Assembly: GCA_018060945.1 (NCBI GenBank)
Contig: JAGOVB010000002.1
Span: 975 to 64,974, forward strand
Direction of reading: 5' to 3'
Length of the DNA stretch: 64,000 nucleotides
Origin: Minisyncoccota bacterium
Lineage (GTDB): Bacteria > Patescibacteriota > Minisyncoccia > Phycocordibacterales > PALSA-1337
Shown: positions 1-64,000 of the stretch, piece by piece
Layout of the letters: every line of letters begins with the position of its first letter
Position numbering within the stretch: position 1 is the stretch's first letter
The notes under the pieces: model-generated
Databases searched by the model: none
Told to the model about the DNA's origin: nothing
The model's input: the letters and a program-made list of their open reading frames with translations, nothing else
Translations under genes and position numbers: made by a program

Positions 1-11
1 ATGAGCCGTAG

Positions 12-62
12 TGGTCATAGCCAAGAAATGCCGATAAATTCAGCACCTTTTGGCTATGACCA
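12..62 (-). ncRNA. Long imperfect hairpin (candidate sRNA or 5' leader element) downstream of the 96..124 promoter
   Basis: A 13-bp perfect stem TGGTCATAGCCAA (12..24) pairs with TTGGCTATGACCA (50..62). An inner 7-bp stem (28..34 / 40..46) has two G-U pairs on the minus strand that become A-C mismatches on the plus strand, so the minus strand is the likely RNA sense. Confidence 0.35.
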
Positions 63-95
63 TTTCACAAGTTGGTATCAAAGAACTACGCATAT

Positions 96-124
96 ATTAT
101 ACACCCATTATACTGTATTGTCAA
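96..124 (-). promoter_or_regulatory. Consensus sigma70-type promoter firing toward the window start
   Basis: The minus strand reads TTGACA (124..119), a 17-nt spacer, then TATAAT (101..96). Confidence 0.5.
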
Positions 125-157
125 TACTACCTGATTAGAATACGGTAATTCATTTAA

Positions 158-1063
158 TTAATTAACTAATTTTATAGAATTTCTTTCTGTATTAATATAA
201 ATTACATTACCATCTCTAATACATTGAGTTGCTATCTTAGTCCCAGTAATACAAGGTTTCTTCAATTCTCTTGCAATTATCGCCGCATGACTCGTCACCC
301 CTCCCTCATCCGTCACTATCCCCGCGGCTTTGTGGAGTATCGGTAAGTAGAGAGGTGTGGTCATGGGAGCGACGAGGATGTCGCCTTCGTTTAGTTTGTG
401 AAAGTCTTTGGGTGAGAGGATGATTTTGGCGATGCCTTTTACATTGCCTTTGTAGGCAACATTCCCTTTTATTTCTTTTACCTTCTCCACCACTTCCTCA
501 ACATACTCAAAATTATTTTTCTTTAAAAACTCATCCCATGAAAGCGGGACATAGGCGCCCGAGTGAAATATAAAAGTATCTGGCACAGGTACATGTTCGA
601 CTGCTTTGTAAAAAGGCTCGAGTGCAGTATCGACGAGTTCGCGGTATATGCGGCAGCGATTTATGATCTCTTCACTCCGATCATTTTGTATATCCGCACT
701 CCACATATTTGAAATATAGTATGGGACAACTGCGTGGACGTAGAGTCGAGCAAAACTGTCGACGAGCTCGGGGATGCTTACTTTGTCGTGCAGCTTTTGC
801 TTGAACTGTTGTATCAAGTCTTTGCAAACATCAATATTGGTTTTAAATGCATCTGAGTACGCATAGGCAAACATCAATGGCTTTAGTCGCGCATGCTCCT
901 CTTCGGCTCGGATAGAGTCCATCCGCTCACCATCGTACTTCATGATGTAGTGCTCGTATGCATCCCCGATGAGATCACGGAGATATTTTGTCTGAGCCAA
1001 AGAGGCTGCCTCAAACATCGGTGGAGCTATGTATCGAGTGCCCATTTTCTGAAGGCGGATCAT
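158..1063 (-). CDS. PEP-utilising-enzyme mobile (swivelling phosphohistidine) domain protein; no ATP-grasp domain
   Basis: 301-aa ORF. The C-terminus GGVTSHAAIIARELKKPCITGTKIAT matches the PpsA/PPDK phosphohistidine swivel motif. TGATATATT lies 6 nt upstream of the ATG. Confidence 0.75.
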   Translation of the reverse strand: MIRLQKMGTRYIAPPMFEAASLAQTKYLRDLIGDAYEHYIMKYDGERMDSIRAEEEHARLKPLMFAYAYSDAFKTNIDVCKDLIQQFKQKLHDKVSIPELVDSFARLYVHAVVPYYISNMWSADIQNDRSEEIINRCRIYRELVDTALEPFYKAVEHVPVPDTFIFHSGAYVPLSWDEFLKKNNFEYVEEVVEKVKEIKGNVAYKGNVKGIAKIILSPKDFHKLNEGDILVAPMTTPLYLPILHKAAGIVTDEGGVTSHAAIIARELKKPCITGTKIATQCIRDGNVIYINTERNSIKLVN

Positions 1064-1174
1064 GAGATTAATATATCATTTTATTGGTAGGTCCGAGGGG
1101 CTTGATTGTATACGTTATGTGTGTTATAATATATGAGTTAGCGTTTCAACAACAAACCAAGAGAAAGAAGTTTC

Positions 1175-1645
1175 TTGAAAATTCACATTTTGACCCACGG
1201 CGACAAAGAAGCAGGTGTGGACCCTTGCCTTACCCAAACCGGTGTGCGGCAGATTGAGAGCGTCACCCTGCCATCCACTGTTTTTCAGATCATCTCCGGA
1301 ACCGGCAACCGTTTCCAACAATCTGCAGAAATTGTCCGCAGGAGACTGGGCCACGAAAAAGACACCAGGTTTTCCCCCCTTTGCGGTTCTGCCGACAGTG
1401 GAGAAAAGGCCGAGTCGGGTTTCCAAGTGATTCTGGCAAATGGCAGAGTGGTGCCACTAGGCGACTATATCGGCCTCATTGGTACTCCGGGAGTTAACGT
1501 CAATGCCTTTCTGAATGCACTGCCCGAAAACACCCTACTCATTGCAGGACGAGAACTGCTGGGTGCGCTCGGGTACAAGGATGCTCTGTCCGGCGTTGTT
1601 TACGGCTATGATGGAGAAACTGTTTATGCAGGCATTCTGACGTGA
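1175..1645 (+). CDS. Small histidine-phosphatase-superfamily (SixA/PGAM-like) protein, divergent
   Basis: 156-aa ORF in a GC-rich patch. It has MKIHILTHGD (RHG motif with R replaced by T), LTQTG, and SGTGNRFQQSAEI resembling S..RA.QTA. The second catalytic His region reads IAGRE (no His). Its size is like SixA. Confidence 0.35.
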   Translation: MKIHILTHGDKEAGVDPCLTQTGVRQIESVTLPSTVFQIISGTGNRFQQSAEIVRRRLGHEKDTRFSPLCGSADSGEKAESGFQVILANGRVVPLGDYIGLIGTPGVNVNAFLNALPENTLLIAGRELLGALGYKDALSGVVYGYDGETVYAGILT

Positions 1646-1699
1646 ACAAATTTGTCTTCAGCACCCCCAACTGCGCTGCCACTTCGGCGGCGCGGTTTT

Positions 1700-2971
1700 T
1701 TATTTGATCAATTTTACAATTCCCTTTTCTGCATCCACCTCAACAAGGTCGCCGTCTTTGAGGACTTTGGTTGCTATTTTGGTACCGATAATGCAAGGCT
1801 TCTTCATTTCTCGTGCGACGATAGCGGCGTGTGAAGTAATTCCTCCAATGTCGGTAACAAAGGCTCCCGCTCGCTGCATTGCAGGCAAAAAATCTGGTGT
1901 CGACATTGTCGCAACCAAGATATCACCTTTTTCTATTTTGTATGAGTCTTTGGGCGACAAAATGATCTTTGCCCTACCAGTAACTTTTCCTTTAAAAGCA
2001 ATCGCACCCTTAATCTCTGAACCCAAGAATTCATCTGTTTTCTGGGCAAGCTCTCTAGTGAAATCTATCTTATAGCCCGCCTCATCAACCGTTATTACAA
2101 AGCTCTTTCTATCTCCGCCGATATTTATAAACCCGTTTTTAAATAAATTAGCCAAATCTTCTAAGGTCAGATCCAACAGAGAGTCATAAGTAAATTTGTC
2201 TGAATAGTTTGATATGACATACTGTCTAAAAACATATATTCCGTAACACATCGCCTCCCACTGTTTTGTACGCAGTTCAAGTAATCGAGCAAGGTAATTC
2301 AAGAGTGTTGAATTCGATTGACTAGTACTTACCACTTCACCCTTCTTCACATCTGAGTTTTTGATCATGTCGAAAACATCGATATTGCTCCATGGTTGGC
2401 CACCAAAAAACTTCATACCCAAATATCCGTATTTTTTAACTATATCTTCTATTTCACGAGCAAGACTTTCTGGTGCTGCACCAAACTCAGATAAATCAGG
2501 ATATGCAGTTTTAAGTGCCGCAATCTGACTTGAAACTCTAGTAACATCTGTTGTTGCTTTTGGTGCATCGTTTAAAGAAAGACCTTCGGACTCAACCCTC
2601 TTTAGCACGGACTCTTCAAATACAAAATACGCGATCGGAGCAACTGCCATCTGAGTTTTCTTGATCCACTCCTCGACGTCGATAGCTTTATCTTTAATTG
2701 AATCGATATACTCACGATAAGAATTTATTGCTGATTCTATATCTTCTATTAAAAGTGCACACTGCTCGTCTTTAAGTGTGATACTTCTAAGCTCATCCAT
2801 ATGATCTTTTGACCAGTAGATATCTCCTGAGTTATGTACATATTTAACAAAAGGTACTTTGAATGAAGCACCGTAACGCGACATGTCACAATACTTATAA
2901 AAACCGCCCAACACCATTTCTTGAGTCATTAAATCGGACTTGTGATTTCTAATTAACTCCCATGTTATCAT
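1700..2971 (-). CDS. PEP-utilising-enzyme mobile domain protein; no ATP-grasp domain
   Basis: 423-aa ORF with C-terminus GGITSHAAIVAREMKKPCIIGTKIAT. Its ATG overlaps the upstream gene's stop codon (ATGA at 2968..2971). Confidence 0.75.
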   Translation of the reverse strand: MITWELIRNHKSDLMTQEMVLGGFYKYCDMSRYGASFKVPFVKYVHNSGDIYWSKDHMDELRSITLKDEQCALLIEDIESAINSYREYIDSIKDKAIDVEEWIKKTQMAVAPIAYFVFEESVLKRVESEGLSLNDAPKATTDVTRVSSQIAALKTAYPDLSEFGAAPESLAREIEDIVKKYGYLGMKFFGGQPWSNIDVFDMIKNSDVKKGEVVSTSQSNSTLLNYLARLLELRTKQWEAMCYGIYVFRQYVISNYSDKFTYDSLLDLTLEDLANLFKNGFINIGGDRKSFVITVDEAGYKIDFTRELAQKTDEFLGSEIKGAIAFKGKVTGRAKIILSPKDSYKIEKGDILVATMSTPDFLPAMQRAGAFVTDIGGITSHAAIVAREMKKPCIIGTKIATKVLKDGDLVEVDAEKGIVKLIK

Positions 2972-4458
2972 TTTAGTATCCTAACTATACCCTTTTCTGC
3001 ATCTACTTCAACTAGGTCGCCTGTTTTGATTACATCGGTCGCAATTTTGGTGCCAATAACGCAGGGTCTTCGTAACTCACGTGACATGATTGCAGCGTGA
3101 CATAACACCCCTCCTTCATTGGTTATGATTGCAGCGGATATTTTCATTGCAGGAACAAGGTCTGGGGCGGTCATGGTTGTTACCAAGATTTCGCCTTCTT
3201 GCAACTCTGCCGCGTGTTTTCTATCTAAAATAACTCTGGCTCTTGCTGTTACTTTTCCTGGGTACGCTACCTGCCCCTTCAACTCTCTGATTTCTTTATT
3301 GTTATTTTGCGGCAATACGAGCTTTTCGAGTGCGTCGATATCATTGCCTGTCACAAGAACCGAAGTAAAAGGACCGATAAAGTAACCGTATCCTTTCTCA
3401 GTCCTATTTTTAATAACAGACTGCTCTAGAGCGAGTTTTCCAGCTTTGAGACTATCGATCATCTCTTTATATGTCATATTCAAAACTTCTACAACAGTTA
3501 GACCAAAATTATTCCCAATAAATTCAAATAATGGTTTATAGACACCATTTACTAACATAAAATGATCCACCGATTCTGTACGCAAGTACATAAACCATCG
3601 AACAAAATTAATTTTGTTTTTGAGAGTATCTGACAAATTTACAGACTCAAGCAAACTATTCGCATCAGTTATTTCCTTGTCTGCTTGTTCCAGCAGATCT
3701 TTTTGCTTTTTGAACTCATTCGGATCATTCAGAGGCTTTATTCGCCCACGATAGTATTCTTCATCAAAAAACTGATCGTCAATATCATGGACTGATAGAT
3801 GGCGGTATGTTTTTACATGAGCTTGAAGTGCAGTATTAAATTCTTCACCTTGTAGATTAACTAGTTTTAAAATATCTCTTTGTTCTTTACTCGAGAGCGG
3901 CAACTGCATAGTTCGATAAACTGAATCAAGAAAGTTGGTCAGCTCACTTTCTGACGCTGTCCAACTAGCTTTTATTTGACGGTCAATCTCCTCTTTCATA
4001 GGATCGACAGCAAACCAAAGGAATGCGAGGCTAAAAAACTTTACCCAGTAATCTACGAATGTATCTACAGACTCAACCACGCTTCCATTGGTCAGTGCGA
4101 CCTGAGGTATATCGGCCGCAATTTTCTTTTGCATTTCTATTACATTTTGCAATTCTTTCACTAATGAACCAGCGAAAGACGCGTCCTCGTCTATTTTCTT
4201 GAGCCACAGCTCAGCTGCTTCTTTGTTTACATTCTCACTTTGAAAGACTCGCTTGACGGCACTTTTCCCAGATTCATAAAAGGCAAACTTAATCCCCCAG
4301 CGTTCTTGTGCTACATCATGACTGTATCGATATGCATCTTGAAAAAATACATTTCGTCTTCGGATAAAAGCCATACCGAATGGTGACTTTTTAATAAAAT
4401 CAATATCACTTTTCAGTGAGTTGGGGTCTAAGTTAAAAATGGGGTTGGTCAGAATCAT
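2968..4458 (-). CDS. PEP-utilising-enzyme mobile domain protein; no ATP-grasp domain
   Basis: 496-aa ORF with C-terminus GGVLCHAAIMSRELRRPCVIGTKIAT. It shares an ATGA overlap with the upstream gene at 4455..4458. Confidence 0.75.
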   Translation of the reverse strand: MILTNPIFNLDPNSLKSDIDFIKKSPFGMAFIRRRNVFFQDAYRYSHDVAQERWGIKFAFYESGKSAVKRVFQSENVNKEAAELWLKKIDEDASFAGSLVKELQNVIEMQKKIAADIPQVALTNGSVVESVDTFVDYWVKFFSLAFLWFAVDPMKEEIDRQIKASWTASESELTNFLDSVYRTMQLPLSSKEQRDILKLVNLQGEEFNTALQAHVKTYRHLSVHDIDDQFFDEEYYRGRIKPLNDPNEFKKQKDLLEQADKEITDANSLLESVNLSDTLKNKINFVRWFMYLRTESVDHFMLVNGVYKPLFEFIGNNFGLTVVEVLNMTYKEMIDSLKAGKLALEQSVIKNRTEKGYGYFIGPFTSVLVTGNDIDALEKLVLPQNNNKEIRELKGQVAYPGKVTARARVILDRKHAAELQEGEILVTTMTAPDLVPAMKISAAIITNEGGVLCHAAIMSRELRRPCVIGTKIATDVIKTGDLVEVDAEKGIVRILK

Positions 4459-6512
4459 TTTATTATCCTAACTATACCCTTTTCTGCATCTACTTCAACT
4501 ATATCGCCATCTTTGAGGACTTTGGTAGCGGTTTTTGTACCTATAACACACGGTATTTTAAATTCTCGTGAGACAATCGCAGCATGGCACATGATTCCGC
4601 CTTCATCGGTGACAATGGCACCTGCTTTCTTGATAATTGGAACGAGGTCTGGATTTGTATTTAATGAAACTAGAATATCACCTTGATTAAATTCTTTAAC
4701 ATCTTCTAGAATGTTAACAATACGAACTGTTCCTTTTGCATACCCTGGAAACGCAATAGCGCCTTTTAGTATGTCTGTACTTTCAACATATTCGTTTAGT
4801 ACTGGGATTTCCTTTTCATATGTACTATCAAAAGAAAAGATCAATTTATTATCAGGTATATTATTCCACAATAGTGACCAGGCCTTTCTCTGCTGTAATT
4901 CTTCCTTATTTATTCCGTTTGTATCAATATTTCTTATCTCATCGGGCGCCATAAAATGAACGTAAACAGGATCAATATCATATTTTTTACCCAATTCATC
5001 AAACCAAGAATTTAAAATAGTTCTTTCGAGTTCTGTATATTTCGATGTGTTTCTTAGTGGCTCGTACATATCTAGAACATCACTAAACTGTTGTCTTTTT
5101 ACTCCTTTCGTCAATTCTGTATCAATTGTCGAAAGCACAAGATACGGCATAGTCGCAGTATAGAGTAGTATGTTTATGAAGTCTTCGTAAAATGTATTAA
5201 AAGATTCAACTGAAAAAGGTATCGACTTCTTTTTGAAATCATTAAGCCATTTGTCGGCAAGCTGCTGAACTTCCGAGCCCTTTTTTGCCCATGCTGTAAT
5301 ACGAGAATCTTTGTTTCGAATAAGTGCCAGAAAGTGCTGATCACATTTTACAAACTCCTCAGCCGCTCTAAAATGCACCCCAGTATCCCCAGTCCATTTA
5401 TATAGATGGTGATAAAATCTAAAACCACAAATATCTGGCATTCTTTGTGCTTCTATTTCAATAAATGGGAAATAAATAAACGGTGTTCTTTTCCTTTCAA
5501 GAAATTTTACCCAATTTACTTTCTTACCTTCCCAAGTGACGGGGTAACCCTTATCTTCTACTTGCCTGGGACTCAACGTCGTAATCGGTCGACTCTGCAC
5601 GACATAGAACTTCCCTCCTTCATATGCCCATTCGATATCACATGGAAAGCCGTAGTGATTTTCGATGTTTAGAATAATTCCAGAAAGCTCGAAAATATCT
5701 GTTTCGTTGAGTACTTGTGAGCTCGCTTTTGGCTCTGGTATATCTCGCCACTCATTGCCACCACCTTCGATACGATAGAGTGCACGCTCCTGTGTAGATA
5801 CATTGACATCGATGATCTTTCGAGGTTCTTTTTCTACTACATAGCTATCCGGTGTGACTGATCCAGAAACGATCGCTTCTCCCAAACCAAAACCTGCTTC
5901 GATAATGAGCTGATTGTAGTCTTCAGTGACTGGGTGCACAGAGAAAGCAATTCCTGAAACTTCAGAGTTGACCATCTTTTGGACGACTACAGCTACAGAG
6001 ATCTTTGTGGTGTGTAGTCCCTTTTCAAAACGATAAAAGATGGCGCGTGGAGTAAAGAGTGATGCCCAGCAATGTTTTACTTTTTCCAAGACTCCGTCTT
6101 TTGTAATATTCAAATAGCTCTCGAGCTGTCCTGCCCATGCATGTTCTTTTCCATCTTCTGCTGTTGCTGATGATCGTACTGCGACGTATTTTGTGTCGAG
6201 TGCAGCAAAAGCCTTTTCGATATCTGCTTCGATATCTTTTGGCATGTCTTTTGAGAGGATGAGCTCTTTTATCTTTTCGCTCGCCGACTCTACGGTGTGG
6301 ATCGCCTTGTGATCGACTGATTCGAGAATAGCGTCGATCTCCTGCACGAGGTCTGTTTCTTTTATAAATTGTTCAAATGAGTTTGAAAGCACAACAAAGC
6401 CAGGCGGTACCGGTATACCTGACTGTGACATCTCACCGAGCGATGCACCTTTCCCTCCGGCAATATCTGCGTCTGTTTTAGATAGCTTTGAGAAATGACG
6501 TACGAGTTCCAT
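4455..6512 (-). CDS. PpsA/PPDK-like kinase: N-terminal PEP/pyruvate-binding ATP-grasp domain, a middle domain and a C-terminal swivel His domain (rifampicin-phosphotransferase-like layout)
   Basis: 685-aa ORF. The N-terminus has DIAGGKGASLGEM ... FYVVQSRPITTL (PPDK_N type). The C-terminus is GGIMCHAAIVSREFKIPCVIGTKTAT. No TIM-barrel PEP-binding domain is present. Confidence 0.8.
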   Translation of the reverse strand: MELVRHFSKLSKTDADIAGGKGASLGEMSQSGIPVPPGFVVLSNSFEQFIKETDLVQEIDAILESVDHKAIHTVESASEKIKELILSKDMPKDIEADIEKAFAALDTKYVAVRSSATAEDGKEHAWAGQLESYLNITKDGVLEKVKHCWASLFTPRAIFYRFEKGLHTTKISVAVVVQKMVNSEVSGIAFSVHPVTEDYNQLIIEAGFGLGEAIVSGSVTPDSYVVEKEPRKIIDVNVSTQERALYRIEGGGNEWRDIPEPKASSQVLNETDIFELSGIILNIENHYGFPCDIEWAYEGGKFYVVQSRPITTLSPRQVEDKGYPVTWEGKKVNWVKFLERKRTPFIYFPFIEIEAQRMPDICGFRFYHHLYKWTGDTGVHFRAAEEFVKCDQHFLALIRNKDSRITAWAKKGSEVQQLADKWLNDFKKKSIPFSVESFNTFYEDFINILLYTATMPYLVLSTIDTELTKGVKRQQFSDVLDMYEPLRNTSKYTELERTILNSWFDELGKKYDIDPVYVHFMAPDEIRNIDTNGINKEELQQRKAWSLLWNNIPDNKLIFSFDSTYEKEIPVLNEYVESTDILKGAIAFPGYAKGTVRIVNILEDVKEFNQGDILVSLNTNPDLVPIIKKAGAIVTDEGGIMCHAAIVSREFKIPCVIGTKTATKVLKDGDIVEVDAEKGIVRIIK

Positions 6513-6598
6513 ATGGATATTTAAACACTAATATACGATGTTTTCAACTTCTTCCCCTTCTCAAACCGCTCTATCGTTGACTGGGTCGTCAGCACACA

Positions 6599-6892
6599 TC
6601 AAAATCCCATAATGATTTTAATTAATATATACGGAACAATTGCGATAAGAATAATTGATGAAATAGAAAGGATTATTGAATCATTATTATTTTTGTTTTT
6701 TGTTCTAGATTTAATTAATACATATATTCCAATTAACAAGGAACACAAAGCTAATACAGTACCAATGACTAATTCAATTCTAAATAATTCAAACCCTAGA
6801 GCTAGTAGTATTAAAGGGGTAAAAGATATCACCAAACCGAACGGTGTTAGCCATGTCGTATAGATAATTAAGAGTTTATTTGTTTTATTCAT
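6599..6892 (-). CDS. Small hypothetical membrane protein
   Basis: 97-aa ORF with about 3 hydrophobic helices. No recognisable motif. Confidence 0.35.
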   Translation of the reverse strand: MNKTNKLLIIYTTWLTPFGLVISFTPLILLALGFELFRIELVIGTVLALCSLLIGIYVLIKSRTKNKNNNDSIILSISSIILIAIVPYILIKIIMGF

Positions 6893-6947
6893 GAGAAAAC
6901 TATATCACATTTTCCAAATTTGGTGACCTATAGCAAGGCTTTTAGAT

Positions 6948-7244
6948 TTATCTATATTCATCTGGAATAGGCATATCAACTCCATTAACGTTTAGAGTTG
7001 GGGCTCTATTTGAAAATTCGAACAAGAGAAAACCTGGTCCTACCAAGCAAATTATAATTGTTATTGCTAAAAAGATTTTATTTTGTATTTTAGTTACAAA
7101 AATTAATAGGCAAAAAATGCTAGCAACAATCATTGGTATGTAATATCCCAATAAAAACTCCATAAACATGGGGACTTGATTCACAAAGAGATACCCAAGC
7201 CCGAGTAAGTTCATTATAAACAGGACTAATATTATTTTTTTCAT
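6948..7244 (-). CDS. Small hypothetical membrane protein
   Basis: 98-aa ORF with hydrophobic helices. No recognisable motif. Confidence 0.35.
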   Translation of the reverse strand: MKKIILVLFIMNLLGLGYLFVNQVPMFMEFLLGYYIPMIVASIFCLLIFVTKIQNKIFLAITIIICLVGPGFLLFEFSNRAPTLNVNGVDMPIPDEYR

Positions 7245-7311
7245 TGTGTTTAATTTAAATCAAATATGTTGACATTACTATACCACGAATATTGGACCGC
7301 TTATTCCATTT

Positions 7312-7704
7312 CTAATTGGTAGCTTTCAAATTCTTGACTGCTCTGATCATCACAATAATATTTATAACAAGAGCTATGGTATAACCTACCGCAATACTGC
7401 CAACTGCCCAGAAAACATTAAAAAAATTAAAAAAACCATGACTTTTCTGTGCCAAAAACAAAAGACCTACTATAAAAAAGTAGACATTTACCTGACTTGC
7501 ATTCCTAGCCAAATCACCAGTGTAATTCTTTAATATTTTAACGATCTCACACGCAATTAATGTAACTATTAGGACTATAAATAAAATTGAGGCAAATTCT
7601 ATTCCGTATCCATCTGTGTAAGAAGAATAACTTGTGCCAATCAAAGCCACCAAACCTAGCAAGGAAACGAGTCCGCTCGCACCATAAAAAAGTTTATTTT
7701 TCAT
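7312..7704 (-). CDS. Hypothetical membrane protein
   Basis: 130-aa ORF with 4 predicted hydrophobic helices. Confidence 0.4.
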   Translation of the reverse strand: MKNKLFYGASGLVSLLGLVALIGTSYSSYTDGYGIEFASILFIVLIVTLIACEIVKILKNYTGDLARNASQVNVYFFIVGLLFLAQKSHGFFNFFNVFWAVGSIAVGYTIALVINIIVMIRAVKNLKATN

Positions 7705-7736
7705 AAGTATAATTATACAATAACTTCCAAATTCTG

Positions 7737-7808
7737 TGACCCTACAGGGAATCGAACCCTGCTTTAAGCCTTGAGAAGGCCTTGTCCTAGCCGATAGACG
7801 ATAGGGCC
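7737..7808 (-). tRNA. tRNA-Glu (anticodon CUC)
   Basis: Folded by hand into a cloverleaf: acceptor GGCCCTA/TAGGGTC, D stem GTCT/GGAC, anticodon stem AGGCC/GGCTT with loop TTCTCAA, T arm CAGGG-TTCGATT-CCCTG, discriminator A. CCA is not encoded. Confidence 0.85.
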
Positions 7809-7827
7809 GGTTTTATCTTTGTATTTG

Positions 7828-9069
7828 CTATCTATTTAGCCACTCTTTTTCCTGGCGTACTAATACATTAGCAGAATCTATACTTGGGTCAAGCAAGACT
7901 TTGACGATACGCTCCATGCGTATTCCCTGCGATCCTTTGACCAAGACAATATCGCCATCACGAAGTAACGCAGGTACTTTTTCTGCGGCTTCGATAGAAG
8001 TGTTGAAATGATGCTGTGCATTCATCCCGCGTGAACGGAGGCCGACTGATATGACGATGTTGGCTGACTGACGTGCAGCATCTCCTACTTGGGCATGAGC
8101 CTCGACTGCGTACTTCCCTAGTTCAAGCATATCGCCGAGGATAGCGACCTTACGAGGTCCTTGTATATCTTTTAGAGTTTGGAGTGCACTGTACACAGCG
8201 TCAGGTGACGAGTTGTATGTGTCGTCCAAGAGCGTCATATTGTTTTTCCCTTTGAGAACATTCATACGTCCCCGCGGTGGAACGTGTGTTTCGAGTGCTT
8301 TTACGACAGTATCGAGCGATATACCTACCTTTTTCCCAACAATAGCGGCAACGATGAGTGGGTACACATGATGTGTCCCGACCACGCCTTTTGTCTGGAT
8401 ATTTTTTTCTTCTCCATCGACGACAAGTGTCATCGCCATGCCCGTCACTCGGCCATTTTCATATGCCAGTGAAATATTTTTAGCATTTGTATTTAATCCA
8501 AAGTGAATTGTCTCTTTTGCTTGGTCTGAGGTGATTGCTTTTACGATCTCATCATCAGAAGAAAGGATGAGGATACCATCTTTTTTGAGTCTCTTTGCGA
8601 GGTATGCTTTTTCTTTTGCGAGTTCCTCTGGGTCTTTGAAGTATTCAACATGAGCAGCGACTTTGCCAACACGAGTGATAATAGAGATGTCTGGGTGCAA
8701 CCAAGCTGTGAGATTTTTGATATCGTTTGGACGATCCGCACCGACTTCGAGGATGAGATACTCTGGGTATGCGTTGTTAAAGACGATGAGCTCGAGGCCA
8801 TGAAAGATATTTTTGAGCCATATAGATAGCGATGACCAACCGTTTGGACAACCGAGGATAGTGAGCGGCACTCCTAGCTCGCTATTGAAGCTCTTTTCGC
8901 TTTTGCGAACTTTGTGGGTAGAAGAAAGTGCAGTGTATATAGCGTCTTTGGTAGAAGTCTTACCCACACTCCCTGTAACTGCAATGATAAAAGGTTTATA
9001 CTTTTTCAAGACGAGCTGTGACTCGAATGATATGATTTCTACGATAATTTTTTTGAGTATAGATTTCAT
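7828..9069 (-). CDS. murF: UDP-N-acetylmuramoyl-tripeptide--D-alanyl-D-alanine ligase (Mur ligase family)
   Basis: 413 aa. It has the P-loop VTGSVGKTSTKDA, SFNSELGVPLTIL and EVGADRPNDI. It sits after ftsI in the dcw cluster. Confidence 0.8.
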   Translation of the reverse strand: MKSILKKIIVEIISFESQLVLKKYKPFIIAVTGSVGKTSTKDAIYTALSSTHKVRKSEKSFNSELGVPLTILGCPNGWSSLSIWLKNIFHGLELIVFNNAYPEYLILEVGADRPNDIKNLTAWLHPDISIITRVGKVAAHVEYFKDPEELAKEKAYLAKRLKKDGILILSSDDEIVKAITSDQAKETIHFGLNTNAKNISLAYENGRVTGMAMTLVVDGEEKNIQTKGVVGTHHVYPLIVAAIVGKKVGISLDTVVKALETHVPPRGRMNVLKGKNNMTLLDDTYNSSPDAVYSALQTLKDIQGPRKVAILGDMLELGKYAVEAHAQVGDAARQSANIVISVGLRSRGMNAQHHFNTSIEAAEKVPALLRDGDIVLVKGSQGIRMERIVKVLLDPSIDSANVLVRQEKEWLNR

Positions 9070-10769
9070 CGGTCGGGAGTTATTTCATAGTAGTTTATCA
9101 GAAATTTTGTAATATCGATAAACGGGTTGGTCAGTGTCTCAGAAGCGTACTGCGTATTCTTTGGATAGACTTGGTACAAAAAGACTATGTACTGTGGGTC
9201 ATATGCTGGGAAATATCCAAAGAATGAGTGCAGATACCTATCGGTATAATACCCTCCATTGACCGGATCCGCAATCTGCGCAGTTCCGGTCTTTGCCGCG
9301 ATACTATAGTGCTCCATTTTGACTGTTCCCTGACGGAGTGCTTTGTCTACTACTTCGACGAGCATTTTGGTAACGGTTTCAGTTGTTTCCGGTTTCAGTA
9401 CTTGTTTTGGTTTTTCATACTCAACAGTTTCTGGGATACCACTATCGTGCTCAATCGTATTTACGAGGTGTGGAGTGATGAGCTTACCTCCATTTGCAAG
9501 CACTGACAGTGCCCGTGTGGTCGCAATTGGACTCATTGATATACCTTGCCCATATCCCATCGTAATATGCTCGATATCGCGTGTACCATCGAGGTTACGT
9601 GAAATACCTCTCGTTTCATTTGGCTGATCGATACCAGTAAACTCTCCGAAACCAAATGATCTAAAGTAGTTTGATATGTTTTTGTTCCCAGTTTTTTGTA
9701 CGATAAAAGCAATACCGATGTTGAGTGACTGACTGAGCACCTCCTGCATCGGTACTACCCCACGAGCTTTTCCATCATAGTTTGAAATCTTCTTTTGATC
9801 GACCGTGATGGTTCCCTTGTCATTGTATGTTGTATTTGCACTGATCGATCCAGTATCGATACCGACTGCCATAGTGAGTGGCTTGATGATCGATCCCATT
9901 TCATACGCACTTTCGACAAGTGGGTTTGAAAATACTTTTGGATTTTTCTCTCCTGACACATCATTTGGATTAAAGTTTGGCAATGCTGCCATGGCAAGGA
10001 TATCTCCTGTTTTTGGACTCATGACGATGACACCGATCTCATCTGATTGCCATTTTTTGCGAGCATCTGCGATCACTGCTTCGGCATAGTTTTGTACTGA
10101 TGGCTCGAGTGTTGTGACCACATCTCCAGACTCTCCTTTTGAAGTATGTTTAATGCCAGAAAATATTTCAGCAAAGAAATTTCTGAATTGCCCCTTGTCA
10201 TTTCGCACCAGGATATCGTCATACTGTCGTTCCAAACCATAGCGACCACGATACTCAGTACCTTGAAATCCCATAAGACCGATCGCATGTGCTGCCAAAC
10301 TCTGTGCTGGGTATGTGCGCCATGCATCACGATAGACGATGACACCCGGTATTTTCATCTTTTGGATTTCTTCACCTGTTTTTTCTTCGAGTCGTTTACT
10401 CAGCTCTTCAAATGGGTCATCTTTTTTGGCTGCTTTTTCTATAAACTCATTTTTGTTGAGTGCCACAAACTGACGCAACCGCTCATATGTCTCTGCGGCA
10501 TCATCGAGATCTTTTGGACTGATCGCGAGCGAAACTCCCTCTTGGATGGTCGCAGCACTTACTCGAGTACCGTCTTTTGAAGTAAAAAATATACTCCCTC
10601 GGTCAAATAGTGGTGCGCTACGGCGCTCATACTGACGGTTTGCACGTTCGGCAAATTCTTTGCCATTGATTATCTGGACATGATAAAGTTTTGCAACCAA
10701 AACTAGGGCAGCAAAAATCACACATGCAATCACGATCCTAATTCTAATTGAATAGTTATCTGATTTCAT
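9066..10769 (-). CDS. ftsI: Penicillin-binding protein, FtsI-type transpeptidase
   Basis: It has the SxxK motif (GSIIKP), SNY and KTGTA, plus an N-terminal TM helix. The start is placed at MKSDNY (10769); the ORF track extends to 10847 and overlaps ftsL. Confidence 0.8.
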   Translation of the reverse strand: MKSDNYSIRIRIVIACVIFAALVLVAKLYHVQIINGKEFAERANRQYERRSAPLFDRGSIFFTSKDGTRVSAATIQEGVSLAISPKDLDDAAETYERLRQFVALNKNEFIEKAAKKDDPFEELSKRLEEKTGEEIQKMKIPGVIVYRDAWRTYPAQSLAAHAIGLMGFQGTEYRGRYGLERQYDDILVRNDKGQFRNFFAEIFSGIKHTSKGESGDVVTTLEPSVQNYAEAVIADARKKWQSDEIGVIVMSPKTGDILAMAALPNFNPNDVSGEKNPKVFSNPLVESAYEMGSIIKPLTMAVGIDTGSISANTTYNDKGTITVDQKKISNYDGKARGVVPMQEVLSQSLNIGIAFIVQKTGNKNISNYFRSFGFGEFTGIDQPNETRGISRNLDGTRDIEHITMGYGQGISMSPIATTRALSVLANGGKLITPHLVNTIEHDSGIPETVEYEKPKQVLKPETTETVTKMLVEVVDKALRQGTVKMEHYSIAAKTGTAQIADPVNGGYYTDRYLHSFFGYFPAYDPQYIVFLYQVYPKNTQYASETLTNPFIDITKFLINYYEITPDR

Positions 10770-11091
10770 TAGAAGTTGTACGAGCAACTCCCTGTGCCTT
10801 CTTTGAAATGTATACAGCTGATGTCGGTTCAGAAAAACCAAGCTCAACTGCGGTAGCGAGGGTAACTGAGTTCTTTAATGAAAAATACTGCGCTTCGAGC
10901 ATACCGATGGCTCCGCTTTTATTTCGATTTACTTTGAGCAATGCTTCTCGAGCTAGTATGTTGTGTACTGTCGTGTGGACAAGGCCAGCGTAGGTGAGAA
11001 CAAGTGAAAGAATGAGAAAAGCAAATACATAAAAAAGATGCTCTCTGTATGAGTTTACTCCGGATATTGTATTTTGAATTGCTTTTGTCAT
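10756..11091 (-). CDS. FtsL-like small bitopic cell-division protein
   Basis: 111 aa with a single TM helix. It lies between rsmH and ftsI, so the call is positional. Confidence 0.5.
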   Translation of the reverse strand: MTKAIQNTISGVNSYREHLFYVFAFLILSLVLTYAGLVHTTVHNILAREALLKVNRNKSGAIGMLEAQYFSLKNSVTLATAVELGFSEPTSAVYISKKAQGVARTTSNEIR

Positions 11092-11092
11092 T

Positions 11093-11959
11093 TTATATTT
11101 TCTTTTCGATAATTCTCAATTTTGCACTACGTGAACGTGGATTTCTGACTTTCTCCTCATCACTCGGCACTATTGGTTTTTTTGTTAAAATAGTTGCTTC
11201 ACTTTGCTTTTCTTTAAAAAATCTTTTGGTCACTCTGTCTTCGATACTATGAAACGATATGACGGCCATCCTTCCTCCTGGGTTTAGTGCTTCGAATCCT
11301 TTTCTCAATCCTTCTTTCAGTGTGTTTATCTCGTCGTTTACCGTGATTCGAAGTGCTTGGAAAGTCCTCGTCGCTGGGTGTATTCTGCCTCGGTGATATG
11401 CGTTGGGCGTACCGAGCTTGATCGCTTCGACTAGTTCAAATGTGGTTTTGATCGGCCGAGACTCGACGATGGATTTTGCAATCCTTCGAGAGTATCGCTC
11501 GTCACCATATCCGTAGATAATGTCTGCGATATTTGCTTCGTCCCAAGTGTTTACAATCTCGCTCGCAGTCAGATCTTCTTCTGTTACATTCTTCTTGAAC
11601 GTCATAAGAAGTGGCTCATCTTTCTGAAAAGTAAACCCACGTCCTGAAGTTTCGAACTGATCTGAAGAAAGTCCGAGATCGAGCATAAAGGCATCTATTT
11701 TTGCTATTTTGAGCGAAGCTAAAGCAATGTCTAAATTTCTGTAATTTTCTTGTATAAAAGTTCCTCCTTTTAGTCGTTTTTTGCTTCGTTCAATTGCTTC
11801 GAGGTCCTGATCTAGGCCGATCACCGTAGCTCCTTTTTCAAGAGCATATTCTGAGTGACCGCCCGATCCCAATGTTCCATCGAGATATATACTGCCTTTA
11901 TGCAGGTTAAGGCCGTCTATTGATTCATGTAAAAGAACAGTTGTGTGGATGAGAGCCAT
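11093..11959 (-). CDS. rsmH: 16S rRNA (cytosine1402-N4)-methyltransferase
   Basis: 288 aa with HTTVLLHESI, DGTLGSGGHS, DLGLSSDQ and FHSIEDR. Confidence 0.9.
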   Translation of the reverse strand: MALIHTTVLLHESIDGLNLHKGSIYLDGTLGSGGHSEYALEKGATVIGLDQDLEAIERSKKRLKGGTFIQENYRNLDIALASLKIAKIDAFMLDLGLSSDQFETSGRGFTFQKDEPLLMTFKKNVTEEDLTASEIVNTWDEANIADIIYGYGDERYSRRIAKSIVESRPIKTTFELVEAIKLGTPNAYHRGRIHPATRTFQALRITVNDEINTLKEGLRKGFEALNPGGRMAVISFHSIEDRVTKRFFKEKQSEATILTKKPIVPSDEEKVRNPRSRSAKLRIIEKKI

Positions 11960-12393
11960 TAGAGCATTCCTACTTGGCTTAGTTTTTCCGCCAAGGAATC
12001 AGCCTGCTTCTCCACGACCTGTTTGTATTCGCCCCATGCTTTTTCATCCCAAAGCTCCACTCGAGTTTGCACTCCAACGACTGCAACTTTCGAACTGAGC
12101 TTTGCCCGTCCCTTTAAAAAGTCCGGGATGAGGACGCGACCAATTGTGTCGATCTCTGCTTCAACCGCTCCTCCCAAGAGAAATCGGTTAAAGCTTCGAC
12201 TGTCTGCATTGAGCATAGAAGATTCGCTGAGTTTTTCAGTGATTTTCTTCCATTCAGTGGTTCCGAAGACGAATATACAATTATCGAGTCCTGGAGCAAG
12301 CACAACTTTCTTGCCCATTTCAGTTCGAAACTTTGCTGGGAGAGATAGACGATTTTTCTCATCAATTGTATGTATGTATTCTCCTATAAGCAT
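11959..12393 (-). CDS. mraZ: Transcriptional regulator MraZ
   Basis: 144 aa with duplicated SpoVT/AbrB-like halves (DEKNRLSLPAKFR and IDTIGRVLIPDFL). It is the first gene of the dcw cluster. Confidence 0.9.
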   Translation of the reverse strand: MLIGEYIHTIDEKNRLSLPAKFRTEMGKKVVLAPGLDNCIFVFGTTEWKKITEKLSESSMLNADSRSFNRFLLGGAVEAEIDTIGRVLIPDFLKGRAKLSSKVAVVGVQTRVELWDEKAWGEYKQVVEKQADSLAEKLSQVGML

Positions 12394-12406
12394 TTTATTG
12401 TATCTC

Positions 12407-12452
12407 CCACTTCATCCCACTTAGGTAACATTATATACCACTTCATCCCACT
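12407..12452 (-). promoter_or_regulatory. mraZ promoter region with putative MraZ operator repeats
   Basis: On the minus strand, AGTGGGATGAAGTGG occurs twice (12452..12438 and 12421..12407). That gives four GTGG boxes with 10-nt spacing inside each copy. They flank a TATAAT -10 element (12435..12430). Confidence 0.5.
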
Positions 12453-12480
12453 CTCCTATTCGTACAAGTGTGGAAAACTA

Positions 12481-12507
12481 AAAAAGCCCCTTTGCGAGGG
12501 GTTGTTT
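12481..12507 (-). terminator. Intrinsic terminator after the NYN gene
   Basis: Hairpin CCCCT-TTGCG-AGGGG flanked by an A-run and a T-run. On the minus strand it is followed by CTTTTT. Confidence 0.5.
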
Positions 12508-12555
12508 GACAACATTAGTGGCTCTGCTATAATTTTAGAACAACGAAAAAGGATC

Positions 12556-13080
12556 TCATGAAGGTGCGTCCCCATGCGGTCCTTTTTCATTTCCAGAATC
12601 TGAGATCAAATTACGCAGAGTACTTATAGACGCAATATTCCCTTTAACTGCTCGTTTAATTAAAATAGAAGCTCTATCGATAGCTGGGACTAATGCTATT
12701 TTAAACTTATTTCTCTCTAACAAGAGATCCACGAGTATTTTAAAATCACCATCACCACTTATTATGACCGCTTCGTCAAAGACATTAAGATTCAACATAA
12801 CCGTAACGGCTAAATCGACATCAATATTGGCTTTTAGTCTATTATCAATATATACAGTCTCTTTAAAGACAATTTCGTAACCAATTTGCTTAAGATAACT
12901 ATAAATTGATTCATTCTTTTTTATATACCCAATAAAAAGTATAGCTTTAGTGACTTTATACTTACTTTTGAGATAATTTAGAAATTTCTTAAAATCAATC
13001 CTCCATTCTAAAGACTCCACCCCCTTAATTAGGTTTTGGAAGTCAATAAAAGCATAGTTGTTTTCTTTCTTTATTTGCAC
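12556..13080 (-). CDS. NYN/LabA-like (PIN-fold) ribonuclease domain protein, paralog 1
   Basis: 174 aa with FIDFQNL, ANIDVDL and IISGDGDF. It has a GTG start with TGCTAGAGT 6 nt upstream. Confidence 0.7.
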   Translation of the reverse strand: MQIKKENNYAFIDFQNLIKGVESLEWRIDFKKFLNYLKSKYKVTKAILFIGYIKKNESIYSYLKQIGYEIVFKETVYIDNRLKANIDVDLAVTVMLNLNVFDEAVIISGDGDFKILVDLLLERNKFKIALVPAIDRASILIKRAVKGNIASISTLRNLISDSGNEKGPHGDAPS

Positions 13081-13137
13081 TTACCTACTCTAGCAAAACA
13101 GAGATAAAATCTTTATGAAGTTTTAATAAAAATAATT

Positions 13138-14592
13138 TTATTTTAAAGGGTCTGTTTTTGGACGCATCAATGGGAATGTCTGTAGCTCTCGTAGTGGCTT
13201 GTCTGCTAGGAATGCAAAGAGTCGATCACCAAAACCATAGCCGCAAGTTGGTGGCATACCGTGCTCAAGCATTTCGACAAATTCATAATCTGCCATCATT
13301 GCCTCACTATCTCCTCCCTCAATAAGTTTTTGTTGAACACTAAATCGCTCTGCTTGATCGATGGGATCATTGAGCTCTGAGTATCCTTTGCCAAGCTCAC
13401 TACCTGCCAAGATAGGTTGAAACATTTGAGTCACTGACTTGCCTGGGAGATTTTTTGCAAGCGGACCGACAATCGTAGGATGATTTATAAGAAACGCAGG
13501 GCCAGATATATTTTTTCGACAGTACTTCCAAAGAGTGTCGATCAAACGTTCCTTGTTGTCCCCTTCATACTTTACTTTTAGGTCATCGAGCTTTGCTCTC
13601 ATCTCCTTTTCATTCGCAGTATACACATCGATGCCAGTTTGCCGTTTTACTTCTTCTACATAGTCGATATTTACCCATTCGTCAGCAAGGTCAAAGGTAT
13701 GTCCACGAGTTGTGAATTTTGTTGTACCAAAAACTTCTTTTGCGATAGCTCGATACATCTTTTTGACCAAATCCATACCGTCTTTGTAATCTGCATACGC
13801 CCAATAAAACTCCATATTTGTGAATTCCTGAAGATGATCGGGGCTTGAGCCTTCATTTCGATATACTCGTCCTATTTCAAAAGTCTTTGGAAAGCCTGCG
13901 GCCATGAGTCTCTTTTGCCAAAGTTCTCCTACTGATATACGGAGGTATACATCGAGATCGTAGTCGTTATGATGTGTTTTGAATGGAGTCGCTTCAGCTC
14001 CTCCAGTCGTTACTTCGAGGGTAGGTGTTTCGACTTCGAGGAAGCCATGCTGCTTTAGGAATGCACGAGTAACATCCCAAAACTTTGATTTCTTTATCAA
14101 AAGATCACGCAGCTCTGTATTCATCAAAAGATCGAGGTAGCGCTTTCGATATCGCTCATCGGTGTCTTGTAGTCCATGCCATTTGTCTGGTAGTGGTGCA
14201 ATCGCCTTGGTTGCCATCACCCAATCTTTTACCAAGAGACTCTGCTCTCCGCGCTGTGTAGTAAAAAGTTCTCCAGTCGCTGAAATAAAGTCACCGATAT
14301 CTACTGCATCTGTAAAAAGAGTGAATAGTTTTTCATCCAATGCATCTTTTTTAAAAACTAGCTGAAACTTTTCTGTGCCATCGTAGAGAACAGCAAACAA
14401 AATAGCACCTTGTCCTCGGATCGCCATGATACGACCGACAACAGAAATTGTCTTTCCATCTTTAAAAGACTCCTTTGCCTGCAAAAGAGTATGATCTTGA
14501 GGAACTTTGGCAGGATAGGGATCCATCCCTGCTGCCTTGAGCTTACCGAGCTTTGCGATACGAGTATCGCGGAGCTCTTCAAATGATGCCAT
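13138..14592 (-). CDS. lysS: Lysine--tRNA ligase (class II)
   Basis: 484 aa with FLEVETPTL, GGAEATPF, RISVGELWQKRL and EIGRVYRNEG. Confidence 0.92.
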   Translation of the reverse strand: MASFEELRDTRIAKLGKLKAAGMDPYPAKVPQDHTLLQAKESFKDGKTISVVGRIMAIRGQGAILFAVLYDGTEKFQLVFKKDALDEKLFTLFTDAVDIGDFISATGELFTTQRGEQSLLVKDWVMATKAIAPLPDKWHGLQDTDERYRKRYLDLLMNTELRDLLIKKSKFWDVTRAFLKQHGFLEVETPTLEVTTGGAEATPFKTHHNDYDLDVYLRISVGELWQKRLMAAGFPKTFEIGRVYRNEGSSPDHLQEFTNMEFYWAYADYKDGMDLVKKMYRAIAKEVFGTTKFTTRGHTFDLADEWVNIDYVEEVKRQTGIDVYTANEKEMRAKLDDLKVKYEGDNKERLIDTLWKYCRKNISGPAFLINHPTIVGPLAKNLPGKSVTQMFQPILAGSELGKGYSELNDPIDQAERFSVQQKLIEGGDSEAMMADYEFVEMLEHGMPPTCGYGFGDRLFAFLADKPLRELQTFPLMRPKTDPLK

Positions 14593-14593
14593 T

Positions 14594-15058
14594 TTATTGA
14601 AGATCGATTATCTTATAGCTTACTTTTCCCTTGGGTGTCAGTACGCTAATTGTATCACCTTTTGTCTTGCCCATGAGTGCGGCACCGATCGGAGAGTGGT
14701 TTGAAAGCTTACCGTTTGCAGTGTCTACTTCTTCTGAACCGACAATCATAAACTTTCTATTTTCTTTTTCTCCTTCTTTTTGCACGAGAACGGTCGAACC
14801 GATAGAGACGGTTGAGCCATGTTTTTCATCTAGAATATTTGCAGTTTTTAAGACCATTTCGAGGTGACCGATACGATCTTCTACCTTTGCCTGTTCTTCA
14901 CGCGCTTCGTGGTATTCGGCATTTTCAGATAGGTCTCCTAGCTTTTTTGCATATTCTAGGCTTTCTGCAACTTCTCTTCGGCGCACATTTCTAAGTTGTT
15001 CTAATTCTGACTTCAACTCTGCAAACTTTTCTTTGGTGAGGTATTGTGTTTCTTGCAT
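14594..15058 (-). CDS. greA: Transcription elongation factor GreA
   Basis: 154 aa with GDLSENAEYHEAREEQ in the coiled coil and a C-terminal FKBP-like domain containing SPIGAALMGK. Confidence 0.9.
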   Translation of the reverse strand: MQETQYLTKEKFAELKSELEQLRNVRRREVAESLEYAKKLGDLSENAEYHEAREEQAKVEDRIGHLEMVLKTANILDEKHGSTVSIGSTVLVQKEGEKENRKFMIVGSEEVDTANGKLSNHSPIGAALMGKTKGDTISVLTPKGKVSYKIIDLQ

Positions 15059-15108
15059 ATGCGATAAGTATTACCGGGTCATCATAGCAGAAAAAAATGA
15101 TTTTGTCA

Positions 15109-16773
15109 TTATTTGAAGTATTCTGGTGTGTTGATACTCATCCAATCGAGTAATTCTCTAAACGCCACCCCAGCTCCAATGAGGTTATGGACCTCACCTC
15201 TTTCCATCACAATAGCAAATGCGTACTTTGGATTTTCGTATGGAAAATAGCCTGTCATCCATGAGTTTACTTTTTCTTTACTTGCACCGAGCTCGGCAGT
15301 ACCCGACTTTGAAGCGATCTTGACGTACGGAACATTGAGCGACTGACCTGTACCCTCTTTGGTTGCCAAAAACATGCCTTCTTGAACAATTTTGTAATAT
15401 TCCGTAGGCAAATCGATTGTTTTCTCAATTTGGGCAGTGTCTGTCTTAAACAAAGTCGGAATCATGATCTTCCCCTCATTAGCCACACTTGCAACTGCCC
15501 TGACTGCTTGTAGTGGGGTGACTTGAAATCCATACTGACCGATCGATGTGTGGTAGGTATTCCCTAGTCTCCACGTATCGCCGTCGAATGTTTTGATTTT
15601 CCATTCGGGTGTAGGGATAACTCCTGCCGGGCTTTGAGTAAAGAAATTTGATGAAACTTTTTCTCCAAAGCCAAACTTTGCAACATACTCATCGATTTTG
15701 CGAATACCGAGACCTTTTTGGTCTTTGTATCCTCCACCTATAGCATAAAAGTAAACATCGGATGAAACTGCGATCGCCTTACGCATATCTACATATCCAT
15801 GTGCTTTCCAATCTTTAAAGATTGTCTGTAGTTTTGGATCGTATTCATTTTGAATAGAGATGGAGCCTGTACTCAGTATTTTCTTTGCTGGATCGATCAC
15901 CTTTTCGGTTAAGGCTGCAAGTGCCATAAAAGGCTTGATAATAGAACCAGGGGTATACAGACCGTCAGAAGCCCTATCCAAAAAGGGTGTATTCTTGCTA
16001 TTTAAATATTCATTTATCTTGGTACGATCTTTTGCCTCAGACATGATGTTTGGATCATATTCAGGGTAGCTCGTGAGTGCGATGATCTCACCCGTACGGA
16101 CATCCATGATCACTCCAGCACCGCCACCAAAGCCTACTCGCTCAGCGATCCCTTTTATCACTTGGTACATTTTACTTTGGACACGACTGTCGATAGAGAG
16201 TGTTACTGCGTCACCATTTTCAGGAGGTCTTACTATATTTTCTCTACTTATTTTACTGAGCGCGTTTACCTCGATGATCCTCAGTCCGTTTTTACCCTGT
16301 AAGTCATCATTGAGTGTTTTTTCGACACCATCCATACCAACAAAGTCTTCTCGGTAATAAAATCCTGAACTGTCTTTAGTCGGATACTGGATATACCCGA
16401 CTACATGAGCGATCCCTGGTATCTCTTTGTATTTTCTGAAAAGGACCTCTGGATCACTACTCGGAGCATTCCATGCGAGCTCTACTTTATTTCGATCATA
16501 TATGATTCCTCGAGCTGCAAAAAGTGGCGTGTGACGCAAATAGTTTTTTTCACTGAGCTCCGAGTACACTTCTCCTTCTTTTACTTGCAATATGCCAGTA
16601 CGAATGGTGAAAAAAGATATGACACACATAAAAAAGACCAACACTGCATAGCCAGTGGCTTTTGAAATTGGAGAATCGATCCTCCCTTCGAACTGATGGG
16701 TATCAAAATCTGGGAGATTGCTCGAATCCAAAAATATTTCGTCTGGATCAATATCTTTATGTCTTCTTCTCAT
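15109..16773 (-). CDS. mrdA: Penicillin-binding protein 2 (elongasome transpeptidase)
   Basis: 554 aa with the SxxK motif (GSIIKP), SSDVYFY and KSGTAE. It lies downstream of mreBCD. Confidence 0.85.
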   Translation of the reverse strand: MRRRHKDIDPDEIFLDSSNLPDFDTHQFEGRIDSPISKATGYAVLVFFMCVISFFTIRTGILQVKEGEVYSELSEKNYLRHTPLFAARGIIYDRNKVELAWNAPSSDPEVLFRKYKEIPGIAHVVGYIQYPTKDSSGFYYREDFVGMDGVEKTLNDDLQGKNGLRIIEVNALSKISRENIVRPPENGDAVTLSIDSRVQSKMYQVIKGIAERVGFGGGAGVIMDVRTGEIIALTSYPEYDPNIMSEAKDRTKINEYLNSKNTPFLDRASDGLYTPGSIIKPFMALAALTEKVIDPAKKILSTGSISIQNEYDPKLQTIFKDWKAHGYVDMRKAIAVSSDVYFYAIGGGYKDQKGLGIRKIDEYVAKFGFGEKVSSNFFTQSPAGVIPTPEWKIKTFDGDTWRLGNTYHTSIGQYGFQVTPLQAVRAVASVANEGKIMIPTLFKTDTAQIEKTIDLPTEYYKIVQEGMFLATKEGTGQSLNVPYVKIASKSGTAELGASKEKVNSWMTGYFPYENPKYAFAIVMERGEVHNLIGAGVAFRELLDWMSINTPEYFK

Positions 16774-17018
16774 AGACGCAAACGACGCTTTGTGATCTCT
16801 ATGATGACAAATGCGACGAATACACTACTAGTATATATGATAGAGCCATTGGTGCCATAGAGACTGTCGATTATGATCCCGACCACTAGAGATTCTATAT
16901 AATTTGGGAAGTAAAATATGGGCAACAAGACTAAAATCGAGGCAAGTGGATAATACACCACAGCAATAATCAAAAGGATGGTAATCAAAACTCTAGTATA
17001 AAAATTATTTTTCAACAT
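16770..17018 (-). CDS. mreD: MreD-like small membrane protein
   Basis: 82-aa hydrophobic ORF between mreC and mrdA. The start is placed at MLKNNF; the track ORF extends further into mreC. Confidence 0.5.
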   Translation of the reverse strand: MLKNNFYTRVLITILLIIAVVYYPLASILVLLPIFYFPNYIESLVVGIIIDSLYGTNGSIIYTSSVFVAFVIIEITKRRLRL

Positions 17019-17733
17019 ATACTCGTCTGAGTGATTGAAGTGGGATAGGGCCTGTAAACAAAACTGAATCAAAAGCTCGAGCTGGGTCAGTAACAATATA
17101 CTCGACTTTTCCATACGCTGTCGTAGTAATATCTGGGACCGTGACCAAGTTGCCAACGACAACCTTTGCTTCTCGGGGCACAAGTGCTTCGAACATACCC
17201 CCTCCTCGACCTACTGCAGTAGCTCTGACTGAAGAGCTAGCAACTCCAATTATCACCTCGTACTTTTGTTCTGGAGAAGAATAGAGCTTTGCTTTTGAAG
17301 TATTTCTTTGTACTTCCTCAATTTGTCCTAAAAGAATCTGGTTCCCAGCATAGACTCTTTTACCGACCTCTACACCCTGAGCTACACCAATATCAATAAT
17401 CAATGTATCGTACACAGATTTTGGTGGCAGAGCCAAAACATGACCAAGTAAAACTTCACTCGGCTTTTTCTGCCCTAACTCCGAAAGAATTGTTTTGTGC
17501 TCTTCTTCGATCAGCTTAAAAGAATCTATCTGTGAACGCAGCTCACTTATGAGCTGTGTCTGATCATCAAGCGTGGTAGACCATAGTGGTGTAAATATTC
17601 TATGGAAAACACCAGGTAAGAATGTCGGCGTAAGAATCTGTATCAAAACAAAACAAATGAAAACCAAAGTAATCCCTTTTAGAATAGGGATTTTCTTTCG
17701 TTCATATCGATCACTTTTTAGGTGGAAGTTCAT
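17005..17733 (-). CDS. mreC: Rod shape-determining protein MreC
   Basis: 242 aa with an N-terminal TM helix, a coiled coil and beta-rich repeats. It lies after mreB. Confidence 0.8.
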   Translation of the reverse strand: MNFHLKSDRYERKKIPILKGITLVFICFVLIQILTPTFLPGVFHRIFTPLWSTTLDDQTQLISELRSQIDSFKLIEEEHKTILSELGQKKPSEVLLGHVLALPPKSVYDTLIIDIGVAQGVEVGKRVYAGNQILLGQIEEVQRNTSKAKLYSSPEQKYEVIIGVASSSVRATAVGRGGGMFEALVPREAKVVVGNLVTVPDITTTAYGKVEYIVTDPARAFDSVLFTGPIPLQSLRRVYVEK

Positions 17734-18769
17734 CTTCGTTACTTATCAAAACATCTTTATACGAATCCAGCTCTTCAAGAATGATACCCGTACCACGAGC
17801 GATGGCAGTCAGTGGATCCTCTGCGACATGTACTGGTATACCAAGGGTCTCAGATAGGAGTGTATCAAATCCCTTGATAAGCGCACCCCCTCCGACCAAA
17901 TGCACGCCTCGGTGCATGACGTCAGCCAATATTTCAGGTGGAGTGGTTTCCAAAATTTGTTTTATCGACTCAGTCAACACATCGATCGAACTTGCCATTG
18001 CTTCACGGATATCCGAGTCAGTCACTACCACCTCACGCGGTAGCCCAGTGATGAGATCGCGACCACGGATCGTAGACTCGAGTGGTTCCCCAGGATAGAC
18101 CTGCCCTACTTTTATTTTTATAGTCTCAGCTGTCTTTTCTCCAATCAGTATTTTAAATTCGTTTCGGATGTATGAAATGATGTCGGAGTTGAGCTTGTCT
18201 CCAGCGATCTTCAAACTCTTTGAACGGACAACTCCACCGAGAGAGATGATGGCAATATCAGTAGTACCTCCACCGATATCGACGATCATGCTCCCAACTG
18301 GATCGTGGATAGGTAGTCGAATACCGATAGCCCCTGCCATCGGTTGCTCGACGATGTACACCTCTCGCGCACCTGCATTTTTGGTTGCATCTCGGACTGC
18401 GCGTATCTCTACGTTTGTCACTCCACAAGGCACGCCTACTACCACCCGGGGTCCTAAGAATTTTTTAGAAAATTGCTCTGCCTTTTTTATAAAATATGCG
18501 AGCATTTCTTCGGTCACTTCAAAATCAGAGATCACTCCATCTACAAGTGGGCGGACCGCAGTGATGTGCGCAGGAGTACGACCGATCATCTCTTTTGCAG
18601 CAAGACCGACTGCAACCACTCGTCCTGTCTTTTGGTTTACTGCCACTACCGACGGCTCGTTGATGATGATTCCCTTTCCTCGCACATAGACCAGCGTATT
18701 AGCCGTACCGAGATCTATTCCAATCTCATTAGACAGCCAGAACCTTAATTTTTTCTCGAATTTCGTCAT
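17711..18769 (-). CDS. mreB: Rod shape-determining actin homolog MreB
   Basis: 352 aa with IGIDLGTANTLV, DIGGGTTD and GGGALIKG. Confidence 0.92.
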   Translation of the reverse strand: MTKFEKKLRFWLSNEIGIDLGTANTLVYVRGKGIIINEPSVVAVNQKTGRVVAVGLAAKEMIGRTPAHITAVRPLVDGVISDFEVTEEMLAYFIKKAEQFSKKFLGPRVVVGVPCGVTNVEIRAVRDATKNAGAREVYIVEQPMAGAIGIRLPIHDPVGSMIVDIGGGTTDIAIISLGGVVRSKSLKIAGDKLNSDIISYIRNEFKILIGEKTAETIKIKVGQVYPGEPLESTIRGRDLITGLPREVVVTDSDIREAMASSIDVLTESIKQILETTPPEILADVMHRGVHLVGGGALIKGFDTLLSETLGIPVHVAEDPLTAIARGTGIILEELDSYKDVLISNEDELPPKK

Positions 18770-19964
18770 ATGGTAGTATTGCTGTTTCGCCAGTTTTTCT
18801 CAACTTGAACTCTAGTTTCTTTTCTTTATATAGTTTTTCACTGACAACAATGCGATATGGGATGCCCATAAGATCTGCATCTGCAAACTTTTCTCCAGGC
18901 CGCATATCTCGATCGTCATACAAAACCTCGATGCCCATGCCAGTCAATTCTCCATATAAAGTGTCTGCGTACTCAACTACTTTACCGTCTTCACGAGATA
19001 ATGCAACTAGATGCACTTTGAAAGGTGCGATCGAGTCAGGCCAGACCAGTCCTTTGTCATCTGAAAGCACTTCTGCAACCGTTCCCATGAGGCGTCCGAT
19101 ACCGATACCGTATGAGCCCATGATGACTGGTTTTACATTACCTCCTGCATCTGTGTAATTGAGCTCGAATGGTTCAGAATATTTTGTGCCCAAAGTAAAT
19201 ATATTTCCAACCTCGACTGATTTCTTTTTTATCAAATCTTTTGTATCTTCGGCAATTTCTTCGTTTATAGCTGTTTTGTTTTTTTCATCAATATATATCG
19301 TGTCTTCACCTGCGTCAGTCACCGTCTGAAACTCATGTGAATATTTTGAGAAAGTCCCTCCGCTTGCTGCGGTTAGATAGGTGATCTCACCAAGACCCAC
19401 TCGCTCAAATATCTTTTTATATGCATTTTGAGCAGCAGCATAAAATAAATTATGGCTTTCAATATCAGGTGAAAATGAGTACAAATCTTTCATTAAAAAC
19501 TCTCGGCCACGCATGATACCTGATTTTGCACGTGATTCATTTCTGAATTTCTTTTGGATTTGATACACATATTTTGGTACATCACGATAAGAAGAAATGT
19601 ATTCTTTCATTACTTGTGTAAGTGCTTCTTCGTGGGTAAAAGCGAGCCCTACTTCGGTGTCATTCTTTAGTTTTGTCTTAAACCAATTATCAACCACTGC
19701 ATCTGACCATCGCCCTGATTTTTCCCAGACTGATTTTTCTTGGAGCGATGTGAGCTCTACTTCTTGCGCACCAAGCTCATCCATCTCTTCTCGGATAATA
19801 TTGCAAATATTGTTCATCACACGAAGTCCGAGTGGGAGCATAGAGTACACACCTGCCATTTCTTTGTATATATACCCAGCACGAATGAGGAGGTCTGCAT
19901 TTTTTGAGACCTCATCTTTTGGTGCTTCTTTACGAGTTTTAGTGAAGAGTAGACTTTGTCGCAT
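18729..19964 (-). CDS. proS: Proline--tRNA ligase, short form without the INS editing domain
   Basis: 411 aa. It aligns to bacterial ProRS (LIRAGYI, SGRW, THEE, FRNE.R...G..RGREFLMKD) but is about 160 aa shorter at the position of the insertion domain. Confidence 0.88.
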   Translation of the reverse strand: MRQSLLFTKTRKEAPKDEVSKNADLLIRAGYIYKEMAGVYSMLPLGLRVMNNICNIIREEMDELGAQEVELTSLQEKSVWEKSGRWSDAVVDNWFKTKLKNDTEVGLAFTHEEALTQVMKEYISSYRDVPKYVYQIQKKFRNESRAKSGIMRGREFLMKDLYSFSPDIESHNLFYAAAQNAYKKIFERVGLGEITYLTAASGGTFSKYSHEFQTVTDAGEDTIYIDEKNKTAINEEIAEDTKDLIKKKSVEVGNIFTLGTKYSEPFELNYTDAGGNVKPVIMGSYGIGIGRLMGTVAEVLSDDKGLVWPDSIAPFKVHLVALSREDGKVVEYADTLYGELTGMGIEVLYDDRDMRPGEKFADADLMGIPYRIVVSEKLYKEKKLEFKLRKTGETAILPYDEIREKIKVLAV

Positions 19965-21067
19965 TAGAAATATTTAAATATATCTTTGAACGTTACTAAT
20001 AGCATGATCATGAGTAGTATAACAAAACCGACCGTATTCATCATGTTAATGAATCGAGCTCTTAATGGTTTGCGACGGATAGCTTCTAGCAATAGCACAA
20101 ATAGTCTTCCTCCATCGAGCGCTGGGAATGGTACAAGGTTGATCACACCGAGATTTATCGAGATCAATGCAGTAAACATGAGGAGGTAGGTAATGCCTAA
20201 TTTTGCAGCATCTCCTACAAGTCCCGCGATACCGACTGGACCCGAGACAGCTGATAGATCAGGGCTGCCTTTTACAAGGCCTGCAATCAAGTCATACAAC
20301 CCCATAGCAACACCACTTATCATATGTAGTGTAAATTTACCTCCTTCATATACAGCAAGATGGAATGGCAGCTCCATCGTACCTACATCTTCCATCGCAA
20401 TACCGATACCATACTTTCCTGGTACAATACCTTTTTCTGGAGTGATCACGATCGGAGCAGTCTCTATGTGTCCACGCTTTATATGTAGTGTCACAGGGTT
20501 TGCACCTCGTGTGAGAGTGTCTTTGATGACAGGTATGGTGAGCGCTTCACCGTCAACGACGATAGTTCCAGATTCTATCTTTATAATTGAGTCCCCCGGC
20601 TTTATCCCCGCCTTTTCAGCTGGCGAAAGACCGCTCACTTGGGTGATTGCAATACGAAAATCTGAAATATGCTCTGTATAAGAAGCATAATCCTCTCGTG
20701 AAGCTGGTACACCATTTGCAAAAGCAAATGAGATCAAAACCCACGCAAAAAGAAAGTTAAATAAAATACCGCCAAATAAAACGATTGCCTGCTGCCAACG
20801 TGGCTTGTGTACGATCGCTCGTTTTGCGTCTGGACCATGTGAAGACTCATCATCTGGATTCTCACCGAATATACGGACAAATCCACCAAACGGGATCAGG
20901 TTTAGCGTATACTCTGTCTCACCATATTTTTTCCCCCATAGTTTTGGTGGGAAACCGAGACCAAACTCATCTACGCGGATACCGAACTTTTTTGCAAACA
21001 AAAAATGACCAAACTCGTGGACTAAAACGAGGATAGCGAGAACGATGAAGAAAAGAATGACCGACAT
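19964..21067 (-). CDS. rseP: Site-2 (M50) zinc metalloprotease RseP
   Basis: 367 aa with HEFGHFLFAK, a PDZ-like middle region and NLVPFPALDGG. Confidence 0.85.
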   Translation of the reverse strand: MSVILFFIVLAILVLVHEFGHFLFAKKFGIRVDEFGLGFPPKLWGKKYGETEYTLNLIPFGGFVRIFGENPDDESSHGPDAKRAIVHKPRWQQAIVLFGGILFNFLFAWVLISFAFANGVPASREDYASYTEHISDFRIAITQVSGLSPAEKAGIKPGDSIIKIESGTIVVDGEALTIPVIKDTLTRGANPVTLHIKRGHIETAPIVITPEKGIVPGKYGIGIAMEDVGTMELPFHLAVYEGGKFTLHMISGVAMGLYDLIAGLVKGSPDLSAVSGPVGIAGLVGDAAKLGITYLLMFTALISINLGVINLVPFPALDGGRLFVLLLEAIRRKPLRARFINMMNTVGFVILLMIMLLVTFKDIFKYF

Positions 21068-21068
21068 G

Positions 21069-21608
21069 TTAATTTAAAATCTCTTGTTCTTTTTTAGCGA
21101 GTAATGCGTCGAGTGCTTTGTTTCCTTCGTCTACTAGTTTCTGTGCATCATTTTTTGCTCTGAAGGCGTCATCTTTTGGTAACTCTTTTGCCTGCATATC
21201 TTTCATCACATCGTCGCGGTGCATACGGAGAGTCTTGCGAGCTTCTTCTACTTTGTCTTTTGCTATCTTAGTGATCTGGATGCGTCGTTCTCCGGTGAGT
21301 TCTGGAAAAATGACTCGGAGTCCTTTGTCATCGGTGACAATACCCACACCTAGGTTTGCAACAGTAATCGCCTTTTCAATCTCTTTTGCTTGAGACATAT
21401 CCCAAGGAACAATGCGTAGGCTGCGTGCATCGTCAGTGCCTATATTACCCACCTGACTAATTGGTACCATGCTTCCATATGATTCTATCTTAATTGAATC
21501 GAGAATAGCCGCACTCGCTCGTCCGGTGCGTACATTTGATAGCTCTTTTTTGAGCCATTCTTCGGTTTCTCTTACCTTTGCTTTAAATTTTGAAAAGTCG
21601 TATGCCAT
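21069..21608 (-). CDS. frr: Ribosome recycling factor
   Basis: It has VRTGRASAAILD and PELTGERR. The start is placed at ATG 21608; the track starts at a TTG at 21620. Confidence 0.9.
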   Translation of the reverse strand: MAYDFSKFKAKVRETEEWLKKELSNVRTGRASAAILDSIKIESYGSMVPISQVGNIGTDDARSLRIVPWDMSQAKEIEKAITVANLGVGIVTDDKGLRVIFPELTGERRIQITKIAKDKVEEARKTLRMHRDDVMKDMQAKELPKDDAFRAKNDAQKLVDEGNKALDALLAKKEQEILN

Positions 21609-21631
21609 ATATACCTGCAAGTATACTTTAT

Positions 21632-22207
21632 TTATACTGTAATTGCCAAATATTCTAATAATTGCTTTGTGGATGAGCCTCGATCGTTTATATATTTCTT
21701 TACTTTTACGACAGCCTCAAGTGTTTTTTTATCTTTTTTTATTGCCCCTATTCCATGTGCTAAGCTATACCCTTCAGTTTTTGAAAGTTCTTTGACATAG
21801 TCAAGGCGCTCTTTTTTCCCTAATTTCAAAAAGGTTTCAGCTCCTTTATTTTCCTTTTCAAAATGGATGATCTGTACTCTTGATTTTAGTGTTGGAAGAA
21901 GTTGAGGGTTTTCAATAATAATAAAAAAATGATTGTTTGGTTCTGGCTCCTCAAATACTTTGAGAAGTGCATTTTGTGACTCTAGCGAAATACTCTCTGT
22001 TTGAATGATAAAAATTCTTTTCTCACCAAATGGTTTTTTTGAATGCACTAATTTTATATTTCTAGCATCATCGATAGAAAGCGCATCCATCCTTTGAAAA
22101 ATATAGTCGGGATTTGCCTGTTTTTCTATATCAAGATTTTTATCTAAAAAGTCCAACGCCTGTTGTGTGTCTCCTGTAAGGAAGTATGCATGGTGAGATA
22201 AAATCAT
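21632..22207 (-). CDS. holB: DNA polymerase III delta'-like clamp-loader subunit
   Basis: It has HAYFLTGD, ALLKVFEEPEPNNHFFII and LPTLKSR. The start is at MILSHH, with TGTTATACT 6 nt upstream. Confidence 0.7.
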   Translation of the reverse strand: MILSHHAYFLTGDTQQALDFLDKNLDIEKQANPDYIFQRMDALSIDDARNIKLVHSKKPFGEKRIFIIQTESISLESQNALLKVFEEPEPNNHFFIIIENPQLLPTLKSRVQIIHFEKENKGAETFLKLGKKERLDYVKELSKTEGYSLAHGIGAIKKDKKTLEAVVKVKKYINDRGSSTKQLLEYLAITV

Positions 22208-22237
22208 GAGGATAGTATAACAAAAATAAAACCTGAG

Positions 22238-22273
22238 GATAACAAAGCCCGTCCCCATGCAGGCTGGACGGGC
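22238..22273 (-). terminator. Intrinsic terminator
   Basis: The stem GCCCGTCC (22247..22254) pairs with GGACGGGC (22266..22273). On the minus strand it is followed by TTTGTT. Confidence 0.5.
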
Positions 22274-22335
22274 CGAGGCACACTATTACTAGTCGCCTCT
22301 AGATAGGATCCTCCTTTCTGGAGGGATGTGACTCC
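22240..22335 (-). ncRNA. Candidate ~95-nt small RNA
   Basis: It follows a TAATAT -10-like box (22347..22342). It contains a CCUCC-AGAAA-GGAGG hairpin and ends at the 22238..22273 terminator. No ORF is present. Confidence 0.25.
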
Positions 22336-22347
22336 GGATCTATATTA

Positions 22348-22388
22348 CTACAAAAAGATAAGGGGCGCACCACCGAAGTGATGCGCCC
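22348..22388 (-). terminator. Intrinsic terminator with a C(UUCG)G-capped GC stem
   Basis: The minus strand reads GGGCGCAUCAC-UUCG-GUGGUGCGCCC followed by CUUAUCUUUUUG. Confidence 0.55.
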
Positions 22389-22485
22389 TCTCAAGATTCA
22401 GTTCCGAGGACTCGTTACGCTTGTATCATATAGCGCTACGCACCTGCCGGTTTTTATTGCGAAGTTCCGGTTCTCCAAAGGATCT

Positions 22486-22617
22486 TCACCTCTTTGTGAC
22501 CTCGTCGTCGGCCGGCCGCCGGTGGCCGTTGCTGCGGGCCGGGGCCGGATTGGCGCCGCCGTTGGAGGCCAGACCACTGCCAGACAGGCACAGGGTATCG
22601 GGGATCGGGGGCTTCAT
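22486..22617 (-). CDS. GC-rich 43-aa ORF of unknown function
   Basis: Sequence MKPPIPDTLCLSGSGLASNGGANPAPARSNGHRRPADDEVTKR. 36 of 42 codons end in G/C in this frame. GGCGGAG lies 9 nt upstream of the ATG. The ORF sits between a promoter and a terminator. Confidence 0.35.
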   Translation of the reverse strand: MKPPIPDTLCLSGSGLASNGGANPAPARSNGHRRPADDEVTKR

Positions 22618-22713
22618 GGAGTGATTCTCCGCCTTTTTCTCGAGTTCTAGGCACTCTGCGTTTATCGCGCAGAAATGAATGCTTTGAGTACTCAATGGAA
22701 AGGTTCGCTATGT

Positions 22714-22741
22714 ATCATAGCATACCCCAGTTTTTTGTCAA
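22714..22741 (-). promoter_or_regulatory. Sigma70-type promoter for the GC-rich unit
   Basis: The minus strand reads TTGACA (22741..22736), a 16-nt spacer, then TATGAT (22719..22714). It lies directly after the stop codon of the mreB paralog. Confidence 0.5.
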
Positions 22742-22747
22742 GTACCC

Positions 22748-23761
22748 TTACTTCTTCGAAATTATCGTCTTCTTATACGTATCCAAATGGTCGAGTGCCA
22801 CACCTGTCCCCTTTACTACACAAAATAGTGGATCCTCGGCGAGACGTGCCTTTACTCCTGTGCGACGAAAGACGAGCTCGGGAAGATTGCGGAGCATCGA
22901 AGATCCACCGGTCATAGTGATACCGTTGTCGATGATGTCAGAAGCGAGCTCGGGAGGAGTTTCTTGCAATACATCTTTGATCGCTTTTATCATATCGCGC
23001 AATTCTTTTGAAATAGCTTTCACTATTTCATTTGTTTTGATTTCAGTTGAACGTGGTAGTCCTGAAATAAAGTCACGTCCTTTTACAAGCATCGAGAGCT
23101 CATCGTCGAGTGGGATGGCAGAGCCGATTTTCATTTTGATATCTTCAGCAGTTTTGTCTCCGATAGCGAGGTTAAATGTTTTCTTTATATAGTCAGCGAT
23201 CGCAGCGTCTATTTTGTTCCCCGCTACCTTTACCGAAGTAGAGGCTACGATACCTCCGAGTGAAATCACCGCCACGTCAGTAGTTCCTCCACCGATATCG
23301 ACGATCATATGACCTCGAGACTCATGGATAGGGATACCTGCGCCGATTGCGGCGAGGATAGGCTCCTTTACTACATATGCATTACGAGCGCCGGCTCGAA
23401 GTGTTGCCTCGATCACTGCGCGTCGCTCAGTCGAAGTAATACCCGCTGGAACTGATACCATAACGTCTGGCTTCCAAAAATTCCATTTACCGAGTGCTTT
23501 GTCCATAAAATATCTGAGCATCGCTTCTGTCACACGATAGTCAGCGATCACACCGTCGCGCATTGGTCGATATGCGATGATACTTTCTGGTGTGCGCCCC
23601 ACCATCTCTTTTGCATCGTTTCCAACTGCAAGAATTTTATTGTCCTGCTCTGACACAGCAACAACAGATGGTTCATTTAAAATAATTCCTTTCCCAGGTA
23701 GAAAAACAAGCGTATTTGCAGTTCCCAAATCGATTCCAAGTTTTTGAGAAAATAGTGACAT
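22748..23761 (-). CDS. mreB: Second MreB/Mbl-type actin homolog
   Basis: 337 aa with LGIDLGTANTLV, DIGGGTTD and TGGSSML. Confidence 0.88.
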   Translation of the reverse strand: MSLFSQKLGIDLGTANTLVFLPGKGIILNEPSVVAVSEQDNKILAVGNDAKEMVGRTPESIIAYRPMRDGVIADYRVTEAMLRYFMDKALGKWNFWKPDVMVSVPAGITSTERRAVIEATLRAGARNAYVVKEPILAAIGAGIPIHESRGHMIVDIGGGTTDVAVISLGGIVASTSVKVAGNKIDAAIADYIKKTFNLAIGDKTAEDIKMKIGSAIPLDDELSMLVKGRDFISGLPRSTEIKTNEIVKAISKELRDMIKAIKDVLQETPPELASDIIDNGITMTGGSSMLRNLPELVFRRTGVKARLAEDPLFCVVKGTGVALDHLDTYKKTIISKK

Positions 23762-23836
23762 GTGTGCACATCATATATCTATTTATCCACATTTTCAATG
23801 TTTACAATATATAGCGTATATGCTATACTGCTTCAT

Positions 23837-25357
23837 ATGAAAAAACTAAACCCTCTAGCCCAGCTAGGCAAAACAATACTAGAAAATCGTGAGAGTCAGA
23901 ACATGACTCAGGCTGACTTAGCAGAAAAGATCGGCACTACTCAGAGTGTCGTTGCACGTATTGAAAAGGGTGAGCAAAATCTCAGCACCGAAACTCTCGC
24001 CAAAATCAGCAAAGCGCTCAATCGGGAAATCATTTCGTTTGCGCCAAAAGGCACAGTAAACTTTCGCATCGAAGGTGGACACAAGCTTTCAGGTAAAATA
24101 AAAGTACGTACCTCAAAAAATGGAGCTGTCGGCATCCTCTGTGCTTCCCTTTTAAATAAAGGCCGAACAACCATCAAAAATGCTCCTCGTATCGAAGAAG
24201 TCTATCGCATCGTCGAAGTCCTCGAAAGTATCGGGGTCAAAGTAGAATGGAAAGGAAATGATCTCGTCATCACCCCACCCTCAAAGATCGCTATCGAAAA
24301 GATCGACGAGGAAAGCGCCGCAAAGACTCGCAGTGCGATCATGATCATCGGTCCACTCATACACGATTTCAAAAATTTTAAAATTCCTCAGGCAGGAGGG
24401 TGCCGTCTCGGCTCTCGTACGGTAAAGCCATACTTTTATGCGCTCGAAAAACTAGGTGTAGATATAGAAACAAAGTCTGATCACTATGTAGTAACAAATA
24501 AAAAAGTTACCGCAAATACCATCGTTCTCTATGAGGCTGGCGATACAGTTACCGAGACAGTACTCACTGCTGCTGCGCGTATCGATGGCCCAACTACAAT
24601 AAAATTTGCATCTGCAAACTACCAAGTCCAAGACGTCTGTTTTTATCTCGAATTACTTGGAGTAAAAGTAGACGGTATCGGCACTTCGACACTCACTGTC
24701 CATGGGAAAAAAGATATCGACACTGATGTCGAATACTATGTGAGTGAGGACCCAATCGAGGCAATGTCACTCATCACTGCAGCGATTCTCACCAAATCAA
24801 GCATCACCATCGAGCGCTGCCCGATCGACTTTCTCGAGCTTGAGCTTTTGAAACTAGAAAAGATGGGCTTTAAATACAAGCGATCAGATGTATACAAAGC
24901 AGACAATGGTAAAACAAATCTAGTCGATATCACCACTTACCCTTCGGACCTAAAAGCGCTCGAAGAAAAGATCCATGCCCAACCATATCCAGGACTCAAC
25001 ATGGACAATCTCCCTTTCTTTGCGGTGATCGGTTCACAAGCTGAGGGTCAGACCTTTATCCACGATTGGTCATACGAGGAGCGAGCGATCTACTACAAAG
25101 AGCTCGACAAACTCCGTGCAGATACCATCCTTGCTGACCCACATCGATTTTATATAAAAGGACCGACAAAATTCAAAGCAACAGAGATGGTCTGCCCTCC
25201 TGCACTCCGTCCATCAGTGATCATCATGCTTGCAATGCTTGCAGCTGAGGGAACTTCTGTACTTCGAAATGTTTACAATATAAACAGAGGCTACGAAGAT
25301 CTAGCAGAGCGACTAAACTCAATCGGTGCGCATATCGAGACGTTTAGAGATCTATAA
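23837..25357 (+). CDS. murA: XRE-family HTH domain fused to UDP-N-acetylglucosamine 1-carboxyvinyltransferase
   Basis: The N-terminal ~65 aa (MTQADLAEKIGTTQSVVARIEKGEQNLS) form a Cro/C1 HTH. The rest aligns with MurA end to end (FRIEGGHKLSGKIKV, catalytic Cys in QAGGCRLGSRTV, C-terminus NRGYEDLAERLNSIGAHIE). The start is placed at ATG 23837. Confidence 0.8.
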   Translation: MKKLNPLAQLGKTILENRESQNMTQADLAEKIGTTQSVVARIEKGEQNLSTETLAKISKALNREIISFAPKGTVNFRIEGGHKLSGKIKVRTSKNGAVGILCASLLNKGRTTIKNAPRIEEVYRIVEVLESIGVKVEWKGNDLVITPPSKIAIEKIDEESAAKTRSAIMIIGPLIHDFKNFKIPQAGGCRLGSRTVKPYFYALEKLGVDIETKSDHYVVTNKKVTANTIVLYEAGDTVTETVLTAAARIDGPTTIKFASANYQVQDVCFYLELLGVKVDGIGTSTLTVHGKKDIDTDVEYYVSEDPIEAMSLITAAILTKSSITIERCPIDFLELELLKLEKMGFKYKRSDVYKADNGKTNLVDITTYPSDLKALEEKIHAQPYPGLNMDNLPFFAVIGSQAEGQTFIHDWSYEERAIYYKELDKLRADTILADPHRFYIKGPTKFKATEMVCPPALRPSVIIMLAMLAAEGTSVLRNVYNINRGYEDLAERLNSIGAHIETFRDL

Positions 25358-25364
25358 AAAGACA

Positions 25365-25390
25365 ACCGGGTTCTATGAACCCGGTGTTTG
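25365..25390 (+). terminator. Probable terminator after murA
   Basis: Stem ACCGGGTT/AACCCGGT with a 5-nt loop, followed by GTTTG. The U-tract is weak. Confidence 0.4.
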
Positions 25391-25410
25391 AAAACTATTT
25401 GGTGGAGTTA

Positions 25411-25608
25411 TTACTCCTTCCACCGTCTCGCCACAGCACACGAACAAGCAACTGCGATTACAATGAGTGCGATCGACTGACCCCACGAAAGAGGCACAGT
25501 GACGTGGTGTGGATCAATGGTGGGGATGAGCCACCACTTGTAGCATGCAGACAGGATGCCAAACGCCGCGAGGCAACCTGCAAAACGGATCAGTGAGTAC
25601 GTTTGCAT
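25411..25608 (-). CDS. Small GC-rich hypothetical membrane protein
   Basis: 65 aa with two hydrophobic helices. It overlaps the upstream gene by 19 nt. Confidence 0.3.
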   Translation of the reverse strand: MQTYSLIRFAGCLAAFGILSACYKWWLIPTIDPHHVTVPLSWGQSIALIVIAVACSCAVARRWKE

Positions 25609-26132
25609 CTTGGGTGGATGTTAAATTCTTTAGCCGCCGCAACCAATCTATCATAGGCAAGATTATCATCCCCCATGATGCACAGATCACATTCTCCATG
25701 TGGTATCTGATGTATAGCAGGCTTTGTTTTCTGGATTTTCGCCAGCACCAAGGTCTTTAACTCGTGATGGTCCATGGCCTCGATGACTCTGGTATACAGA
25801 TTCAAGGCTCCTGCGATGACGTTGCGAGGACCTTCATATTTTTCCCACTCATCGAGGCACGGCGGCTTACGATGGGTTCTGTCTACGAGATAGTACGTTC
25901 CGATGATGACAATGATTGCTACAGCCGCATGAAGTGCTCGGTACTGCCAGTGGGTATACCCTGCCAGGTATCCGATGAGCAGCGAGCCCAGAAAGACTGC
26001 GACCATTGCAATCTTGGTTTTACGATGGAGAGAACGACGCCAAGCGGCGTATTCATCCCGTTGTTTCAGTGCCAGGGTTGCGTTCCCCCGCCACGACGTT
26101 ATCAGTTCGTTTTCGTCATTTAGAATATTCAT
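25590..26132 (-). CDS. GC-rich hypothetical membrane protein
   Basis: 180 aa counted from ATG 26132, with two central TM helices. A TTGACT-17-TAATAC promoter lies upstream; the track's TTG start is actually the -35 box. Confidence 0.4.
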   Translation of the reverse strand: MNILNDENELITSWRGNATLALKQRDEYAAWRRSLHRKTKIAMVAVFLGSLLIGYLAGYTHWQYRALHAAVAIIVIIGTYYLVDRTHRKPPCLDEWEKYEGPRNVIAGALNLYTRVIEAMDHHELKTLVLAKIQKTKPAIHQIPHGECDLCIMGDDNLAYDRLVAAAKEFNIHPRCKRTH

Positions 26133-26207
26133 GTGAGGAGCAGTTGCTATAGTATTACTACGAAAAATAGCTTTAGTCAACCCAGGTCAATCTGATATAC
26201 TCATACT

Positions 26208-28058
26208 ATGTTTATCATCGAAGTACTCCCTATTACCAAAGCAATCGGCAAAGAAACATTGTCATATTTCTCCCCAGCTGAAATAAAAGTAGGTTCGATG
26301 GTATCTATCCCTCTTCGTAATAAAAAAATCAAAGGAATCGTGGTGACTACGACACCAGCCATCGAAAAAAAGAGTGAAATAAAGAAACTCGACTTTCAAG
26401 TAAAAAAAGTAGACGACATCCAAGCGAGCAAACTGATCTCACCTCAGTTTATGAAAGTAGTACAACGAACCGCGTTGCATTTTGCAACCACAAAAGGTGC
26501 CATACTTTCTATCCTCATCCCCAAAGAACTTTTAGAGTCAAAGTTTCTCACCGAAGTACACAACGAGCAACGCCAGGACAAGGTAGTGATCCAGGGTGAT
26601 GATGAAGAGCGAGTGTCATATTACAAAACGCTCATCAGGCAGGAGTTTGCAAAGAAAAAGAGTGTTACTATCGTTGTCCCTTCTCACGAAGATGCTACAT
26701 ATATATATGAACGTCTATCAAAAGGTATTGAGGACTATATATATGTATTAAATAGCGCTCAAAAGAAAACAATAGAACTGATGCATCGCTCGATTCACCC
26801 CGTGCTCGCTATCGTCACAGCCCCCTACCTATCAGTCATTCGTAACGACACTGCAACCATCATAATTGAAAAAGAAAATGGCAGAGGCTATCGCACTATG
26901 TCACGACCATATATAGATTTGCGTATTGCAACTGAATTTTTTGCTGAAGAGACAAATTGCAGACTCGTGATCGGCGACATATTTCTCCGCACAGAAACAC
27001 TTTCAAAACATGCATTGGGAGAATACTTTGAAACTACTCCTTTCAAATTCAGATCGCTATCTACTGCTTCAGAAATCTTAGTAGACATGAAAGCATACAA
27101 GAGCTCATCGGGAGCATTTCGGATACTGAGCGAACAAGCTGAAGTTCTAATCAAAGAAACAAAAGAGCAGAGTGAGCATATGTTTGTCTTTGCTACCCGC
27201 CGCGGCCTCGCTCCATCGGTCGTCTGCGGTGATTGCCAAACTGTAGTTACCTGCAATCGATGCAGCGCTCCGATCGTACTCCACAGTTCAAAACAATCAG
27301 AAAAGACTTTCTTTCTCTGCCATCACTGTGGCGATCGAAGAAGCTCAGAGGAATACTGTAAAAACTGTCAGAGCTGGAAGCTCGGTACTGTCGGTATCGG
27401 CATCAACCTTGTTGCAGAAAAGATAAAAGACAAATTCCCCGATGTTAAAACTTTTATCCTCGACTCAGATACAGCAAAGACTGACAAAGCAGCCCGTGAC
27501 ATCATCCAAAAATTTAGATTTACACCAGGGAGCATACTCATCGGCACAGAGATGGCACTCTCATACCTCCACGAGCCAGTCCAAAATATCTTGGTTGCTT
27601 CGATGGATTCACTTTTGGCACTGCCCGATTTTCGTATACATGAAAAAATTCTCTACACGATCACTCGGATGCGGAGCCTCGCTACTCAGTCGATCATCCT
27701 CCAGACTCGAAGTCCCCAAGAAAAAGTATTCCAACATGCACTCAAAGGAAATCTTATCGACTTTTATCGAGAGCATATCGAAGAACGAAAACAATTTAAC
27801 TACCCACCTTTTTCGACATTGATCAAAATAACCTTAACTGGAAAGAAAGATGCGATAGTGGCAGAGATGCAAGAATTACAAACATTACTGAGTCCTCACG
27901 AAATAGACGTATTCCCTGCTTTTACCCATACGGTGAGAGGGCTCAGCGTGATCCACGGACTCATCAGAGTACATCGACTCGATGACACACTCTCACAGAC
28001 GCTTGCTCGCCTTCCACAGCACATCGTCATCAAAATTGACCCTGAAAGTCTTCTATAA
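26208..28058 (+). CDS. priA: Primosomal protein N' (PriA) homolog with degenerate helicase motifs
   Basis: 616 aa, colinear with PriA. The Cys-rich zinc region is retained (CGDCQ..CNRC...CHHCG...CKNC). Walker A reads GDDEERVS and the DEEH box reads EKEN. Confidence 0.75.
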   Translation: MFIIEVLPITKAIGKETLSYFSPAEIKVGSMVSIPLRNKKIKGIVVTTTPAIEKKSEIKKLDFQVKKVDDIQASKLISPQFMKVVQRTALHFATTKGAILSILIPKELLESKFLTEVHNEQRQDKVVIQGDDEERVSYYKTLIRQEFAKKKSVTIVVPSHEDATYIYERLSKGIEDYIYVLNSAQKKTIELMHRSIHPVLAIVTAPYLSVIRNDTATIIIEKENGRGYRTMSRPYIDLRIATEFFAEETNCRLVIGDIFLRTETLSKHALGEYFETTPFKFRSLSTASEILVDMKAYKSSSGAFRILSEQAEVLIKETKEQSEHMFVFATRRGLAPSVVCGDCQTVVTCNRCSAPIVLHSSKQSEKTFFLCHHCGDRRSSEEYCKNCQSWKLGTVGIGINLVAEKIKDKFPDVKTFILDSDTAKTDKAARDIIQKFRFTPGSILIGTEMALSYLHEPVQNILVASMDSLLALPDFRIHEKILYTITRMRSLATQSIILQTRSPQEKVFQHALKGNLIDFYREHIEERKQFNYPPFSTLIKITLTGKKDAIVAEMQELQTLLSPHEIDVFPAFTHTVRGLSVIHGLIRVHRLDDTLSQTLARLPQHIVIKIDPESLL

Positions 28059-28070
28059 TATAGTGAAGCT

Positions 28071-28580
28071 ATGGTAAAGATTTTACAAATGGGTGAGCCG
28101 ATACTGCGCACCATATGTGCGCCAGTAGATCTCGATAATATTCCCAAAACTCTTTTCAAAGATTTAAAAGAAGCTGTCTTTTCTCAGTCAGACGGTGTGG
28201 CTATTGCCGCGCCCCAGATCGGCTCACCACTGCGCGTCTTCTACATAGCCGGCAGTGTTTTAAAAAAAGCAGAGCCTGACAAGCATGACAAAGAAAAAGA
28301 TGATATGTATTTTATAAATCCAGTCATCGTCAAAAAATCTCGAGAAACCCAAGTCCTCGAAGAAGGCTGTCTCTCTATCCGCTATCTCTACGGAAAAGTC
28401 CGTCGCCCAAAGAAAATCACGATCCGTGCATATGACGAAAATGGCGTTCTGTTTGAACGAGGAGCAAGTGGTCTTTTAGCTCAAATCATACAGCACGAAA
28501 ACGACCATTTGGATGGCGTGCTCTTTATCGATAAAGCAGTGGATGTAGAAGAAATTTTACCTGATGAACACAATGCCTAA
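28071..28580 (+). CDS. def: Peptide deformylase
   Basis: 169 aa with GVAIAAPQIG, EGCLS and QHENDHLDG. Confidence 0.92.
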   Translation: MVKILQMGEPILRTICAPVDLDNIPKTLFKDLKEAVFSQSDGVAIAAPQIGSPLRVFYIAGSVLKKAEPDKHDKEKDDMYFINPVIVKKSRETQVLEEGCLSIRYLYGKVRRPKKITIRAYDENGVLFERGASGLLAQIIQHENDHLDGVLFIDKAVDVEEILPDEHNA

Positions 28581-29379
28581 ATTTGCTTTTTTTGGTAGCT
28601 CAATGTTTTCTGTTTTTCTACTCAACTCTTTAAAAGAAAAAGGCTGGTTACCCGCACTCATCATCTCGACTCCAGACAAACCACAAGGAAGAAAGCTTGT
28701 GCTCACCCCTACCCCTGTTTCTGTTTGGGCAAAAGAAAACAATATATCTTTGATTGCTCCAGCAAGTTTGAAAGTAGAGATCCCCGAGCTACATGGATTT
28801 GATTTATTTATTGTTGCTTCATATGGAAAAATCATTCCTCAGGCTATTCTCGACATGCCAAAAGATGGCGTACTCAATGTACACCCTTCTATGCTGCCAA
28901 AATACCGTGGACCAAGCCCGATCCAAAGCGCCATGCTCGATGACGACAAAGACACTGGTGTGAGTATCATGAAGCTAGATGCACTCATGGATCATGGACC
29001 GATCATCGCGCAGGAAAAAATCGAGATCATAGAGTGGCTCCCTCTTTTTGATATAAAAAAAATACTTGCTGAAAAAGGTGCAGCGCTTTTGGTAGAAAAT
29101 TTTAAAAATACACCCGTTGAGCAAAATCACGATTTGGCAACTTATACCAAAAAAATTACCAAAGAAGATGGGCTCATCGATTTTACTTCTGATCCATATC
29201 TTAACTACCGGAAATTTCTCGCGTTTAGTGGTTGGCCGAGCGTGTACTACTTTGTCGAGAATGTGCGAGTAAAAATAACAAAAGCCCGATTCGAAAATCA
29301 GGCTTTTGTGATCGAAAGGATTATTCCCGAAGGAAAATCAGAGATAGATTTTAATGAACACTACCGTCCTCGTAGCTAA
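28564..29379 (+). CDS. fmt: Methionyl-tRNA formyltransferase (short)
   Basis: 271 aa with VASYGKIIP and NVHPSMLPKYRGPSPIQ. It lies downstream of def with a 17-nt overlap. Confidence 0.85.
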   Translation: MNTMPKFAFFGSSMFSVFLLNSLKEKGWLPALIISTPDKPQGRKLVLTPTPVSVWAKENNISLIAPASLKVEIPELHGFDLFIVASYGKIIPQAILDMPKDGVLNVHPSMLPKYRGPSPIQSAMLDDDKDTGVSIMKLDALMDHGPIIAQEKIEIIEWLPLFDIKKILAEKGAALLVENFKNTPVEQNHDLATYTKKITKEDGLIDFTSDPYLNYRKFLAFSGWPSVYYFVENVRVKITKARFENQAFVIERIIPEGKSEIDFNEHYRPRS

Positions 29380-29516
29380 CGTATCCTGCGGTAGCGATTT
29401 CGATTTTTTGATTGAAGAAGTATATCGTAGTCCACACTGCCATAAGCCCAACAAGAACCAACCCTAGTGCCGAGTTTATGTGCTGCTGCAAAAACTTACT
29501 CTCATGTATGTGCATT

Positions 29517-29876
29517 TTATTTATTGAATATACCTCTCACCATCTCCTTTACTCTCGCTCCGCTGCGGCGGACAAAAGAAATATCTTTCTCTTTTGTCTC
29601 TGCTAGCTTGCGCTGAGCCTCGTCACGGACTTCGTCGATCGCAGCATAGAGATCAGAAGATTCTTTGCTCACATACAAATCCTTGTGGTGTGAGTATGCT
29701 CTGATTTCTGCACGGAAAATATCTCCGTGTTTGTGGTGATCGCTTGTCTTCGCAACTTCCACATGTACAATCGTATCCTGCTCCAAAAAACGTTCCAATG
29801 TACCTACTTTCTTTTCGATATATTCAGTCACAGCTGCTGAACTTGGAAAACCTGTTGTTTTGATTTGAATGTTCAT
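29517..29876 (-). CDS. hpf: Ribosome hibernation factor (HPF/RaiA/YfiA family)
   Basis: 119 aa counted from MNIQIKTTG, with S30AE-type motifs (YIEKKVGTLERF, DLYAAIDEV). Confidence 0.8.
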   Translation of the reverse strand: MNIQIKTTGFPSSAAVTEYIEKKVGTLERFLEQDTIVHVEVAKTSDHHKHGDIFRAEIRAYSHHKDLYVSKESSDLYAAIDEVRDEAQRKLAETKEKDISFVRRSGARVKEMVRGIFNK

Positions 29877-29934
29877 GTTGTAAAGGTTATCTAATAATAC
29901 TTTTATTATACTAGATTTTTTGCATTGCTGTCTG

Positions 29935-30147
29935 TTAGTAATCAACAGATATGATCTTTGATGGATGATGGTGTCCACTCACTATCCTCACCGCTCCTTT
30001 GTGCATTTCTCGCATAATTTCGAGGATTCTTGTATTTGCCATATTCCTCTCTGCAGGTTCGCGAAGGCTGATCTCGTAGTAGTCGTCACGGATCTTTTTG
30101 ACAACTTCTTTCTTTGCCTCAGTTATTACCTTCACTTTTATATACAT
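29935..30147 (-). CDS. DUF167 (YggU-like) protein
   Basis: 70 aa whose pattern IKVKV..EAKK......ISLREPAERNMAN..ILEI........VRIVSG...P.K matches YggU. Confidence 0.6.
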   Translation of the reverse strand: MYIKVKVITEAKKEVVKKIRDDYYEISLREPAERNMANTRILEIMREMHKGAVRIVSGHHHPSKIISVDY

Positions 30148-30187
30148 ATTTGCTATGATACCAACGTTCCTTTAAAAAGAACAATAT

Positions 30188-30262
30188 TCCCCTGTAGCTC
30201 AGCGGTAGAGCAATCGCCTGTTAAGCGATTGGTCGTAGGTTCGATCCCTACCGGGGGAGCCA
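30188..30262 (+). tRNA. tRNA-Asn (anticodon GUU), CCA encoded
   Basis: Cloverleaf: acceptor TCCCCTG/CGGGGGA, D arm GCTC-AGCGGTA-GAGC, anticodon stem ATCGC/GCGAT with loop CTGTTAA, T arm GTAGG-TTCGATC-CCTAC, then GCCA. Confidence 0.9.
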
Positions 30263-30526
30263 GTTAGGACAGCCTGATAATTGAAGGATCAAATTATATG
30301 GTTTTCTTAGTGTAAATTCTAGGTTTTTAGCGGAAACAGTCGGGTTCTGAAGTAAGTAATTCAAAATTGCTCGTTTTTCCATTGGTTCAGAACTCTCAAA
30401 GAGTGTTTTTATTCTGCGTGATAGATTTAGTATTGTAGAAATCTGGATATGATACTCATGGTCTGCTTTGGTATGCTCTCCAAGTTCAATGTTGAGTCGG
30501 TATTGTCGATCCTTCAATTCTTGCAA
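30248..30526 (-). pseudogene. 5'-truncated remnant of a large serine recombinase (C-terminal region only)
   Basis: The 92-aa ORF (..EHTKADHEYHIQISTILNLSRRIKTLFESSEPMEKRAILNYLLQNPTVSAKNLEFTLRKPYN) resembles, from memory, the C-terminal helical region of large serine recombinases. No catalytic domain is present. The ORF reads 15 nt into the tRNA-Asn 3' end. Confidence 0.45.
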
Positions 30527-30552
30527 CTTCTTGTCATAGTCATCCTTAGTAA

Positions 30553-30571
30553 TTCACCTATCAAGACAAGC
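30553..30571 (+). repeat. Weak copy of the island repeat (core CACCTATCAA)
   Basis: TTCACCTATCAAGACAAGC lies at the truncation point of the recombinase remnant. Confidence 0.3.
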
Positions 30572-30578
30572 CAAATAA

Positions 30579-31133
30579 TTAGTACTTACTCAAATCAAAC
30601 CATTTATTCTCAAATCCTGCCTTTTTCAGGATACGCATTACAAAATCTGTTTTACCTCCAATGTATTCACCTTTTCCTGTCGGGTCTCTTTGTAGTAGCT
30701 CTTTCTTTAACTCACCATAAGCATCCCTATCTTCAAGGTGTTCACGCAAATAATCTCTAAACAAAATTTGTCGTTCTAAAAAGCTTCCTTTATCACCATA
30801 ACAAATTGAGAGATGAAATTCTGTTGGCACACCTTTTCTCAGAAAATGTCGTTCGGTTGATACGTCCTTACTAGATACATATCCAAGAGTTGCCAAAGGC
30901 TCGATAACTGATTCAATATTTTCAGAAGAAGGTATCTCAACTGCAATATCGATTATTGGTTTTGAAGCGAGTCCTGTGATAGAAGTGCTTCCAATATGCT
31001 CGATTCTAGCTATCTTGTCACCAAGCAAGCTCTTGATCCTCTCTGCTTCCTGTTCAAAAATCTCAGGCCATTTCGGATCATATTCTCTTACTTCTAGATG
31101 CGATATATCGACTGTTTCGATCTTTTGTTCCAT
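30579..31133 (-). CDS. GrpB-family nucleotidyltransferase-fold protein
   Basis: It has IEHIGSTSITGLASKPIIDI and matches over the full GrpB length. The start is at ATG 31133, with TATAAT 6 nt upstream. Confidence 0.75.
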   Translation of the reverse strand: MEQKIETVDISHLEVREYDPKWPEIFEQEAERIKSLLGDKIARIEHIGSTSITGLASKPIIDIAVEIPSSENIESVIEPLATLGYVSSKDVSTERHFLRKGVPTEFHLSICYGDKGSFLERQILFRDYLREHLEDRDAYGELKKELLQRDPTGKGEYIGGKTDFVMRILKKAGFENKWFDLSKY

Positions 31134-31207
31134 ATGCAAATTATATAAAAATCAACAGATAAAAGATACTGCACCTCAAAAGCTCTGACTTTTGATATAC
31201 TTACTTC

Positions 31208-31753
31208 ATGAATTTAACCATACCTGTTAGAGACAATATTGAACTAAAGACACTTCAGATATCTGACGCTCAAGCTTTTTTTGATATTACAAAAAAGAAT
31301 AATAAATACTTGCGAGAATGGCTCGGTTGGTTGGATGACGATAAAACTGCGACTGATACTGAAAAGTATATAATCGAAAGCAATAAACGATTTGAGAACA
31401 AAGAAGGATTGGACCTTGGGATTTTTGCTGACGGTCTACAGATTGGTGGTATTGGTCTATTCCCTTGGGACACTGCAAACAAAAAGACTTCTGTTGCATA
31501 TTGGCTCACTGAAGAATCTCAAGGTAAAGGAATTATGACTGATTGTCTCAAGAAGGTTATTGAGTATGCATTTATTGAAATGGGGTTAAATCGCATTGAA
31601 GTCACCTGTGCAATTGGCAATACAAAGAGTTCAGCCCTTCCTAAAAAGCTCGGTTTCACTCTTGAGGGTATTTCTCGCGAAGGGAGCTGGCTCTATGACC
31701 ATTTTGTGGATTTGGAAGTGTATAGTTTGTTAGCAAAAGAGTGGAAAAGATAA
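31208..31753 (+). CDS. GNAT N-acetyltransferase (RimJ/RimL-like)
   Basis: 181 aa with the acetyl-CoA motif SQGKGIMTDCLKKVIEYAF and NTKSSALPKKLGF. Confidence 0.85.
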   Translation: MNLTIPVRDNIELKTLQISDAQAFFDITKKNNKYLREWLGWLDDDKTATDTEKYIIESNKRFENKEGLDLGIFADGLQIGGIGLFPWDTANKKTSVAYWLTEESQGKGIMTDCLKKVIEYAFIEMGLNRIEVTCAIGNTKSSALPKKLGFTLEGISREGSWLYDHFVDLEVYSLLAKEWKR

Positions 31754-31758
31754 AACAA

Positions 31759-32247
31759 ATGAAAAATATCTTAGAAATCGAACGAAAATTCATCCTCTCA
31801 AAACTCCCCGATGTAAGTGGAATCATACCCATGGAGTATGAGAGATACTTTCTCGAGCGAGGTAGTGGTATTGAAACGAGAGTTCAGAAAAAAGGAAATA
31901 AATATACATACGAAAAGAAGATCGAGAAAGAAGGTGTTGGTCGGGAGCGTGCAGAAGAACGAGAAATAAGTGAGGAGGAATTTAATACATTAAAGAAAAC
32001 TGCCTCAAAAGCGATCCTCCGAACTCGCTACGACATATCCCCTCTCATTGCAATCCAGGCATACCACGGTGACTACGAAGGACTTATTCGATATGAAGTA
32101 GAGTTTAATACAGTCGAGGAAGCACAAGCTTTTGTTCCCGAATCATGGCTTGGAAAAGAAATTATTGACTCCCCTATTGGGCGTGATGGAAAGCTGCTAG
32201 ATTTGAATCGAGAAGAGTTTTTACTTGAGCTGAAGAAGTTTTTGTAA
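31759..32247 (+). CDS. CYTH-domain (triphosphate tunnel metalloenzyme) protein
   Basis: It has the N-terminal EIERKF signature. The start is placed at ATG 31759. Confidence 0.7.
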   Translation: MKNILEIERKFILSKLPDVSGIIPMEYERYFLERGSGIETRVQKKGNKYTYEKKIEKEGVGRERAEEREISEEEFNTLKKTASKAILRTRYDISPLIAIQAYHGDYEGLIRYEVEFNTVEEAQAFVPESWLGKEIIDSPIGRDGKLLDLNREEFLLELKKFL

Positions 32248-32268
32248 TCAAACCTCACCTATCAACGC
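32246..32268 (+). repeat. Island repeat copy A
   Basis: AATCAAACCTCACCTATCAACGC, 23/23 identical to copies B and C. It overlaps the CYTH stop codon. Confidence 0.8.
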
Positions 32269-32325
32269 ATAAAATCACCAACTTGCGGAAAACATCAGTT
32301 TAGGCTAGTATTTAGATATCACCAC

Positions 32326-32366
32326 GAAAAAGCTCCTATGAGGCCCGTCCTCATAGGGCCTTTTTC
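32326..32366. terminator. Bidirectional intrinsic terminator
   Basis: The stem CCTATGAGG/CCTCATAGG is flanked by an A-run and a T-run and overlaps the NYN stop codon. Confidence 0.55.
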
Positions 32367-32875
32367 TTTGTATATGTGTACTCAACCTTGTTTCTTACTG
32401 CATCTAGAAAAATCAGGAACTTTTCAGTTGGAGTATTGATTTTCTTTAATAATGCAGAGTATCTTTTTTGATCAGGAATGATGACTGCCTTAAGTTTCTT
32501 TTGATCTCTTAAATATTCAGCGAGACAATAGAAATCACCATCCCCTGAAATGATTATTGCCTTTCCATAATTAGGAAGCTCAATCATCGAGTGCAATACG
32601 AGCTCAGCATCACAGTTCCCTTTTGTTGTTCCATCTTTATACATGAGCGTTGGTTTAAAAATAACAATGTAGCCATCTTCCTGCATTTTCTTGTATATTT
32701 GCTGATTGCCTTCCATATATCCCATAAAGAGATACGCCTTCTCTACCGCAAATTTGTCTTTCAAATATATTCTTAGTTTCGAGAAATCAATCTTCCAACC
32801 TTGGTTTTTAATACTAAGGTAGAGATTCTGGCTATCTATGAAAGCAAAGTTTGGTAGTTCATTTTCCATGTACAT
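32351..32875 (-). CDS. NYN/LabA-like ribonuclease domain protein, paralog 2
   Basis: 174 aa with FIDSQNL, KGNCDAEL and IISGDGDF. TGATATAAT lies 5 nt upstream of the ATG. Confidence 0.72.
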   Translation of the reverse strand: MYMENELPNFAFIDSQNLYLSIKNQGWKIDFSKLRIYLKDKFAVEKAYLFMGYMEGNQQIYKKMQEDGYIVIFKPTLMYKDGTTKGNCDAELVLHSMIELPNYGKAIIISGDGDFYCLAEYLRDQKKLKAVIIPDQKRYSALLKKINTPTEKFLIFLDAVRNKVEYTYTKKKAL

Positions 32876-32906
32876 ACAAGATTATATCAAAAGCATATCT
32901 CTAGTA

Positions 32907-32935
32907 AATCAAACCTCACCTATCAACGCGAGCAT
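32907..32935 (+). repeat. Island repeat copy B
   Basis: AATCAAACCTCACCTATCAACGCGAGCAT, 29/29 identical to copy C. Confidence 0.85.
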
Positions 32936-32968
32936 AGCATTTTGCAGAATTTCTGATATACTCATATT

Positions 32969-33331
32969 ATGAATATTGATCACATTGGTTTTGCAGTTTC
33001 AAACTTTAAAAAGAGTAAAGATTTTTATACCAGCACTCTATCCCCACTTGGTTTAACAATCGTTGGTGAAGGTGATACATGGGCAATGATGGGTAAAACT
33101 AAATGTGATCTATGGTTTGGTGAAATTGAAGGAGAAAATCCAAAACCAATCCATTTAGCATTCGTTGCTGAAAATCATGAACAAGTAGACGCATTTTATG
33201 CAAAAGCTATGGAAGCTGGTGCTACTGATAACGGAAAGCCGGGACTAACTCCTGAATACGGAGAAAGTTACTATGCCGCCTTTGTTATTGATATCAATGG
33301 ACATAATCTAGAAGCTGTCTGTAGAACATAA
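32969..33331 (+). CDS. VOC/glyoxalase-family protein
   Basis: 120 aa with IDHIGFAVSN, HLAF and GHNLEAV. Confidence 0.8.
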   Translation: MNIDHIGFAVSNFKKSKDFYTSTLSPLGLTIVGEGDTWAMMGKTKCDLWFGEIEGENPKPIHLAFVAENHEQVDAFYAKAMEAGATDNGKPGLTPEYGESYYAAFVIDINGHNLEAVCRT

Positions 33332-33334
33332 AAC

Positions 33335-33739
33335 ATGAAACCTGACCCAAGACTCCATCACTACTGCCAAAATATTAAAACCGGATATTTGAAGGATGTA
33401 ATTGAAATGTATTCCCTCCTCGATTTTGATATCGTATACAATCCGGGAGAACAAGCTGGCTGGATCATGGTTGGTCAGAAACAATTACGTTTTGCAATAC
33501 AAATTACTCAAGTCGATGATACTCCAATAGCTGATTTAGATGTAAAGAAAAGAACTCATATTGCTTTCCTTTCAGACAATCCGAAAGAGGTAGTTGAAAA
33601 GATTAGAACTTGGGCTGAAACGAAAGGATTGGAATTTAGACAAGGTGGTTGGTCTGATCGAGAACTCTATTTTGATTTACCTGATGTATTCATCAACTTT
33701 GTTGTAGAGGTAATGCATACTTCGATTGAAGAAGAATAA
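33335..33739 (+). CDS. Hypothetical protein, possibly a VOC-like fold
   Basis: 134 aa with THIAFLSDNPKEVVEKI and a weak beta-alpha-beta-beta-beta pattern. Confidence 0.35.
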   Translation: MKPDPRLHHYCQNIKTGYLKDVIEMYSLLDFDIVYNPGEQAGWIMVGQKQLRFAIQITQVDDTPIADLDVKKRTHIAFLSDNPKEVVEKIRTWAETKGLEFRQGGWSDRELYFDLPDVFINFVVEVMHTSIEEE

Positions 33740-33743
33740 ATGT

Positions 33744-34268
33744 ATGAAAAAGATTTACATAACTGGAGTTTCAGGGACTGGCAAAACAACAATTTATGAA
33801 GAGTTAAAGAAACGAGGATTTACTGCGATCAGTTTAGATGAAACAGATGACTTGTGTTGTTGGGCAAGTAAAAAAACTAAAGAAAAAGTAGAGCGACAAG
33901 TAGAACTTAATATAGAATTTACCAGTACACACGACTGGATTTGTGATATTGAGTATTTGAAAAAGCTTTTAGCCAAAGAGACTGATAAAGATATGGTATT
34001 TGTCTTGGGAGTTGCTTCTAATCAAAAGGAATTTCTGACTATGTTTGATAAGGTACTAGTTCTTCAGTGTAAACCTGAAACCTTTCTACACAGACTTACA
34101 CACAGAACTAATAATGAGTTTGGTAAAGATGAAACTGTACGAAGTGCGGTTCTTGGGTGGTATCAAGAGTTTGAAAGTGAACTTCTATTACGAGGAGCGA
34201 TTTCTATCGATACGGACAAGCCCCTAAACGAAGTCGTGGAAGAGGTACTAAGGCAAGCTGGGATATAA
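33744..34268 (+). CDS. P-loop NTPase / small-molecule kinase-like protein
   Basis: It has the Walker A motif ITGVSGTGKTT at the N-terminus and is the size of AAA_18/shikimate-kinase-like proteins. Confidence 0.6.
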   Translation: MKKIYITGVSGTGKTTIYEELKKRGFTAISLDETDDLCCWASKKTKEKVERQVELNIEFTSTHDWICDIEYLKKLLAKETDKDMVFVLGVASNQKEFLTMFDKVLVLQCKPETFLHRLTHRTNNEFGKDETVRSAVLGWYQEFESELLLRGAISIDTDKPLNEVVEEVLRQAGI

Positions 34269-34296
34269 ATCAAACCTCACCTATCAACGCGAGCAT
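34268..34296 (+). repeat. Island repeat copy C
   Basis: AATCAAACCTCACCTATCAACGCGAGCAT. It overlaps the last base of the kinase stop codon. Confidence 0.85.
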
Positions 34297-34340
34297 CCTT
34301 GCTTTTTTCGAACAAAAGCATATAATACATGTATCACTAT

Positions 34341-34389
34341 GAAAAAGACCCTTACGTAGATACGTCTACGTCGGGGGTTTTTTCTTTTA
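34341..34389. terminator. Bidirectional intrinsic terminator
   Basis: ACGTAGA-TACG-TCTACGT extended by CCC/GGG, flanked by GAAAAAG and TTTTTTCTTTT. Confidence 0.55.
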
Positions 34390-34869
34390 TAGCTTTCTTG
34401 AGAACTTGTGGTACTGCTCATTGAGAAATGTGATTTCAATATTCTTGTTTCTGAGCAAGAAGGAACACTTTTTCTTGTCTGGAGCAATTACTCTTTCGAG
34501 AGCAGAATTACTATTAAGAAATTCAACGAGGCAACCAAAGTCTCCATCACCTGTAATCAATACACACTTCTCATACGCTTTAGTGTAGAAATCTGACGTT
34601 GTCTTTAAAACGAGCTCAGCATCACAATTCCCTTTTATAACTCCACTCACAGAAATAGTTTGCTTGAAGATCAGGATAAAACCACACTCTTGTAGATGTT
34701 GATAAAATTTCACTCGATCAGGAACTAAGCCGATGAATAAATATACTTGGTCTGGTGTGTACTTCTGCCGTAACCATCCTTTAAATTTTTTATAATCAAT
34801 TTCAAAACCCAGCTCTTTGGCACTGCGATATAGATTATTTCCGTCAATATAAATATTAGTTTTACTCAT
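34387..34869 (-). CDS. NYN/LabA-like ribonuclease domain protein, paralog 3
   Basis: It has YIDGNNL, KGNCDAEL and LITGDGDF. The start is placed at MSKTNIY (34869) so that it clears repeat copy D. Confidence 0.72.
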   Translation of the reverse strand: MSKTNIYIDGNNLYRSAKELGFEIDYKKFKGWLRQKYTPDQVYLFIGLVPDRVKFYQHLQECGFILIFKQTISVSGVIKGNCDAELVLKTTSDFYTKAYEKCVLITGDGDFGCLVEFLNSNSALERVIAPDKKKCSFLLRNKNIEITFLNEQYHKFSRKL

Positions 34870-34892
34870 GTAAATGCATTTTATCATAGAAG

Positions 34893-34921
34893 AACCAACC
34901 CTCACCTGTCAAAGCGAGCAT
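34893..34921 (+). repeat. Island repeat copy D
   Basis: AACCAACCCTCACCTGTCAAAGCGAGCAT, 25/29 identical to copy B. Confidence 0.7.
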
Positions 34922-35015
34922 TAAAAAGTAGGCAAAAATCGCTATTGTTGTCTTTATTGACAATGTGTGATAAGATGTGTCTTGGTAAAACACAAACCCC
35001 AACCCCCTTATTAGG

Positions 35016-35573
35016 ATGGATAAAGACCTTTTAAAGAAACTTCTGACTCAGAATACTTTGGTGATCGATGGTGGTGTGGAGAGTGCGGTCGGAGCCTACA
35101 TCTTCGATTCCCTTCAAGAGCTCAAGAGTCGTGGTAATCCTCCGATAGAACTCACCATCGCATCAAACGGTGGAGACGTCACTGTTGGCCTCGATATCTA
35201 CGACATGCTCGCGACCTACCCCGGAGTCATCAATGGAACCGTCGTTGGGTATGCTCGAAGTATGGGAGTAATCATTCTCCAGGCATGCAACCGACGTCTC
35301 GCTCATCAACACGCCAGGCTCCTGATTCACCACGTCTCAAGACGCCAGGTGAACCTCGATATCCTGGTATCACAAAAGCGGCTCGCAAAGACGGTCACAG
35401 AAATGCAACGACAACAACAGTTTCTGTACCGTATCCTTGCCGGGAAAACCAAACGAACTATCCCGCAGATTCGCAAAGCATGCTCCCTCGACAAAGACAT
35501 GTCAGCAGAGGAAGCGCTCGTATTCGGACTGATTGATGAGATCACTCCAGTGCGGACGAAGTCACCCACCTGA
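35016..35573 (+). CDS. ClpP-family (S14) serine protease-like protein, GC-rich
   Basis: 185 aa colinear with ClpP: SNGGDVTVGLDIYDML, the catalytic Ser in ARSMG, the His in LLIHH and the Asp in SLDKD. Confidence 0.65.
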   Translation: MDKDLLKKLLTQNTLVIDGGVESAVGAYIFDSLQELKSRGNPPIELTIASNGGDVTVGLDIYDMLATYPGVINGTVVGYARSMGVIILQACNRRLAHQHARLLIHHVSRRQVNLDILVSQKRLAKTVTEMQRQQQFLYRILAGKTKRTIPQIRKACSLDKDMSAEEALVFGLIDEITPVRTKSPT

Positions 35574-35592
35574 ATGATAGTTCAACTCACAC

Positions 35593-35634
35593 AGCCACCA
35601 ATGTCGAAAGACCTCTTGGTGGCTTTTGTCTTTT
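35593..35634 (+). terminator. Intrinsic terminator
   Basis: Stem AGCCACCAA/TTGGTGGCT followed by TTTTGTCTTTT. Confidence 0.6.
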
Positions 35635-35635
35635 A

Positions 35636-35664
35636 CCTCAAAACCCACCTATCAAAGCGAGTAC
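35636..35664 (+). repeat. Island repeat copy E (diverged)
   Basis: CCTCAAAACCCACCTATCAAAGCGAGTAC. Confidence 0.55.
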
Positions 35665-35736
35665 TATTTGACATATGTAAGTATTCATTATAGAATTCTT
35701 TTTGAACAATAACCACCACACCTGAAAGATCTTCAA

Positions 35737-36099
35737 ATGGACTTCATTCACAACTACCTATTCGTCATTGCAGGATGGTTCCTGATTGGACTCATCGCCA
35801 AAGGGATCATCCGGGGAAACAACATTGAGTTGCTCCGACGAGCCGATCTGAAGAATCGTAAGACCAAGATGAACGTCTACTGGGCGCTTCGCTGGGAGCG
35901 TGTAGCTTTCCTCCTCGGCCCCATCGGACTCTACCAAGTCGTGTACCGGAGTGTTCGCACTGATACTTCGTTTAGTCTGTTTCAGTTTTCCTTGCGCCCG
36001 CATGGTTTGGGTGTACGTTTGCCATTTGTCCCGACACACTATGACGGGAGGCTCATCGACACTCATGGTAAGAAGCACATGTCGGAAAGTCCTCAATGA
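35737..36099 (+). CDS. GC-rich hypothetical membrane protein
   Basis: 120 aa with an N-terminal TM helix. G/C-ending codons are enriched in this frame relative to the antisense ORF. Confidence 0.4.
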   Translation: MDFIHNYLFVIAGWFLIGLIAKGIIRGNNIELLRRADLKNRKTKMNVYWALRWERVAFLLGPIGLYQVVYRSVRTDTSFSLFQFSLRPHGLGVRLPFVPTHYDGRLIDTHGKKHMSESPQ

Positions 36100-36158
36100 T
36101 TCGTGACACCACCACCTCCCCGCGAGACAGCCATCGCTCGGGCGGTGGTTTTCTTTTG

Positions 36159-36180
36159 CCTCAACCCTGATCTATCAGAA
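36159..36180 (+). repeat. Weak copy of the island repeat at the island edge
   Basis: CCTCAACCCTGATCTATCAGAA. Confidence 0.25.
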
Positions 36181-37581
36181 AAGTTTTTTCCAAATAATTA
36201 CTGCAGTAAATACAATGTAGAAAATAGATGCAAACACCATGAAGATATTCGTTACCCATCCCGGCCTCAATTCTTTTGGCAATTTAAAATTATTTAAATA
36301 TATTAAAACAGGAGAATATATTGCCATTGTAAAACCACCGAGTACCGCACTAATAGTTAAAAGCAGAAGTGGCTGTTCCAATGACAAGAGTGAGGCACTA
36401 ATTATTATAATCCCAATAATTAGAGAGTAGTACAACTTATTCAGAGGAATATCTTTAATCCATTTCAACTTTCTTTGAAATGGACCTATGCGAGAATTTA
36501 CATACAAAATATCAGAAACAATTCTTGTAAAAGCGTCGATTACTGTCCACATCACAGAGAACAACATTAGGAACGCCATTACCAAAAACAAATTAAAGCC
36601 AATGGGTCCCCAGTTCTCACCAAAAATATGAGCTTGTACCACGGCCACATTTAATCCTTCAGGAATCAGACCGTGTGGTACCAAAACAACATAGGCGTTG
36701 ACACTAAGTAGTATTAGAGTCACCAGACCCAGAAACCAAAAGATGATTCCTTGATCAATTCTGATAAAGCGCATCCATTTCTTCCATCGAGCCATGTGCT
36801 CGGGAGTCGGATCAAATCGATACCCTTGATAGGAAACGGCTTCTGTTTTGCCTGTAATTGGATTCAATATCTGCCCGACATGTTTACCCATACCTACTTG
36901 TTTATCGCGATACCAAAGCGAAACACAAAGATTTAATAGTCCTCCAGCACCAGCAAATACTACAGCGCCCATCAAAACAGACAGATCTATCCCTTTCGGC
37001 ACATACCCAAAATTTAACAACCCAGAAAAAACCATTTTTAAATCACCCAACGTCAAAGAAAGATAACTTGAAATAACTAGCAAAACAAAAAAAGTGGGCA
37101 CAATAATTTTAAGAGAACGCTCGAGTATTTGATATGCAGATTTCCCAATAAATGTAAGAATTGCAACCAGAACAAGACTCGCTATTGCCCACCATAGATA
37201 ATGTCCAAAGCCAAAGAGTTCACTCAGTGTGGTCCCTATCGCAGCAGCCCAACCAGGCCAAACATAGAGTAAACCTGCAGAAAAAAGCCAAAAAGGAGCA
37301 AACCATTTAAAGACACGAGAAGAAGAGGTAAAAAAACTTTCGCCTGTCGCCAGTGCGTGTCGTGCAACCTCTTGATTTATAAAATACTGAAAAGTAATAC
37401 CTAAAATGGCTGCCCACAAAATATCTAGTCCGTGTTTCGTGACTAAATGTGGCCACATAATGAGTTCGCCTGTGCCTATGGCCAATCCCATCGTCACAAC
37501 ACCCACACCTAGCGCTTTACTCCAATGTGGTGGATTTGGAAGTTCTCTTGTCTCCATTTCTCCATAATTGTTGTTTGTCAT
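36175..37581 (-). CDS. NRAMP-family-like divalent cation transporter (divergent)
   Basis: 468 aa with about 11 TM helices. The N-terminal region GLAIGTGELIMWP...QYFINQEVARHALATGE resembles Nramp-related transporters. TGTTACAAT lies 6 nt upstream of the ATG. Confidence 0.55.
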   Translation of the reverse strand: MTNNNYGEMETRELPNPPHWSKALGVGVVTMGLAIGTGELIMWPHLVTKHGLDILWAAILGITFQYFINQEVARHALATGESFFTSSSRVFKWFAPFWLFSAGLLYVWPGWAAAIGTTLSELFGFGHYLWWAIASLVLVAILTFIGKSAYQILERSLKIIVPTFFVLLVISSYLSLTLGDLKMVFSGLLNFGYVPKGIDLSVLMGAVVFAGAGGLLNLCVSLWYRDKQVGMGKHVGQILNPITGKTEAVSYQGYRFDPTPEHMARWKKWMRFIRIDQGIIFWFLGLVTLILLSVNAYVVLVPHGLIPEGLNVAVVQAHIFGENWGPIGFNLFLVMAFLMLFSVMWTVIDAFTRIVSDILYVNSRIGPFQRKLKWIKDIPLNKLYYSLIIGIIIISASLLSLEQPLLLLTISAVLGGFTMAIYSPVLIYLNNFKLPKELRPGWVTNIFMVFASIFYIVFTAVIIWKKLF

Positions 37582-37652
37582 GAACTAATTGTAACAGCAT
37601 TAAATTATATTTGACAAACATTGATATGTGTAATACTATATAAAAAGGCAAT

Positions 37653-37985
37653 ATGAAATACCCCATACTGTTTTGGACAAGTCTCATGTTTCTTTTGTGG
37701 GTCGTCTGGAAATTCCTCCTTCGGAACGAGCGGCGACCACACAGGACAAACTATCTCGCAGTGATGAGTCGGGAACGCTGGGAAACCAGTGGGACCATCC
37801 GTCGCCGTCTTGAGAAGATTTACGGTGGATGGATCAACGAGTACGAGTTTAACTTGTACATGCGCCAGCTGGTGGACGAAGGATTTGTCGTCCAAAAGGA
37901 AACCAGCCGAGGGTGCCTATTTCGGGCAAAAGCAAATTACATTCCCCAGCTCAAAGACCTTCAGCCCTCTTTTCAAAGGGCCTGA
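37653..37985 (+). CDS. GC-rich small protein: N-terminal TM helix plus a winged-helix-like domain
   Basis: 110 aa. A TTGACA-17-TACTAT promoter lies upstream. The pattern is L.VM..E.W.T...I...LE...G......F..YM..LV.EGFV. Confidence 0.4.
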   Translation: MKYPILFWTSLMFLLWVVWKFLLRNERRPHRTNYLAVMSRERWETSGTIRRRLEKIYGGWINEYEFNLYMRQLVDEGFVVQKETSRGCLFRAKANYIPQLKDLQPSFQRA

Positions 37986-38001
37986 TGTATTCGGTAAGTG
38001 C

Positions 38002-38032
38002 AACCCCGCTCTCGAGAGCGGGGTTTTGTTTT
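38002..38032 (+). terminator. Intrinsic terminator
   Basis: AACCCCGCTCTCGAGAGCGGGGTT followed by TTGTTTT. Confidence 0.65.
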
Positions 38033-38087
38033 AAAATTTGTTACCGATAGTCGTCACTCAGTCAGGAAATTTTGATATACTGTATGT

Positions 38088-38480
38088 ATGCAAAAAATAC
38101 TTTTAATTACTTCACTGCTGACGATCACTGTAGGTGTATTTATGATATTGGGAGGAATATGGGGAATTTTCTTTACCTATAAAAACGTTGCTAGAGAAAG
38201 TATTACAACGCCTCCTGATGCATCCATTCCTTCGACCAAAGTTCGAGGACCTCTTACCTTAAAAGCGCAGTCTGACATCATACGACAACATGTCCTCCAC
38301 ACAACAGAAGGAAAAACATACGCACAAATGCCACAAACAGAAGCTCGTAATATATGGATCACCGCAACAACACTCATCACAGCGCTGAATCTAGGGATTG
38401 TCAGCTATGCACTCTCTGGAATTGTGATGTTTGTGGGAGTACTATCCATCTTGATCGGAATAATTTTGTTTATTAAGTAA
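38088..38480 (+). CDS. Hypothetical membrane protein
   Basis: 130 aa with TM helices at both ends. TGATATACT lies 6 nt upstream of the ATG. Confidence 0.45.
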   Translation: MQKILLITSLLTITVGVFMILGGIWGIFFTYKNVARESITTPPDASIPSTKVRGPLTLKAQSDIIRQHVLHTTEGKTYAQMPQTEARNIWITATTLITALNLGIVSYALSGIVMFVGVLSILIGIILFIK

Positions 38481-38485
38481 AAAAG

Positions 38486-38959
38486 ATGAATAATAAAATT
38501 AAACTCACAATCTCTCTCATCGCTCCCCAAGCAGCAGGACTCATCGGCTCAATATTTACAGCATCATCAGTCACCGGCTGGTACAGCACTGTCACTCGAC
38601 CAGAGCTCGCTCCACCAAACTGGATTTTTGGTCCCGTTTGGACAACGCTCTTTGTACTCATGGGCATAGCCCTGTTTCTCGTCTGGAAAAAAGAAGACTC
38701 ACAAAAAAAGAAAGTAAAATTAGCGCTGCAACTTTTTGTGGCTCAGCTCGTACTCAACACCTTGTGGTCTGTCATATTCTTTGGTCTTCAGTCACCAGGA
38801 TGGGCTTTTGTTGAAATTATCTTCCTCTGGATATCGATCGCCCTTACCATAACTGTATTTACTCCCATTTCACGACTGGCAGCATGGCTCCTCGTTCCCT
38901 ATTTGGCGTGGGTTTCATTTGCTGCATATCTTAATTATTCAATCTGGATGCTAAACTAA
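38486..38959 (+). CDS. tspO: TspO/MBR tryptophan-rich sensory protein
   Basis: 157 aa with 5 TM helices and the motifs WY..L..P...PP.W.FGPVWT.L, LN.LWS..FF and VPYL.WV.FA..LN. Confidence 0.85.
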   Translation: MNNKIKLTISLIAPQAAGLIGSIFTASSVTGWYSTVTRPELAPPNWIFGPVWTTLFVLMGIALFLVWKKEDSQKKKVKLALQLFVAQLVLNTLWSVIFFGLQSPGWAFVEIIFLWISIALTITVFTPISRLAAWLLVPYLAWVSFAAYLNYSIWMLN

Positions 38960-38970
38960 TATAAAAACAT

Positions 38971-39366
38971 ATGAAAGGATACACTGAAAATATTGAAAAA
39001 CTATCACTTGAGAATGAAAACTTTAGAGAAGTACTCTATACAGACAAAAAGAGCCAACTTGTCTTGATGTCACTCCTTGCGGGAGAAGAAATAGGAGAAG
39101 AGGTCCATGATGTCGACCAGTTTTTGCGTGTAGAAAAAGGAACAGGAACTGCAATCATAAATGATGTCTCACATGAAATCAGTGACGGCAGTATCATCCT
39201 CGTACCAGCTGGATCAAAACACAATGTGACAAATACTGGCTCTGAATCCATGAAGCTCTATACCCTCTACATGCCTCCACATCACAAAGACGGAACTATT
39301 CATAAGACCAAAACAGACGCTGTAGCTGATACTGCTGATGAGTTTGATGGAAAGACGACAGAATAG
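38971..39366 (+). CDS. Cupin-domain protein
   Basis: 131 aa with GEEIGEEVH and ILVPAGSKHNVTNTG. Confidence 0.75.
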   Translation: MKGYTENIEKLSLENENFREVLYTDKKSQLVLMSLLAGEEIGEEVHDVDQFLRVEKGTGTAIINDVSHEISDGSIILVPAGSKHNVTNTGSESMKLYTLYMPPHHKDGTIHKTKTDAVADTADEFDGKTTE

Positions 39367-39377
39367 TTAGAGTGTAA

Positions 39378-39695
39378 TTATTTCTGCAGCAAACCGATAA
39401 TCTTTTCGAGTTTTGTGTTGATTATTTCTAGTTGTTTTTTAGTGTCATCTCCCCCGTTTTCTCGTACAGTGCTTCGTGAAGTCCGTGGTGCCATATGTTC
39501 TTTTCCATCAAAACAGTTCTTACAGTACACCGGTCGATCGCCTGTAGGTCGAAAAGGAACTTCACAGTCTTTACCACAGCTTCCACACGTAGCACTGTGC
39601 ATACTCACTGGTCGTGACGCATCTCTCCCTCCTTTGTATCCGCCTTTAAAACCTCCCTTGAAACCTCCCTTACCTCCTTTTGAATAGTTGTTCAT
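39378..39695 (-). CDS. CxxC-x17-CxxC zinc-ribbon protein with a Gly/Lys-rich N-terminus
   Basis: CGSC, exactly 17 residues, then CKNC. The N-terminus is KGGKGGFKGGFKGGYKGG. Confidence 0.7.
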   Translation of the reverse strand: MNNYSKGGKGGFKGGFKGGYKGGRDASRPVSMHSATCGSCGKDCEVPFRPTGDRPVYCKNCFDGKEHMAPRTSRSTVRENGGDDTKKQLEIINTKLEKIIGLLQK

Positions 39696-39793
39696 CAAGT
39701 GACCATACCACGTGAGTGTGAATAAGGCAAGGTTTGTACAAATAAAAAAGCCGAGGACGTGATCCTTGGCTCTGTAGCACTCGTTGAGTGCGA

Positions 39794-40336
39794 TTACTTC
39801 TTGACCTGTCGGGTCTCGATCGTCACCTCGACAATCGGCCCGTTTCCGACTTTCGGTACCGCACGAAGCGTGTGATGTTTCGCCGTCTTCAGGAGCTCAT
39901 GGGAACCCTGTGCGACATTGCAAACGACGACATACCAGTCGCTGGGACCGGTGAAGACACCGTCAGGGTTGGAGAAAACATTGTCATTCCAACTGGACAA
40001 AGGGTCGATTGCGAGCGCGACCTTTCCGTCCGGGATCAGGAAGAAGTCGTAATAACCTGCCTTGTCCGAATCTTCAAACGGCCCGATGTTCCGATCGAGG
40101 GTTTCGATCGAAAACTCAATGAGACCCATTCCCTCACGAAAGAGGTACATGCCCTTTTTGTCGAGGGTGGGCTCTGCCATCAACTCATCACGGACCCTGA
40201 GCCCGAGTCGCAACGTGAGAGTTTCCGTGACGGTCCATCCCTCCTCCCCGCCGGGGATGAGGGTGGGCGTAATGCTGCCCGCGACGATCTTGAGGGTGGT
40301 GATGACAACTGCGAAAAACAATCCAATTTTCTTCAA
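39794..40336 (-). CDS. GC-rich secreted hypothetical protein
   Basis: A TTG start gives MKKIGLFFAVVITTLKIVAG, a signal-peptide-like N-terminus. G/C-ending codons are enriched in this frame. A terminator hairpin lies at about 39745..39775. Confidence 0.4.
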   Translation of the reverse strand: MKKIGLFFAVVITTLKIVAGSITPTLIPGGEEGWTVTETLTLRLGLRVRDELMAEPTLDKKGMYLFREGMGLIEFSIETLDRNIGPFEDSDKAGYYDFFLIPDGKVALAIDPLSSWNDNVFSNPDGVFTGPSDWYVVVCNVAQGSHELLKTAKHHTLRAVPKVGNGPIVEVTIETRQVKK

Positions 40337-40440
40337 TTTTTGTGTGTGTTGAGGTTTACTGTATCCAGGTTCACCGACCTGGAGCCGGCGATACCATAAC
40401 ACACATATAGAAATAAAGCAATAGTGTATAATTATCTCAT

Positions 40441-40929
40441 ATGAACAATAAAACCATCTCTGTTCACGACAAAATGCAGACAGGCTACACCTACACGCTG
40501 ACTGCGCCAATGGGTAAAAACTTTGATCCTGAGTTTACCCCTGACCTCACTCCAAAAGAAATGCTCGCATTGGGAATATTTGGAGGTAAATATATGAACG
40601 ATTGTACTGAAGAATTCCCCACTGATTGGTATACTCACAAAAAAGACACAAACTACTTTGGAGTAAAAGCGAGTCAACCACTATCAGTATGGCGCGCAAA
40701 AGGCTGGATCAATGAAGAGCACGACCCTCGCGGCTGGTTCCAGTGGTATTGCCGCTACTATATGGGACGCAGACTTCCAGAAGAAGACGCTCGACAGATA
40801 AAACGCTGGAAAGCGATGCGACGACACATTGCACAGATAAAACTACACTGCCGAGTCGGAGACGAAGGATGTCATAGCAAACAACGCCAAGCACTCTTAC
40901 ACTGGGCATATGACAGTCGAAAGATGTAG
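40441..40929 (+). CDS. Conserved-looking hypothetical protein
   Basis: 162 aa with the distinctive segments TPKEMLALGIFGGKYM and PRGWFQWYCRYYMGRR..EDARQIKRWKAM. I could not assign a family. TGTATAAT lies 8 nt upstream of the ATG. Confidence 0.5.
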   Translation: MNNKTISVHDKMQTGYTYTLTAPMGKNFDPEFTPDLTPKEMLALGIFGGKYMNDCTEEFPTDWYTHKKDTNYFGVKASQPLSVWRAKGWINEEHDPRGWFQWYCRYYMGRRLPEEDARQIKRWKAMRRHIAQIKLHCRVGDEGCHSKQRQALLHWAYDSRKM

Positions 40930-40957
40930 GTTATAATGTGATAAATATTTCACATTC

Positions 40958-42136
40958 ATGAGCCGCAACATTTTCAGACACATACCCCTCGAAGAACGGA
41001 TGCTCGTTTATAGCGGCATAAAAGAGAAAAAAGAAAGCGTGAGTGATACAGTCAAAAAAGCTGTACGACCTATCATCACACTAGCAGTAATCGTCTTTGC
41101 GCTCATCGGTGGAGGACTGACTTTTGCATTTGTGGCAGTAAACACTCACCTTACGAGCAGTGAAGGGATCATCGACCGACAAGCAGATGGTTTTTGGGAG
41201 GCAGGTAAAAGTACTGCTGCTGTGGTAAACAGTGGGGGTTCTGACTCTTTCTTTAATGGCCAAAACTACTGCGACCTCAAACGATTAAAAGAAAAATACC
41301 CTGGTACTTTCCTACGCATCTTGAACCTAGCACTCAATGACAAAAAAGAGCTGGCGCAGAACAACATAAGCGTAGCGATTGATAGTCTCAACGAAAAAGA
41401 AGGTGCGGATTTTACCTGTGATGAGCAGTTTTCACGAGATATAAATAAAAGAGATTTTGAAGTACTTGCAGATGTTGTCGATCAAGGTGATCTATTTATC
41501 TTTGCAAATACTGACGAATGGAACTTCTTTAAGATGGCCGTAATCAAAGATGCTGATATTTTAAAACGAGTTGAGCGAGAAACAGGTATTAGAAGTCGCA
41601 TCCTCGTTGCCCAGCTTGTATCAGAGCAGATGCGTTTATTTTATTCAAATCGTCCAGCATTTAAACAAGCCGTCGCTCCCCTCAAAGTACTTGCAAGCAT
41701 GAGCCAGTTTTCATGGGGTGTGTTGGGTATAAAAGAAGAGACGGCTACTGCAGTTGAAAAAAACCTCAAAAACGAGACTTCTGTCTTTTACCCAGGACCA
41801 GAGTATGAAAATCTTTTAGATTTTAAAACAGAAGATAAAAACGCTGAACGTTTTAAACGCATCACTGACTATCGAAACCATTATTATGCCTACCTTTACG
41901 CTGCGCTGTACAACAAGCAAGTCATCACTCAGTGGCTACGCGAAGGTGTAGATATTTCTAAACGACCTGAAATCCTCGCCACCCTATACAATATCGGCTT
42001 CAAAAACTCAGAGCCAAATGACGATCCTCAAACCGGTGGTGCCGAATATATCATCGATGGCAAAAAATACAGCTTTGGAAGAATTGCTTACAATTTCTAC
42101 TACTCAAGTGAGCTATTAGATGAGTTTCCACAGTAA
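40958..42136 (+). CDS. Membrane-anchored hypothetical protein
   Basis: 392 aa with one N-terminal TM helix. The extracytoplasmic domain has no motif I can name. Confidence 0.45.
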   Translation: MSRNIFRHIPLEERMLVYSGIKEKKESVSDTVKKAVRPIITLAVIVFALIGGGLTFAFVAVNTHLTSSEGIIDRQADGFWEAGKSTAAVVNSGGSDSFFNGQNYCDLKRLKEKYPGTFLRILNLALNDKKELAQNNISVAIDSLNEKEGADFTCDEQFSRDINKRDFEVLADVVDQGDLFIFANTDEWNFFKMAVIKDADILKRVERETGIRSRILVAQLVSEQMRLFYSNRPAFKQAVAPLKVLASMSQFSWGVLGIKEETATAVEKNLKNETSVFYPGPEYENLLDFKTEDKNAERFKRITDYRNHYYAYLYAALYNKQVITQWLREGVDISKRPEILATLYNIGFKNSEPNDDPQTGGAEYIIDGKKYSFGRIAYNFYYSSELLDEFPQ

Positions 42137-42186
42137 TTGACAGAGGGTATAAAAAGGGGTAAAAAGATACGAGGAACCCTCCCCAT

Positions 42187-42561
42187 ATGATGCACCTTCT
42201 ACAAATGTATTCGAACGTTTTCGTGATAGGAGGCATTATGCTCCTCATCTTGCTCAGTTGCACAACCGCCAACAAGTACATCGCTGAGATCGAGTACCAA
42301 AAAGTCCTCGATGTGATGTGCTACGAAGACTGGATGACACTCGACCAGATCTGGGCCGCAGTCGAAACAAGTGCGGGCGAAATGATTTTGAAAGACCGTG
42401 TTCAAATGATTCTCACCGAACTCGTCTATGATGGCCGAGTAGCGATCAACACTCCGGACCCTAGGTCTGACCTCAAGGAGACCTATCGACGCAGACACGA
42501 CGGAGGCAATCGCCCTTGCGATGTGATCCCCGTAGGGATACCCAGCACCCAACCTGCGTAA
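42187..42561 (+). CDS. GC-rich small protein: N-terminal TM helix plus a winged-helix-like domain
   Basis: 124 aa. The layout matches 37653..37985 (VLDVM.YEDWMTLDQIW...E...G......V..IL.ELVYDGRV). Confidence 0.4.
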   Translation: MMHLLQMYSNVFVIGGIMLLILLSCTTANKYIAEIEYQKVLDVMCYEDWMTLDQIWAAVETSAGEMILKDRVQMILTELVYDGRVAINTPDPRSDLKETYRRRHDGGNRPCDVIPVGIPSTQPA

Positions 42562-42586
42562 GCAGCAAGGTGAAATTGGAACCAAC

Positions 42587-42619
42587 AAAAAGACTACCGC
42601 CACGCGGTAGTCTTTTTTT
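42587..42619. terminator. Bidirectional intrinsic terminator
   Basis: AAAA-AGACTACCGC-CAC-GCGGTAGTCT-TTTTTT. Confidence 0.7.
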
Positions 42620-42689
42620 AACTTCCTATTTTAAATCCAAACCAGATTCCCTATACTCCACCCACCTTTGTAGGATCGATCCTATTGAA

Positions 42690-42842
42690 TTACTTAGCTT
42701 TTCCGAGGATACTGTACATACCAGTACCACAAGTTGGACACTTTCCCTTTACTGCCTTTCGGCCGTTCTTCATAGTAACTTCTTGTTCATCCTTCATTTC
42801 TCGCTTGGCCTTACATTTAACACAGTATGCAGTTGTTGCCAT
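42690..42842 (-). CDS. DUF5679-type small zinc-ribbon protein
   Basis: 50 aa counted from MATTAYCVKCKAKREMK...GKCPTCGTGMYSILG. Confidence 0.65.
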   Translation of the reverse strand: MATTAYCVKCKAKREMKDEQEVTMKNGRKAVKGKCPTCGTGMYSILGKAK

Positions 42843-42955
42843 ATATAAATATTTATTTTCTAATAGACACATTATAGTACACGTACAGTATTTAACAAGT
42901 CGTTTTTATAAAGAGATGCAAAAGATTTGCATCTGTATAATCTTTGTGTATACTC

Positions 42956-43744
42956 ATGTACATGACTCTATACATATTCTTAAGTGCATTCGCCATCATG
43001 CTTGCATCGTTATCAGGTATCTTCTTTGCAAGTAAACATATATCATTGTTTCTCGAAAGAAATCTCAAGGTATTGATCGCCTTCTCTACTGGAGTATTTG
43101 CGATGATTACGTATTCCCTATTAGCCGAATCGCTCGAACACGGACTTAGCATCCCCGCTCTCATTATGAGTGGAATCTTGGGAGTACTATTCCTCGAAAT
43201 TGTTAGCCATATTATCCCTCAGGCTCACCATCACCATGACGCAGTGAGTGATCATGAGCACTCAATGATCGATGCTCGGCGAGTACTTTTGGGTGATGCT
43301 GCACACAATATTGGTGACGGGATCATCCTCGTCCCAGCTTACCTCGCTGGACCACTTATCGGTATTGGTACTACAGTCGCTATTCTCTTTCATGAAATGG
43401 TCCAAGAAATTGCAGAGTATTTTATTTTGCGTGAAGCCGGGTACACGGTAAGAGAAGCTCTTACTAGAAACTTCTTTGCTTCAGGGAGTATCCTCATCGG
43501 AGTCGGTATTGCACTTTTCTTTGCTAATACTGGAAATCTAGAGCTCTACATGCTTTCTTTTGCAGCTGGTAGCTTTATGTACATTATTTTCCGTGATCTG
43601 TTGCCGAGCATTTATAAATCTATAAAGAAAAATAAACAAGTGTATCGTTTCTTGATCGCTGGAATCCTAGGTATGATCGTAATGTTTGGAGTCACTCGTC
43701 TTGCACCACACGAGCAGGAAGAAACTGAGGTCGTGCATGAATAA
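42956..43744 (+). CDS. ZIP-family metal transporter (ZupT-like)
   Basis: It has a His-rich loop (QAHHHHDAVSDHEHS), HNIGDGI and FHEMVQEIAEY. The start is uncertain: TTG 42944, ATG 42956 or ATG 42962. Confidence 0.8.
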   Translation: MYMTLYIFLSAFAIMLASLSGIFFASKHISLFLERNLKVLIAFSTGVFAMITYSLLAESLEHGLSIPALIMSGILGVLFLEIVSHIIPQAHHHHDAVSDHEHSMIDARRVLLGDAAHNIGDGIILVPAYLAGPLIGIGTTVAILFHEMVQEIAEYFILREAGYTVREALTRNFFASGSILIGVGIALFFANTGNLELYMLSFAAGSFMYIIFRDLLPSIYKSIKKNKQVYRFLIAGILGMIVMFGVTRLAPHEQEETEVVHE

Positions 43745-43745
43745 T

Positions 43746-43780
43746 AAAAAACCCCGGCGCACGCGTCGGGGTTGGTGTTT
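43746..43780. terminator. Bidirectional intrinsic terminator
   Basis: AAAAAA-ACCCCGGCG-CAC-GCGTCGGGGT-TGGTGTTTG. Confidence 0.6.
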
Positions 43781-43796
43781 GTGGAAGTAGCCTGGA

Positions 43797-44414
43797 CTAC
43801 CACTCACATGTATGGCTTCCAAAGTACATACTGATCATTTGATCGTATTTGGCACAGTATCCAAAGACCTTGGTCGCCGACCGGTAGCGAAACAGCTTTA
43901 GCCCTGGGTCATCCGGGTTTTCATGCTCGGTAATAATCGAGCTCACGAGCTCGGGATAGTCGGCAGGATCGACGACACTGTAGACATACTTCCAATTCTT
44001 TGCCGCGGCGCGCAGCATCGTAGGTCCGCCGATGTCGATGTTCTCGACCGCAGCCTCAAGTGTACAACCGGCCTTAGTAATGACCTGCTGGAACGGGCAG
44101 AAGTTCACTACCAGGACGCGCAGGTCCACGAAATTCAGAGCCTCAGCTGTTCCGACATGATCCGCATTATCCCGACAATAGAGGAGACTGACCTCAACCA
44201 TGGGATGCAGAGTCTTCAATCGCCCATCGAGACACTGGGGGTAGGACGTGAAATCCTCAATCGGGGTGACGCCCTCGATACCACCAGCCTGCAAGGCCAC
44301 CAAAGTACCGCCAGTTGAAATGATACTGTAGCCGTTTTGCTGAAGCCGACTGGCAAGGTCGACAATGCCAGTTTTGTCAAAGACTGAAAGAAGAGCAAAT
44401 GGTTTATACGCCAT
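43797..44414 (-). CDS. Stand-alone IMP cyclohydrolase-like protein (N-terminal MGS-like half of PurH)
   Basis: 205 aa with ALLSVFDKTGIVDLA, STGGT, DGRLKTLHP, VVNFCPF and ENIDIGGPTMLRAAAKN. No AICAR transformylase domain follows. Confidence 0.75.
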   Translation of the reverse strand: MAYKPFALLSVFDKTGIVDLASRLQQNGYSIISTGGTLVALQAGGIEGVTPIEDFTSYPQCLDGRLKTLHPMVEVSLLYCRDNADHVGTAEALNFVDLRVLVVNFCPFQQVITKAGCTLEAAVENIDIGGPTMLRAAAKNWKYVYSVVDPADYPELVSSIITEHENPDDPGLKLFRYRSATKVFGYCAKYDQMISMYFGSHTCEW

Positions 44415-44499
44415 GGTTTCTAGTATGCTGAAGTTTGCTGCAAATCTCCCCTTTTTGGGAGAAAGTTCGTGTTAAGACTACAGAATGTGCACCAAGGTG

Positions 44500-45021
44500 T
44501 CAAATATGGATTTTCCTCAGTTCTGCACGATGTTTTTTGTATTCGGGCATGGTGATTGCAACTAGATCCCAGAAATCTTGTGAATGATTGAGCTCACCGA
44601 TATGGCAAAGCTCGTGAACGATGATGTATTCTGCCAAATGTTCTGGGATGAGGGCGATTTTATAATTGAAATTTATACTCCCCGTTCTCGAACAGCTTCC
44701 CCATCGTGTCTTTTGATTACGGATACTGATATTTTTGTATGCAAAATTGTATACCTTGTTGTAGTGCTCTATTTTATTCTGCGCGAGGGCACGCGCCTTT
44801 TCTTTGTATAAAAGATAGTCTCTCTTTGTAGTTTTGATCTTTGTAGTAAACGAGCTGAAGTATTGTATCTTGTCCAAAATCCAGCTTTTCTTTTTGGTAA
44901 TAAAGTTTTCAATCAGACTGAGGTCGGTATGTTCGGGTGCAGACACAATAACATTACCTTCACAATTTACGGTGAGTCGTAGGCTACGTGAGCGTTTTGA
45001 AAACTTGAGCGTATATACCAT
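44500..45021 (-). CDS. DUF45/YgjP-type zinc metallohydrolase
   Basis: It has RWGSCS and IIVHELCHIGELNHSQDFWDLV. The start is at MVYTLKF (45021), with TGTTATACT 6 nt upstream. Confidence 0.75.
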   Translation of the reverse strand: MVYTLKFSKRSRSLRLTVNCEGNVIVSAPEHTDLSLIENFITKKKSWILDKIQYFSSFTTKIKTTKRDYLLYKEKARALAQNKIEHYNKVYNFAYKNISIRNQKTRWGSCSRTGSINFNYKIALIPEHLAEYIIVHELCHIGELNHSQDFWDLVAITMPEYKKHRAELRKIHI

Positions 45022-45039
45022 CGATCCAGTATAACAAAA

Positions 45040-45296
45040 GAACTGTCCGGGAGTGGACAGTTCGAAAAGAAAACAAAAGAGCGAGGGTGGTACACAAACT
45101 AAAGAGTCTGTGTACCGAGGAAGGATGAAAGCCGAGCTAACATCCAGAAGAAAGAAAAAGGGCCCGATCGCGGTGACAAAGTCACGTAATACATTCTGGG
45201 CACGCGTGGAGTTAGGACATGCAGTGTCCTTGGTACGTTCCCGAAGGATTGTACCATTGTGAGGGGCCACTTACTTCGATTCAATGATCCCGATCC
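45040..45296 (-). ncRNA. Candidate ~255-nt structured GC-rich RNA
   Basis: It has its own promoter (45303..45331). Hairpins on the minus strand include GGUAC-AAUCC-UUCG-GGAAC-GUACC, GGACA/UGUCC, GUGAC-UUU-GUCAC, GGAUG..CAUCC and GGUACACA/UGUGUACC. The terminal terminator is GAACUGUCC/GGACAGUUC followed by UUUUGUUAU. There is no convincing ORF. Confidence 0.4.
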
Positions 45297-45302
45297 GGAG
45301 TA

Positions 45303-45331
45303 AATATAGCATATATGGTATATAAAATCAA
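45303..45331 (-). promoter_or_regulatory. Sigma70-type promoter of the candidate RNA
   Basis: The minus strand reads TTGATT (45331..45326), a 17-nt spacer, then TATATT (45308..45303). Confidence 0.45.
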
Positions 45332-45365
45332 GTGTATTTTTGCTTGAGTATGTTACAATCATTTC

Positions 45366-46220
45366 ATGAAAAATGTTCTCATATCATTTGTGGTTTTGTT
45401 CGTTTTGACGAGTGGTGCTTTGACAAACTATAGCTATTCAAAATCAAAAGCCCTCAAAGTCAGCCAGCTCGAGCTTGCAAGCACGACAGAGGCATACAGA
45501 TCACAACTCGAACAGGCAAATCGCGAAAAAGAACTGGTGCTAGAGCAGTATGAAAATGAGCGCAGAAAAAATAACAAGTTCGAAGAAGATATCGAGCAGA
45601 TTGCTGACACTGTGGATGATCTAGAGAAACTAAAGAAATTAGATAAAGAACTTTTGCAAAAATATTCAAAGGTATATTTTCTAAACGAACACTATGTTCC
45701 AAAAACATTAGAGACTATCAGTAGTGGATACGTTCTCACTGGTAGAAACCCTCAACAGTTTCATTCAAAAGCGATGAGATACCTAGAAAACATGTTTGAT
45801 GCAGCCAAAAAAGACGGTATCGAGCTTCGTGTTGTCTCTTCATATCGTTCTTTTGCAACACAAGCCATTGTCAAAGCAAATCATAAAATGCTATACGGTA
45901 CTGGTGCGAATCAGTTTTCAGCTGATCAGGGATACTCTGAGCACCAGCTTGGCACGACGATGGATTTGACTACAGCAAAGCTAGGCGCAAATTTTGAGAC
46001 AATAAATAAAGACCCCGCATATACATGGCTCACTGAAAATGCATACAAATATGGTTTCGTACTTTCATACCCAAAGAGTAATGCATATTACATCTTTGAA
46101 CCATGGCACTGGAGATTTGTCGGGACTGACCTCGCTGCTGACCTACGCCGACAAGGAAAATTCTTTTATGACCTAGAGCAACGAGACATCGACGGATACC
46201 TCCTCCACATCTTTGACTAG
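45366..46220 (+). CDS. M15-family D-alanyl-D-alanine carboxypeptidase (VanY-like)
   Basis: 284 aa with a signal/TM segment and a coiled coil. Motifs are SYRSFATQ, HQLGTTMDL and EPWHWRFVG. Confidence 0.8.
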   Translation: MKNVLISFVVLFVLTSGALTNYSYSKSKALKVSQLELASTTEAYRSQLEQANREKELVLEQYENERRKNNKFEEDIEQIADTVDDLEKLKKLDKELLQKYSKVYFLNEHYVPKTLETISSGYVLTGRNPQQFHSKAMRYLENMFDAAKKDGIELRVVSSYRSFATQAIVKANHKMLYGTGANQFSADQGYSEHQLGTTMDLTTAKLGANFETINKDPAYTWLTENAYKYGFVLSYPKSNAYYIFEPWHWRFVGTDLAADLRRQGKFFYDLEQRDIDGYLLHIFD

Positions 46221-46864
46221 CGCCAATCAATCGGTTTTGCTAAATGCGTATTTGCCTTACTAAAGGGTTTCGAACCAAAGAAACCGTCATATGCAGAAAA
46301 AGGCGAAGGGTGTGGTGACTCTATTACAAAATGTTTTGTACGATCTATGATACTTCCCTTTTTCTTTGCATAGTTCCCCCACAGGATAAAAACAATGCCT
46401 TTTCTTTTTTCTGAAAGGGTACGGATTGCCGCATCAGTAAACTCTTCCCAACCTTTTTTCTGATGAGAACCCGGACTATTCGCACGGACCGTGAGCGTCG
46501 CATTGAGCAATAGTACTCCCTGTTTTGCCCAACGGGATAGATCACCATCAGGATATGGCTCATAACCCATGTCTTCTTTTATTTCTTTAAAAATATTTTT
46601 GAGTGACGGAGGTAGTATGATACCAGAGTGCACAGCAAAAGAAAGTCCATTTGCCTGCTTTGGCCCATGATATGGATCCTGCCCGAGGATGACCACCTTC
46701 ACAGTATCAAAAGGACACATATCAAACGCGCGGAAAATGTCTTTCGGGTGAGGAAAGACATTTTCTGTAGCATATTCTTTTTTGACAAAGGCGCTTAAAT
46801 CTTTGAAATATTCTTTTTCTTCTTCTATCTCTAGCATAGGTCGCCACGATGCTTCAACCTTCAT
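46217..46864 (-). CDS. ung: Uracil-DNA glycosylase (family 1)
   Basis: It has VKVVILGQDPYHGPKQANGLSFAV and HPSPFSA. The start ATG 46864 overlaps the upstream stop codon (TAATG). Confidence 0.9.
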   Translation of the reverse strand: MKVEASWRPMLEIEEEKEYFKDLSAFVKKEYATENVFPHPKDIFRAFDMCPFDTVKVVILGQDPYHGPKQANGLSFAVHSGIILPPSLKNIFKEIKEDMGYEPYPDGDLSRWAKQGVLLLNATLTVRANSPGSHQKKGWEEFTDAAIRTLSEKRKGIVFILWGNYAKKKGSIIDRTKHFVIESPHPSPFSAYDGFFGSKPFSKANTHLAKPIDWR

Positions 46865-47076
46865 TACATTGCTGTTTGAGAACCGACGCAATCTTTGCAT
46901 GACTTCTTGTGAGTGACCACAAGGAAGATTGCTGACAGACCGACGAGAGTGTACACGATTCGAGCCAACACAGTGCCCAAAACCATACCTACCCCCCAAT
47001 TAAATACTCCGATAAGGAGCCAGTTCAATCCCCCTATCACAAGCAAAACGAAAGCTATTTTATGTAGTGTTTTCAT
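46864..47076 (-). CDS. DUF378 small membrane protein
   Basis: 70 aa with IAFVLLVIGGLNWLLIG and IVYTLVGLSAI. Confidence 0.65.
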   Translation of the reverse strand: MKTLHKIAFVLLVIGGLNWLLIGVFNWGVGMVLGTVLARIVYTLVGLSAIFLVVTHKKSCKDCVGSQTAM

Positions 47077-47107
47077 ATAAAAATATAATTATGTTTCGAC
47101 CTTATAC

Positions 47108-48217
47108 CTAAATTATACCATGGTGATGATGGTGATTTTCTTGTGAATGTTTTGGATTTGCACGCACCATAAAGACAGATATGAGCGTTGTTATTGGTAC
47201 CGCAAGTACAAGGCCGATAGATCCGACAAGCGTACGCACAATCTCAGCAGAAAATATTTCTTTGTTTATAACAACAAGCGGATCAAGTGTTGAAGTTGAA
47301 AAAAGCAGTAATAGTGGCAGCGAGACTCCAACATACGCTATCGCCAATGTGTTTATAAGTGCACCGATATGCTCGCGCCCCATGCGCAGTACTCGGGCAT
47401 AGACATATCGCTTACTAGCTTTTGGGTTTATTGTATAGAGTTCTTCTACTGATATAGCCTGACCGATAGCCACATCATAGAGCACACCGAGGAGACCGAT
47501 CATGATTCCACCGAGTAGTAGTCCTGTAAAATCTATTTTTCCAGAAGTCGCTTGGTTTAAATAAACTGACTCGTCACTTTCAAATCCAGTCAGCTGCGTA
47601 ACATCCACCATCACTGTAGCCAGTGCACCAGTAAAGATAACGGTCACAATCATACTGATCACAGCTGCAGAAGTGGTGCGATTGAAACCGTGTGTGATGT
47701 ACGAACCCACAATGATGATGAGTGAGGAAACACCTGTGGTGAGAAGGATAGGTGAAAAACCTTTTAATATTCCAGGCAAAAGAACATACCCAATGAGCAC
47801 AAGACTGCCCAGTAAACTGACTATTCCGCGCACTCCCTGCATTCCACCAAATATGATAACCAAAATCAAAAAGGCGACTGTCAGATATATGAGTATGTCG
47901 ATACGGTACGGATCTCGAACTGAATACAGTTCTTTCCCATCCTCACTTCGTACTACTTGTAATATATATGCAGTATCGCCTTTTTGAAGCTGTACATAAT
48001 CATTCTCAATCAAGACACTCTTTCCTTTCATATCGCCATTTAAAAACTGTACTTCTATAGTTTGGTGAGGTGTTGTCATCCCAAGACCAGGGAGTGTACG
48101 AATCTCTGAGGAAACTACTTCAGTAACAACGGCTTTGTATGTGCGTTCTGCATCGCTTGCATGTCCAAGAAATGGAACTGCCAGGAAAAAGAGGACGAAA
48201 ATGTATTTCATGAGCAC
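47108..48217 (-). CDS. YibE/F-like membrane protein with a C-terminal His-rich tail
   Basis: 369 aa with a signal peptide, an N-terminal beta domain and about 7 TM helices. It ends in ENHHHHHGII. Confidence 0.6.
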   Translation of the reverse strand: MLMKYIFVLFFLAVPFLGHASDAERTYKAVVTEVVSSEIRTLPGLGMTTPHQTIEVQFLNGDMKGKSVLIENDYVQLQKGDTAYILQVVRSEDGKELYSVRDPYRIDILIYLTVAFLILVIIFGGMQGVRGIVSLLGSLVLIGYVLLPGILKGFSPILLTTGVSSLIIIVGSYITHGFNRTTSAAVISMIVTVIFTGALATVMVDVTQLTGFESDESVYLNQATSGKIDFTGLLLGGIMIGLLGVLYDVAIGQAISVEELYTINPKASKRYVYARVLRMGREHIGALINTLAIAYVGVSLPLLLLFSTSTLDPLVVINKEIFSAEIVRTLVGSIGLVLAVPITTLISVFMVRANPKHSQENHHHHHGII

Positions 48218-48228
48218 ATTATAGCAAA

Positions 48229-48681
48229 CTATCGTACTGCTTCGATTGTTGTCTCTATTTCTCCTACTGCAGCTACGGTTATACGACTTGTCGAGGCATT
48301 ACGAGAGACTGTGTATGCAGTATTGTAGTCCGTAGCACTTACATAACGAGCATTTGGATCACTCGGATCTATCGGCAACGCTGAAATATATGTAGGAACC
48401 AAACAATCCAATATGTCTGCATTAGCGCTACTGATGGGCTCGGCAGTATTTGCGATCTGATAATCACATGTAAATACTCCTTTATGCTCGGACATATTCT
48501 GAGATATCGCATTTGCTATTGCTGAGACATTTGCGAGTCGTTGTGTATCGCGAGCCAGTTTGAACTGGCGAGTAGGGTTTACCGCAACCAGTACTGCCGC
48601 AGACAGTACAGCAATGATACCGATCACGATCAACACTTCTAATAATGTAAATCCTCTTTTCAATGAATATGTATATTTCAT
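48229..48681 (-). CDS. Type IV pilin-like protein
   Basis: It has the prepilin N-terminus KRGFTLLEVLIVIGIIAVL. Confidence 0.75.
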   Translation of the reverse strand: MKYTYSLKRGFTLLEVLIVIGIIAVLSAAVLVAVNPTRQFKLARDTQRLANVSAIANAISQNMSEHKGVFTCDYQIANTAEPISSANADILDCLVPTYISALPIDPSDPNARYVSATDYNTAYTVSRNASTSRITVAAVGEIETTIEAVR

Positions 48682-48753
48682 TTATTTTTATTATCTAATA
48701 ATGAATACAGTATAGAAAAATGAAATGAAATCCTTATGAATTTTTAATAAAAT

Positions 48754-49146
48754 CTAAATAAAATTTTTACTCTTTTTGTACCAAAAACGGCCTGTTGTCG
48801 TCACCACCACTAACATATCCCCAGTTTTTCCATAACAAGTGATATTTTCTTTCCTCCAAATAAAATCTTCTGGCACTACTCCTGAGATATATAGCTGATA
48901 CGCATACTCCAGGCAACGGTTTGCTGCATCTTCTAAACGCGACAACTCACTCTTGTAGAATTGTTGGTCTATATATACAAAAAGCCACTGCGCTTGTAGT
49001 GCGATGACTGTAGAAAGGACCAGGCATGCCCATACTCCGATAGTAATAGCTATGAACCCTCTATTCTTTGTATATTTCCTTGATATGATCGATGGTTTTG
49101 TGTGCATGTGTATGTATGTCGATAACGATAGGGATACTGATCCCAC
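48754..49146 (-). CDS. Hypothetical membrane protein (possible minor pilin)
   Basis: It has NRGFIAITIGVWACLVL but no Glu at +5. The start may be at 49107. Confidence 0.3.
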   Translation of the reverse strand: MGSVSLSLSTYIHMHTKPSIISRKYTKNRGFIAITIGVWACLVLSTVIALQAQWLFVYIDQQFYKSELSRLEDAANRCLEYAYQLYISGVVPEDFIWRKENITCYGKTGDMLVVVTTTGRFWYKKSKNFI

Positions 49147-49181
49147 TTAATATGCTCAATAATGAAATGTATAAAAGTAAT

Positions 49182-50225
49182 TCAATTAGCATAAGTAAAA
49201 TGTATTGTGGCAAAGCCACTTTTAAGACCGACTAGTAATGTATCTTTGTCACAGGAAAGTGAGATCGAATCACCATTGAGTGGGATCGTATACATATAAG
49301 TAAATGGTTTCTTCCAAACTTGTACGCCTTTTGTGGCTACAAATAGTAGATCCCCAGAGCTCACCAGTCCATAGACACCTGTTCCGATATCTACAGAGGT
49401 ACTCCCTAACAAAAACAGTTCGTGATTGCTTTTGTTATTGAATCCCCCGACCGTTCTCCCAAAATATATTTCTGTTCCCGAAGCAGCGAGTGCCTTGCCC
49501 TGCTGTGTTTCCCAACCACTCGGTGAGAACGTACCCTTCCCCAGTATATGTAGCTGATTCACATCTGAAGCTGCAACATATATTTTGTCGGTGACATATA
49601 TATCGTTTATCTGTGAGTTTGTCTCATACATATTTTGAAGTGAGAGATTTTCATTGAGCACGGCGAACTCTGGCCCCGAAGATTTTTCCACTCCAATATA
49701 TATTTTGTTTTGGTCAAAGAGTATCACATTGCCAGTGCTCGCAAAAGCGTATGCAGCTATTACTTTTGGAGAAAGTATATTTGAAATATCGATTTTCTGT
49801 ACTTGTGAAAGTGAACTGGTATTTGCTGCATACACAAAACCTTTTGTGACAGCAATGTCGCGTAGCCCTGGACCAGTAGGGAGTGCGGCCTCGACGGCAC
49901 CATTTTTGAAAATATACAGATCTGGATCTGACTGCATATTTGAATCTGCTGTGACGAAAACATACCCACTCCTCCCCACTACCGAAGTCACGAATGGCAG
50001 TGTGACATACTCGATCGAAGAAACTGTGTAATGACTATTAAGAAAGCATGTATCGTACCCTCTATATCTATCAGAAAAAACAGGTTCAACAATCGCAGGT
50101 AAAATAGTCTTTTTTGATAATACTTGATTTGTATAAGCGTCAAACTCAAAGGCGGTCACCGTCATGGTGGTGACAATGAGGAGCGCCAGTAATGCCTCGA
50201 TGATGGAAAATCCTCTAGCGTACAT
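49182..50225 (-). CDS. Pseudopilin-like protein: prepilin N-terminus fused to an LVIVD-repeat beta-propeller-like domain
   Basis: It starts MYARGFSIIEALLALLIV (G/F cleavage motif with Glu at +5). Repeats of the type GFVYAANTSSLSQVQKIDISNILSPKVIAAY follow. Confidence 0.55.
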   Translation of the reverse strand: MYARGFSIIEALLALLIVTTMTVTAFEFDAYTNQVLSKKTILPAIVEPVFSDRYRGYDTCFLNSHYTVSSIEYVTLPFVTSVVGRSGYVFVTADSNMQSDPDLYIFKNGAVEAALPTGPGLRDIAVTKGFVYAANTSSLSQVQKIDISNILSPKVIAAYAFASTGNVILFDQNKIYIGVEKSSGPEFAVLNENLSLQNMYETNSQINDIYVTDKIYVAASDVNQLHILGKGTFSPSGWETQQGKALAASGTEIYFGRTVGGFNNKSNHELFLLGSTSVDIGTGVYGLVSSGDLLFVATKGVQVWKKPFTYMYTIPLNGDSISLSCDKDTLLVGLKSGFATIHFTYAN

Positions 50226-51159
50226 GTTGAGTAATAGAATACAGGGGAGTAATCATCGACAGAGCAATAAAGCAAACTGCAAAGCCCATACACAGCATCG
50301 ATACTGGCTCTACGGCCGACGTGATACTTTTGGTATAACTAGAAAATTTCTGTTCATACATTTCTCCAATCTTTTTGCACATATTACCCAACCTCCCAGA
50401 ATTTTCTCCAACTAAAAGCATTGAGTGTATTTCTTTTGGAAACATACTCTGCTGCTCAATGATGTATGAGAATGATATCCCCTGCCGAACTGATGTAGCG
50501 ATATGTATCAGTATTTCTTTTATATATTTTGAATCTTCCATATAAGCGCACTCAGTACTTGCTTCGTCCAGCCCTATCCCTGAATCTAGATATGAACCGA
50601 TCCGAGAAAAATACTGAGAGATCTTTTGAGTCATATACCATTTTTTAAGCACGGGTAATTTGAATAAAAGAAATTCTCTCTTCCAAAACGAAAGAGTTGT
50701 AGCAAGACCAAACAAGATAGCATACAACCACCACCAACGAGCAAAACTATCACTTACAAACAACACTGTCCTCGTCGTAAACGGTAATGTCGATTTCATA
50801 CCGATAAAGAGCGGCATCATTTTAGGAAAGATGTACGCCACCAAGAAAATGACAATGCAAATCGTAACCAAAAACAAAACACATGGGTAGAGTAAGGTCA
50901 GTAATATTTTGTTTTTAATCTCTTTTTCTTTGCGCAGTACAAGAGCGATATCGCCACAGGCCTCATGAAGCGTGGCCGTCTTTTCACCTTGGATAATACG
51001 CGAGACGATAAACGCTGCGATATTTTTCTCTTTAAGGATTGATGATAGTGTCTTCCCCTTTTTAAATTCATCGAGTACGTCATGTTGTTTGAGAATGATT
51101 AAAGAATCGATAACGGTGATTTGAGCTGACAAAAGATACGCCAATTGTTCATATATCAT
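50215..51159 (-). CDS. pilC: Type II secretion system F-family platform protein (PilC-like)
   Basis: About 314 aa with two T2SSF-like halves and 3 TM helices. The start is placed at MIYEQLAY, which gives an 11-nt overlap with pilB. Confidence 0.75.
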   Translation of the reverse strand: MIYEQLAYLLSAQITVIDSLIILKQHDVLDEFKKGKTLSSILKEKNIAAFIVSRIIQGEKTATLHEACGDIALVLRKEKEIKNKILLTLLYPCVLFLVTICIVIFLVAYIFPKMMPLFIGMKSTLPFTTRTVLFVSDSFARWWWLYAILFGLATTLSFWKREFLLFKLPVLKKWYMTQKISQYFSRIGSYLDSGIGLDEASTECAYMEDSKYIKEILIHIATSVRQGISFSYIIEQQSMFPKEIHSMLLVGENSGRLGNMCKKIGEMYEQKFSSYTKSITSAVEPVSMLCMGFAVCFIALSMITPLYSITQHVR

Positions 51160-52147
51160 TTCCTTTGCCCAAGACACGTTCGATCTCTGTATATGTTGTC
51201 TCACCCTGACTAACCAGATCTTTTGCATATTCATACATTTTTCGATAATTATGTTTGTGTTTTATCTCATATATTGCCTTTCGACCTTTATACCCGCGCT
51301 CATCACATTCATCACATCCGTCACCTGCGCACTGCTTACAAACCAAACGGATCAAACGCTGTGCGATGGCTACCAGTGATATGTCTTGCATCACGAACTC
51401 TGGGATACCCATATCGATGAGGCGCATTTTGACCGCCTCTGCTGAATCGGTATGGATTGTAGAGAGCACCACATGGCCTGTAAGTGCTGCATTTACCGCC
51501 ACACTTGCGGTCTCGGCGTCGCGGATTTCACCGATCATGATCACATCTGGATCCTGACGCAAAATAGCGCGTAACCCAGAAGCAAACGTAATATGATGCG
51601 TCTTAGCTTGGACCTGTCGCACACCTTTGAGGGTATACTCGACGGGATCCTCTATCGTCACCACTATCTTTCTTTGCTTAATGAAATATGAAAGTAATGT
51701 ATAGAGCGTAGTTGTTTTCCCAGAGCCTGTCGGTCCAGAAACAAGGATGATGCCTTTGTCTTTTTTCAAAACATTCTCGATGACTGATAACTGCTCTGCC
51801 TGCATGCCCAAGTCTGCCAGAGAAAACTCTGTATTCTTTTTTTCTAATATTCTAAATACAGCATTTTCTCCATATATAGTGGGTATGATCGATACTCGTA
51901 TGTCGATGCCTCCATAGCTCCAACGTCCATCTTGTGGTTTGAAGCGCTCGTCGACACGCATACCTGCAAGGATTTTGATTCGAGCAATGAGCTCGCTATG
52001 CAATGCCTTGGCTATTTTTTCGATATCATAAATCACTCCATCGATACGGTAACGGACAACAATAAAATCTAAATCAGGGTCGATATGGATGTCCGAAGCA
52101 CGATGTTTGTATGCGTTGGTGATGATGTAATCGATATAGTCAGGCAT
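51149..52147 (-). CDS. pilB: GspE/PilB-family secretion ATPase (ATPase core only)
   Basis: 332 aa with Walker A SGPTGSGKTTTLY, the Asp box, Walker B IMIGEIRD and the tetracysteine motif CKQC..C..C. Confidence 0.85.
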   Translation of the reverse strand: MPDYIDYIITNAYKHRASDIHIDPDLDFIVVRYRIDGVIYDIEKIAKALHSELIARIKILAGMRVDERFKPQDGRWSYGGIDIRVSIIPTIYGENAVFRILEKKNTEFSLADLGMQAEQLSVIENVLKKDKGIILVSGPTGSGKTTTLYTLLSYFIKQRKIVVTIEDPVEYTLKGVRQVQAKTHHITFASGLRAILRQDPDVIMIGEIRDAETASVAVNAALTGHVVLSTIHTDSAEAVKMRLIDMGIPEFVMQDISLVAIAQRLIRLVCKQCAGDGCDECDERGYKGRKAIYEIKHKHNYRKMYEYAKDLVSQGETTYTEIERVLGKGNDI

Positions 52148-52336
52148 GCATACAGTATAGAAAGTGGAAATGAAATCCGTATGAAGAAAAAATGAAATAA
52201 AAATGAAATTTCATCCACCTCTGTCGACTTATCCACAGGTATTGCGCATTTTCTATAAAGTTGTATGATTTTTTGGTACCTGGCTTTCAGTCAGGCATGC
52301 TCTCTCTCAACAAAAACTGTTAGTATACTTGCCCGT

Positions 52337-53095
52337 ATGCTTATTAGCCCCGCAGAAATCCCCGAACGACTCAAACAAGCCTGCCGCGGTCGCCGCATCT
52401 GCTGCGTAAACGGTCCTCCGGTCTCTGGAAAGAGTACTCGAGCCAAAGCAGCTGCTGCAGCGATGAACATGGATGGTCTCTACCCGACCTTCCTCGACAC
52501 CAGCGACATCATTCGTTTCGAACGGGATAACGGTACTGAACTTGGAAAGATCTTTGACGCACATGCGGCAGATCAGTCCAAAGGCGGCCTCCAACCCGAT
52601 CTCATGGTCATGCTTGCACTTTGCTTTGCCATGGAACGAATCCAACGCGGAATCGGCGCCTTCCTTGTCGGGACCCCCAGAACTCTCCAGCAAGCCCTCT
52701 GGATGATCCAGTCCGGTGTCGATATTCGATACGTTCATCTCCTGGCGAGCAAAGCCCAAATCCAGGCAAATGTGCTCCGCCGCCTGGACGAAAACAGAAG
52801 CGACGATCACCATCTCGGCCGACGTGTTCGGATCTACGAGACCGATACGGTGGCTGGTGCTCGTGCAATCAAAAAGCACCGCCCCCGCCATTACCACGAG
52901 CTCGGAACGGACGAGAAAAACATCCGCCGTGCTACCATCCTGCTCGTCGAAGCAATGATTGGCCGTGACCACCCCAAGTGGCCTGCCATCATGAGAAACA
53001 TCGACAACAAGCAACACGAGGCGGGCAAGACTATCTGGAAGATCTTCCGCCCCCGCCAAGAGCCCCATCAGATTGCCGAGCTCATGGCAGCCTGA
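52337..53095 (+). CDS. GC-rich adenylate-kinase-family-like P-loop protein (divergent)
   Basis: It has GPPVSGKST, DTSDIIR, TELGK, LVGTPRTLQQA and RVRIYETDT, colinear with the Adk motifs. An extra ~70-aa C-terminal tail is present. Confidence 0.5.
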   Translation: MLISPAEIPERLKQACRGRRICCVNGPPVSGKSTRAKAAAAAMNMDGLYPTFLDTSDIIRFERDNGTELGKIFDAHAADQSKGGLQPDLMVMLALCFAMERIQRGIGAFLVGTPRTLQQALWMIQSGVDIRYVHLLASKAQIQANVLRRLDENRSDDHHLGRRVRIYETDTVAGARAIKKHRPRHYHELGTDEKNIRRATILLVEAMIGRDHPKWPAIMRNIDNKQHEAGKTIWKIFRPRQEPHQIAELMAA

Positions 53096-53121
53096 CTCAC
53101 GCTGACGAGCGCAAACGTATT

Positions 53122-53157
53122 ACCCTATTAGGCTTCGCGCTGATAGGGTTTTTCTTT
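53122..53157 (+). terminator. Intrinsic terminator
   Basis: Stem ACCCTATTAG/CTGATAGGGT followed by TTTTTCTTT. Confidence 0.6.
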
Positions 53158-53216
53158 GTATATAGATTGACATTTTCCCTCAAATTTGATTAAATATATC
53201 GACATTTTTACATTTT

Positions 53217-55004
53217 ATGGAAATACGAAACATTGCGATTATCGCACACGTGGACCACGGCAAAACAACCCTTACTGACGCGATCATGACCCAATGTGGT
53301 CACGGTGACGACGGAACAATGGACTCGAACGCTCTCGAACAGGAGCGAGGTATTACTATTTACGCAAAAAACACCTCTGTTCAGTACAAAGGCACAAAGA
53401 TCAACATCGTCGACACACCAGGACACGCCGACTTCGGTTCTGAAGTAGAACGTGTACTCCGATCGATCGACACGGTGCTCCTCGTCGTGGATGCTCAGGA
53501 AGGTCCTATGCCACAGACACGTTTCGTACTAAAGAAATCTCTCGAACTCGGTCTAAAGCCTATCGTCATCATAAACAAGATCGACAAGCCAGCGGCAAAT
53601 CCAGCAGCAGCACACGAGATGGTACTCGAACTCTTCCTCGAACTCGGTGCAAATGATTCTCAGATCGACTTCCCTACTGTCTACGCTATCGGTCGTCAGG
53701 GTATTGCAAAGATGAATCTTACTGATGATTCAAAAGACCTTACTCCTCTCCTTGATTGTATTTTGTCACATGTAAAGCCAGCAAACACTCCAGAACAGGC
53801 AAACCTCCCACTAAAGGCGCAGGCATTCAACCTCGGGTACGACAACTTCCTCGGACGACTCGCAGCATGCCGTATTTACGACGGAGTGATAAAGGATGGT
53901 CAGTCTCTATACCTTAAAACTATCGATGGAAAAACTGTTTCAGGAAAAATCACCAAACTATTTACATACGAAGGAAAGAAAAGAGTTGAAACAAAAGAAG
54001 CAGCAGCAGGCGACATCGTGATGGTGGCTGGATTCCCAGAAATCTTTATCGGAGAGACTATCGTCGACAAGACAGAGACCGAAGCACTTGCAGCGATCAA
54101 GATCGACGAACCGACGATCTCCCTCGGTTTCCTCGTAAACAACTCTCCTTTTGCAGGACGTGAAGGAAAATTCGTGACCGGTCGTCAGATCCGTGAACGC
54201 CTCGAAAAAGAACTCGAGATCAACGTCGGTCTCAAGGTAGATTTTTCTAATGCTGATTTCTACAAAGTCTATGGCCGTGGAGAACTCCACATCGCAGTGC
54301 TCCTCGAAAACATGCGACGTGAAGGATACGAACTACAGGTATCACAGCCTCAGGTAATCATAAAAGACGTTGATGGAGTAAAGTCAGAGCCGTTCGAAGA
54401 ACTCACCATCGACATCCCAGAAGAATTCTCTGGAGCCATCATCGAAAAGCTCGGAAAACGAAAAGCGATCATGACCGATATGAAGACAAAAGAAGGTCAG
54501 GTTCGTATGCTGTTTGAAATCCCTACTCGAGGACTCCTCGGATACCGTGGTGCATTCGTGATCGATACAAAGGGAGAAGGAATCCTCGCTTCACGATTTA
54601 TCGACTTTAAACCATACGCTGGAGCTATTGAAAAACACCAGACTGGATCTATGGCATCTATGGTCGCTGGTAAAGCCCTCGCATTTGCCCTCTGGAACCT
54701 CCAGGACCGTGGTCGCCTCTATATCGAGCCAGGAACTGATGTATATGCTGGAATGGTCGTAGGAGACACCTCAAAGGGTGAAGACATGGATGTAAACCCA
54801 TGTAAAGGAAAGCAGCTCACCAACATGCGATCATCTGGAAACGACGAGCACATCATGCTCATCCCTGCATGGAAAATGGATATTGAAAAAGGTCTCGAAA
54901 CTATGCGAGAAGATGAATACCTCGAAGTGACTCCGATAAACGTACGACTTCGAAAAAAACTTTTGACTGAGACTGAGCGAGCAAAGGCGAATAGAAAGGG
55001 ATAA
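53217..55004 (+). CDS. typA: Translational GTPase TypA/BipA
   Basis: 595 aa with [25 protein letters not shown] and NKID, and the full BipA length. Confidence 0.93.
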
Positions 55005-55010
55005 TATTTG

Positions 55011-55040
55011 AAAAAGGCTCCACTCGGAGTCTTTTTCTTT
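55011..55040 (+). terminator. Intrinsic terminator
   Basis: AGGCTCC-ACTC-GGAGTCT followed by TTTTCTTT. Confidence 0.6.
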
Positions 55041-55097
55041 ACAACGAAAAACCACCCCGCCGGCCGAACCGTGGGGTGGGTGATTGAGTGTGAGAGG

Positions 55098-55643
55098 TCA
55101 CTCGTACTTTCTCTTCTCAGGCAAAAGCGACTTGCGCTCGCCCTTCCAAAAACCGAGCTGTCGTGCGAGCCACTCCGAGTGATTGAAGACAGCGGAAGTC
55201 GGAGTTTCTTTGTCAGAAAGCTTCCATATTACAGCGACTCCCTGTCGCTTTAACTCGGTCTCCACATTCTCCCGGACCTGATCCATGCAACCTGAGCTTT
55301 GAGCGGCCCTTGCTGTGGTGTGTACGACCCGCATGATGTGTCCCCACGCTATTACATTCGGAGCGATTCGGTAGAGAAAGACGAATGAAATCACGAAGGT
55401 GAGGCAGGAACAGAAGCCACTGAATGTTTCTTTGGTGGTAAACATGACAATTCCGCTGGTCGCAAACAATGTGTAGTAAAGGACCGGTGCGACCAGACTT
55501 GCGAACATCTCCCTCTTCATTTTGTTGAGGTAAAGACTGTTCCATTCTCCCCCACGAGGTCCGTCGATGGAGACCTTGAGCAAGGGAATGATCGCATAGA
55601 CCGCCATGTAGCAACGAGTGATGAAGTTTAGAATCGGCTTCAT
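55098..55643 (-). CDS. GC-rich hypothetical membrane protein
   Basis: 181 aa with 3-4 hydrophobic helices and a charged C-terminal tail. Confidence 0.4.
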   Translation of the reverse strand: MKPILNFITRCYMAVYAIIPLLKVSIDGPRGGEWNSLYLNKMKREMFASLVAPVLYYTLFATSGIVMFTTKETFSGFCSCLTFVISFVFLYRIAPNVIAWGHIMRVVHTTARAAQSSGCMDQVRENVETELKRQGVAVIWKLSDKETPTSAVFNHSEWLARQLGFWKGERKSLLPEKRKYE

Positions 55644-55797
55644 TTTTCAAACAACTTTAAGTGCACTTACTTCTACTTTTGCCCCGTACATCGGGGGTTC
55701 TCAAGACGTACATCGCCACAGAGAATCCTTCAAAATATAGACAATTGCCGCACCAGCAATCTGCCTATATTATATCACTTTTATAGATTAAAGTCAA

Positions 55798-56769
55798 CTA
55801 CCCCCACCGTGTCTTTATATACTCCTCCGCTTCACTCATGGTATACGGCTGTGTCGAGTTCCCTGCCCGCACGAAAAACTCTTCTCTATTTTCATTAATG
55901 AGATACGCCGGTTTGTGACTCGGCTCGACATCGACAATACAGACATCATTCCCCGACATCTTTTCAAACCGCACACTGATATACCCACGAAACTTCATTC
56001 CGATCATCGTCTTTATCAAAAGCGTCAAATGGTTTTCAAATCCATCCTGATTTTTCTTTGGCAACGTATTGTAGTCATCCTCGAGTCCTACCGCCTTCCC
56101 TGTGTCAGTGACTCCGATGAGGAGTGTTCCTCCATCATTGTTCAAAAAACCCACGATTGTTTTTGCGACTGCTCGCTCGAGATCCTTATGAGTTTGCTTG
56201 TTGCGTGCATCCCAACGTAAGGTTTGTTTAAATTCGATAAACTTACCCTCTCCTTGTTTTATTATTTCAGCGAGTGAGTGGCTCGTATTTCTTTTGCCTC
56301 CATTTTCCATAGCTTGCTTAATCACCGCTACACACTCTTCGTAATCAGCTACGTTTTGGATCTGCGTAATACGGCCATTGTTGTGCTCGAGGAGAATCGT
56401 CGCATGACGCATCAGGCGATTGATCGGTGAATGTGAAGTCTCGACAGAAGCGACTTGTGAAAGTGGCACTGATTTTTGACGTGGAAAGAGAAAACCAGTA
56501 CGTCGAACTAGTTCTTTGTCTCGGATTTCATAGTACTTGAAATACCACTGCAAAAAGAGAAAGATGATGTATATCAGCTGAAATGTAGAAAAGCCAAAAA
56601 TCAGAAAGAGATCATAACGGAGGAGCTTTATGAGTCCCAACGCTTTGTATAGTTGCTCATAGTTTTCGAGGAATGAAAGACCGAAAAGAACTGCGGTTGC
56701 TACAAGCTCCATAGCAAATACATTTCGTACGAATACAAATGGTCCTTCTTTTATGACAATACGTCTCAT
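55798..56769 (-). CDS. Membrane bPH (YdbS/YdbT-like) domain fused to an AlbA_2/Schlafen-type domain
   Basis: The N-terminus has 2 TM helices and YEIRDKELVRRTGFLFPRQKSVPLSQV. The C-terminus has EGKFIEFKQTL...IVGFLNNDGGTLLIGVTDTGKAVGL. Confidence 0.6.
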   Translation of the reverse strand: MRRIVIKEGPFVFVRNVFAMELVATAVLFGLSFLENYEQLYKALGLIKLLRYDLFLIFGFSTFQLIYIIFLFLQWYFKYYEIRDKELVRRTGFLFPRQKSVPLSQVASVETSHSPINRLMRHATILLEHNNGRITQIQNVADYEECVAVIKQAMENGGKRNTSHSLAEIIKQGEGKFIEFKQTLRWDARNKQTHKDLERAVAKTIVGFLNNDGGTLLIGVTDTGKAVGLEDDYNTLPKKNQDGFENHLTLLIKTMIGMKFRGYISVRFEKMSGNDVCIVDVEPSHKPAYLINENREEFFVRAGNSTQPYTMSEAEEYIKTRWG

Positions 56770-57407
56770 GCTCTTATACTAGTTCTTTTTATCGAATATG
56801 CCAAGCTTTGATTTCTGTGGGCAATAGATCTCACATAGGTGCCGCTACTCGCAAATATCCAGGCCTTGATGAGTCTATATTCGGTCTTTTTTGTTTGGCT
56901 AAAATATGTCTCCCATGCAGCCAAAATCTCTTTTTGTCGAAACTCCCCTTTTACAAGAGCAATTCTGGTTTTGATTTGGTTATGTAGTTCCTCTTTTGAC
57001 ATAGTTCTTTTTTCTAGAATTTTGTGATCATATATTTCTACCTCTTTTGTTTCCTTTTTTCCACCTGAAAATGTCTTTGATGAAAAAGGTGGATAGGGCT
57101 GGGTGAATTTTCCTTTTTCTATACCAAAATCAGTAACTTCACTTTCTTTTTGAAAGATGCCGAGCAAATCGTAAGTATCAGTTTCTATACCCAAAAGAAA
57201 CTCGACTTCGTACTCTTTTTTCATTGGCAAGAAACGATCCTTTCCTTTACACTCTTCACCCACAAGGATGACGAGATCGCCTTCTGCCATGGGGTCGAGG
57301 CGCCCCGCATAGGTCATTGGTACATCAGGGTTAATACCCGCCTCCAGACGGTATCGCTCGAGGCACTGTAGTGGTGTTTCGCCTAGGTTTTTGTAAACTG
57401 TGATCAT
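56766..57407 (-). CDS. truB: tRNA pseudouridine synthase, TruB-like (short)
   Basis: 213 aa with AGRLDPMAEGDLVILVGE, PPFSS and SSGTYVRSI. Confidence 0.7.
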   Translation of the reverse strand: MITVYKNLGETPLQCLERYRLEAGINPDVPMTYAGRLDPMAEGDLVILVGEECKGKDRFLPMKKEYEVEFLLGIETDTYDLLGIFQKESEVTDFGIEKGKFTQPYPPFSSKTFSGGKKETKEVEIYDHKILEKRTMSKEELHNQIKTRIALVKGEFRQKEILAAWETYFSQTKKTEYRLIKAWIFASSGTYVRSIAHRNQSLAYSIKRTSIRA

Positions 57408-57425
57408 ATTTGATACTATACATGT

Positions 57426-58589
57426 ATGAGTGAAAATAAGAAACTAGGCACTGAACCTTACAAAGGTGTCCGCGACTTTTACCCAGAGGATATGGCTATC
57501 CAAAACCATATTTTCTCTACCTGGAAAAAAGTAGCCGAAAAGTACGGGTACCAAGAGTACACTGCGTCTATCCTCGAACCAGCTGAGCTTTATCGTGCGA
57601 AAAGCGGTGAGGAAATTGTAAACGAGCAGACATATACCTTTATAGATCGAGGCGACCGTGAAGTCACTATCCGTCCAGAGATGACACCGACCGTAGCTCG
57701 CATGGTCGCAGCTCGAAAGCGTGAGCTTCCATATCCCCTCCGCTGGTTCTCTATCCCCAACCTATTCCGCTACGAAAAACCACAACGAGGACGTCTACGT
57801 GAACACTGGCAGCTCAATGTGGATATGTTTGGTGTAGAAAGCAGCCAATCAGAGATAGAGGTCATCGCTCTCGCAGCTGATATCCTCCACGAATTTGGAA
57901 TGAAAAACAATGATTTTGAAATCATTGTAAACGACCGTGCTTTGATGAAAGATATTCCTTACGCACTCTGCAAACTGATCGACAAGAAAGACAAAATGGA
58001 TCGAGAGACTTTTGAAAAACTCGCAAAAGAAATCACTGATATAGATGTTTTGGAATTGCTCGCAGATATAAATCCCTCACAGCGTGTAAAAGAAGTGATC
58101 GATGGTCTCGACAAACTAGGCGTGACAAATGTGCGTTTCGATAGCTCACTCATGCGTGGCTTTGACTATTACACCGGTGTAGTCTTTGAAGTATTTGATC
58201 GGCACCCAAACAATCGCCGCTCTCTTTTTGGTGGTGGACGATACGATGAACTACTTGCCCTATTTGGTAACGATCGCGTGCCTGCATTCGGTTTCGGTAT
58301 GGGAGATGTGACGATGAGGGACACTCTCGAGACATATGACTTACTCCCCAAAAAGCCACATGGTGCGGATATATACATCGCAGTACTCGAAGAAAAAGCA
58401 TTTGGCTATGCCCAAGATGTTGCTCAAAAGCTCCGTGAAGATGGAAAAAAAGTAGCGCTCGACTACTCACTCAAGAAAGTCGGTGACCAGATCAAAACTG
58501 CACTCAAACAAAATATCCCAAAACTCATTGTGATCGGAGAAGAGGAAATGAACAAAGGAGCCTACGAGATCAGAGACATCCATGCGTAA
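57426..58589 (+). CDS. hisS: Histidine--tRNA ligase
   Basis: 387 aa with RPEMTPTVARMV, FRYEKPQRGRLREHWQLNVD and GGGRYD. Confidence 0.92.
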   Translation: MSENKKLGTEPYKGVRDFYPEDMAIQNHIFSTWKKVAEKYGYQEYTASILEPAELYRAKSGEEIVNEQTYTFIDRGDREVTIRPEMTPTVARMVAARKRELPYPLRWFSIPNLFRYEKPQRGRLREHWQLNVDMFGVESSQSEIEVIALAADILHEFGMKNNDFEIIVNDRALMKDIPYALCKLIDKKDKMDRETFEKLAKEITDIDVLELLADINPSQRVKEVIDGLDKLGVTNVRFDSSLMRGFDYYTGVVFEVFDRHPNNRRSLFGGGRYDELLALFGNDRVPAFGFGMGDVTMRDTLETYDLLPKKPHGADIYIAVLEEKAFGYAQDVAQKLREDGKKVALDYSLKKVGDQIKTALKQNIPKLIVIGEEEMNKGAYEIRDIHA

Positions 58590-59157
58590 AATCATATTTG
58601 ACGTCGAAACTCAAAACACCTTTGCAGAGGCGGGTTCAAATGACCCGGTTGATTTGGAAATATCTGTAGTCTGTGTCTATGACTCTGAGACAGATAGCTA
58701 TTCGAGCTACCTCCAAAAAGATTTTCCAAAGCTATGGCCTCTATTTGAAAAGGCAGATATGCTCATCACCTTTAACGGTGATCATTTTGACATCCCTCTA
58801 CTCAACAAGTATTACGCAGGAGACCTCACAAAGATCAAAAGTCTCGATCTACTAGCAGAAGTAAAAAAGTCCCTCGGGCGACGGATCAAGCTCGATAGTA
58901 TTGCAGAGGCAACTCTTGGTAAAAACAAGATCGCACATGGCCTTGAAGCAATCACTTGGTGGAAGAATGGTGAGATCGACAAGATCATCAAGTACTGTTT
59001 GGAAGATGTAAAAATCACCAAAGAAGTCTACGAGTATGCGATGAAAAACAAAAGCCTAAAATATCCAGACCTCGGGACAATCCGCGATATCAAACTCGAT
59101 ACAAAAGATTGGGAAAAGATGGATGATAATGTGCTCACCCTATCGATGCCTTTTTAG
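58582..59157 (+). CDS. RNase H-like-fold 3'-5' exonuclease domain protein
   Basis: 191 aa with IIFDVETQ, TFNGDHFDIPLL and YCLEDVKITKEVY. Confidence 0.6.
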   Translation: MRKIIFDVETQNTFAEAGSNDPVDLEISVVCVYDSETDSYSSYLQKDFPKLWPLFEKADMLITFNGDHFDIPLLNKYYAGDLTKIKSLDLLAEVKKSLGRRIKLDSIAEATLGKNKIAHGLEAITWWKNGEIDKIIKYCLEDVKITKEVYEYAMKNKSLKYPDLGTIRDIKLDTKDWEKMDDNVLTLSMPF

Positions 59158-59882
59158 GTAAACCAATACACAATAAAACACGCAAGGAGGATGCGGTACC
59201 ATGCAAACGTACGTAGTGAATGATGCTTCAAGAATTTTATAAGGAAATGGATAGCCGCTAGCCCAACAATAAATGCAGTCAGAAATGCCAATCCAAAACT
59301 CAAATCAAATGTTTGAATATCAAACGCTTTTTTTAGACCAGAACCAAAAATAATCGGAAATGAAAGTAAAAAAGAAAACCGTGTCGCAGTCTCTCGATCG
59401 AGCCCAGTAAACAAACCTCCAGATATCGTCATACCAGAGCGTGACATACCAGGGATCAAAGCGAGACACTGGAATAATCCGATAATAAAACCATTTTTGA
59501 GACCTAGTCGCTTGTCCTTTTTCGCAAAATACTCTGAGAGGAGCATTATAAAGCTACCGACAACGAGCATGATTGCAACGAGGAGTACATTACGGAACAC
59601 AGTCTCCATATAGTTCTCAAGCAAAAGACCAAGTACAACAGCTGGTATGGTCGCGATGATAACTATCTTTAGCTTTCTCCAATCATACAAAAGTGCCCAC
59701 AAATCTTTCCAAAAATAAACCCCAACAGCGAGAATGGTGGCGAGCTGTAACACTGCATCAAATGCAAGATCATTTCCATGTACTACCAAAAATTCTCGTA
59801 CGAGGATGAGGTGCCCACTCGAAGAAACTGGGATAAACTCAGTAAGACCCTGCACTACACCTAAAATAATATTTGAAATCAA
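59154..59882 (-). CDS. uppP: Undecaprenyl-diphosphate phosphatase
   Basis: 242 aa with GVVQGLTEFIPVSSSGHL and PGMSRSG. Confidence 0.9.
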   Translation of the reverse strand: MISNIILGVVQGLTEFIPVSSSGHLILVREFLVVHGNDLAFDAVLQLATILAVGVYFWKDLWALLYDWRKLKIVIIATIPAVVLGLLLENYMETVFRNVLLVAIMLVVGSFIMLLSEYFAKKDKRLGLKNGFIIGLFQCLALIPGMSRSGMTISGGLFTGLDRETATRFSFLLSFPIIFGSGLKKAFDIQTFDLSFGLAFLTAFIVGLAAIHFLIKFLKHHSLRTFAWYRILLACFIVYWFT

Positions 59883-60301
59883 AGATTTTTAATATATTCC
59901 AATAATTCCTGTGGATGCCGAGCTGGATCTACCTTTTCGAAGGTCTTTACGATATTACCCTTTTCATCTATGAGCACCGTATTGCGACTAATTTTTCCTG
60001 ACCAGGCACCGTATTCCTCAGCCACCTTATGATCGGTATCAGCAAGCAGTGGAAAGGTCAGCCCCTCTTTTTGGCAAAACTTTTTATGAGAAGCGACGTT
60101 GTCTGGACTGATCCCAAAGATATGGACATCGAGCGCTACAAACTCCAGCCAAAGATCACGAAACCCTTGGGCCTCAAGAGTACAGCCACTCGTCATATCT
60201 TTAGGATAAAAATAGAGAATTACTTTATGTCCTTTGTAATCTGACAAAGCATGCGGATTACTTTCCTCGTCGTATAGACTGAAATTTGGTGCTTTTTTCA
60301 T
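59879..60301 (-). CDS. bcp: Thiol peroxidase Bcp (peroxiredoxin)
   Basis: 140 aa with FYPKDMTSGCTLEA. Confidence 0.88.
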   Translation of the reverse strand: MKKAPNFSLYDEESNPHALSDYKGHKVILYFYPKDMTSGCTLEAQGFRDLWLEFVALDVHIFGISPDNVASHKKFCQKEGLTFPLLADTDHKVAEEYGAWSGKISRNTVLIDEKGNIVKTFEKVDPARHPQELLEYIKNL

Positions 60302-60322
60302 TGTGATATAATATTACCATAT

Positions 60323-61123
60323 ATGAATGAATACGAACAAAAACCAGCAAATCTCCTTACCATTCCAGTTGCAATTGTAGTCGCAGGGGCCCTCATTGCT
60401 GTATCCGTGATATATACAAGTGCGCCGAGAACAGCCCCAACATCAAAAACAAATTCTGCTAGTGCAAATATTATTTCTGCCCTCCCCATCGAAGAAAAAG
60501 ATCATATCCTAGGAAATCCTAGCGCACCTATCGTAATCATTGAATACTCAGACACCGAATGTCCATTCTGTAAAAACTTCCATTCGACTATGCACCGCAT
60601 CATCGACAAGTATGGGAAAGACGGAAAAGTGGCATGGGTCTATCGGCACCTCCCTATATCGAACCTCCATCCAAAAGCATGGAACGAATCTATAGCAACC
60701 GAGTGTGCCGCTATCGCCGGTAATGGCAGTGCATCATTTTGGAAATATATCGACAAAGTATACGAGGTCACTCCTTCAAACAACAAACTAGAAGCAAGCA
60801 AGCTTATCGATATAGCAAGAACACAAGGTCTAGATATGGCTCGATTCCAGTCGTGTTTAGATAAAAAAGAAACAAATGATAGAGTGACTCGGGATTATGA
60901 TGACGGAGTAGCTCTCAACCAAGGCCGTCCGGGTACTCCGACGAATGTATTCGTACTAGACTCAGCACTATCATCTGACAAGCGTCTCGCTTTGAGCAAA
61001 ATAGTTGCAAACGAAGGTCTCGAAGCATACATCACAATATCTGATGACGGCAAAAGCATCCTCGTCAAAGGAGCTTTCCCATATGAGATCATGGCCCTTA
61101 TGATCGACCTATTGTTGCAGTAG
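60323..61123 (+). CDS. DsbA-family thiol:disulfide oxidoreductase, membrane-anchored
   Basis: 266 aa with an N-terminal TM helix and the CPFC active site. Confidence 0.8.
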   Translation: MNEYEQKPANLLTIPVAIVVAGALIAVSVIYTSAPRTAPTSKTNSASANIISALPIEEKDHILGNPSAPIVIIEYSDTECPFCKNFHSTMHRIIDKYGKDGKVAWVYRHLPISNLHPKAWNESIATECAAIAGNGSASFWKYIDKVYEVTPSNNKLEASKLIDIARTQGLDMARFQSCLDKKETNDRVTRDYDDGVALNQGRPGTPTNVFVLDSALSSDKRLALSKIVANEGLEAYITISDDGKSILVKGAFPYEIMALMIDLLLQ

Positions 61124-63904
61124 TTTTGCTAGTTCGCAGAATTCACAATCTTTTTCATTACAACCACCTGAGAAGTCTCCATTCATAATCTTGCTGGAGA
61201 CTTCTTTTGTTGTTTCGATTATCTTTGTTGTATCGATATCTTCGTACTTTTCTACTTTATTTGACTCGATATAATCGAGCTCGCCTGAAACCATGTTGTA
61301 TTTCTGATCTAGATCGAGGAGCATCTTGTAGAACTGGAGCTGGCGTGCATATTTTTCTTTATTTTCAGTCTTCTTTTTTCCTGTTTTATAGTCGACCACA
61401 TTTACCTTTCTATCGTCGATGATCTCTATCTTATCGAGGTTTCCCTTTACCGTGATCCCATCCAAATCCTGCTCAACAGAGTACTCTGTCAGAATATTTT
61501 TATTCCAGACTTTATTTTTAAGATATGCAGAGAGGGCTTCCTTTCCTTTTTCTAATGTATCTTTATAATCGTCGTAGAGCGGCATCGTGCTTAATTTCTT
61601 TTCAAAAAACTTGAGTGCATCAAACTCCTTTTCTTCTTTGTAATGATTAAAAAATGCACGCAGGGTCTCGTGGATAGCGATTCCGTAGAGCTGATGCTTT
61701 GATGGAGCTTGCGGTATACGTACCAAGTTTACAAAGAAATATTTCCAGGCACATTCTAAATAATTGTTGAGTCCAGTCACCGCAATACCCTGATCGAGGA
61801 ATTTTTCTTTGATGGTTTCTACATCCAGTATAGTTTTTATTTTTACTTCTTTGTCTTTAAACATAAATTTTCCATCATCGGTAAATGTACCGACTTTTTT
61901 CTCGATGAGTGCAGGGTCTATTTCAGAAATAAACTCTGTCGGAATCGCATCATTTTCTGTATGATAGGTGATCGTTACTTCTTTTCGTGCGCGAGTGATG
62001 GCTACATAGAAAAGTCTTCGCTCATCTTGCGACTCTCCACTGTCTTCTTTGAGTAGTGGCACATGGAAATAGGTGCGGCGTTTTCGGCCTCCCCAGTGTC
62101 CGTCATTTGCTCCGAGAATATACACATACTCAAACTCTAATCCTTTTGATTTGTGGGCGGTCATGAGTCGTACTCCTGTTTTTTCTTTGTGCGCTGTTTT
62201 TATGAGCAGTCCATGTGTCTCGATAAGAGTGATGTGATCGATAAAATCAGAAAGGTAATATTCTTTCTTGGCCATGACTAGATTTTTTATTTCATCATAA
62301 AAAGCGGTGAGCACATCAAATCGCTCTGACTCTTGTACTGCATACGCCATGTATCCTGAGTCTTTTATAAACCATTCAAAAAACTCGAGGAATGGTTTGT
62401 TCTTCCCGCGCTTTACCCACTCTTTCAGATTCGGCAACAGATTGAAATCAAGCAAATGTCTTTTTTCTTTTCGTGCTGATTCGATTGCTTTTACTACTTC
62501 TAGTGCATCGTGTTCAAAAAATAAAACTTTAGCCAATATATCTTCTCGTGAGGGGTCATGTGCGAGTCGCAAAAGGTAAAGCAATCGCTTGATATGCTCG
62601 TTACTAAGTAGGTCCTGATCAGATTCTATCGTATATGGGATGCCGTACTTTTGTAATGTCTGTGCCATTGAGAAAGCGTCTTTATTGTCTCGATACAGTA
62701 TCGCTGTTTCTTGGTATGATTCTTTTATACTCTCTGCAATATATCTTTCTTCATGTAGTGGTGATCGACATTCGACTACTGATATCGGTGCTTTGTGTTC
62801 TATATTTGATCGGAGCGCAGTTGGATTTGTTTTATTATTCAAAATCAGAGAGTGTGATGCGTCCAAAATGTTTTGTGTTGAGCGATAGTTTTCCTCGAGG
62901 TGTACTAGTTTTGCACTAGGGTATATTTTTTTAAAATACAAAAAGTTTTCGAGACTTGCTCCCTGGAAACGGTATATTGCTTGCTTTTCATCTCCCACGA
63001 TAAAGAGGTTTGGATCTGGGTGAAAGCTTGATAGCAATTCTAGAATAGTGTTTTGTGCATTGTTTGCATCCTGATGCTCATCGGCCATGATGTACTGGTA
63101 TGTCTCCTGCACCTGTAGCAAAAAGTCAGCATCGTTTTTAAATGCCTTGATGGTCTCGATGATCATGTCTTCGTAGTCGTAGAGCTTGTCTTTCTTTAAT
63201 ACTTTTTCATACGCTTCGTAGACGGTGATGAGCTCGGTGTTTTTGTTTATCTGCTTCTCGAGATCGATATACTCACCTTTCATTTTTCCTTTATGCGCTC
63301 CCTTTTCATGATACAAATCAGGGATATTTTTGAAATCGAGCTTTTGCTGTGCGACGCTTTGCTCGAGATCTTTTATGCTGATCGCTTCGCGCTTCATAGT
63401 CTTTATCAAATTCAATAAAGATTTTAGATAAAACAAAGGTTCACCGTATGGTTTGATAAATTCAAAATCTGTTTTTAAAATAATATCTTCAACAATTTTT
63501 ATTTGGTCTACATCGGTGATAGAGGTACTTCCGATTATTCTTTCAAATTGTTCTGGAAATTCTTTGATGAGTCCATTACAAAATCCGTGGAATGTAGAGA
63601 TGCGCACTTTATAGCCCTGACTACCGACGATATTTACAAGCTTTTTACGCATCGCCTTGGCACCTGATTCGGTAAAGGTCAAAGCCAGTATGTTTTCTGG
63701 CGCTGTATCGGTCTTTTTAAGGATATTGGCAATACGTAACGTAAGAATAGACGTCTTACCAGTTCCAGGCCCCGCCACGACCATCACAGGCCCTTCTATA
63801 GCGTCTACAGCCTGCTTTTGAGCCGTATTAAGGTTGTTGTAGAGAGATTCGAAGGTGGGTTGCATGAGCATATTATACATGATAGACTTTTTACCGTAAG
63901 TCAC
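61109..63904 (-). CDS. UvrD/PcrA-type superfamily 1 helicase with a C-terminal PD-(D/E)XK (Cas4/AddB-like) nuclease domain
   Basis: It has AGPGTGKTS, the DEHQD box, VDYKTGK...QLQFY and the terminal Cys cluster GGCNEKDCEFC. The start is ambiguous among the first few Met codons. Confidence 0.85.
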   Translation of the reverse strand: MTYGKKSIMYNMLMQPTFESLYNNLNTAQKQAVDAIEGPVMVVAGPGTGKTSILTLRIANILKKTDTAPENILALTFTESGAKAMRKKLVNIVGSQGYKVRISTFHGFCNGLIKEFPEQFERIIGSTSITDVDQIKIVEDIILKTDFEFIKPYGEPLFYLKSLLNLIKTMKREAISIKDLEQSVAQQKLDFKNIPDLYHEKGAHKGKMKGEYIDLEKQINKNTELITVYEAYEKVLKKDKLYDYEDMIIETIKAFKNDADFLLQVQETYQYIMADEHQDANNAQNTILELLSSFHPDPNLFIVGDEKQAIYRFQGASLENFLYFKKIYPSAKLVHLEENYRSTQNILDASHSLILNNKTNPTALRSNIEHKAPISVVECRSPLHEERYIAESIKESYQETAILYRDNKDAFSMAQTLQKYGIPYTIESDQDLLSNEHIKRLLYLLRLAHDPSREDILAKVLFFEHDALEVVKAIESARKEKRHLLDFNLLPNLKEWVKRGKNKPFLEFFEWFIKDSGYMAYAVQESERFDVLTAFYDEIKNLVMAKKEYYLSDFIDHITLIETHGLLIKTAHKEKTGVRLMTAHKSKGLEFEYVYILGANDGHWGGRKRRTYFHVPLLKEDSGESQDERRLFYVAITRARKEVTITYHTENDAIPTEFISEIDPALIEKKVGTFTDDGKFMFKDKEVKIKTILDVETIKEKFLDQGIAVTGLNNYLECAWKYFFVNLVRIPQAPSKHQLYGIAIHETLRAFFNHYKEEKEFDALKFFEKKLSTMPLYDDYKDTLEKGKEALSAYLKNKVWNKNILTEYSVEQDLDGITVKGNLDKIEIIDDRKVNVVDYKTGKKKTENKEKYARQLQFYKMLLDLDQKYNMVSGELDYIESNKVEKYEDIDTTKIIETTKEVSSKIMNGDFSGGCNEKDCEFCELAKLLQQ

Positions 63905-64000
63905 CAGTTCTCCTAATACGGTTTAGGAGGTCCAGCGTCTCTAGTGCTAAAGCAATAGCGTTCTGAGACATTTTAAGTAAAAGAAGAACCCCGAAAGGGG

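Follow-up and report, generated by a model that had tools for sequence, protein, structure and literature searches.

The interval between the tRNA-Asn gene and tspO is best explained as a chromosomal array of gene cassettes belonging to a single clade of the ultra-small Saccharibacteria, in which a short directional repeat bounds the cassettes and the repeat junctions act as cassette exchange sites, probably read by a recombinase. For this explanation as a whole we estimate a probability of about 0.6. The repeat is specific to one locus and conserved across lineages, the edges of homology between arrays fall at it, and the cassettes differ in order between species and, for some of them, are raised in identity. 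The same-locus arrays, the edges at the repeat and the shuffled order support the suggestion, made in a preliminary description of this DNA, of a cassette array distinct from integrons.

Within the 64-kb window (the whole stretch of DNA analysed), the array is anchored proximally by tRNA-Asn (GTT), found on the plus strand at 30188..30262. The synteny of PriA, Def, Fmt, HPF and DUF167 upstream of it is conserved in all relatives. The first conserved gene on the distal side is tspO (38486..38959, plus strand), where synteny with the relatives S, T, L045 and L052 resumes. The island had been described as an accessory region of about 6 kb beside the tRNA; its position holds, but its extent does not, as the variable interval continues past that edge to 38485. 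The additional part (36175..38480) contains an Nramp transporter gene on the minus strand and two small ORFs, shows no recognisable repeat, and is missing from S and T. The modules measure 0.4-2.4 kb and hold one to five genes in either orientation, with promoter-like and terminator-like sites at most of their ends. They form the mosaic of base composition noted earlier, with a GC content of 0.50-0.55 in the ClpP and membrane modules versus 0.33-0.39 in the others. No GC-skew switch is seen at the locus, which is thus not the terminus.

The junction repeat has the consensus TCAAMCCTCACCTATCAA-N-GCGAGCAT, a non-palindromic block of 27 bp with one fixed direction. Copies c0 to c6 and their E-values were obtained from an nhmmer profile search, whose matches span 32248-32269 for c1, 32909-32935 for c2, 34270-34296 for c3, 34896-34921 for c4 and 35637-35662 for c5. 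The repeat is confined to 30554-36178 of the window and to the plus strand, and its core CACCTATCAA occurs five times, always on the plus strand and within 30555-35646, and nowhere else in the 64 kb. Altogether, the window contains five clear copies, a left-truncated one (c0), a decayed one (c6) and an extra decayed copy at about 31160-31180. The full-length copy c2 (32908..32935) and copy c3 (34269..34296), both with E=2.5e-8, are identical over 31 nt; the exact 29-mer is found at 32907-32935 and 34268-34296, with 0 matches expected by chance. Copy c3 overlaps the stop codon of the kinase gene and is followed by a shortened flank that we call type B. The right-truncated c1 (32247..32269, E=1.7e-5) overlaps the CYTH stop codon. 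In c4 (34894..34921, E=1.2e-6), the variant CACCTGTCAA creates a consensus TTGACA -35 element on the minus strand before the second NYN gene, and the diverged c5 (35637..35664, E=1.7e-5) is followed by TTGACA-17-TAGAAT. We therefore recover what had been reported for these copies, namely the 29/29 identity of two of them, the counts of 23/23 and 25/29 for others, the diverged copy near 35636..35664, the overlaps of 2 nt and 1 nt with the CYTH and kinase stop codons, and the common orientation.

The weaker matches proposed at the two edges fare differently. Copy c0 (30554..30571, plus strand, TCACCTATCAAGACAAGC) reaches E=0.046 and is the ortholog of the intact repeat preceding the GrpB cassette in S and T, whereas c6 (36160..36178, plus strand, CTCAACCCTGATCTATCAG) is not significant alone (E=8). 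It is backed by a 34-nt match (88%), covering the repeat and a terminator tail, to a copy in S, and shares the variant TATCAGA with the last repeat of that array. The additional decayed copy (about 31160..31180, plus strand, CACCTCAA..AAGCTCTGAC) lies between GrpB and GNAT and aligns with the intact repeat at T 5582; GrpB homology stops at this point in the window, S and T alike.

Over 22 copies, the edges of the repeat are sharp, with the information rising from 0.35 to 1.56 bits at position 2 and falling from 0.73 to 0.19 after position 28. The flanking promoters and terminators are not conserved between copies, and the repeat itself retains about 95% identity across species, compared to 70-76% for their core DNA. 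Its direction is constant irrespective of gene direction and the spacing between repeat and following start codon is anywhere from 0 to about 118 nt, so it is not tied to the expression of one gene.

The first cassette of the window is a single reverse GrpB gene (30579..31139, minus strand), common to S and T (78% in each), followed by a GNAT and CYTH-like cassette (31208..32247, plus strand), in which the CYTH call is backed by matches to PDB 2FBL/3TYP (E~3e-11). Some cassettes vary internally, which counts against the reading, as CYTH occurs with or without GNAT; in L052, CYTH without GNAT forms its own cassette adjoining tspO. The first NYN cassette (32281..32875, minus strand) consists of an NYN gene (32351-32875) and a bidirectional terminator (32334-32358). 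The next one (32969..34268, plus strand) combines a VOC/glyoxalase gene, an unknown 134-aa ORF and an AAA_18 P-loop kinase gene, and is followed by the second NYN cassette (34297..34893, minus strand). The ClpP-like cassette (35016..35573, plus strand, GC about 0.5) ends with a terminator-like hairpin, and the last cassette (35737..36099, plus strand, GC about 0.55), with a terminator at 36129-36150, encodes a 120-aa ORF that matches no family. The earlier gene assignments (GrpB, GNAT, CYTH, two NYN, AAA_18 kinase and ClpP-like) stand, except that only one of the two proposed VOC-like genes finds support.

At least four further lineages of Saccharibacteria (S, T, V and L052) have this repeat between tRNA-Asn and tspO, oriented as in the window and with 1 to 8 clear copies in each. 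S has eight copies, T has eight clear and two weak ones, and V has one perfect and one weak copy distal to a large serine recombinase (LSR) element; the L052 contig begins inside a variant copy. Nor is the repeat scattered: no copy occurs elsewhere in the window, and in the 371-kb contig of S its strict pattern matches nothing outside the array. Alignment of the orthologous loci of the window, S and T, whose core nucleotide identity is 70-76%, reveals that gene content varies in repeat-bounded units and that homologous cassettes (GrpB, NYN and a 132-aa membrane protein) differ in array position and neighbours. GrpB, for instance, precedes NYN in the window and follows it in T. The homology blocks around GrpB correspond to 30554-31180 of the window and T 4961-5587, and to S 10400-11022 and T 4954-5578, while that around the 132-aa gene matches S 5453-6005 with T 1075-1621; the left edge of the 132-aa cassette, 62 nt away from a repeat, counts against the reading. 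The second NYN cassette, taken together with c3 and c4 (34271-34921), has a 79% match in T (2054-2699), and the modules flanking it on the left and on the right are unrelated. In total, 14 of 24 homology edges are no more than 12 nt away from the boundary of a significant repeat. Random placement gives a mean of 1.0, and none of 100,000 random trials reached 14; five further edges coincide with decayed copies. Two cassettes are 94.4% and 91.2% identical between S and T compared to 71.4% for the flanking core, which indicates that single cassettes have probably been transferred recently between species.

GAGCAT(C/T)GCAGTCCAGTTGAC is common to three junctions of S, two internal ones and that at the tRNA, so that the tRNA 3' end (...GAGCA) stands where a repeat would otherwise be. 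None of the conserved block extends across the apparent exchange point (...GAGCA|T), and it thus acts like the half of an attachment site that a cassette would carry. We propose that the junction sequence would be the place of cassette excision and insertion: recombination between two junctions would release a cassette, presumably as a circle, and this circle or other incoming DNA could be inserted by recombining with any resident junction. The crossover would probably be at ...GAGCA|T, with exchange within the repeat. A dedicated enzyme would carry this out, most likely a recombinase whose gene lies at another genomic site or on a mobile element, and LSRs of the kind populating the same tRNA locus are candidate readers of the repeat. 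Cutting and insertion at the junctions would account for the repeat-bounded cassettes, their species-varying order and their recent movement one at a time.

The recombinase remnant described earlier between the tRNA and c0 proves to be real. It spans 30251..30565 on the minus strand and encodes the C-terminal 105 aa (residues 394-498) of a 498-aa LSR, with 97% amino acid identity to the intact gene of L036. Its stop codon reaches into the 3' end of the tRNA, and at its other end the gene breaks off precisely at c0, via the microhomology ..C.C.(T)ATCAAG. Judging from the sequence, this stump is the remnant of a separate LSR element targeting the tRNA 3' end and situated between tRNA and array; the element would have integrated in front of the array and later been deleted up to the first junction. 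Two points speak against the proposed exchange: the window contains no other recombinase gene and none is found in the neighbourhood of the S and T arrays, and LSR and repeat occur separately in S and U (below). No recombinase of the window or these two arrays could be tied to the repeat.

As a less likely but live rival, the repeat, together with neighbouring pieces of terminator and promoter, may be only a patch of homology. General homologous recombination would then delete, insert and swap the genes between such stretches, for example after natural transformation and without a dedicated recombinase, as in the shuffling of promoter/stem-loop (PeSL) cassettes; the repeat would persist since the cassettes retaining it spread. 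The junction regions indeed share more than 27 nt, several pairs agreeing over 42 nt (95%), 75 nt (85%) or 93 nt (83%), and with 75-93 nt at 83-85% a RecA-type exchange could suffice without such an enzyme. The near-identical strain L002 departs from the window just after the stop codon of the VOC gene (33333), not at a repeat, which counts against the main reading, and shares with the window a 3.7-kb block with zero SNPs, a pattern that clearly points to ordinary homologous recombination at the locus. Moreover, the repeat sits between terminators and promoters, like the motif of the T4-type phage cassettes, every combination is present at its polymorphic positions 6 and 20, which fits exchange inside the repeat, and the window has the stump as its only recombinase sequence. 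However, the best-conserved piece is a sharp-edged block that is neither promoter nor terminator, and homologous recombination alone needs neither a fixed sequence nor sharp edges. The length of the block, 27 nt, is just at the minimum for RecA-type exchange, and the first cassette of S, which abuts the tRNA, has only about 7 nt of left-side similarity to the repeat, leaving no two-sided homology there.

Tandem accretion as in staphylococcal SCC composite islands appears improbable: in this view, an LSR attachment site would have the repeat as its conserved half (P arm), and the cassettes would be recombinase-less or decayed elements, comparable to ccr-less cassettes, moved in tandem at tRNA-Asn by an LSR in cis or in trans. 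LSR half-sites measure about 27 bp, as does the block, which flanks the apparent exchange point on one side, and three LSR lineages lie directly 3' of tRNA-Asn in relatives, in addition to the stump. The sole perfect repeat of V has the same direction and is separated from the tRNA junction by 6.9 kb, beyond the LSR element, and in S the repeat with the native tRNA flank resembles a hybrid attR. Together with the type B flank, which recurs, the site is 56 bp long and has a 7-bp motif (AAACCTC/GAGGTTT) inverted around GAGCAT; an inverted repeat of at least 7 bp centred within 2 nt of this position arises in 0.9% of shuffles. Yet the conserved right half is absent from most repeats, and neither the similarity between repeat and tRNA 3' end beyond GAGCAT (365 of 5000 shuffles as good) nor that between the type B flank and the LSR-side arm of V or the window is significant. 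S combines eight repeats and an intact tRNA junction with no LSR at the locus, while U has an LSR and no repeat within 10 kb. No LSR of the family ends with the peptide that the repeat would encode, and canonical LSRs are not known to join attP-like with attR-like sites. Less probable still is a regulatory or insulating role, in which the repeat, travelling with accessory genes, would be bound by a DNA-binding protein of this locus or would weakly terminate minus-strand transcription, with the border position unconnected to recombination. The reverse complement contains a near-consensus -35 (TTGATA), which in c4 becomes a perfect TTGACA 18 nt from TATGAT, and is flagged as a minimal hairpin with a T-rich tail; there is also a small imperfect dyad (CTCACC-N6-GGCGAG). 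In agreement with the earlier view that the repeat is not a hairpin, its fold is weak (-2.3 kcal/mol, z-scores of -2.3 to +0.9 across contexts). Read either way, it also comes after proper terminators, and it is oriented by the array rather than by the genes; such a role leaves the edges at the repeat and the reshuffling unaccounted for.

Among known systems, tRNA-linked islands with tandem tyrosine integrases share the tRNA 3' end position, serial accretion and direct repeats between units; their repeats, however, copy the tRNA 3' end and their units carry or carried integrases, whereas here tRNA similarity is limited to GAGCA(T) and units are single small genes. SCC islands (CcrAB/CcrC LSRs, rlmH 3' end) are similarly hotspots at the 3' end of a housekeeping gene, with tandem elements, same-direction direct repeats, many units without recombinase and LSR genes at the same hotspot in relatives, but our units are far smaller, the repeat copies the target gene only over GAGCA(T), and the LSRs belong to separate elements that do not consistently co-occur with it. 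Xer-dependent modules (IMEX at dif, Acinetobacter pdif) resemble the array in their site of about 28 bp and small modules without internal recombinase; the repeat lacks the 11-6-11 inverted-arm layout, its direction is uniform whereas pdif sites alternate, and the locus differs from dif in being away from the terminus. PeSL cassettes of T4-type phages are small ORFs flanked by a conserved intergenic motif of about 100 bp, a functional promoter and stem-loop acting through homologous recombination (PMC2839356, PMC4122927). As here, the motif lies between terminator and promoter and bounds insertions, deletions and replacements, and a circle-mediated shuffling model fits both; recombination at such motifs was shown to make mini-circles, and the same paper states that it knew of none in cellular organisms (PMC2839356). 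The present block differs in being 27 bp long, neither promoter nor stem-loop, and bound to one locus of a cellular chromosome.

A further likeness is to sedentary chromosomal integrons and CALINs (attC clusters without integrase), which have in common with this array a fixed chromosomal locus, small and compositionally mixed cassettes, one conserved site per cassette in a common direction with its conserved block on one side of the exchange point, and decay of the distal sites. The cassette contents here, with toxin-antitoxin, GNAT, glyoxalase/VOC and unknown genes, are of the sort reported from chromosomal integrons. An integron proper is ruled out: the 27-bp site forms no attC-type imperfect hairpin, no intI is found in the window or adjoining the S and T arrays, both strands are used, most cassettes have their own promoter-like and terminator-like sites, and the array is anchored at a tRNA gene in a saccharibacterium. 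Taken together, the array appears to be an undescribed kind of gene-capture site that resembles an integron.

Repeat searches in the window returned five copies of a junction sequence, all in the same orientation, and the core of this sequence, CACCTATCAA, is found five times within 30555-35646, always on the plus strand, with no other occurrence on either strand of the 64 kb. The two identical 29-mers (AATCAAACCTCACCTATCAACGCGAGCAT) reported in the preliminary description were found exactly at 32907 and 34268; as no matches are expected in shuffled sequences, a chance origin of the repeat is rejected. An nhmmer profile built from 20 copies retrieved copies c1 to c5 with E-values from 1.7e-5 down to 2.5e-8 (c2, 32909-32935; c3, 34270-34296; c4, 34896-34921; c5, 35637-35662), the left-truncated copy c0 (30554-30571) with an E-value of 0.046, and c6 (36160-36178) at E=8 only. 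Together with its terminator tail, c6 matches a repeat copy of the related Saccharibacteria genome S over 34 nt at 88%, and it has a TATCAGA variant in common with the last repeat of S. Alignment of the window with a second relative, T, disclosed an extra decayed copy at about 31160-31180, between GrpB and GNAT. Confined to a single locus and devoid of a hairpin, the repeat is not a dispersed palindromic unit of the REP/MITE type. A partial match inside murG of the related strain contig L002 (CTATCAAGGCGAGCA, E=0.006) lies within coding sequence and was judged a chance match or pseudo-site.

The repeat is not an assembly artefact, since the same array is present in independent assemblies. The NCBI metagenome contig JAHZTO010000620.1 is 100% identical to the window. 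Two Logan contigs, L005 (window 30232-32934) and L006 (31834-32934), both stop one base short of the end of c2; c2 and c3 being identical over 31 nt, we attribute these ends to the assembly breaking at the repeat, not to biology, and other assemblies are likely to break there as well. Short-read assemblies and MAGs may therefore contain fewer such arrays than exist, or only pieces of them.

The information content across 22 copies delimits a conserved block of 27 nt with sharp edges. Positions 2-19 (TCAAMCCTCACCTATCAA) carry 1.15 to 2.0 bits each, position 20 is free (C, G or A), and positions 21-28 (GCGAGCAT) carry 0.7-1.6 bits, with less than 0.75 bits in the left flank and less than 0.6 bits in the right one. 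As previously described, the block lacks internal dyad symmetry: it has no stable fold and no inverted-repeat partner, only the weak imperfect dyad CTCACC-N6-GGCGAG (-2.3 kcal/mol), and as single-stranded DNA the repeat folds with -1.5 to -5 kcal/mol (z-scores of -2.35 to +0.9). Rfam models matched nothing but the tRNA in 29500-39000, the repeat thus belonging to no known RNA family. Its reverse complement contains TTGATA, resembling the CTTGATA nick core of rolling-circle replicons; the base ahead of TTGATA is the variable position, and Pfam scans revealed no Rep/HUH gene.

The direction of the repeat is set by the array, independently of gene direction. In forward cassettes (the gene modules between junction repeats), a hairpin with a T-run usually lies directly 5' of the repeat and promoter-like sequences lie 3' of it, often with an extended -10 element 6-8 nt ahead of the ATG. 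Reverse cassettes are also bounded by the repeat at both ends, with a terminator 3' of the left repeat and a promoter 5' of the right one. Between 0 and about 118 nt separate the repeat from the next start codon. A right flank of type A (TCGCAGTCCAGTTGAC), which contains a -35 hexamer, is found in S and in the related contig L028, and also after the tRNA 3' end of S, while type B (CCATCTGTTTTAAGAGGTTTTTTCGAAC) is found in S, T and the related contig L052, with a shortened version after c3 of the window. Most of the cassette promoter-like sites have the extended -10 form TGnTAnAnT (window 32950-32971 and 34320-34340; T, contig L048, about 1660-1685 and 3310-3335). Their position 6-8 nt from the ATG leaves no space for a Shine-Dalgarno sequence, which suggests that the cassette mRNAs are leaderless or near-leaderless. 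At c4, an A-to-G variant (CACCTGTCAA; window 34883-34912, minus strand) gives a perfect minus-strand TTGACA at 18 nt from TATGAT, just upstream of the start of the second NYN gene (NYN2), where the junction repeat is putatively co-opted as the -35 box.

The gene content of the locus largely agrees with the preliminary description. The tRNA-Asn gene at the start of the island was located at 30188-30262, the GrpB, GNAT, two NYN, AAA_18 kinase and ClpP-like genes were all upheld, and the CYTH assignment is backed by PDB entries 2FBL and 3TYP (E~3e-11). One of the two proposed VOC-like genes was confirmed, and the second ORF found no support. The mosaic in base composition is also real, with GC fractions of 0.33-0.39 versus 0.50-0.55. 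The cassettes of the window comprise GrpB, GNAT/CYTH, NYN, VOC, kinase and ClpP-like units, three of seven being on the minus strand, and promoter-like and terminator-like sites were located within cassettes. S carries a zeta toxin with a small partner, DUF1905, a gene group with a thioredoxin-motif protein (assigned by reading the translation only) and a second GrpB-like gene; T carries Fic, a zeta-like kinase, a DprA-like gene and a Cu-oxidase/MauE/CsoR group. The functions represented include toxin-antitoxin, detoxification, metal-resistance, nuclease and kinase genes. At 36175-37581 (minus strand), where the island edge had been placed, lies a 468-aa metal transporter of the Nramp family (NCBIfam, E=4.6e-89), inside the variable interval and absent at the S and T loci. 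Far from the array, at 158-6512 (minus strand), four successive genes with PEP-utilizers mobile domains, one of them with PPDK_N, form a tandem paralogue cluster.

Only one GTDB species representative carries the repeat, the Candidatus Saccharibacteria MAG L014, whose locus is orthologous to that of the window; the remaining 15 GTDB matches are single chance matches. L014 is the organism designated S, which is also present on a 371-kb JGI contig where the strict repeat pattern is confined to one stretch of 6.5 kb (L024 and L026, contiguous). Further relatives were recruited through homologues of the flanking genes HPF and TspO. T (L048/L049) has eight clear and two weak copies, its left end being the contig end. 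L052 begins within a variant copy and holds CYTH as a single cassette beside tspO, and V (L058) has one perfect (E=9e-10) and one weak copy, both distal to a large serine recombinase (LSR) element. In S, T, V and L052, all copies have the same orientation relative to tRNA-Asn and tspO, and none was found in the fetched flanks of more distant or otherwise-occupied loci (L030-L045, L054, L055 and the related genome U). The nucleotide identity of the core is 70.2% between the window and S, 76.5% between the window and T, and 71.4% between S and T.

Some of these loci carry other insertions. A group I intron (Rfam RF00028, 70 bits, E=5e-17) with a 108-aa HNH-type ORF splits the anticodon loop of tRNA-Asn in S (L026 2980-3303; L014 about 2880-3480) and V (L058 8384-8710), unlike in the window, where this tRNA is intron-less. 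At the left edge of the T array, at the contig end, a 249-aa ORF (L048 50-799, minus strand) with a weak match to rve (DDE integrase core) truncates the left part of a 132-aa cassette and looks IS30-like by its N-terminal sequence. At L048 3853-3935, a right-truncated repeat with its terminator tail is followed about 40 nt further by a second decayed repeat, an arrangement that looks like the scar of a deleted cassette.

Comparing the orthologous loci, gene content varies in repeat-bounded units, as the preliminary description had supposed, and the edges of shared segments cluster at repeats. Different arrays have only a few segments in common, all of them clear. In the window, the NYN2 unit with its two bounding repeats c3 and c4 (34271-34921) corresponds to T 2054-2699 at 79%, with unrelated neighbors on both sides. 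The GrpB unit is homologous in the window, S and T. On the left its homology begins at the repeat; on the right it ends at a repeat that is intact in T (5582) and decayed in S and the window. S and T share the 132-aa membrane-protein unit, whose right edge coincides with the repeat end, and the CYTH homology between the window and L052 stops at the stop codon, which is the repeat start. Altogether, 14 of 24 homology edges are no more than 12 nt away from the boundary of a significant repeat, against 1.0 expected at random; none of 100,000 random trials reached 14, and five of the other 10 edges coincide with decayed repeat copies. The order of cassettes also varies, GrpB being placed before NYN in the window and after it in T. 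Two cassettes are 94.4% and 91.2% identical between S and T versus 71.4% for the flanking core, which indicates that single cassettes have recently been transferred between species.

Strain L002, which matches the window at 98.9% identity across 11 kb, departs from it just past the stop codon of the VOC gene VOC1, at 33333, and not at a repeat. It shows no differences between 29500 and 33162, 1-3% in the core to the left and 7% across the last 170 nt of VOC1, and the independent contig L004 covers just the zero-difference block. We conclude from the SNP pattern and from L004 that homologous recombination between strains is active here and that not all variation respects the repeat. The block of 3.7 kb, which contains the tRNA, a recombinase stump and the first four cassettes, looks like the product of a recent recombinational sweep or of transfer between co-existing strains. 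After VOC1, L002 (1-9540) continues with 121-aa and 90-aa ORFs and then M23 peptidase, GluRS, MurG and FtsW genes, absent from the window and from the S and T flanks; this segment reflects either a rearranged chromosome whose breakpoint lies within the array or chimeric assembly.

The decayed recombinase noted earlier proved to be the stump of an LSR. The segment at 30251-30565 (minus strand), between tRNA-Asn and c0, corresponds to residues 394-498 and is 97% identical to an intact 498-aa gene of the related contig L036, which ends in codons reverse-complementary to the tRNA acceptor end. Its truncation falls exactly at c0, as had been claimed: L036 reads ...TAGTAAT ACTCTCATCAAG TCTC... and the window ...TAGTAAT TCACCTATCAAG ACAAGCC..., and from this point onward the window is homologous to the repeat preceding GrpB in S and T. 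An LSR element therefore formerly stood between the tRNA and the array and was later deleted as far as a repeat, via a short stretch of similarity. Intact LSR genes of at least three lineages lie 3' of the same tRNA-Asn in L036, U, V and L039-43 (L036 2090-3586; L057 10001-11497; L058 6560-8134; L039 7623-9239, also L041-L043), with ORFs that end inside the tRNA. Members of this family occur widely in Patescibacteria, their C-terminal ends typically extending into tRNA genes. The cargo of the LSR elements includes a DpnII-type restriction-modification system, an AAA_15/21 ATPase and HTH_36 genes, and L030-L032 carry a type I restriction-modification system and a CD-NTase gene at the same place.

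The LSR could not be tied to the repeat. The repeat is not a copy of the tRNA-Asn 3' end, with which only GAGCA(T) is common, the rest being matched by 365 of 5000 shuffles. Another reading takes the repeat, in its attP form, to encode the end of an LSR ORF (reverse frame M-L-A-L-I-G-E-V-stop), variable position 20 being a synonymous site. It is rejected, as none of 120 family members ends in this way; inspection of the counts also showed the fourfold sites of that frame to be invariant. Nor does the type B flank align significantly with the LSR-side arm of which it might be a remnant.

The array resembles an integron in consisting of small cassettes, each ending in a conserved putative recombination site, in a single direction. 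However, an integron has an adjacent intI tyrosine recombinase, attI and Pc, whereas the sole recombinase here is the serine-recombinase stump, and no intI/Phage_integrase-type protein was found in the window (Pfam scans of all island ORFs and of larger ORFs elsewhere) or in the S, T and V loci (precomputed annotations). Integron attC sites are imperfect inverted repeats of 57-141 bp (R''-L''/L'-R') that form a hairpin, in contrast to a 27-nt block without stable fold, and integron cassettes are mostly promoterless, co-oriented and driven from Pc, whereas those described here lie on both strands with their own promoter-like sites. The direct repeat of an SCC-type composite island is the 3' core of its target gene, and tRNA-linked tyrosine-integrase islands have tRNA 3'-end repeats and an edge integrase; the array shares only GAGCA(T) with tRNA-Asn and lacks both features of the latter. 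PeSL motifs likewise bound gene insertions, deletions and replacements between relatives, but they consist of a promoter and a terminator stem-loop over about 100 bp, while the conserved block is neither and its flanking signals vary. Xer/dif sites (IMEX, pdif) are of 28 bp with inverted 11-bp arms, a 6-bp spacer and a chromosomal dif at the skew switch. Read as 11-6-11, the consensus has complementary arms at 2 of 11 positions by inspection, its small fold being in another register, and GC skew is negative across the whole window without a switch, so a dif/Xer site at the terminus is rejected. A phage or plasmid origin of the site is rejected too, since INPHARED phages, PLSDB plasmids and IMG/VR gave no match, apart from one high-GC chance match in IMG/VR to a looser pattern. 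The array thus belongs neither to the integrons nor to the tRNA-end-duplicating islands, dif arrays or REP families, and we found no description of arrays of this type in Saccharibacteria or the Candidate Phyla Radiation (CPR) in the literature searched. What is new is the type of site and the host group; cassette arrays as a kind are already known.

The edges at repeats, the varied order and the S-T cassette identity support the cassette-array reading of the preliminary description, with repeat-bounded units that appear to have been mobile both within species and across them. The most likely mechanism would be exchange mediated at the repeat by a site-specific recombinase encoded in trans, as the repeat alone is sharply bounded and strongly conserved in otherwise variable junctions and has no evident role in expression. 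The main competing explanation is general homologous recombination between repeats, resembling the promoter/stem-loop cassettes of T4-type phages (PMC2839356). It draws on the strain-level recombination seen at this locus in the window, L002 and L004, and on the Pfam scans of the window (all island ORFs and larger ORFs elsewhere), which found no recombinase apart from the LSR stump.

The recombinase acting in trans may be a promiscuous LSR, and a specific sub-case would be an SCC-like LSR mechanism, for which the evidence is divided. The conserved block, situated to one side of the apparent exchange point, is similar in length to an LSR half-site, and the type B flank gives a 7-bp inverted motif centered on GAGCAT; in a post hoc test, 0.9% of shuffles have an inverted repeat of at least 7 bp centered within 2 nt of this position. 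The stump in the window and the intact LSRs at the same tRNA in relatives are also in line with this mechanism. Against it, S has the array and an intact tRNA junction with no LSR at the locus, and U has an LSR with no repeat within 10 kb. V gives a mixed picture on whether the repeat is the right end of the LSR element: its perfect copy lies 6.9 kb from the tRNA junction, distal to the element, but has a right flank unlike the native tRNA flank of S. We assign a probability of roughly 40% to the array being a new site-specific gene-capture platform of the CPR, tRNA-anchored, with self-expressed mini-cassettes, an asymmetric 27-bp site with crossover at GAGCA|T, a trans-encoded recombinase other than an integron integrase, and passage of single units between species.

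If this is true, the principle of the cassette array would reach beyond integrons with attC hairpins and IntI, to another site and probably another enzyme. The 27-bp sequence can be used as a probe for further arrays, for circles or empty sites in reads and for the protein that reads it, and it is possibly a landing site for genetic tools in bacteria that are hard to manipulate. Saccharibacteria and other ultra-small episymbionts have tiny genomes, and little is known of the ways in which they acquire and exchange accessory genes. A compact repeat-bounded array, whose cassettes carry their own promoter-like and terminator-like signals and appear to have recently crossed species, would give them a simple route for doing so.

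Follow-up and report, generated by a model that had tools for sequence, protein, structure and literature searches.

Type I toxin-antitoxin systems with convergent genes that overlap at their 3' ends include par Fst/RNAII of Enterococcus and txpA/RatA and bsrG/SR4 of Bacillus subtilis. In two other type I systems, SymE/SymR and RalR/RalA of E. coli, the toxins are nucleases. The SCC elements found at rlmH/orfX in staphylococci combine Ccr large serine recombinases with direct-repeat integration site sequences, and there are also pseudo-SCC elements that lack ccr. The locus analyzed here bears likenesses to all of these. It lies in a stretch of 64,000 nt (the window) of contig JAGOVB010000002.1 from a member of Candidatus Pacebacteria (Patescibacteria). 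Loci used for comparison from outside the window carry L-numbers (L001, L012, L025 and so on), and our survey of NYN genes beyond the window covered 80 other genomes.

As in the Fst, TxpA and BsrG systems, a putative toxin gene and a small RNA gene are convergent, each with its own predicted promoter; their transcripts would overlap at the 3' ends with a bidirectional terminator in common, and the modules, which are short, have a patchy distribution and occur in islands. Classical type I toxins are hydrophobic membrane peptides of <60 aa, whereas the predicted nucleases described here are soluble-looking and have 160-174 aa. Unusually for a type I antitoxin, the RNA keeps its sequence and structure from phylum to phylum, and, in contrast to the known systems, toxicity and repression are putative here. 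SymE/SymR and RalR/RalA resemble the NYN modules in pairing an enzymatic, nucleic-acid-cleaving toxin (predicted in our case) with a cis-encoded antisense RNA that controls it. However, SymE has an AbrB-like fold and RalR is a small DNase, whereas NYN proteins have a PIN-fold; SymR overlaps the 5' end of its target and not the 3' end; and neither SymR nor RalA is related to the NYN sRNA in sequence or structure.

The array that holds two of the NYN genes resembles SCC in its apparent tandem accretion at the 3' end of a conserved gene, in direct repeats derived from the attachment site at every junction (six repeats here, all on the same strand), in its apparent link to a large serine recombinase, and in the many segments without a recombinase of their own. 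It differs in its anchor, a tRNA-Asn gene, in its tiny segments (0.6-1.7 kb), and in that the recombinase is only a remnant, whose action on the repeats is putative. Our array also resembles integron arrays and CALINs, the attC clusters that have no integrase: its cassettes are small, mostly single-gene and strain-variable, toxin-antitoxin-like genes are abundant among them, and there is no integrase nearby. It differs in having neither attC architecture nor IntI, and its cassettes are self-transcribed in both orientations.

The NYN proteins

The window contains three NYN genes, all on the minus strand: NYN1 (32351..32875, 174 aa), NYN2 (34387..34869, 160 aa counted from ATG 34869) and NYN3 (12556..13080, 174 aa). 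They had been described in a first-pass annotation as paralogues sharing the motifs FID..NL, (K/A)(G/N).D..L and GDGDF. This description holds: the motifs align (FID..NL, GNCDAEL/ANIDVDL and SGDGDF), and all three proteins match Pfam PF01936 with E-values of 6e-13, 6e-13 and 3e-15 and bit scores of 49.9, 50.0 and 57.3, above the curated cut-off of 24.2. A profile of the NYN family matches PDB 2qip with an E-value of 1e-14. Residues D14, D89, D112 and D114, together with E91, are invariant across 24 NYN sequences, and the alignment shows these acidic residues of the PIN-like active site in NYN1, NYN2 and NYN3 alike. By sequence, the proteins belong to the NYN.COG1432/LabA-like group (PF01936; PDB 2qip, VPA0982), with which they share the same set of acidic motifs. 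That group is annotated as "function unknown" with no associated RNA described, in contrast to the modules reported here, and nuclease activity has been assayed in none of its bacterial members (PMC5499597).

The reading frame first reported for NYN2 is confirmed, but not its start: it had been extended to a GTG at 34905, whereas the ATG at 34869 is the likely start. A gene caller chose 34887. Promoters are predicted for NYN1 (TTTACT-16-TGnTATAAT, 32881-32908) and for NYN2 (TTGACA-18-TATGAT, 34883-34912), the latter with its -35 box inside an island repeat (R5, see below).

Other genera carry, at this same tRNA-Asn hot spot, orthologues of NYN1 that are 80-83% identical; a tRNA-Asn gene also flanks the orthologue in L001 and L012. 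NYN3 lies, as first reported, between lysS and mraZ, and an orthologue with 87% identity occupies the identical greA-lysS-NYN-mraZ-rsmH context in L104 and L105. The synteny of NYN3 is thus conserved; we take this copy to be inherited vertically, and no repeat was found at it. The upstream sequence CTCTAG(T/C)AAA(T/A)CA that NYN3 was said to share is present (11/13 positions match), but the similarity does not extend to the flank as a whole, since local alignment of the upstream 150 nt scores no better than chance (p=0.42 with NYN1 and 0.93 with NYN2).

A predicted convergent RNA gene at the 3' ends of NYN genes

The layout reported downstream of NYN1 and NYN2 (ATCAC..GAAAAAG, a hairpin and a T-run) is real and highly non-random; among 47 NYN loci from many phyla, most show the element. 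By its sequence signature this shared layout is a conserved, convergent gene for a predicted sRNA of ~57 nt, with a sigma-70-type promoter, a covarying hairpin and a U-tract. The earlier suggestion to look for an antitoxin-like RNA in the flanks has thus yielded a candidate. A covariance model of the element (model R1; threshold E<1e-3 in a search space of 874 kb) has exactly three matches inside the window, one per NYN gene and all on the plus strand. The predicted sRNA gene 1 (32283..32374; 61.9 bits, E 2e-12) begins with a putative promoter, TTGCGG-17-TAGTAT (32283-32311, plus strand); its RNA (32318-32374) would read ATCACCACGAAAAAG, then the hairpin, then TTTTTCTTT, overlapping the NYN1 stop codon. 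Both hairpin and terminator are predicted, and the hairpin carries compensatory changes relative to orthologues. Gene 2 (34299..34391; 55 bits, E 1.4e-10) has the predicted promoter TTGCTT-16-TATAAT (34299-34326, plus strand) and a putative RNA at 34333-34391. Gene 3 (12506..12595; 43.8 bits, E 1e-7) would produce an RNA at approximately 12537-12595 (plus strand) that spans the NYN3 stop codon; its consensus promoter, TTGACA-16-TATAAT (12506-12533), was read directly from the sequence. This promoter had been assigned to mraZ, an assignment we reject: it is on the plus strand, directed into NYN3, and is predicted to drive the antisense RNA.

Model R1 has 53 matches overall, all of them antisense at NYN 3' ends save three orphan copies without a NYN gene. 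Among 80 NYN loci scored with the model, 42, from many phyla, are positive; about 16 further loci carry diverged variants of the element, as judged by eye only. RNAalifold predicts a 15-bp hairpin from 41 sequences, with compensatory changes in 14 of the 15 pairs. Cells of the alignment are paired in 88.1% of cases, compared to 75.2% in shuffled and 41-66% in slid controls, and double-sided changes number 104 as opposed to 32.5 in shuffles. No match in Rfam 15 was found for the element in the window or at 12 other loci, where the best permissive scores are ~22 bits against cut-offs of 49-90; judged by these searches, the putative sRNA gene is previously uncatalogued, and it spans phyla. More distant viral NYN homologues come without the antisense RNA, which appears to be confined to one stand-alone NYN subfamily.

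The cassette array at tRNA-Asn

NYN1 and NYN2 reside in an array whose proximal anchor is a tRNA-Asn (GTT) gene (30188..30262, plus strand; ARAGORN, Rfam tRNA 70 bits). On the minus strand (30248..30565) tblastn reveals what is left of a large serine recombinase, a C-terminal remnant of ~100 aa that aligns with residues 405-501 of a 533-aa Resolvase+Recombinase+Zn_ribbon protein (36-38%, E 4e-10 to 3e-12). The remnant ends in codons (..NWLPR*) that correspond, as reverse complement, to the 3' end of tRNA-Asn, and the overlap represents an attL-like junction. Short homologues of the remnant number 57 in CPR, and in L025 and L072 intact large serine recombinase genes directly adjoin the NYN gene; in the window, neither an intact recombinase nor, beside the array, an intI gene was found by Pfam scan and precomputed annotation (ORFs of at least 150 aa, most of the window).

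The island repeat is 31 nt long and occurs in six copies, all on the plus strand and only within 30554-35664; its 10-mer core, CACCTRTCAA, occurs 6 times where 0.22 are expected. The half copy R1 (30554..30571) is, by comparison with L102, joined to the truncated recombinase gene via the microhomology GGTGA. Cassette 1 (30579..32247; Pfam) contains GrpB (30579..31139, minus), a GNAT acetyltransferase (31208..31753, plus) and a 168-aa ORF (31741..32247, plus), whose stop codon is covered by R2 (32244..32274; 77% against the reference copy). NYN1 follows, and then R3 (32905..32935), the reference copy. Cassette 3 (32969..34268, plus; Pfam) encodes a glyoxalase-family protein, a 134-aa ORF and an AAA_18 kinase-like protein, whose stop codon is covered by R4 (34266..34296), which is identical to R3 (100%). 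NYN2 lies between R4 and R5 (34891..34921; 81%). Cassette 5 (35016..35573, plus) encodes a ClpP-like protease (NCBIfam) whose scores fall far short of the ClpP equivalog cut-offs and which is similar to phage head-maturation proteases as well. R6 (35634..35664; 77%) is the last detectable copy and is followed by a promoter, TTGACA-17-TAGAAT. The reported bracketing of NYN1 and NYN2 by repeat pairs is borne out (R2/R3 and R4/R5, giving units of 692 and 656 bp), but the repeats are not specific to NYN genes: the six copies delimit every cassette, including those without a NYN gene.

The array is strain-variable and anchored at tRNA-Asn. A strain that is 98.9% identical has a different cassette content. 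In L098 the repeat is 94-100% identical although identity in housekeeping genes is only 68-77% and other cassettes fill the array, and the tRNA junction there has the core and right flank in common with the internal repeats. In L001, the only near-identical relative, divergence begins at 33333, inside cassette 3 and off any repeat. These att-like repeats are most likely products of site-specific, SCC-like accretion by a large serine recombinase, the presumed agent on the array. A point against this is that the repeat of the window is only weakly similar to recombinase 3' ends; the similarity is direct only for L012 and L025, where the bracketing repeats duplicate the recombinase gene's 3' end.

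In other genomes, too, NYN genes tend to be bracketed by direct repeats (10/77 NYN genes versus 3/339 neighboring genes, p=5e-6, a ~15-fold enrichment). This supports the first-pass view of the NYN gene with its 3' hairpin region as a discrete, recurrent module, though not the view that such a module was copied to three sites here. The repeats at L067 copy the 3' end of a transglycosylase gene and those at L040 the 5' end of a comM-like gene; in L040, L067, L028 and L044 they are 40-78-nt copies of ordinary adjacent sequence, unrelated between genomes.

Interpretation and alternatives

We favor, with only modest preference, the reading of each NYN gene as half of a mobile cassette module, either a toxin-antitoxin pair akin to type I or a nuclease that regulates itself, in an array built by a serine recombinase. 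The first half would be a NYN/LabA-like nuclease of the PIN-fold, standing alone, ~165-175 aa long and with all acidic residues of the active site in place, and the second a convergent RNA of ~57 nt with its own sigma-70-type promoter just 3' of the NYN gene. This RNA is predicted to begin with AUCAC(C/G)AC, to continue into a long covarying hairpin with GUC in the apical loop, and to end in a U-tract encoded by the lysine-rich A-tract that closes the NYN ORF. The RNA would thus be an exact complement of the NYN mRNA over its final codons, its stop codon and its 3' UTR. When abundant, it would pair with this 3' end, probably by way of an initial loop-loop kiss of two complementary hairpins, and cleavage of the duplex or destabilization of the mRNA would hold down nuclease synthesis. 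A drop in antisense transcription would then allow the nuclease to be made, which is the logic of type I systems; their hallmark, a cis-antisense RNA with promoter and terminator of its own that overlaps the mRNA, is recognizable here at the sequence level. Both the repression by the RNA and the toxicity of the nuclease are what we infer from this arrangement. The NYN modules would be portable single-gene cassettes, of which NYN1 and NYN2 fill slots of the tRNA-Asn array.

Several other histories of the locus were considered. The claim of the first-pass annotation that one NYN-plus-terminator cassette was copied to three sites within this genome could draw on the flanking repeats common to NYN1 and NYN2, on a 39-nt intragenic stretch in which these two are 85% identical, and on the 3' element common to all three copies. 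However, the proteins are just 38-41% identical and thus are not recent copies of a single cassette, and the orthologues of NYN1 and NYN3 elsewhere show that the paralogues are older than this genome; with NYN3 lacking the repeat and its upstream flank similar only by chance, we regard the claim as extremely improbable. The array might instead be of the integron type, assembled by the tyrosine integrase IntI on attC sites. Its short, mostly single-gene cassettes between same-strand repeats would fit, as would the repeats that cover stop codons and the small hairpin possible within the repeat, but this is very unlikely: no tyrosine recombinase was found among ORFs of at least 150 aa over most of the window, and the array is linked to a serine recombinase remnant instead of IntI. 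Moreover, attC sites (57-141-nt palindromes with R''/L''...L'/R' boxes) were not found at the island repeats, where only the 31-nt block is conserved, the second conserved box and the R''/R' inverted pair are absent, and RYYYAAC/GTTRRRY boxes match imperfectly and unpaired; the cassettes also carry their own promoters and terminators in mixed orientation. NYN genes could also have spread as restriction-modification genes do, with homologous or illegitimate recombination producing an "insertion with long target duplication" and no dedicated recombinase taking part, the island repeats being reused targets. The repeats of local sequence in L040, L067, L028 and L044 are what this explanation predicts, but in the window the same repeat also bounds NYN-less cassettes, and its preservation at 94-100% where housekeeping genes retain ~70% points to a selected recognition site; we consider the explanation rather unlikely.

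With regard to function, the 3' element might be a mere bidirectional intrinsic terminator of convergent genes and yield no functional sRNA. It is indeed a GC-rich hairpin between an A-tract and a T-tract, and in the window it also faces convergent plus-strand genes. However, for 40 of 52 matches of model R1 (77%) a near-consensus promoter (at least 9/12 consensus positions) is found 4-9 nt 5' of the RNA start, compared to 1.3% at random positions; different phyla have kept the sequence of the leader ATCAC(C/G)AC and of the GUC loop; a U-tract is a consistent feature of the antisense strand only; and the antisense strand forms the more stable fold in 31/41 sequences (p=1.6e-4). A terminator without an sRNA is hardly probable on these grounds. 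Alternatively, the module may not be a toxin-antitoxin system: the protein would be a housekeeping or stress nuclease for RNA processing, tuned by the cis-antisense RNA, and its location in an island incidental. NYN3 and its relatives are found among core genes (lysS/mraZ, RNase J/IF3/L20), some bacterial NYN genes of function called unknown adjoin genes for tRNA/rRNA maturation (PMC5499597), and no NYN homologue was found among 72,556 plasmids and 50,697 phage records. The enrichment of bracketing repeats argues against this explanation, as do the several divergent paralogues within genomes and patchy distribution across phyla, the HicAB-like, zeta-toxin, AbiE and RloB-type neighbors in variable arrays, and the orphan sRNA copies. 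We judge it unlikely, while giving it some weight. The absence of NYN genes from plasmids and phages would be unusual for an addiction module. As for NYN3, its stable place amid housekeeping genes, with this same RNA, suits a regulated housekeeping RNase as well as a toxin.

Going beyond the window, we suggest tentatively, as a generalization with somewhat less than an even chance, that NYN/LabA-like nucleases held by the conserved ~57-nt convergent antisense sRNA may form a phylum-spanning class of type I-like toxin-antitoxin modules, in which single-gene cassettes either duplicate their target or bring a copy of it with them and, in candidate phyla, accumulate in integrase-less arrays on serine-recombinase att sites at tRNA-Asn. 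If true, this would be a class of RNA-controlled nuclease modules not recognized before. SymE and RalR, the enzymatic outliers among type I toxins, are the only ones comparable to NYN.

NYN genes and their antisense RNA

The three small putative nuclease genes of the window, all on the minus strand (NYN1, 32351..32875; NYN2, 34387..34869; NYN3, 12556..13080), match the Pfam NYN family (PF01936) well above its cut-off. The acidic residues expected of a PIN-like active site are invariant in the NYN alignments, and the family profile also matches the structural-genomics protein VPA0982 (PDB 2qip; E 1e-14). The LabA-like NYN family is very large in bacteria, with at least 7,987 relatives in one search, and a survey of the PIN superfamily (PMC5499597) lists the NYN/LabA-like group as "function unknown". 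Exact-sequence look-ups of NYN3 and of a 595-aa neighbour returned nothing on record.

Around the stop codon, most NYN homologues of the genome loci examined share one element, in which an A-rich run is followed by a long hairpin (apex GGAC(G/A)(A/G)AACC) and then by C(G/A)TNGTGAT. A TATAAT-like box follows about 6-8 nt beyond the element and a TTGACA box another 16-18 nt on, both on the opposite strand. In that orientation the element makes up a predicted complete small gene with promoter, ATCAC start, hairpin and U-tract. The resulting sRNA is perfectly complementary to the last codons, the stop codon and the 3' UTR of the NYN mRNA, its U-tract being encoded by the Lys-rich A-tract that ends the NYN ORF.

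The 15-bp helix carries compensatory changes in 14 of its 15 pairs (RNAalifold, 41 sequences, antisense orientation); from a sense-strand MAFFT alignment RNAalifold recovered only 3 pairs, and the antisense alignment resolved the helix. In the covariation analysis 88.1% of cells are paired, compared with 75.2% in shuffles and 41-66% in slid controls, and double-sided changes number 104 versus 32.5 in shuffles. The antisense fold is more stable than the sense fold in 31 of the 41 cases (mean -20.9 versus -18.3 kcal/mol, p=1.6e-4), which would follow from a tolerance of G-U pairs in the transcribed, antisense strand.

A covariance model of the sRNA (model R1, not to be confused with repeat copy R1 below) found 53 matches at E<1e-3 in 874 kb, all antisense at NYN 3' ends with the exception of three orphans. 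Exactly three matches fall in the window, one antisense to each gene: 32318-32374 (NYN1), 34333-34391 (NYN2) and 12537-12595 (NYN3). A correctly placed promoter with at least 9 of 12 consensus positions precedes 40 of 52 model matches but only 1.3% of random positions; at a threshold of 10/12 the values are 63% and 0.24%. By this model the sRNA is present at 42 of the 80 genome loci, and about 16 further loci of Saccharibacteria and Microgenomates types have, by eye only, a diverged element with the same promoter and ATCAC start. The element is absent from the more distant viral NYN homologues and has no match in Rfam 15, and we found no paper in the literature tying NYN proteins to an sRNA.

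Neither strand has the CUGANGA core, so a ribozyme, hammerhead or other, was rejected for the GGACGAAACC loop. Between the NYN3 module (gene plus sRNA) and mraZ lies a second terminator-like hairpin (12481-12511; CCCCTCGCAAAGGGG, then a T-run on the minus strand), which overlaps the -35 box of the NYN3 antisense promoter.

Origin of the three copies

The first-pass annotation had proposed that one cassette was copied to three sites. This is wrong: protein identity among the three is only 38-41%, the upstream NYN3 flank is at chance level, and NYN3 has a syntenic orthologue. In formal local alignments of 150-nt flanks, the island repeat alone accounts for the similarity between NYN1 and NYN2 (p<0.001), the upstream flank of NYN3 shows chance-level similarity (p=0.42 and 0.93), and the downstream flanks of NYN1 and NYN3 are weakly similar (p=0.018). 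An orthologue 87% identical to NYN3 occupies the identical greA-lysS-NYN-mraZ-rsmH position in other assemblies, and between RNase J and IF3/L20 there is a relative with 51% identity; this conserved placement indicates that NYN3 is vertically inherited. Orthologues of NYN1 (80-83%) occur in other genera at the same hot spot, adjoining the YggU-HPF-fmt-def-priA block, and in loci L001 and L012 they too adjoin tRNA-Asn. Their neighbours are wholly different, among them AAA_15/RloB, AbiEii, NUDIX and peptidase genes.

The tRNA-Asn array

The repeats reported to bracket NYN1 (32244-32274 and 32905-32935) and NYN2 (34266-34296 and 34891-34921) are real and give units of 692 and 656 bp. They belong to a family of six copies, all on the plus strand and none elsewhere in the 64 kb: the half copy R1 (30554-30571), the four just named (R2 to R5, in order) and R6 (35634-35664). 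The 10-mer core occurs 6 times where 0.22 are expected, and the conserved stretch at each junction is only about 31 nt. The array reads tRNA-Asn, recombinase remnant, R1, GrpB-GNAT-168 aa, R2, NYN1, R3, glyoxalase-134 aa-kinase, R4, NYN2, R5, ClpP-like, R6. The six same-strand copies, confined to the array, imply that the repeats delimit every array unit, the NYN cassettes among them. The original observation was mostly right. The closest analogy is an SCC-like composite island; membership among integrons fails on both intI and attC.

Next to tRNA-Asn, a 92-aa ORF is what remains of the C terminus of a large serine recombinase, and its last codons correspond to the tRNA 3' end in reverse complement. 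No intact recombinase was found within the window. The remnant has 57 short homologues in CPR bacteria, which end either into a tRNA or in a native tail, ..WL(P/R)(L/I)VDEFRT... Each of these 57 "hypothetical proteins" (P0121-P0177, 54-160 aa) is the C-terminal part of a large serine recombinase, and in many the reading frame crosses a tRNA 3' end in reverse complement (..CPTGLR(D/E)LDSNQ..). Window and L102 share 80% DNA identity over this fragment, a surprising conservation for a remnant. The local repeat of L012 falls within the native recombinase tail; translated on the recombinase strand, the repeat of the window would give LALIGEV*, with a weak resemblance to that tail. Half repeat R1 and the truncated recombinase gene meet in a GGTGA microhomology.

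At L098, the syntenic locus of a related genus, the array begins directly at the tRNA 3' end (junction ..GGGGGAGCA followed by TCGCAGTCCAGTTGACA), and this junction has the core and right flank common to two internal repeats. The cassettes differ from those of the window, and the repeats are 94-100% identical to those of the window whereas housekeeping genes reach only 68-77%, a contrast that speaks for selection on the repeat as a recognition site. Strain L001, 98.9% identical, has a shorter array without NYN2, and the breakpoint (33333) falls within a cassette and not on a repeat. There (L001:1-9542) the match ends at the glyoxalase stop codon and is followed by a different 121-aa gene and M23 peptidase-GluRS-MurG-FtsW; as all these are absent from the 30 kb of the window that remain, the array seems to mark the breakpoint of a large rearrangement or island.

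Other origins of the repeat were rejected. A general regulatory motif does not agree with zero copies outside 30.5-35.7 kb of the 64-kb window; a dif/Xer site is contradicted by the lack of inverted arms and by a monotonic cumulative GC skew; the idea of a tRNA 3' fragment leaves only a weak alignment to the tRNA-Asn T-arm, with just the terminal GAGCA core in common. Derivation from recA rests on a single viral match, the chance number for 19 specified bases: in an IMG/VR contig (L108:11928-11947) the core CTCACCTATCAAGGCGAGCA matches recA codons LTYQGEH, probably by coincidence. Seven of nine metagenome matches to the repeat 20-mer are likewise chance, in high-GC coding DNA.

In L098 (2930-3600) an insert of ~600 nt with an HNH endonuclease ORF (Pfam E 3e-5) splits tRNA-Asn, the anchor of the array, right after the anticodon, so that ARAGORN no longer calls it; the insert may be a group I intron or homing element. 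In L006 (11282-11471) three tandem tRNA-like fragments with 74-75-nt spacing, none called by ARAGORN, stand where relatives carry tRNA-Asn. The ClpP-like cassette (35016-35573) scores far under the ClpP equivalog cut-offs, also matches a model of the ClpP-related phage head-maturation protease (3e-18), and is probably not a housekeeping ClpP.

Mobility of the module

For each gene of 300-900 nt in the genome loci, we took the score of the best ungapped direct repeat shared by its two 300-nt flanks, upstream and downstream. Scores of at least 15 were found for 10 of 77 NYN genes and 3 of 339 others (Fisher p=5e-6), and two of those three sit in an NYN array. The bracketing repeats enclose the whole module, sRNA promoter included, and are unrelated from genome to genome: the sequence copied belongs to a serine-recombinase gene (3' end) in L012 and L025, to a transglycosylase gene (again its 3' end) in L067, and to a comM-like gene (5' end) in L040. 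These loci indicate that the conserved feature is the architecture, a module plus a duplicated target, and not the repeat sequence, which lends support to the earlier idea of a portable cassette. A general linkage of NYN genes to tRNAs was rejected, with a tRNA within 1 kb at only 5 of 80 loci, about background.

In Peregrinibacteria (L048:4360-8620) at least six AT-rich promoter-like repeats form an array between pilin and pilC genes, separating three NYN paralogues (one truncated), a BRO-N-like gene, a HicA/HicB-like fusion and a 243-aa gene.

Toxin-antitoxin or housekeeping role

In the type I toxin-antitoxin pairs Fst/RNAII, TxpA/RatA and BsrG/SR4 the two genes overlap at their 3' ends, and the NYN/sRNA module has the same layout. 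Its protein is a predicted nuclease, unlike those of the Fst, TxpA and BsrG pairs but like SymE and RalR, type I pairs whose protein partner is a nuclease. Genomes carry several divergent NYN paralogues, truncated NYN genes keep the sRNA, modules are found alongside HicAB-like, BRO, AbiE and RloB-type genes, and orphan sRNA copies without an adjacent NYN ORF occur once each in L098, L047 and L071. The orphans, truncated genes, paralogues and island company are consistent with an antitoxin role for the sRNA. However, a regulated housekeeping RNase that is not a toxin is a serious rival, since NYN3 sits in a stable context among housekeeping genes and we found no plasmid or phage homologues of NYN. 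The earlier suggestion of a mobile module with an RNA partner and a putative toxin-like action is substantially strengthened and generalised. A small antitoxin ORF in the cassette flanks was rejected for want of space, the 30-75-nt gaps being filled by promoters and sRNA.

In L098 (12-850) the slot that belongs to NYN1 in the window is taken by a zeta-toxin gene (PF06414, E 2e-36) together with a 64-aa ORF, and behind this operon lies an NYN1-type sRNA element (56 bits), which suggests that the sRNA persists alongside a different toxin family. The other orphan or duplicated elements are L047:5623-5680 (55.6 bits) and L071:2787-2844 (41.7 bits).

For bacterial LabA-like NYN proteins, whose function is unassigned, a conserved partner RNA is the first concrete and testable handle both on their control and on their frequent location in variable regions. 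Should the RNA prove to be an antitoxin, type I logic would reach a PIN-fold nuclease toxin, and its conservation, sufficient for cross-phylum models, would make systematic annotation possible. Experiments are feasible in a cultured host of the module, Emticicia sp. BO119. The tRNA-Asn array suggests that the tiny genomes of Patescibacteria keep an integron-like cassette store built without integron parts, which bears on how reduced genomes acquire defence and accessory genes.

Elsewhere in the window (158-6512, minus strand), four consecutive paralogous ORFs each end in a PEP-utilizers mobile domain, an unusual tandem family in which only the last (4455..6512) has the PPDK_N ATP-binding domain.

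Follow-up and report, generated by a model that had tools for sequence, protein, structure and literature searches.

A GC-rich intergenic stretch of the window (i.e., the whole 64-kb stretch of DNA analyzed here) probably represents a gene in its own right, for a structured non-coding RNA (approx. 265 nt) that would be transcribed independently from the minus strand as a discrete transcript. Comparison of the locus with its homologs indicates that this RNA is a real, new, lineage-restricted family of structured RNAs. Its predicted architecture is a three-way core (helix P0 and hairpins HA and HB) with an optional four-way-junction domain of ~135 nt between P0 and HA. In the model that we favor, transcription would start at G 45296, from an extended -10 promoter arranged back-to-back with that of a VanY/LdcB-type carboxypeptidase gene, and end with the intrinsic terminator (45063..45040); the transcript would take up the fold just described, with the junction domain inserted into the core, accumulate as a discrete and stable RNA and act in trans. 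The family is narrow, is confined to a single locus and has been lost repeatedly, and the role of the RNA is accessory, not essential.

Promoter, terminator and predicted extent of the RNA

A consensus scan of positions 44300..45900 recovered one sigma-70-like match only, i.e., TTGATT-17-TATATT with TG ahead of the -10 hexamer (45331..45303, minus strand), which is the promoter that the initial annotation of this DNA had read from the sequence. The terminator proposed there was recovered by the same scan; it reads GAACTGTCC-ACTCCC-GGACAGTTC followed by TTTTGTTAT (45063..45040), and hairpin and U-tract were found in all six lineages that are known to carry the RNA (see below). TATATT is located 17 nt from the -35 hexamer in all six of these lineages, and the -35 region reads CACTTGATTT without change in four, with TTGATT in L200 and ATGATT in L202. 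The 6 nt downstream of the -10 hexamer differ among lineages (TACTCC, GACTAC, TATATC, AATACC), and conservation restarts precisely at the predicted +1 G, past this variable discriminator. We infer that the 5' end of the RNA is at 45296, 7 nt past the -10 hexamer, where conservation starts, and the predicted 3' end (45031) was set from the position of the terminator. Promoter, +1 position and terminator are all kept wherever the RNA element exists. The description of the stretch as GC-rich was also borne out, with a GC content of 0.47 to 0.51 across 45050..45300 as compared to 0.28 to 0.43 in the flanks. Taken together with the strand comparison reported below, promoter and terminator place the predicted RNA on the minus strand of the window (Table 1).

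Table 1. Positions of the predicted RNA, its helices and transcription signals, and the neighboring genes in the window (paired strands are given as 5' part with 3' part).
Feature	Position	Strand	Basis
Zip transporter	42944..43744	+	
PurH half, MGS/IMP-cyclohydrolase domain only	43797..44414	-	
YgjP-like/DUF45 metallopeptidase, ATG at 45021	44500..45021	-	
DUF45 extended -10, TGtTATACT; overlaps the U-tract end, signal of the neighbor and not of the RNA	45028..45035	-	read from sequence
Predicted RNA, ~265 nt, +1 (GGAUCGGG...) to end of terminator U-tract	45031..45296	-	promoter and terminator positions
Intrinsic terminator hairpin, 9 bp, 6-nt loop; U-tract 45039-45031	45040..45063	-	scan
P0, 3' strand CUCGCUCU, invariant ACC just before it	45078..45085	-	MFE folds, alignment
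Hairpin HB, GGUACACAGACU-CUUU-AGUUUGUGUACC	45089..45116	-	MFE folds, alignment
Linker HA-HB, pyrimidine-only UUCCUC	45117..45122	-	alignment
Hairpin HA, GGAUG ... GC-NNN-GC UUU CAUCC	45123..45145	-	MFE folds, alignment
Four-way-junction domain P1-P4	45150..45282	-	MFE folds, compensatory pairs
P1, purine-rich strand with U/C-rich strand	45282-45264 with 45165-45150	-	MFE fold
P2, UUCG loop	45256-45231	-	MFE fold
P3, GGACA/UGUCC	45230-45214	-	MFE fold
P4	45206-45203 with 45172-45169	-	MFE fold
Conserved 17-nt bulge, U-N-CCCAUAAUG-Y-A	45202-45186	-	alignment consensus
P4b, GUGAC/GUCAC	45185-45173	-	MFE fold
P0, 5' strand GGAUCGGG, partner 45078-45085	45289..45296	-	MFE fold of every homolog
RNA promoter, extended -10, TGcTATATT	45303..45311	-	promoter scan
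RNA promoter, -35 hexamer, TTGATT	45326..45331	-	promoter scan
VanY/LdcB promoter TGtTACAAT, ATG (45366) 6 nt on	45351..45368	+	read from sequence
VanY/LdcB-type carboxypeptidase, PF02557, membrane-anchored, peptidoglycan	45366..46220	+	
UDG	46217..46864 or later	-	

Predicted fold

When folded as a minus-strand RNA (45296..45031), the region reached an MFE of -87.4 kcal/mol (z = -5.3), and none of 200 shuffled sequences folded as well. As the plus strand folds comparably for the window sequence alone (z = -6.5), folding of a single sequence cannot be used to pick the strand. All hairpins that the initial annotation had listed are present in the MFE fold, but they are not merely local, as the long-range helices P0 and P1, which were absent from that list, organize them. 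The UUCG tetraloop noted there is present in P2 of the window, but this capped extension of P2 is restricted to the window/L015 lineage; elsewhere, P2 is short and carries a U-rich loop.

Among the helices of the core, P0 has seven pairs, 98% of whose cells are paired, and G-U/G-C exchanges occur at two of its positions; the stem of HA is near-invariant in sequence, with 100% of its outer-stem cells paired and a single change from A-U to G-U. The HB stem (GGUACACA.../...UGUGUACC) is likewise paired in 100% of cells; its third pair changes from U-A to C-G in two lineages, and its swaps between G-U and A-U are compatible with the minus strand only. A U/C-rich spacer of 14 nt (45077-45064) lies between P0 and the terminator. 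Apart from the helices, conservation is concentrated at the 5' end (GGAUCGGG), GGAUG/CAUCC and GCUUU of HA, CGCG/CGCGAUC of P4, the 17-nt bulge, CCAAG at the P2-P3 junction, ACC ahead of the 3' strand of P0 and GG-ACAC/GUGU-CC of HB. A candidate pseudoknot that would pair CAUU of J0 with AAUG of the bulge was rejected, as it showed no covariation in L200 and L202.

Homologs at a single locus

Homologs were sought by using the neighboring VanY/LdcB gene as an anchor, whose product is 59 to 94% identical in five other lineages, and the RNA homologs were matched by nhmmer with E values of 1e-14 to 1e-71. The known set consists of six lineages with seven distinct sequences, all from one clade of uncultured Paceibacterota (CPR) and all at one locus. 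One contig (L001; JGI 3300043411) is 99% identical to the window. With DUF45 as the anchor, 43 loci were found in 185,579 GTDB genomes, and the RNA was present only in L015 (90% identity); the RNA is thereby known from one species among these genomes. Between the window and L015, the RNA promoter and the first 60 nt are identical at 116 of 120 positions and the remaining part at 77 to 95%; the RNA locus is 85 to 100% identical, as compared to ~85% in the flanking coding DNA.

The VanY homologs form a graded series. In the more distant lineages, the RNA is full length in L200 (VanY 67% identical to that of the window; SRR21621035), in L202/L203 (61%; L202 is from SRR25018334) and in L191/L192 (59%; L191 is from SRR6231180). 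L185 (64%; GCA_013558375.1) carries a short RNA of ~140 nt without the P1-P4 domain, and this is the one lineage in which the 135-nt junction domain is wholly missing; the short form could represent a copy on its way to loss.

Compensatory changes and strand

The homologous sequences were arranged in a structure-based alignment (A5), which was fitted by hand and passed unchanged through MAFFT with its gaps N-padded. A5 comprises 73 pairs and 443 cells, 96.6% of which are canonical; when the partners were slid by 1 to 3 columns as a control, 38 to 48% of cells paired. Compensatory changes, to which the initial annotation had tied its claim of an RNA, were found at 18 of the 73 pairs (33 cells), where both partners differ and pairing is nevertheless retained; none of 500 shuffles matched this count, in a comparison that has modest power given the few lineages. 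Covariation was clearest in P4b, where GUGAC/GUCAC is replaced by GGAGUC/GACUCC, GAGAC/GUCUC or UCACU/AGUGA, and it was also clear in the terminator, P2, P3, P1 and the third pair of HB. Compensatory pairs numbered two each in P1, P2 and P3 and five of six in P4b within the junction domain, and five of nine in the terminator stem, where 100% of cells are paired. RNAalifold recovered the same structure de novo from A5, with 18 compensatory pairs. Moreover, each homolog folded alone yielded the same helices (z = -5.2 to -8.3). Since A5 had been fitted by hand, the count was repeated on a MAFFT-only alignment (A7) that covers the 3' half; here, the share of paired cells was 98.8%, two-sided changes occurred at 7 pairs, and none of 500 shuffles matched.

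With regard to the strand, 30 G-U cells were counted as compared to 5 A-C cells, and pairing was more frequent in the sense than in the antisense reading (96.6% vs. 91.0%). The four most divergent homologs also fold better in the sense orientation than as reverse complements. The excess of G-U cells and the folds favored in the sense orientation among homologs indicate that the RNA strand is the minus strand.

The same alignments bear on whether the product of the locus may instead be a small basic protein, encoded either by the plus-strand ORF at 45053..45262 or by a minus-strand frame. This plus-strand ORF specifies 69 aa and is rich in lysine and arginine, and two minus-strand frames are open over most of the region; the openness of the latter can be attributed to pyrimidine richness. 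However, the 69-aa ORF has no Pfam match and no homolog among 5.8 billion clustered proteins. It is put out of frame by 1-nt indels in L015, and in L191 the antisense strand contains 3 to 6 stops in each frame and is nowhere open for more than 28 aa. The open minus-strand frame differs among lineages, 1-nt indels in HA and in the linker (L202, L191) break any shared sense-strand frame, and no frame is common to the lineages on either strand. In L001 and L002, the publicly available annotation has no gene at this region, and the substitutions obey base-pairing rules and not codon rules. A small protein can thus hardly be the product of the locus, and the observation in the initial annotation that the stretch lacks a convincing ORF holds for the homologs as well.

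Distribution and repeated loss

L182-184, L186-190, L201 and L204-206, which are close relatives, lack the RNA at this locus. In L182-184, DUF45 is located next to VanY with a gap of 22 to 56 nt and no RNA. The VanY of L206, another locus without the RNA, falls in the same 90% cluster as the VanY of L185, and the Zip ORF of L206 extends into a stretch equal to the RNA-promoter spacer of L185, which is the hallmark of a recent deletion in L206. The deletion boundary in L186 is unlike that in L206. Since the RNA was lost repeatedly in close relatives by different deletions, it is dispensable and accessory.

Further searches yielded no additional members. A metagenome scan with the pattern GGATGNNNGCNNNGCTTTCATCCN{2,6}TCGG produced 7 matches, one of which was real (the L185 contig) and six of which were chance matches in GC-rich coding DNA; this pattern was too strict, as L200 and L202 differ within it. 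Viral contigs scanned with a 15-mer and a 14-mer showed chance matches only, and no paralogous copies were found within the 64-kb window. A covariance model of the 3' half (R1), run on 49 sources (318 kb), detected neither new members nor, in relatives without the RNA, a copy at another site.

One may ask whether an element with this history has any function of its own, as it could represent a decaying remnant, a by-product of the VanY promoter or hairpins that act at the DNA level (e.g., a bidirectional terminator). Repeated loss through different deletions, the absence of the junction domain in L185 and the very narrow distribution (one true metagenome match and one species in the GTDB set) would all fit such a reading. 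Conversely, 18 pairs stay paired through two-sided changes among loci whose VanY is only 59 to 67% identical to that of the window, the strand-specific G-U pattern fits an RNA and not DNA cruciforms, promoter, +1 and terminator persist wherever the element does, and window and L015 are 85 to 100% identical here as compared to ~85% in flanking coding DNA. Overall, we consider a locus without function quite improbable. CPR genomes are tiny and contain little intergenic DNA, and compensatory conservation of a ~265-nt intergenic RNA in such genomes suggests that the RNA is likely functional.

Neighboring genes and independence of the RNA

The initial annotation had placed the RNA upstream of the DUF45 and PurH-half genes. 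DUF45 does follow it in four of six lineages (the window, L015, L200 and L191), but the constant neighbor is the divergent VanY/LdcB gene, which is the sole neighbor common to all RNA-bearing loci. The DUF45 gene is full in the window, N-truncated in L015 and L191 and probably full in L200, where the contig ends within it. A convergent gene takes its place in L202 (Zip) and in L185 (a gene of 112 aa). The PurH half is confined to the window/L015 lineage, and other CPR DUF45 loci have short upstream gaps and no RNA. The promoters of VanY and of the RNA are back-to-back, with predicted start sites ~70 bp apart. L015 and L191 share the minus-strand motif ATGATTGTA(A/G)CA, which is likewise conserved in L182 and L184, both without the RNA.

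The order of promoter, structured region, terminator and a gene 10 nt further on is the standard order of an attenuator, and it raises the possibility that the RNA serves the DUF45/PurH-half operon as a 5' leader in cis (a riboswitch or attenuator), whose structured part would sense a ligand or a protein and whose terminator at 45063..45040 would gate DUF45. The recurrence of DUF45 in four of six lineages, and the better conservation of the 5' part of the RNA than of its 3' part between the window and L015, are both in line with this reading. However, L202 and L185 have a convergent gene after the RNA and lack DUF45 there, L015 and L191 retain an intact RNA next to a DUF45 gene that has lost its N-terminal part, and DUF45 is found in L182-184 and at ~40 other CPR loci that do not carry the RNA. 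The L015 locus illustrates this, as DUF45 is matched there over residues 56 to 173 only (85%), with the first ~55 codons deleted, and the RNA, the terminator and the TGTTATACT after it are all intact despite that deletion. Moreover, DUF45 has its own TGnTATACT-N6-ATG, which is typical of leaderless genes in this genome and supports a leaderless DUF45. Every MFE fold contains both P0 and the terminator, 14 nt apart, and none of these folds contains an antiterminator pairing, which would not be the layout of a transcriptional riboswitch. No riboswitch model matches, ZTP included. A leader function is therefore improbable. The variation of the downstream gene, together with the constancy of the divergent VanY promoter, argues for an independent RNA and not a leader of DUF45/PurH.

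These findings agree with the initial annotation, which had argued against a riboswitch leader because the U-tract overlaps the -10 box of the leaderless DUF45 gene; the RNA persists without a co-directional gene in L185 and L202, the overlap of -10 box and U-tract is conserved in L015 and L200, and the layout recurs in the window, where TGnTAnAnT-N6-7-ATG is found at many genes. The sequence TGtTACAAT-N6-ATG suggests that VanY is leaderless as well.

Possible modes of action

An independent RNA of this kind could act through its fold (e.g., in association with a protein or by serving as a scaffold) and not through a long antisense seed, which we regard as close to an even proposition. Constraint on the HA stem, the CGCG/CGCGAUC helix, the 17-nt bulge and the CCAAG and ACC junctions favors fold-dependent action, as does the combination of no long conserved unpaired stretch with a modular domain that one lineage does without. 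The conservation pattern is the sole basis of this preference over base pairing. A more specific version, in which the RNA represents a new modular RNA class of the Paceibacterota (CPR) that acts through a tertiary fold (as an RNP, by binding a ligand or by catalysis) and is functionally coupled to the leaderless VanY/LdcB gene, whose promoter is back-to-back with its own in each RNA-bearing lineage, is possible yet doubtful.

The main rival to fold-dependent action is a trans-acting regulator that works by base pairing, with a folded body that provides stability and pyrimidine-rich unpaired segments that target purine-rich sites in mRNAs. Candidate segments are the C/U linker at 45122-45117, the spacer at 45077-45064 and GCUUUCAUCC in HA, and CUUUCAUCC is the other candidate beside the C/U-rich segments. 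The own promoter, the U-rich spacer and the terminator with its U-tail correspond to the classic layout of an sRNA. The HA-HB linker has 5 to 6 nt in all lineages (UUCCUC, UCCUUC, UCUCUC, CUCCC, ACCUC, UCCCUC) and consists of C and U throughout, save for a leading A in L191; GCUUUCAUCC is unchanged in 6 of 7 sequences, and its complement, GGAUGAAAGC, is similar to the AUG-AAA at the start of leaderless mRNAs. In the window, numerous genes, including VanY, appear to be leaderless and begin with ATGAAA. On the other hand, the linker is just 5 to 6 nt long, variable in sequence and placed within a three-way junction, GCUUUCAUCC is paired inside HA in every predicted fold, and Shine-Dalgarno-like motifs are rare in the window (13 of 94 ORFs in a crude count). 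Duplexes between each RNA and the 5' region of its own VanY mRNA had energies no better than those with shuffled mRNA (RNAduplex, a poor test on long sequences). A covarying architecture with a conserved bulge is also more than an sRNA that carries a seed would need. Overall, we judge regulation by base pairing rather unlikely, and fold-dependent action is retained as the preferred mode.

Comparison with known RNAs

The initial annotation had found no likeness to tmRNA, RNase P, SRP, 6S or riboswitch consensus sequences, and database scans gave the same outcome. None of the 4227 families of Rfam 15 matched the region in a scan of the whole window at gathering thresholds. At E<=10, the region showed only three spurious eukaryotic or viral matches, far under threshold, and 0 matches were found at E<=1 in five homologous loci. 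ARAGORN detected no tmRNA in the window and two tRNAs, both located elsewhere. The ZTP covariance model did not match the region even at E<=10. Several superficial likenesses were considered and rejected: a T-box-like GGGUGGUAC on the plus strand, a CUGGGCA as in ZTP and a likeness to the tmRNA 5' end had no covariance-model support and the wrong strand or position, and an SRP-like CCAAGG had no covariance-model support.

The ZTP (pfl) riboswitch resembles the RNA described here in being structured, in its location upstream of a PurH-related gene and in the terminator that follows; in contrast to it, this RNA has no model match and persists without a co-directional downstream gene. The housekeeping RNAs (6S, SRP, RNase P, tmRNA) are similar in size (150 to 270 nt), in being structured and in their apparently independent transcription. 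However, the branched three-way core and four-way junction of the RNA described here differ both from the rod of 6S with its central bubble and from SRP helix 8, and the absence of this RNA in close relatives would be unexpected for an essential RNA.

The surveys of Breaker and Weinberg reportedly found orphan structured RNAs in GC-rich intergenic regions of AT-rich genomes, e.g., the raiA motif and OLE. Like the RNA described here, these measure 150 to 270 nt and have covarying helices at multi-way junctions, conserved bulges or junction nucleotides, apparent independent transcription, an intrinsic terminator and the setting of a GC island in AT-rich DNA. By comparison, the present RNA is far narrower in distribution (one clade, one locus), has been lost repeatedly and has one variant that lacks a whole domain. 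With regard to gene arrangement, OxyS/oxyR, GcvB/gcvA and SgrS/sgrR are divergently transcribed pairs of an sRNA and a gene. The locus shares with these the back-to-back promoters (here with predicted start sites ~70 bp apart) and the conserved pairing with one neighbor, but its partner is a VanY/LdcB carboxypeptidase and not a transcription factor. Full-text literature searches retrieved no description of non-coding RNAs in CPR/Patescibacteria.

Covariation support for the RNA is good and the organisms are poorly explored; the narrow range and the dispensability of the RNA weigh against its importance. Its general importance is probably limited, given that it is narrow and dispensable, unless a wider search finds more members. 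The natural variants could guide experiments; they comprise long and short forms of the RNA as well as closely related loci from which it is cleanly deleted. The locus also documents back-to-back extended -10 promoters together with widespread leaderless genes in the lineage; in a crude count of 94 ORFs of the window, a -10-like motif was located 4 to 9 nt before the start in 11 cases as an extended and in 28 cases as a simple motif.

Gene content between the Zip transporter and VanY genes

The interval between the Zip transporter gene and the divergent VanY carboxypeptidase gene (window 43744-45366; homologous loci L182-L206) is a hotspot where gene content differs from one close relative to another; synteny of the VanY-UDG-DUF378-YibE_F-pilin flank is mostly kept in these same relatives. 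The interval holds, depending on the relative, DUF45; a 78-aa ORF and DUF45; a PurH half, DUF45 and the RNA; a 112-aa ORF and the short RNA; the RNA alone; a beta-lactamase-like gene, truncated DUF45 and the RNA; TspO; or nothing. The domain content of the PurH half is limited to the MGS-like/IMP-cyclohydrolase domain plus ~60 residues from the start of the AICARFT_IMPCHas model. At this locus the PurH half is present only in the window/L015 lineage, and a 78-aa ORF takes the corresponding position in L182-184.

In the RNA-less locus L206, the last Zip codons and stop (…EHIDFEM*) share homology with the RNA promoter of L185, the locus with the short RNA, over its spacer and -35 element. Loss of the RNA by deletion in L206 has run the Zip ORF into what was once promoter DNA. 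In the genes downstream of the RNA, the first ~50-55 codons of the DUF45/YgjP-like gene are gone in both L015 and L191, with replacement N-termini that differ between the two loci; the HExxH-bearing C-terminal part is retained in both, and each of these genes may be a pseudogene or a shorter version that still functions.

Positions of the features discussed
Feature	Sequence	Position	Strand	Remark
PurH half, 205 aa	window	43797-44414	-	domain content
Zip end, compared segment	L206	2440-2500		
RNA promoter, compared segment	L185	2930-3000		
DUF45 homologue 3' of RNA	L015	2947-3360		N-terminally shortened
DUF45 homologue 3' of RNA	L191	2271-2750		N-terminally shortened
Example starts with TGnTAnAnT upstream	window	31208, 32969, 26208, 38088, 45366	+	window-wide motif reading
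Example start with TGnTAnAnT upstream	window	45021	-	window-wide motif reading
ORF starts with repeated upstream sequence	window	~2970, ~4460	-	approximate, converted from reverse-complement indices

Sequences upstream of start codons

At many window genes an extended -10-like motif, TGnTAnAnT (often TGATATACT), ends 6-7 nt 5' of the ATG, and these genes have no Shine-Dalgarno motif; this combination suggests that leaderless mRNAs are widespread in the window's Paceibacterota genome. In a crude set of 94 window ORFs, TAnnnT was found 4-9 nt upstream in 28, the extended -10 form in 11 and an SD-like 4-mer in 13.

A weak plant mir-395 Rfam match over the VanY start region (45336-45440, plus strand; E = 0.1) reached 20.6 bits, where the gathering score is 56, and was judged a chance match in AT-rich sequence. 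Separately, two ORF starts ~1.5 kb apart share near-identical 30-nt upstream sequences, TGCAGAAAAGGGTATAGTTAGGATA[C/A]TAAA-ATG, a similarity suggestive of either tandem paralogues or repetition of a promoter/5' region.
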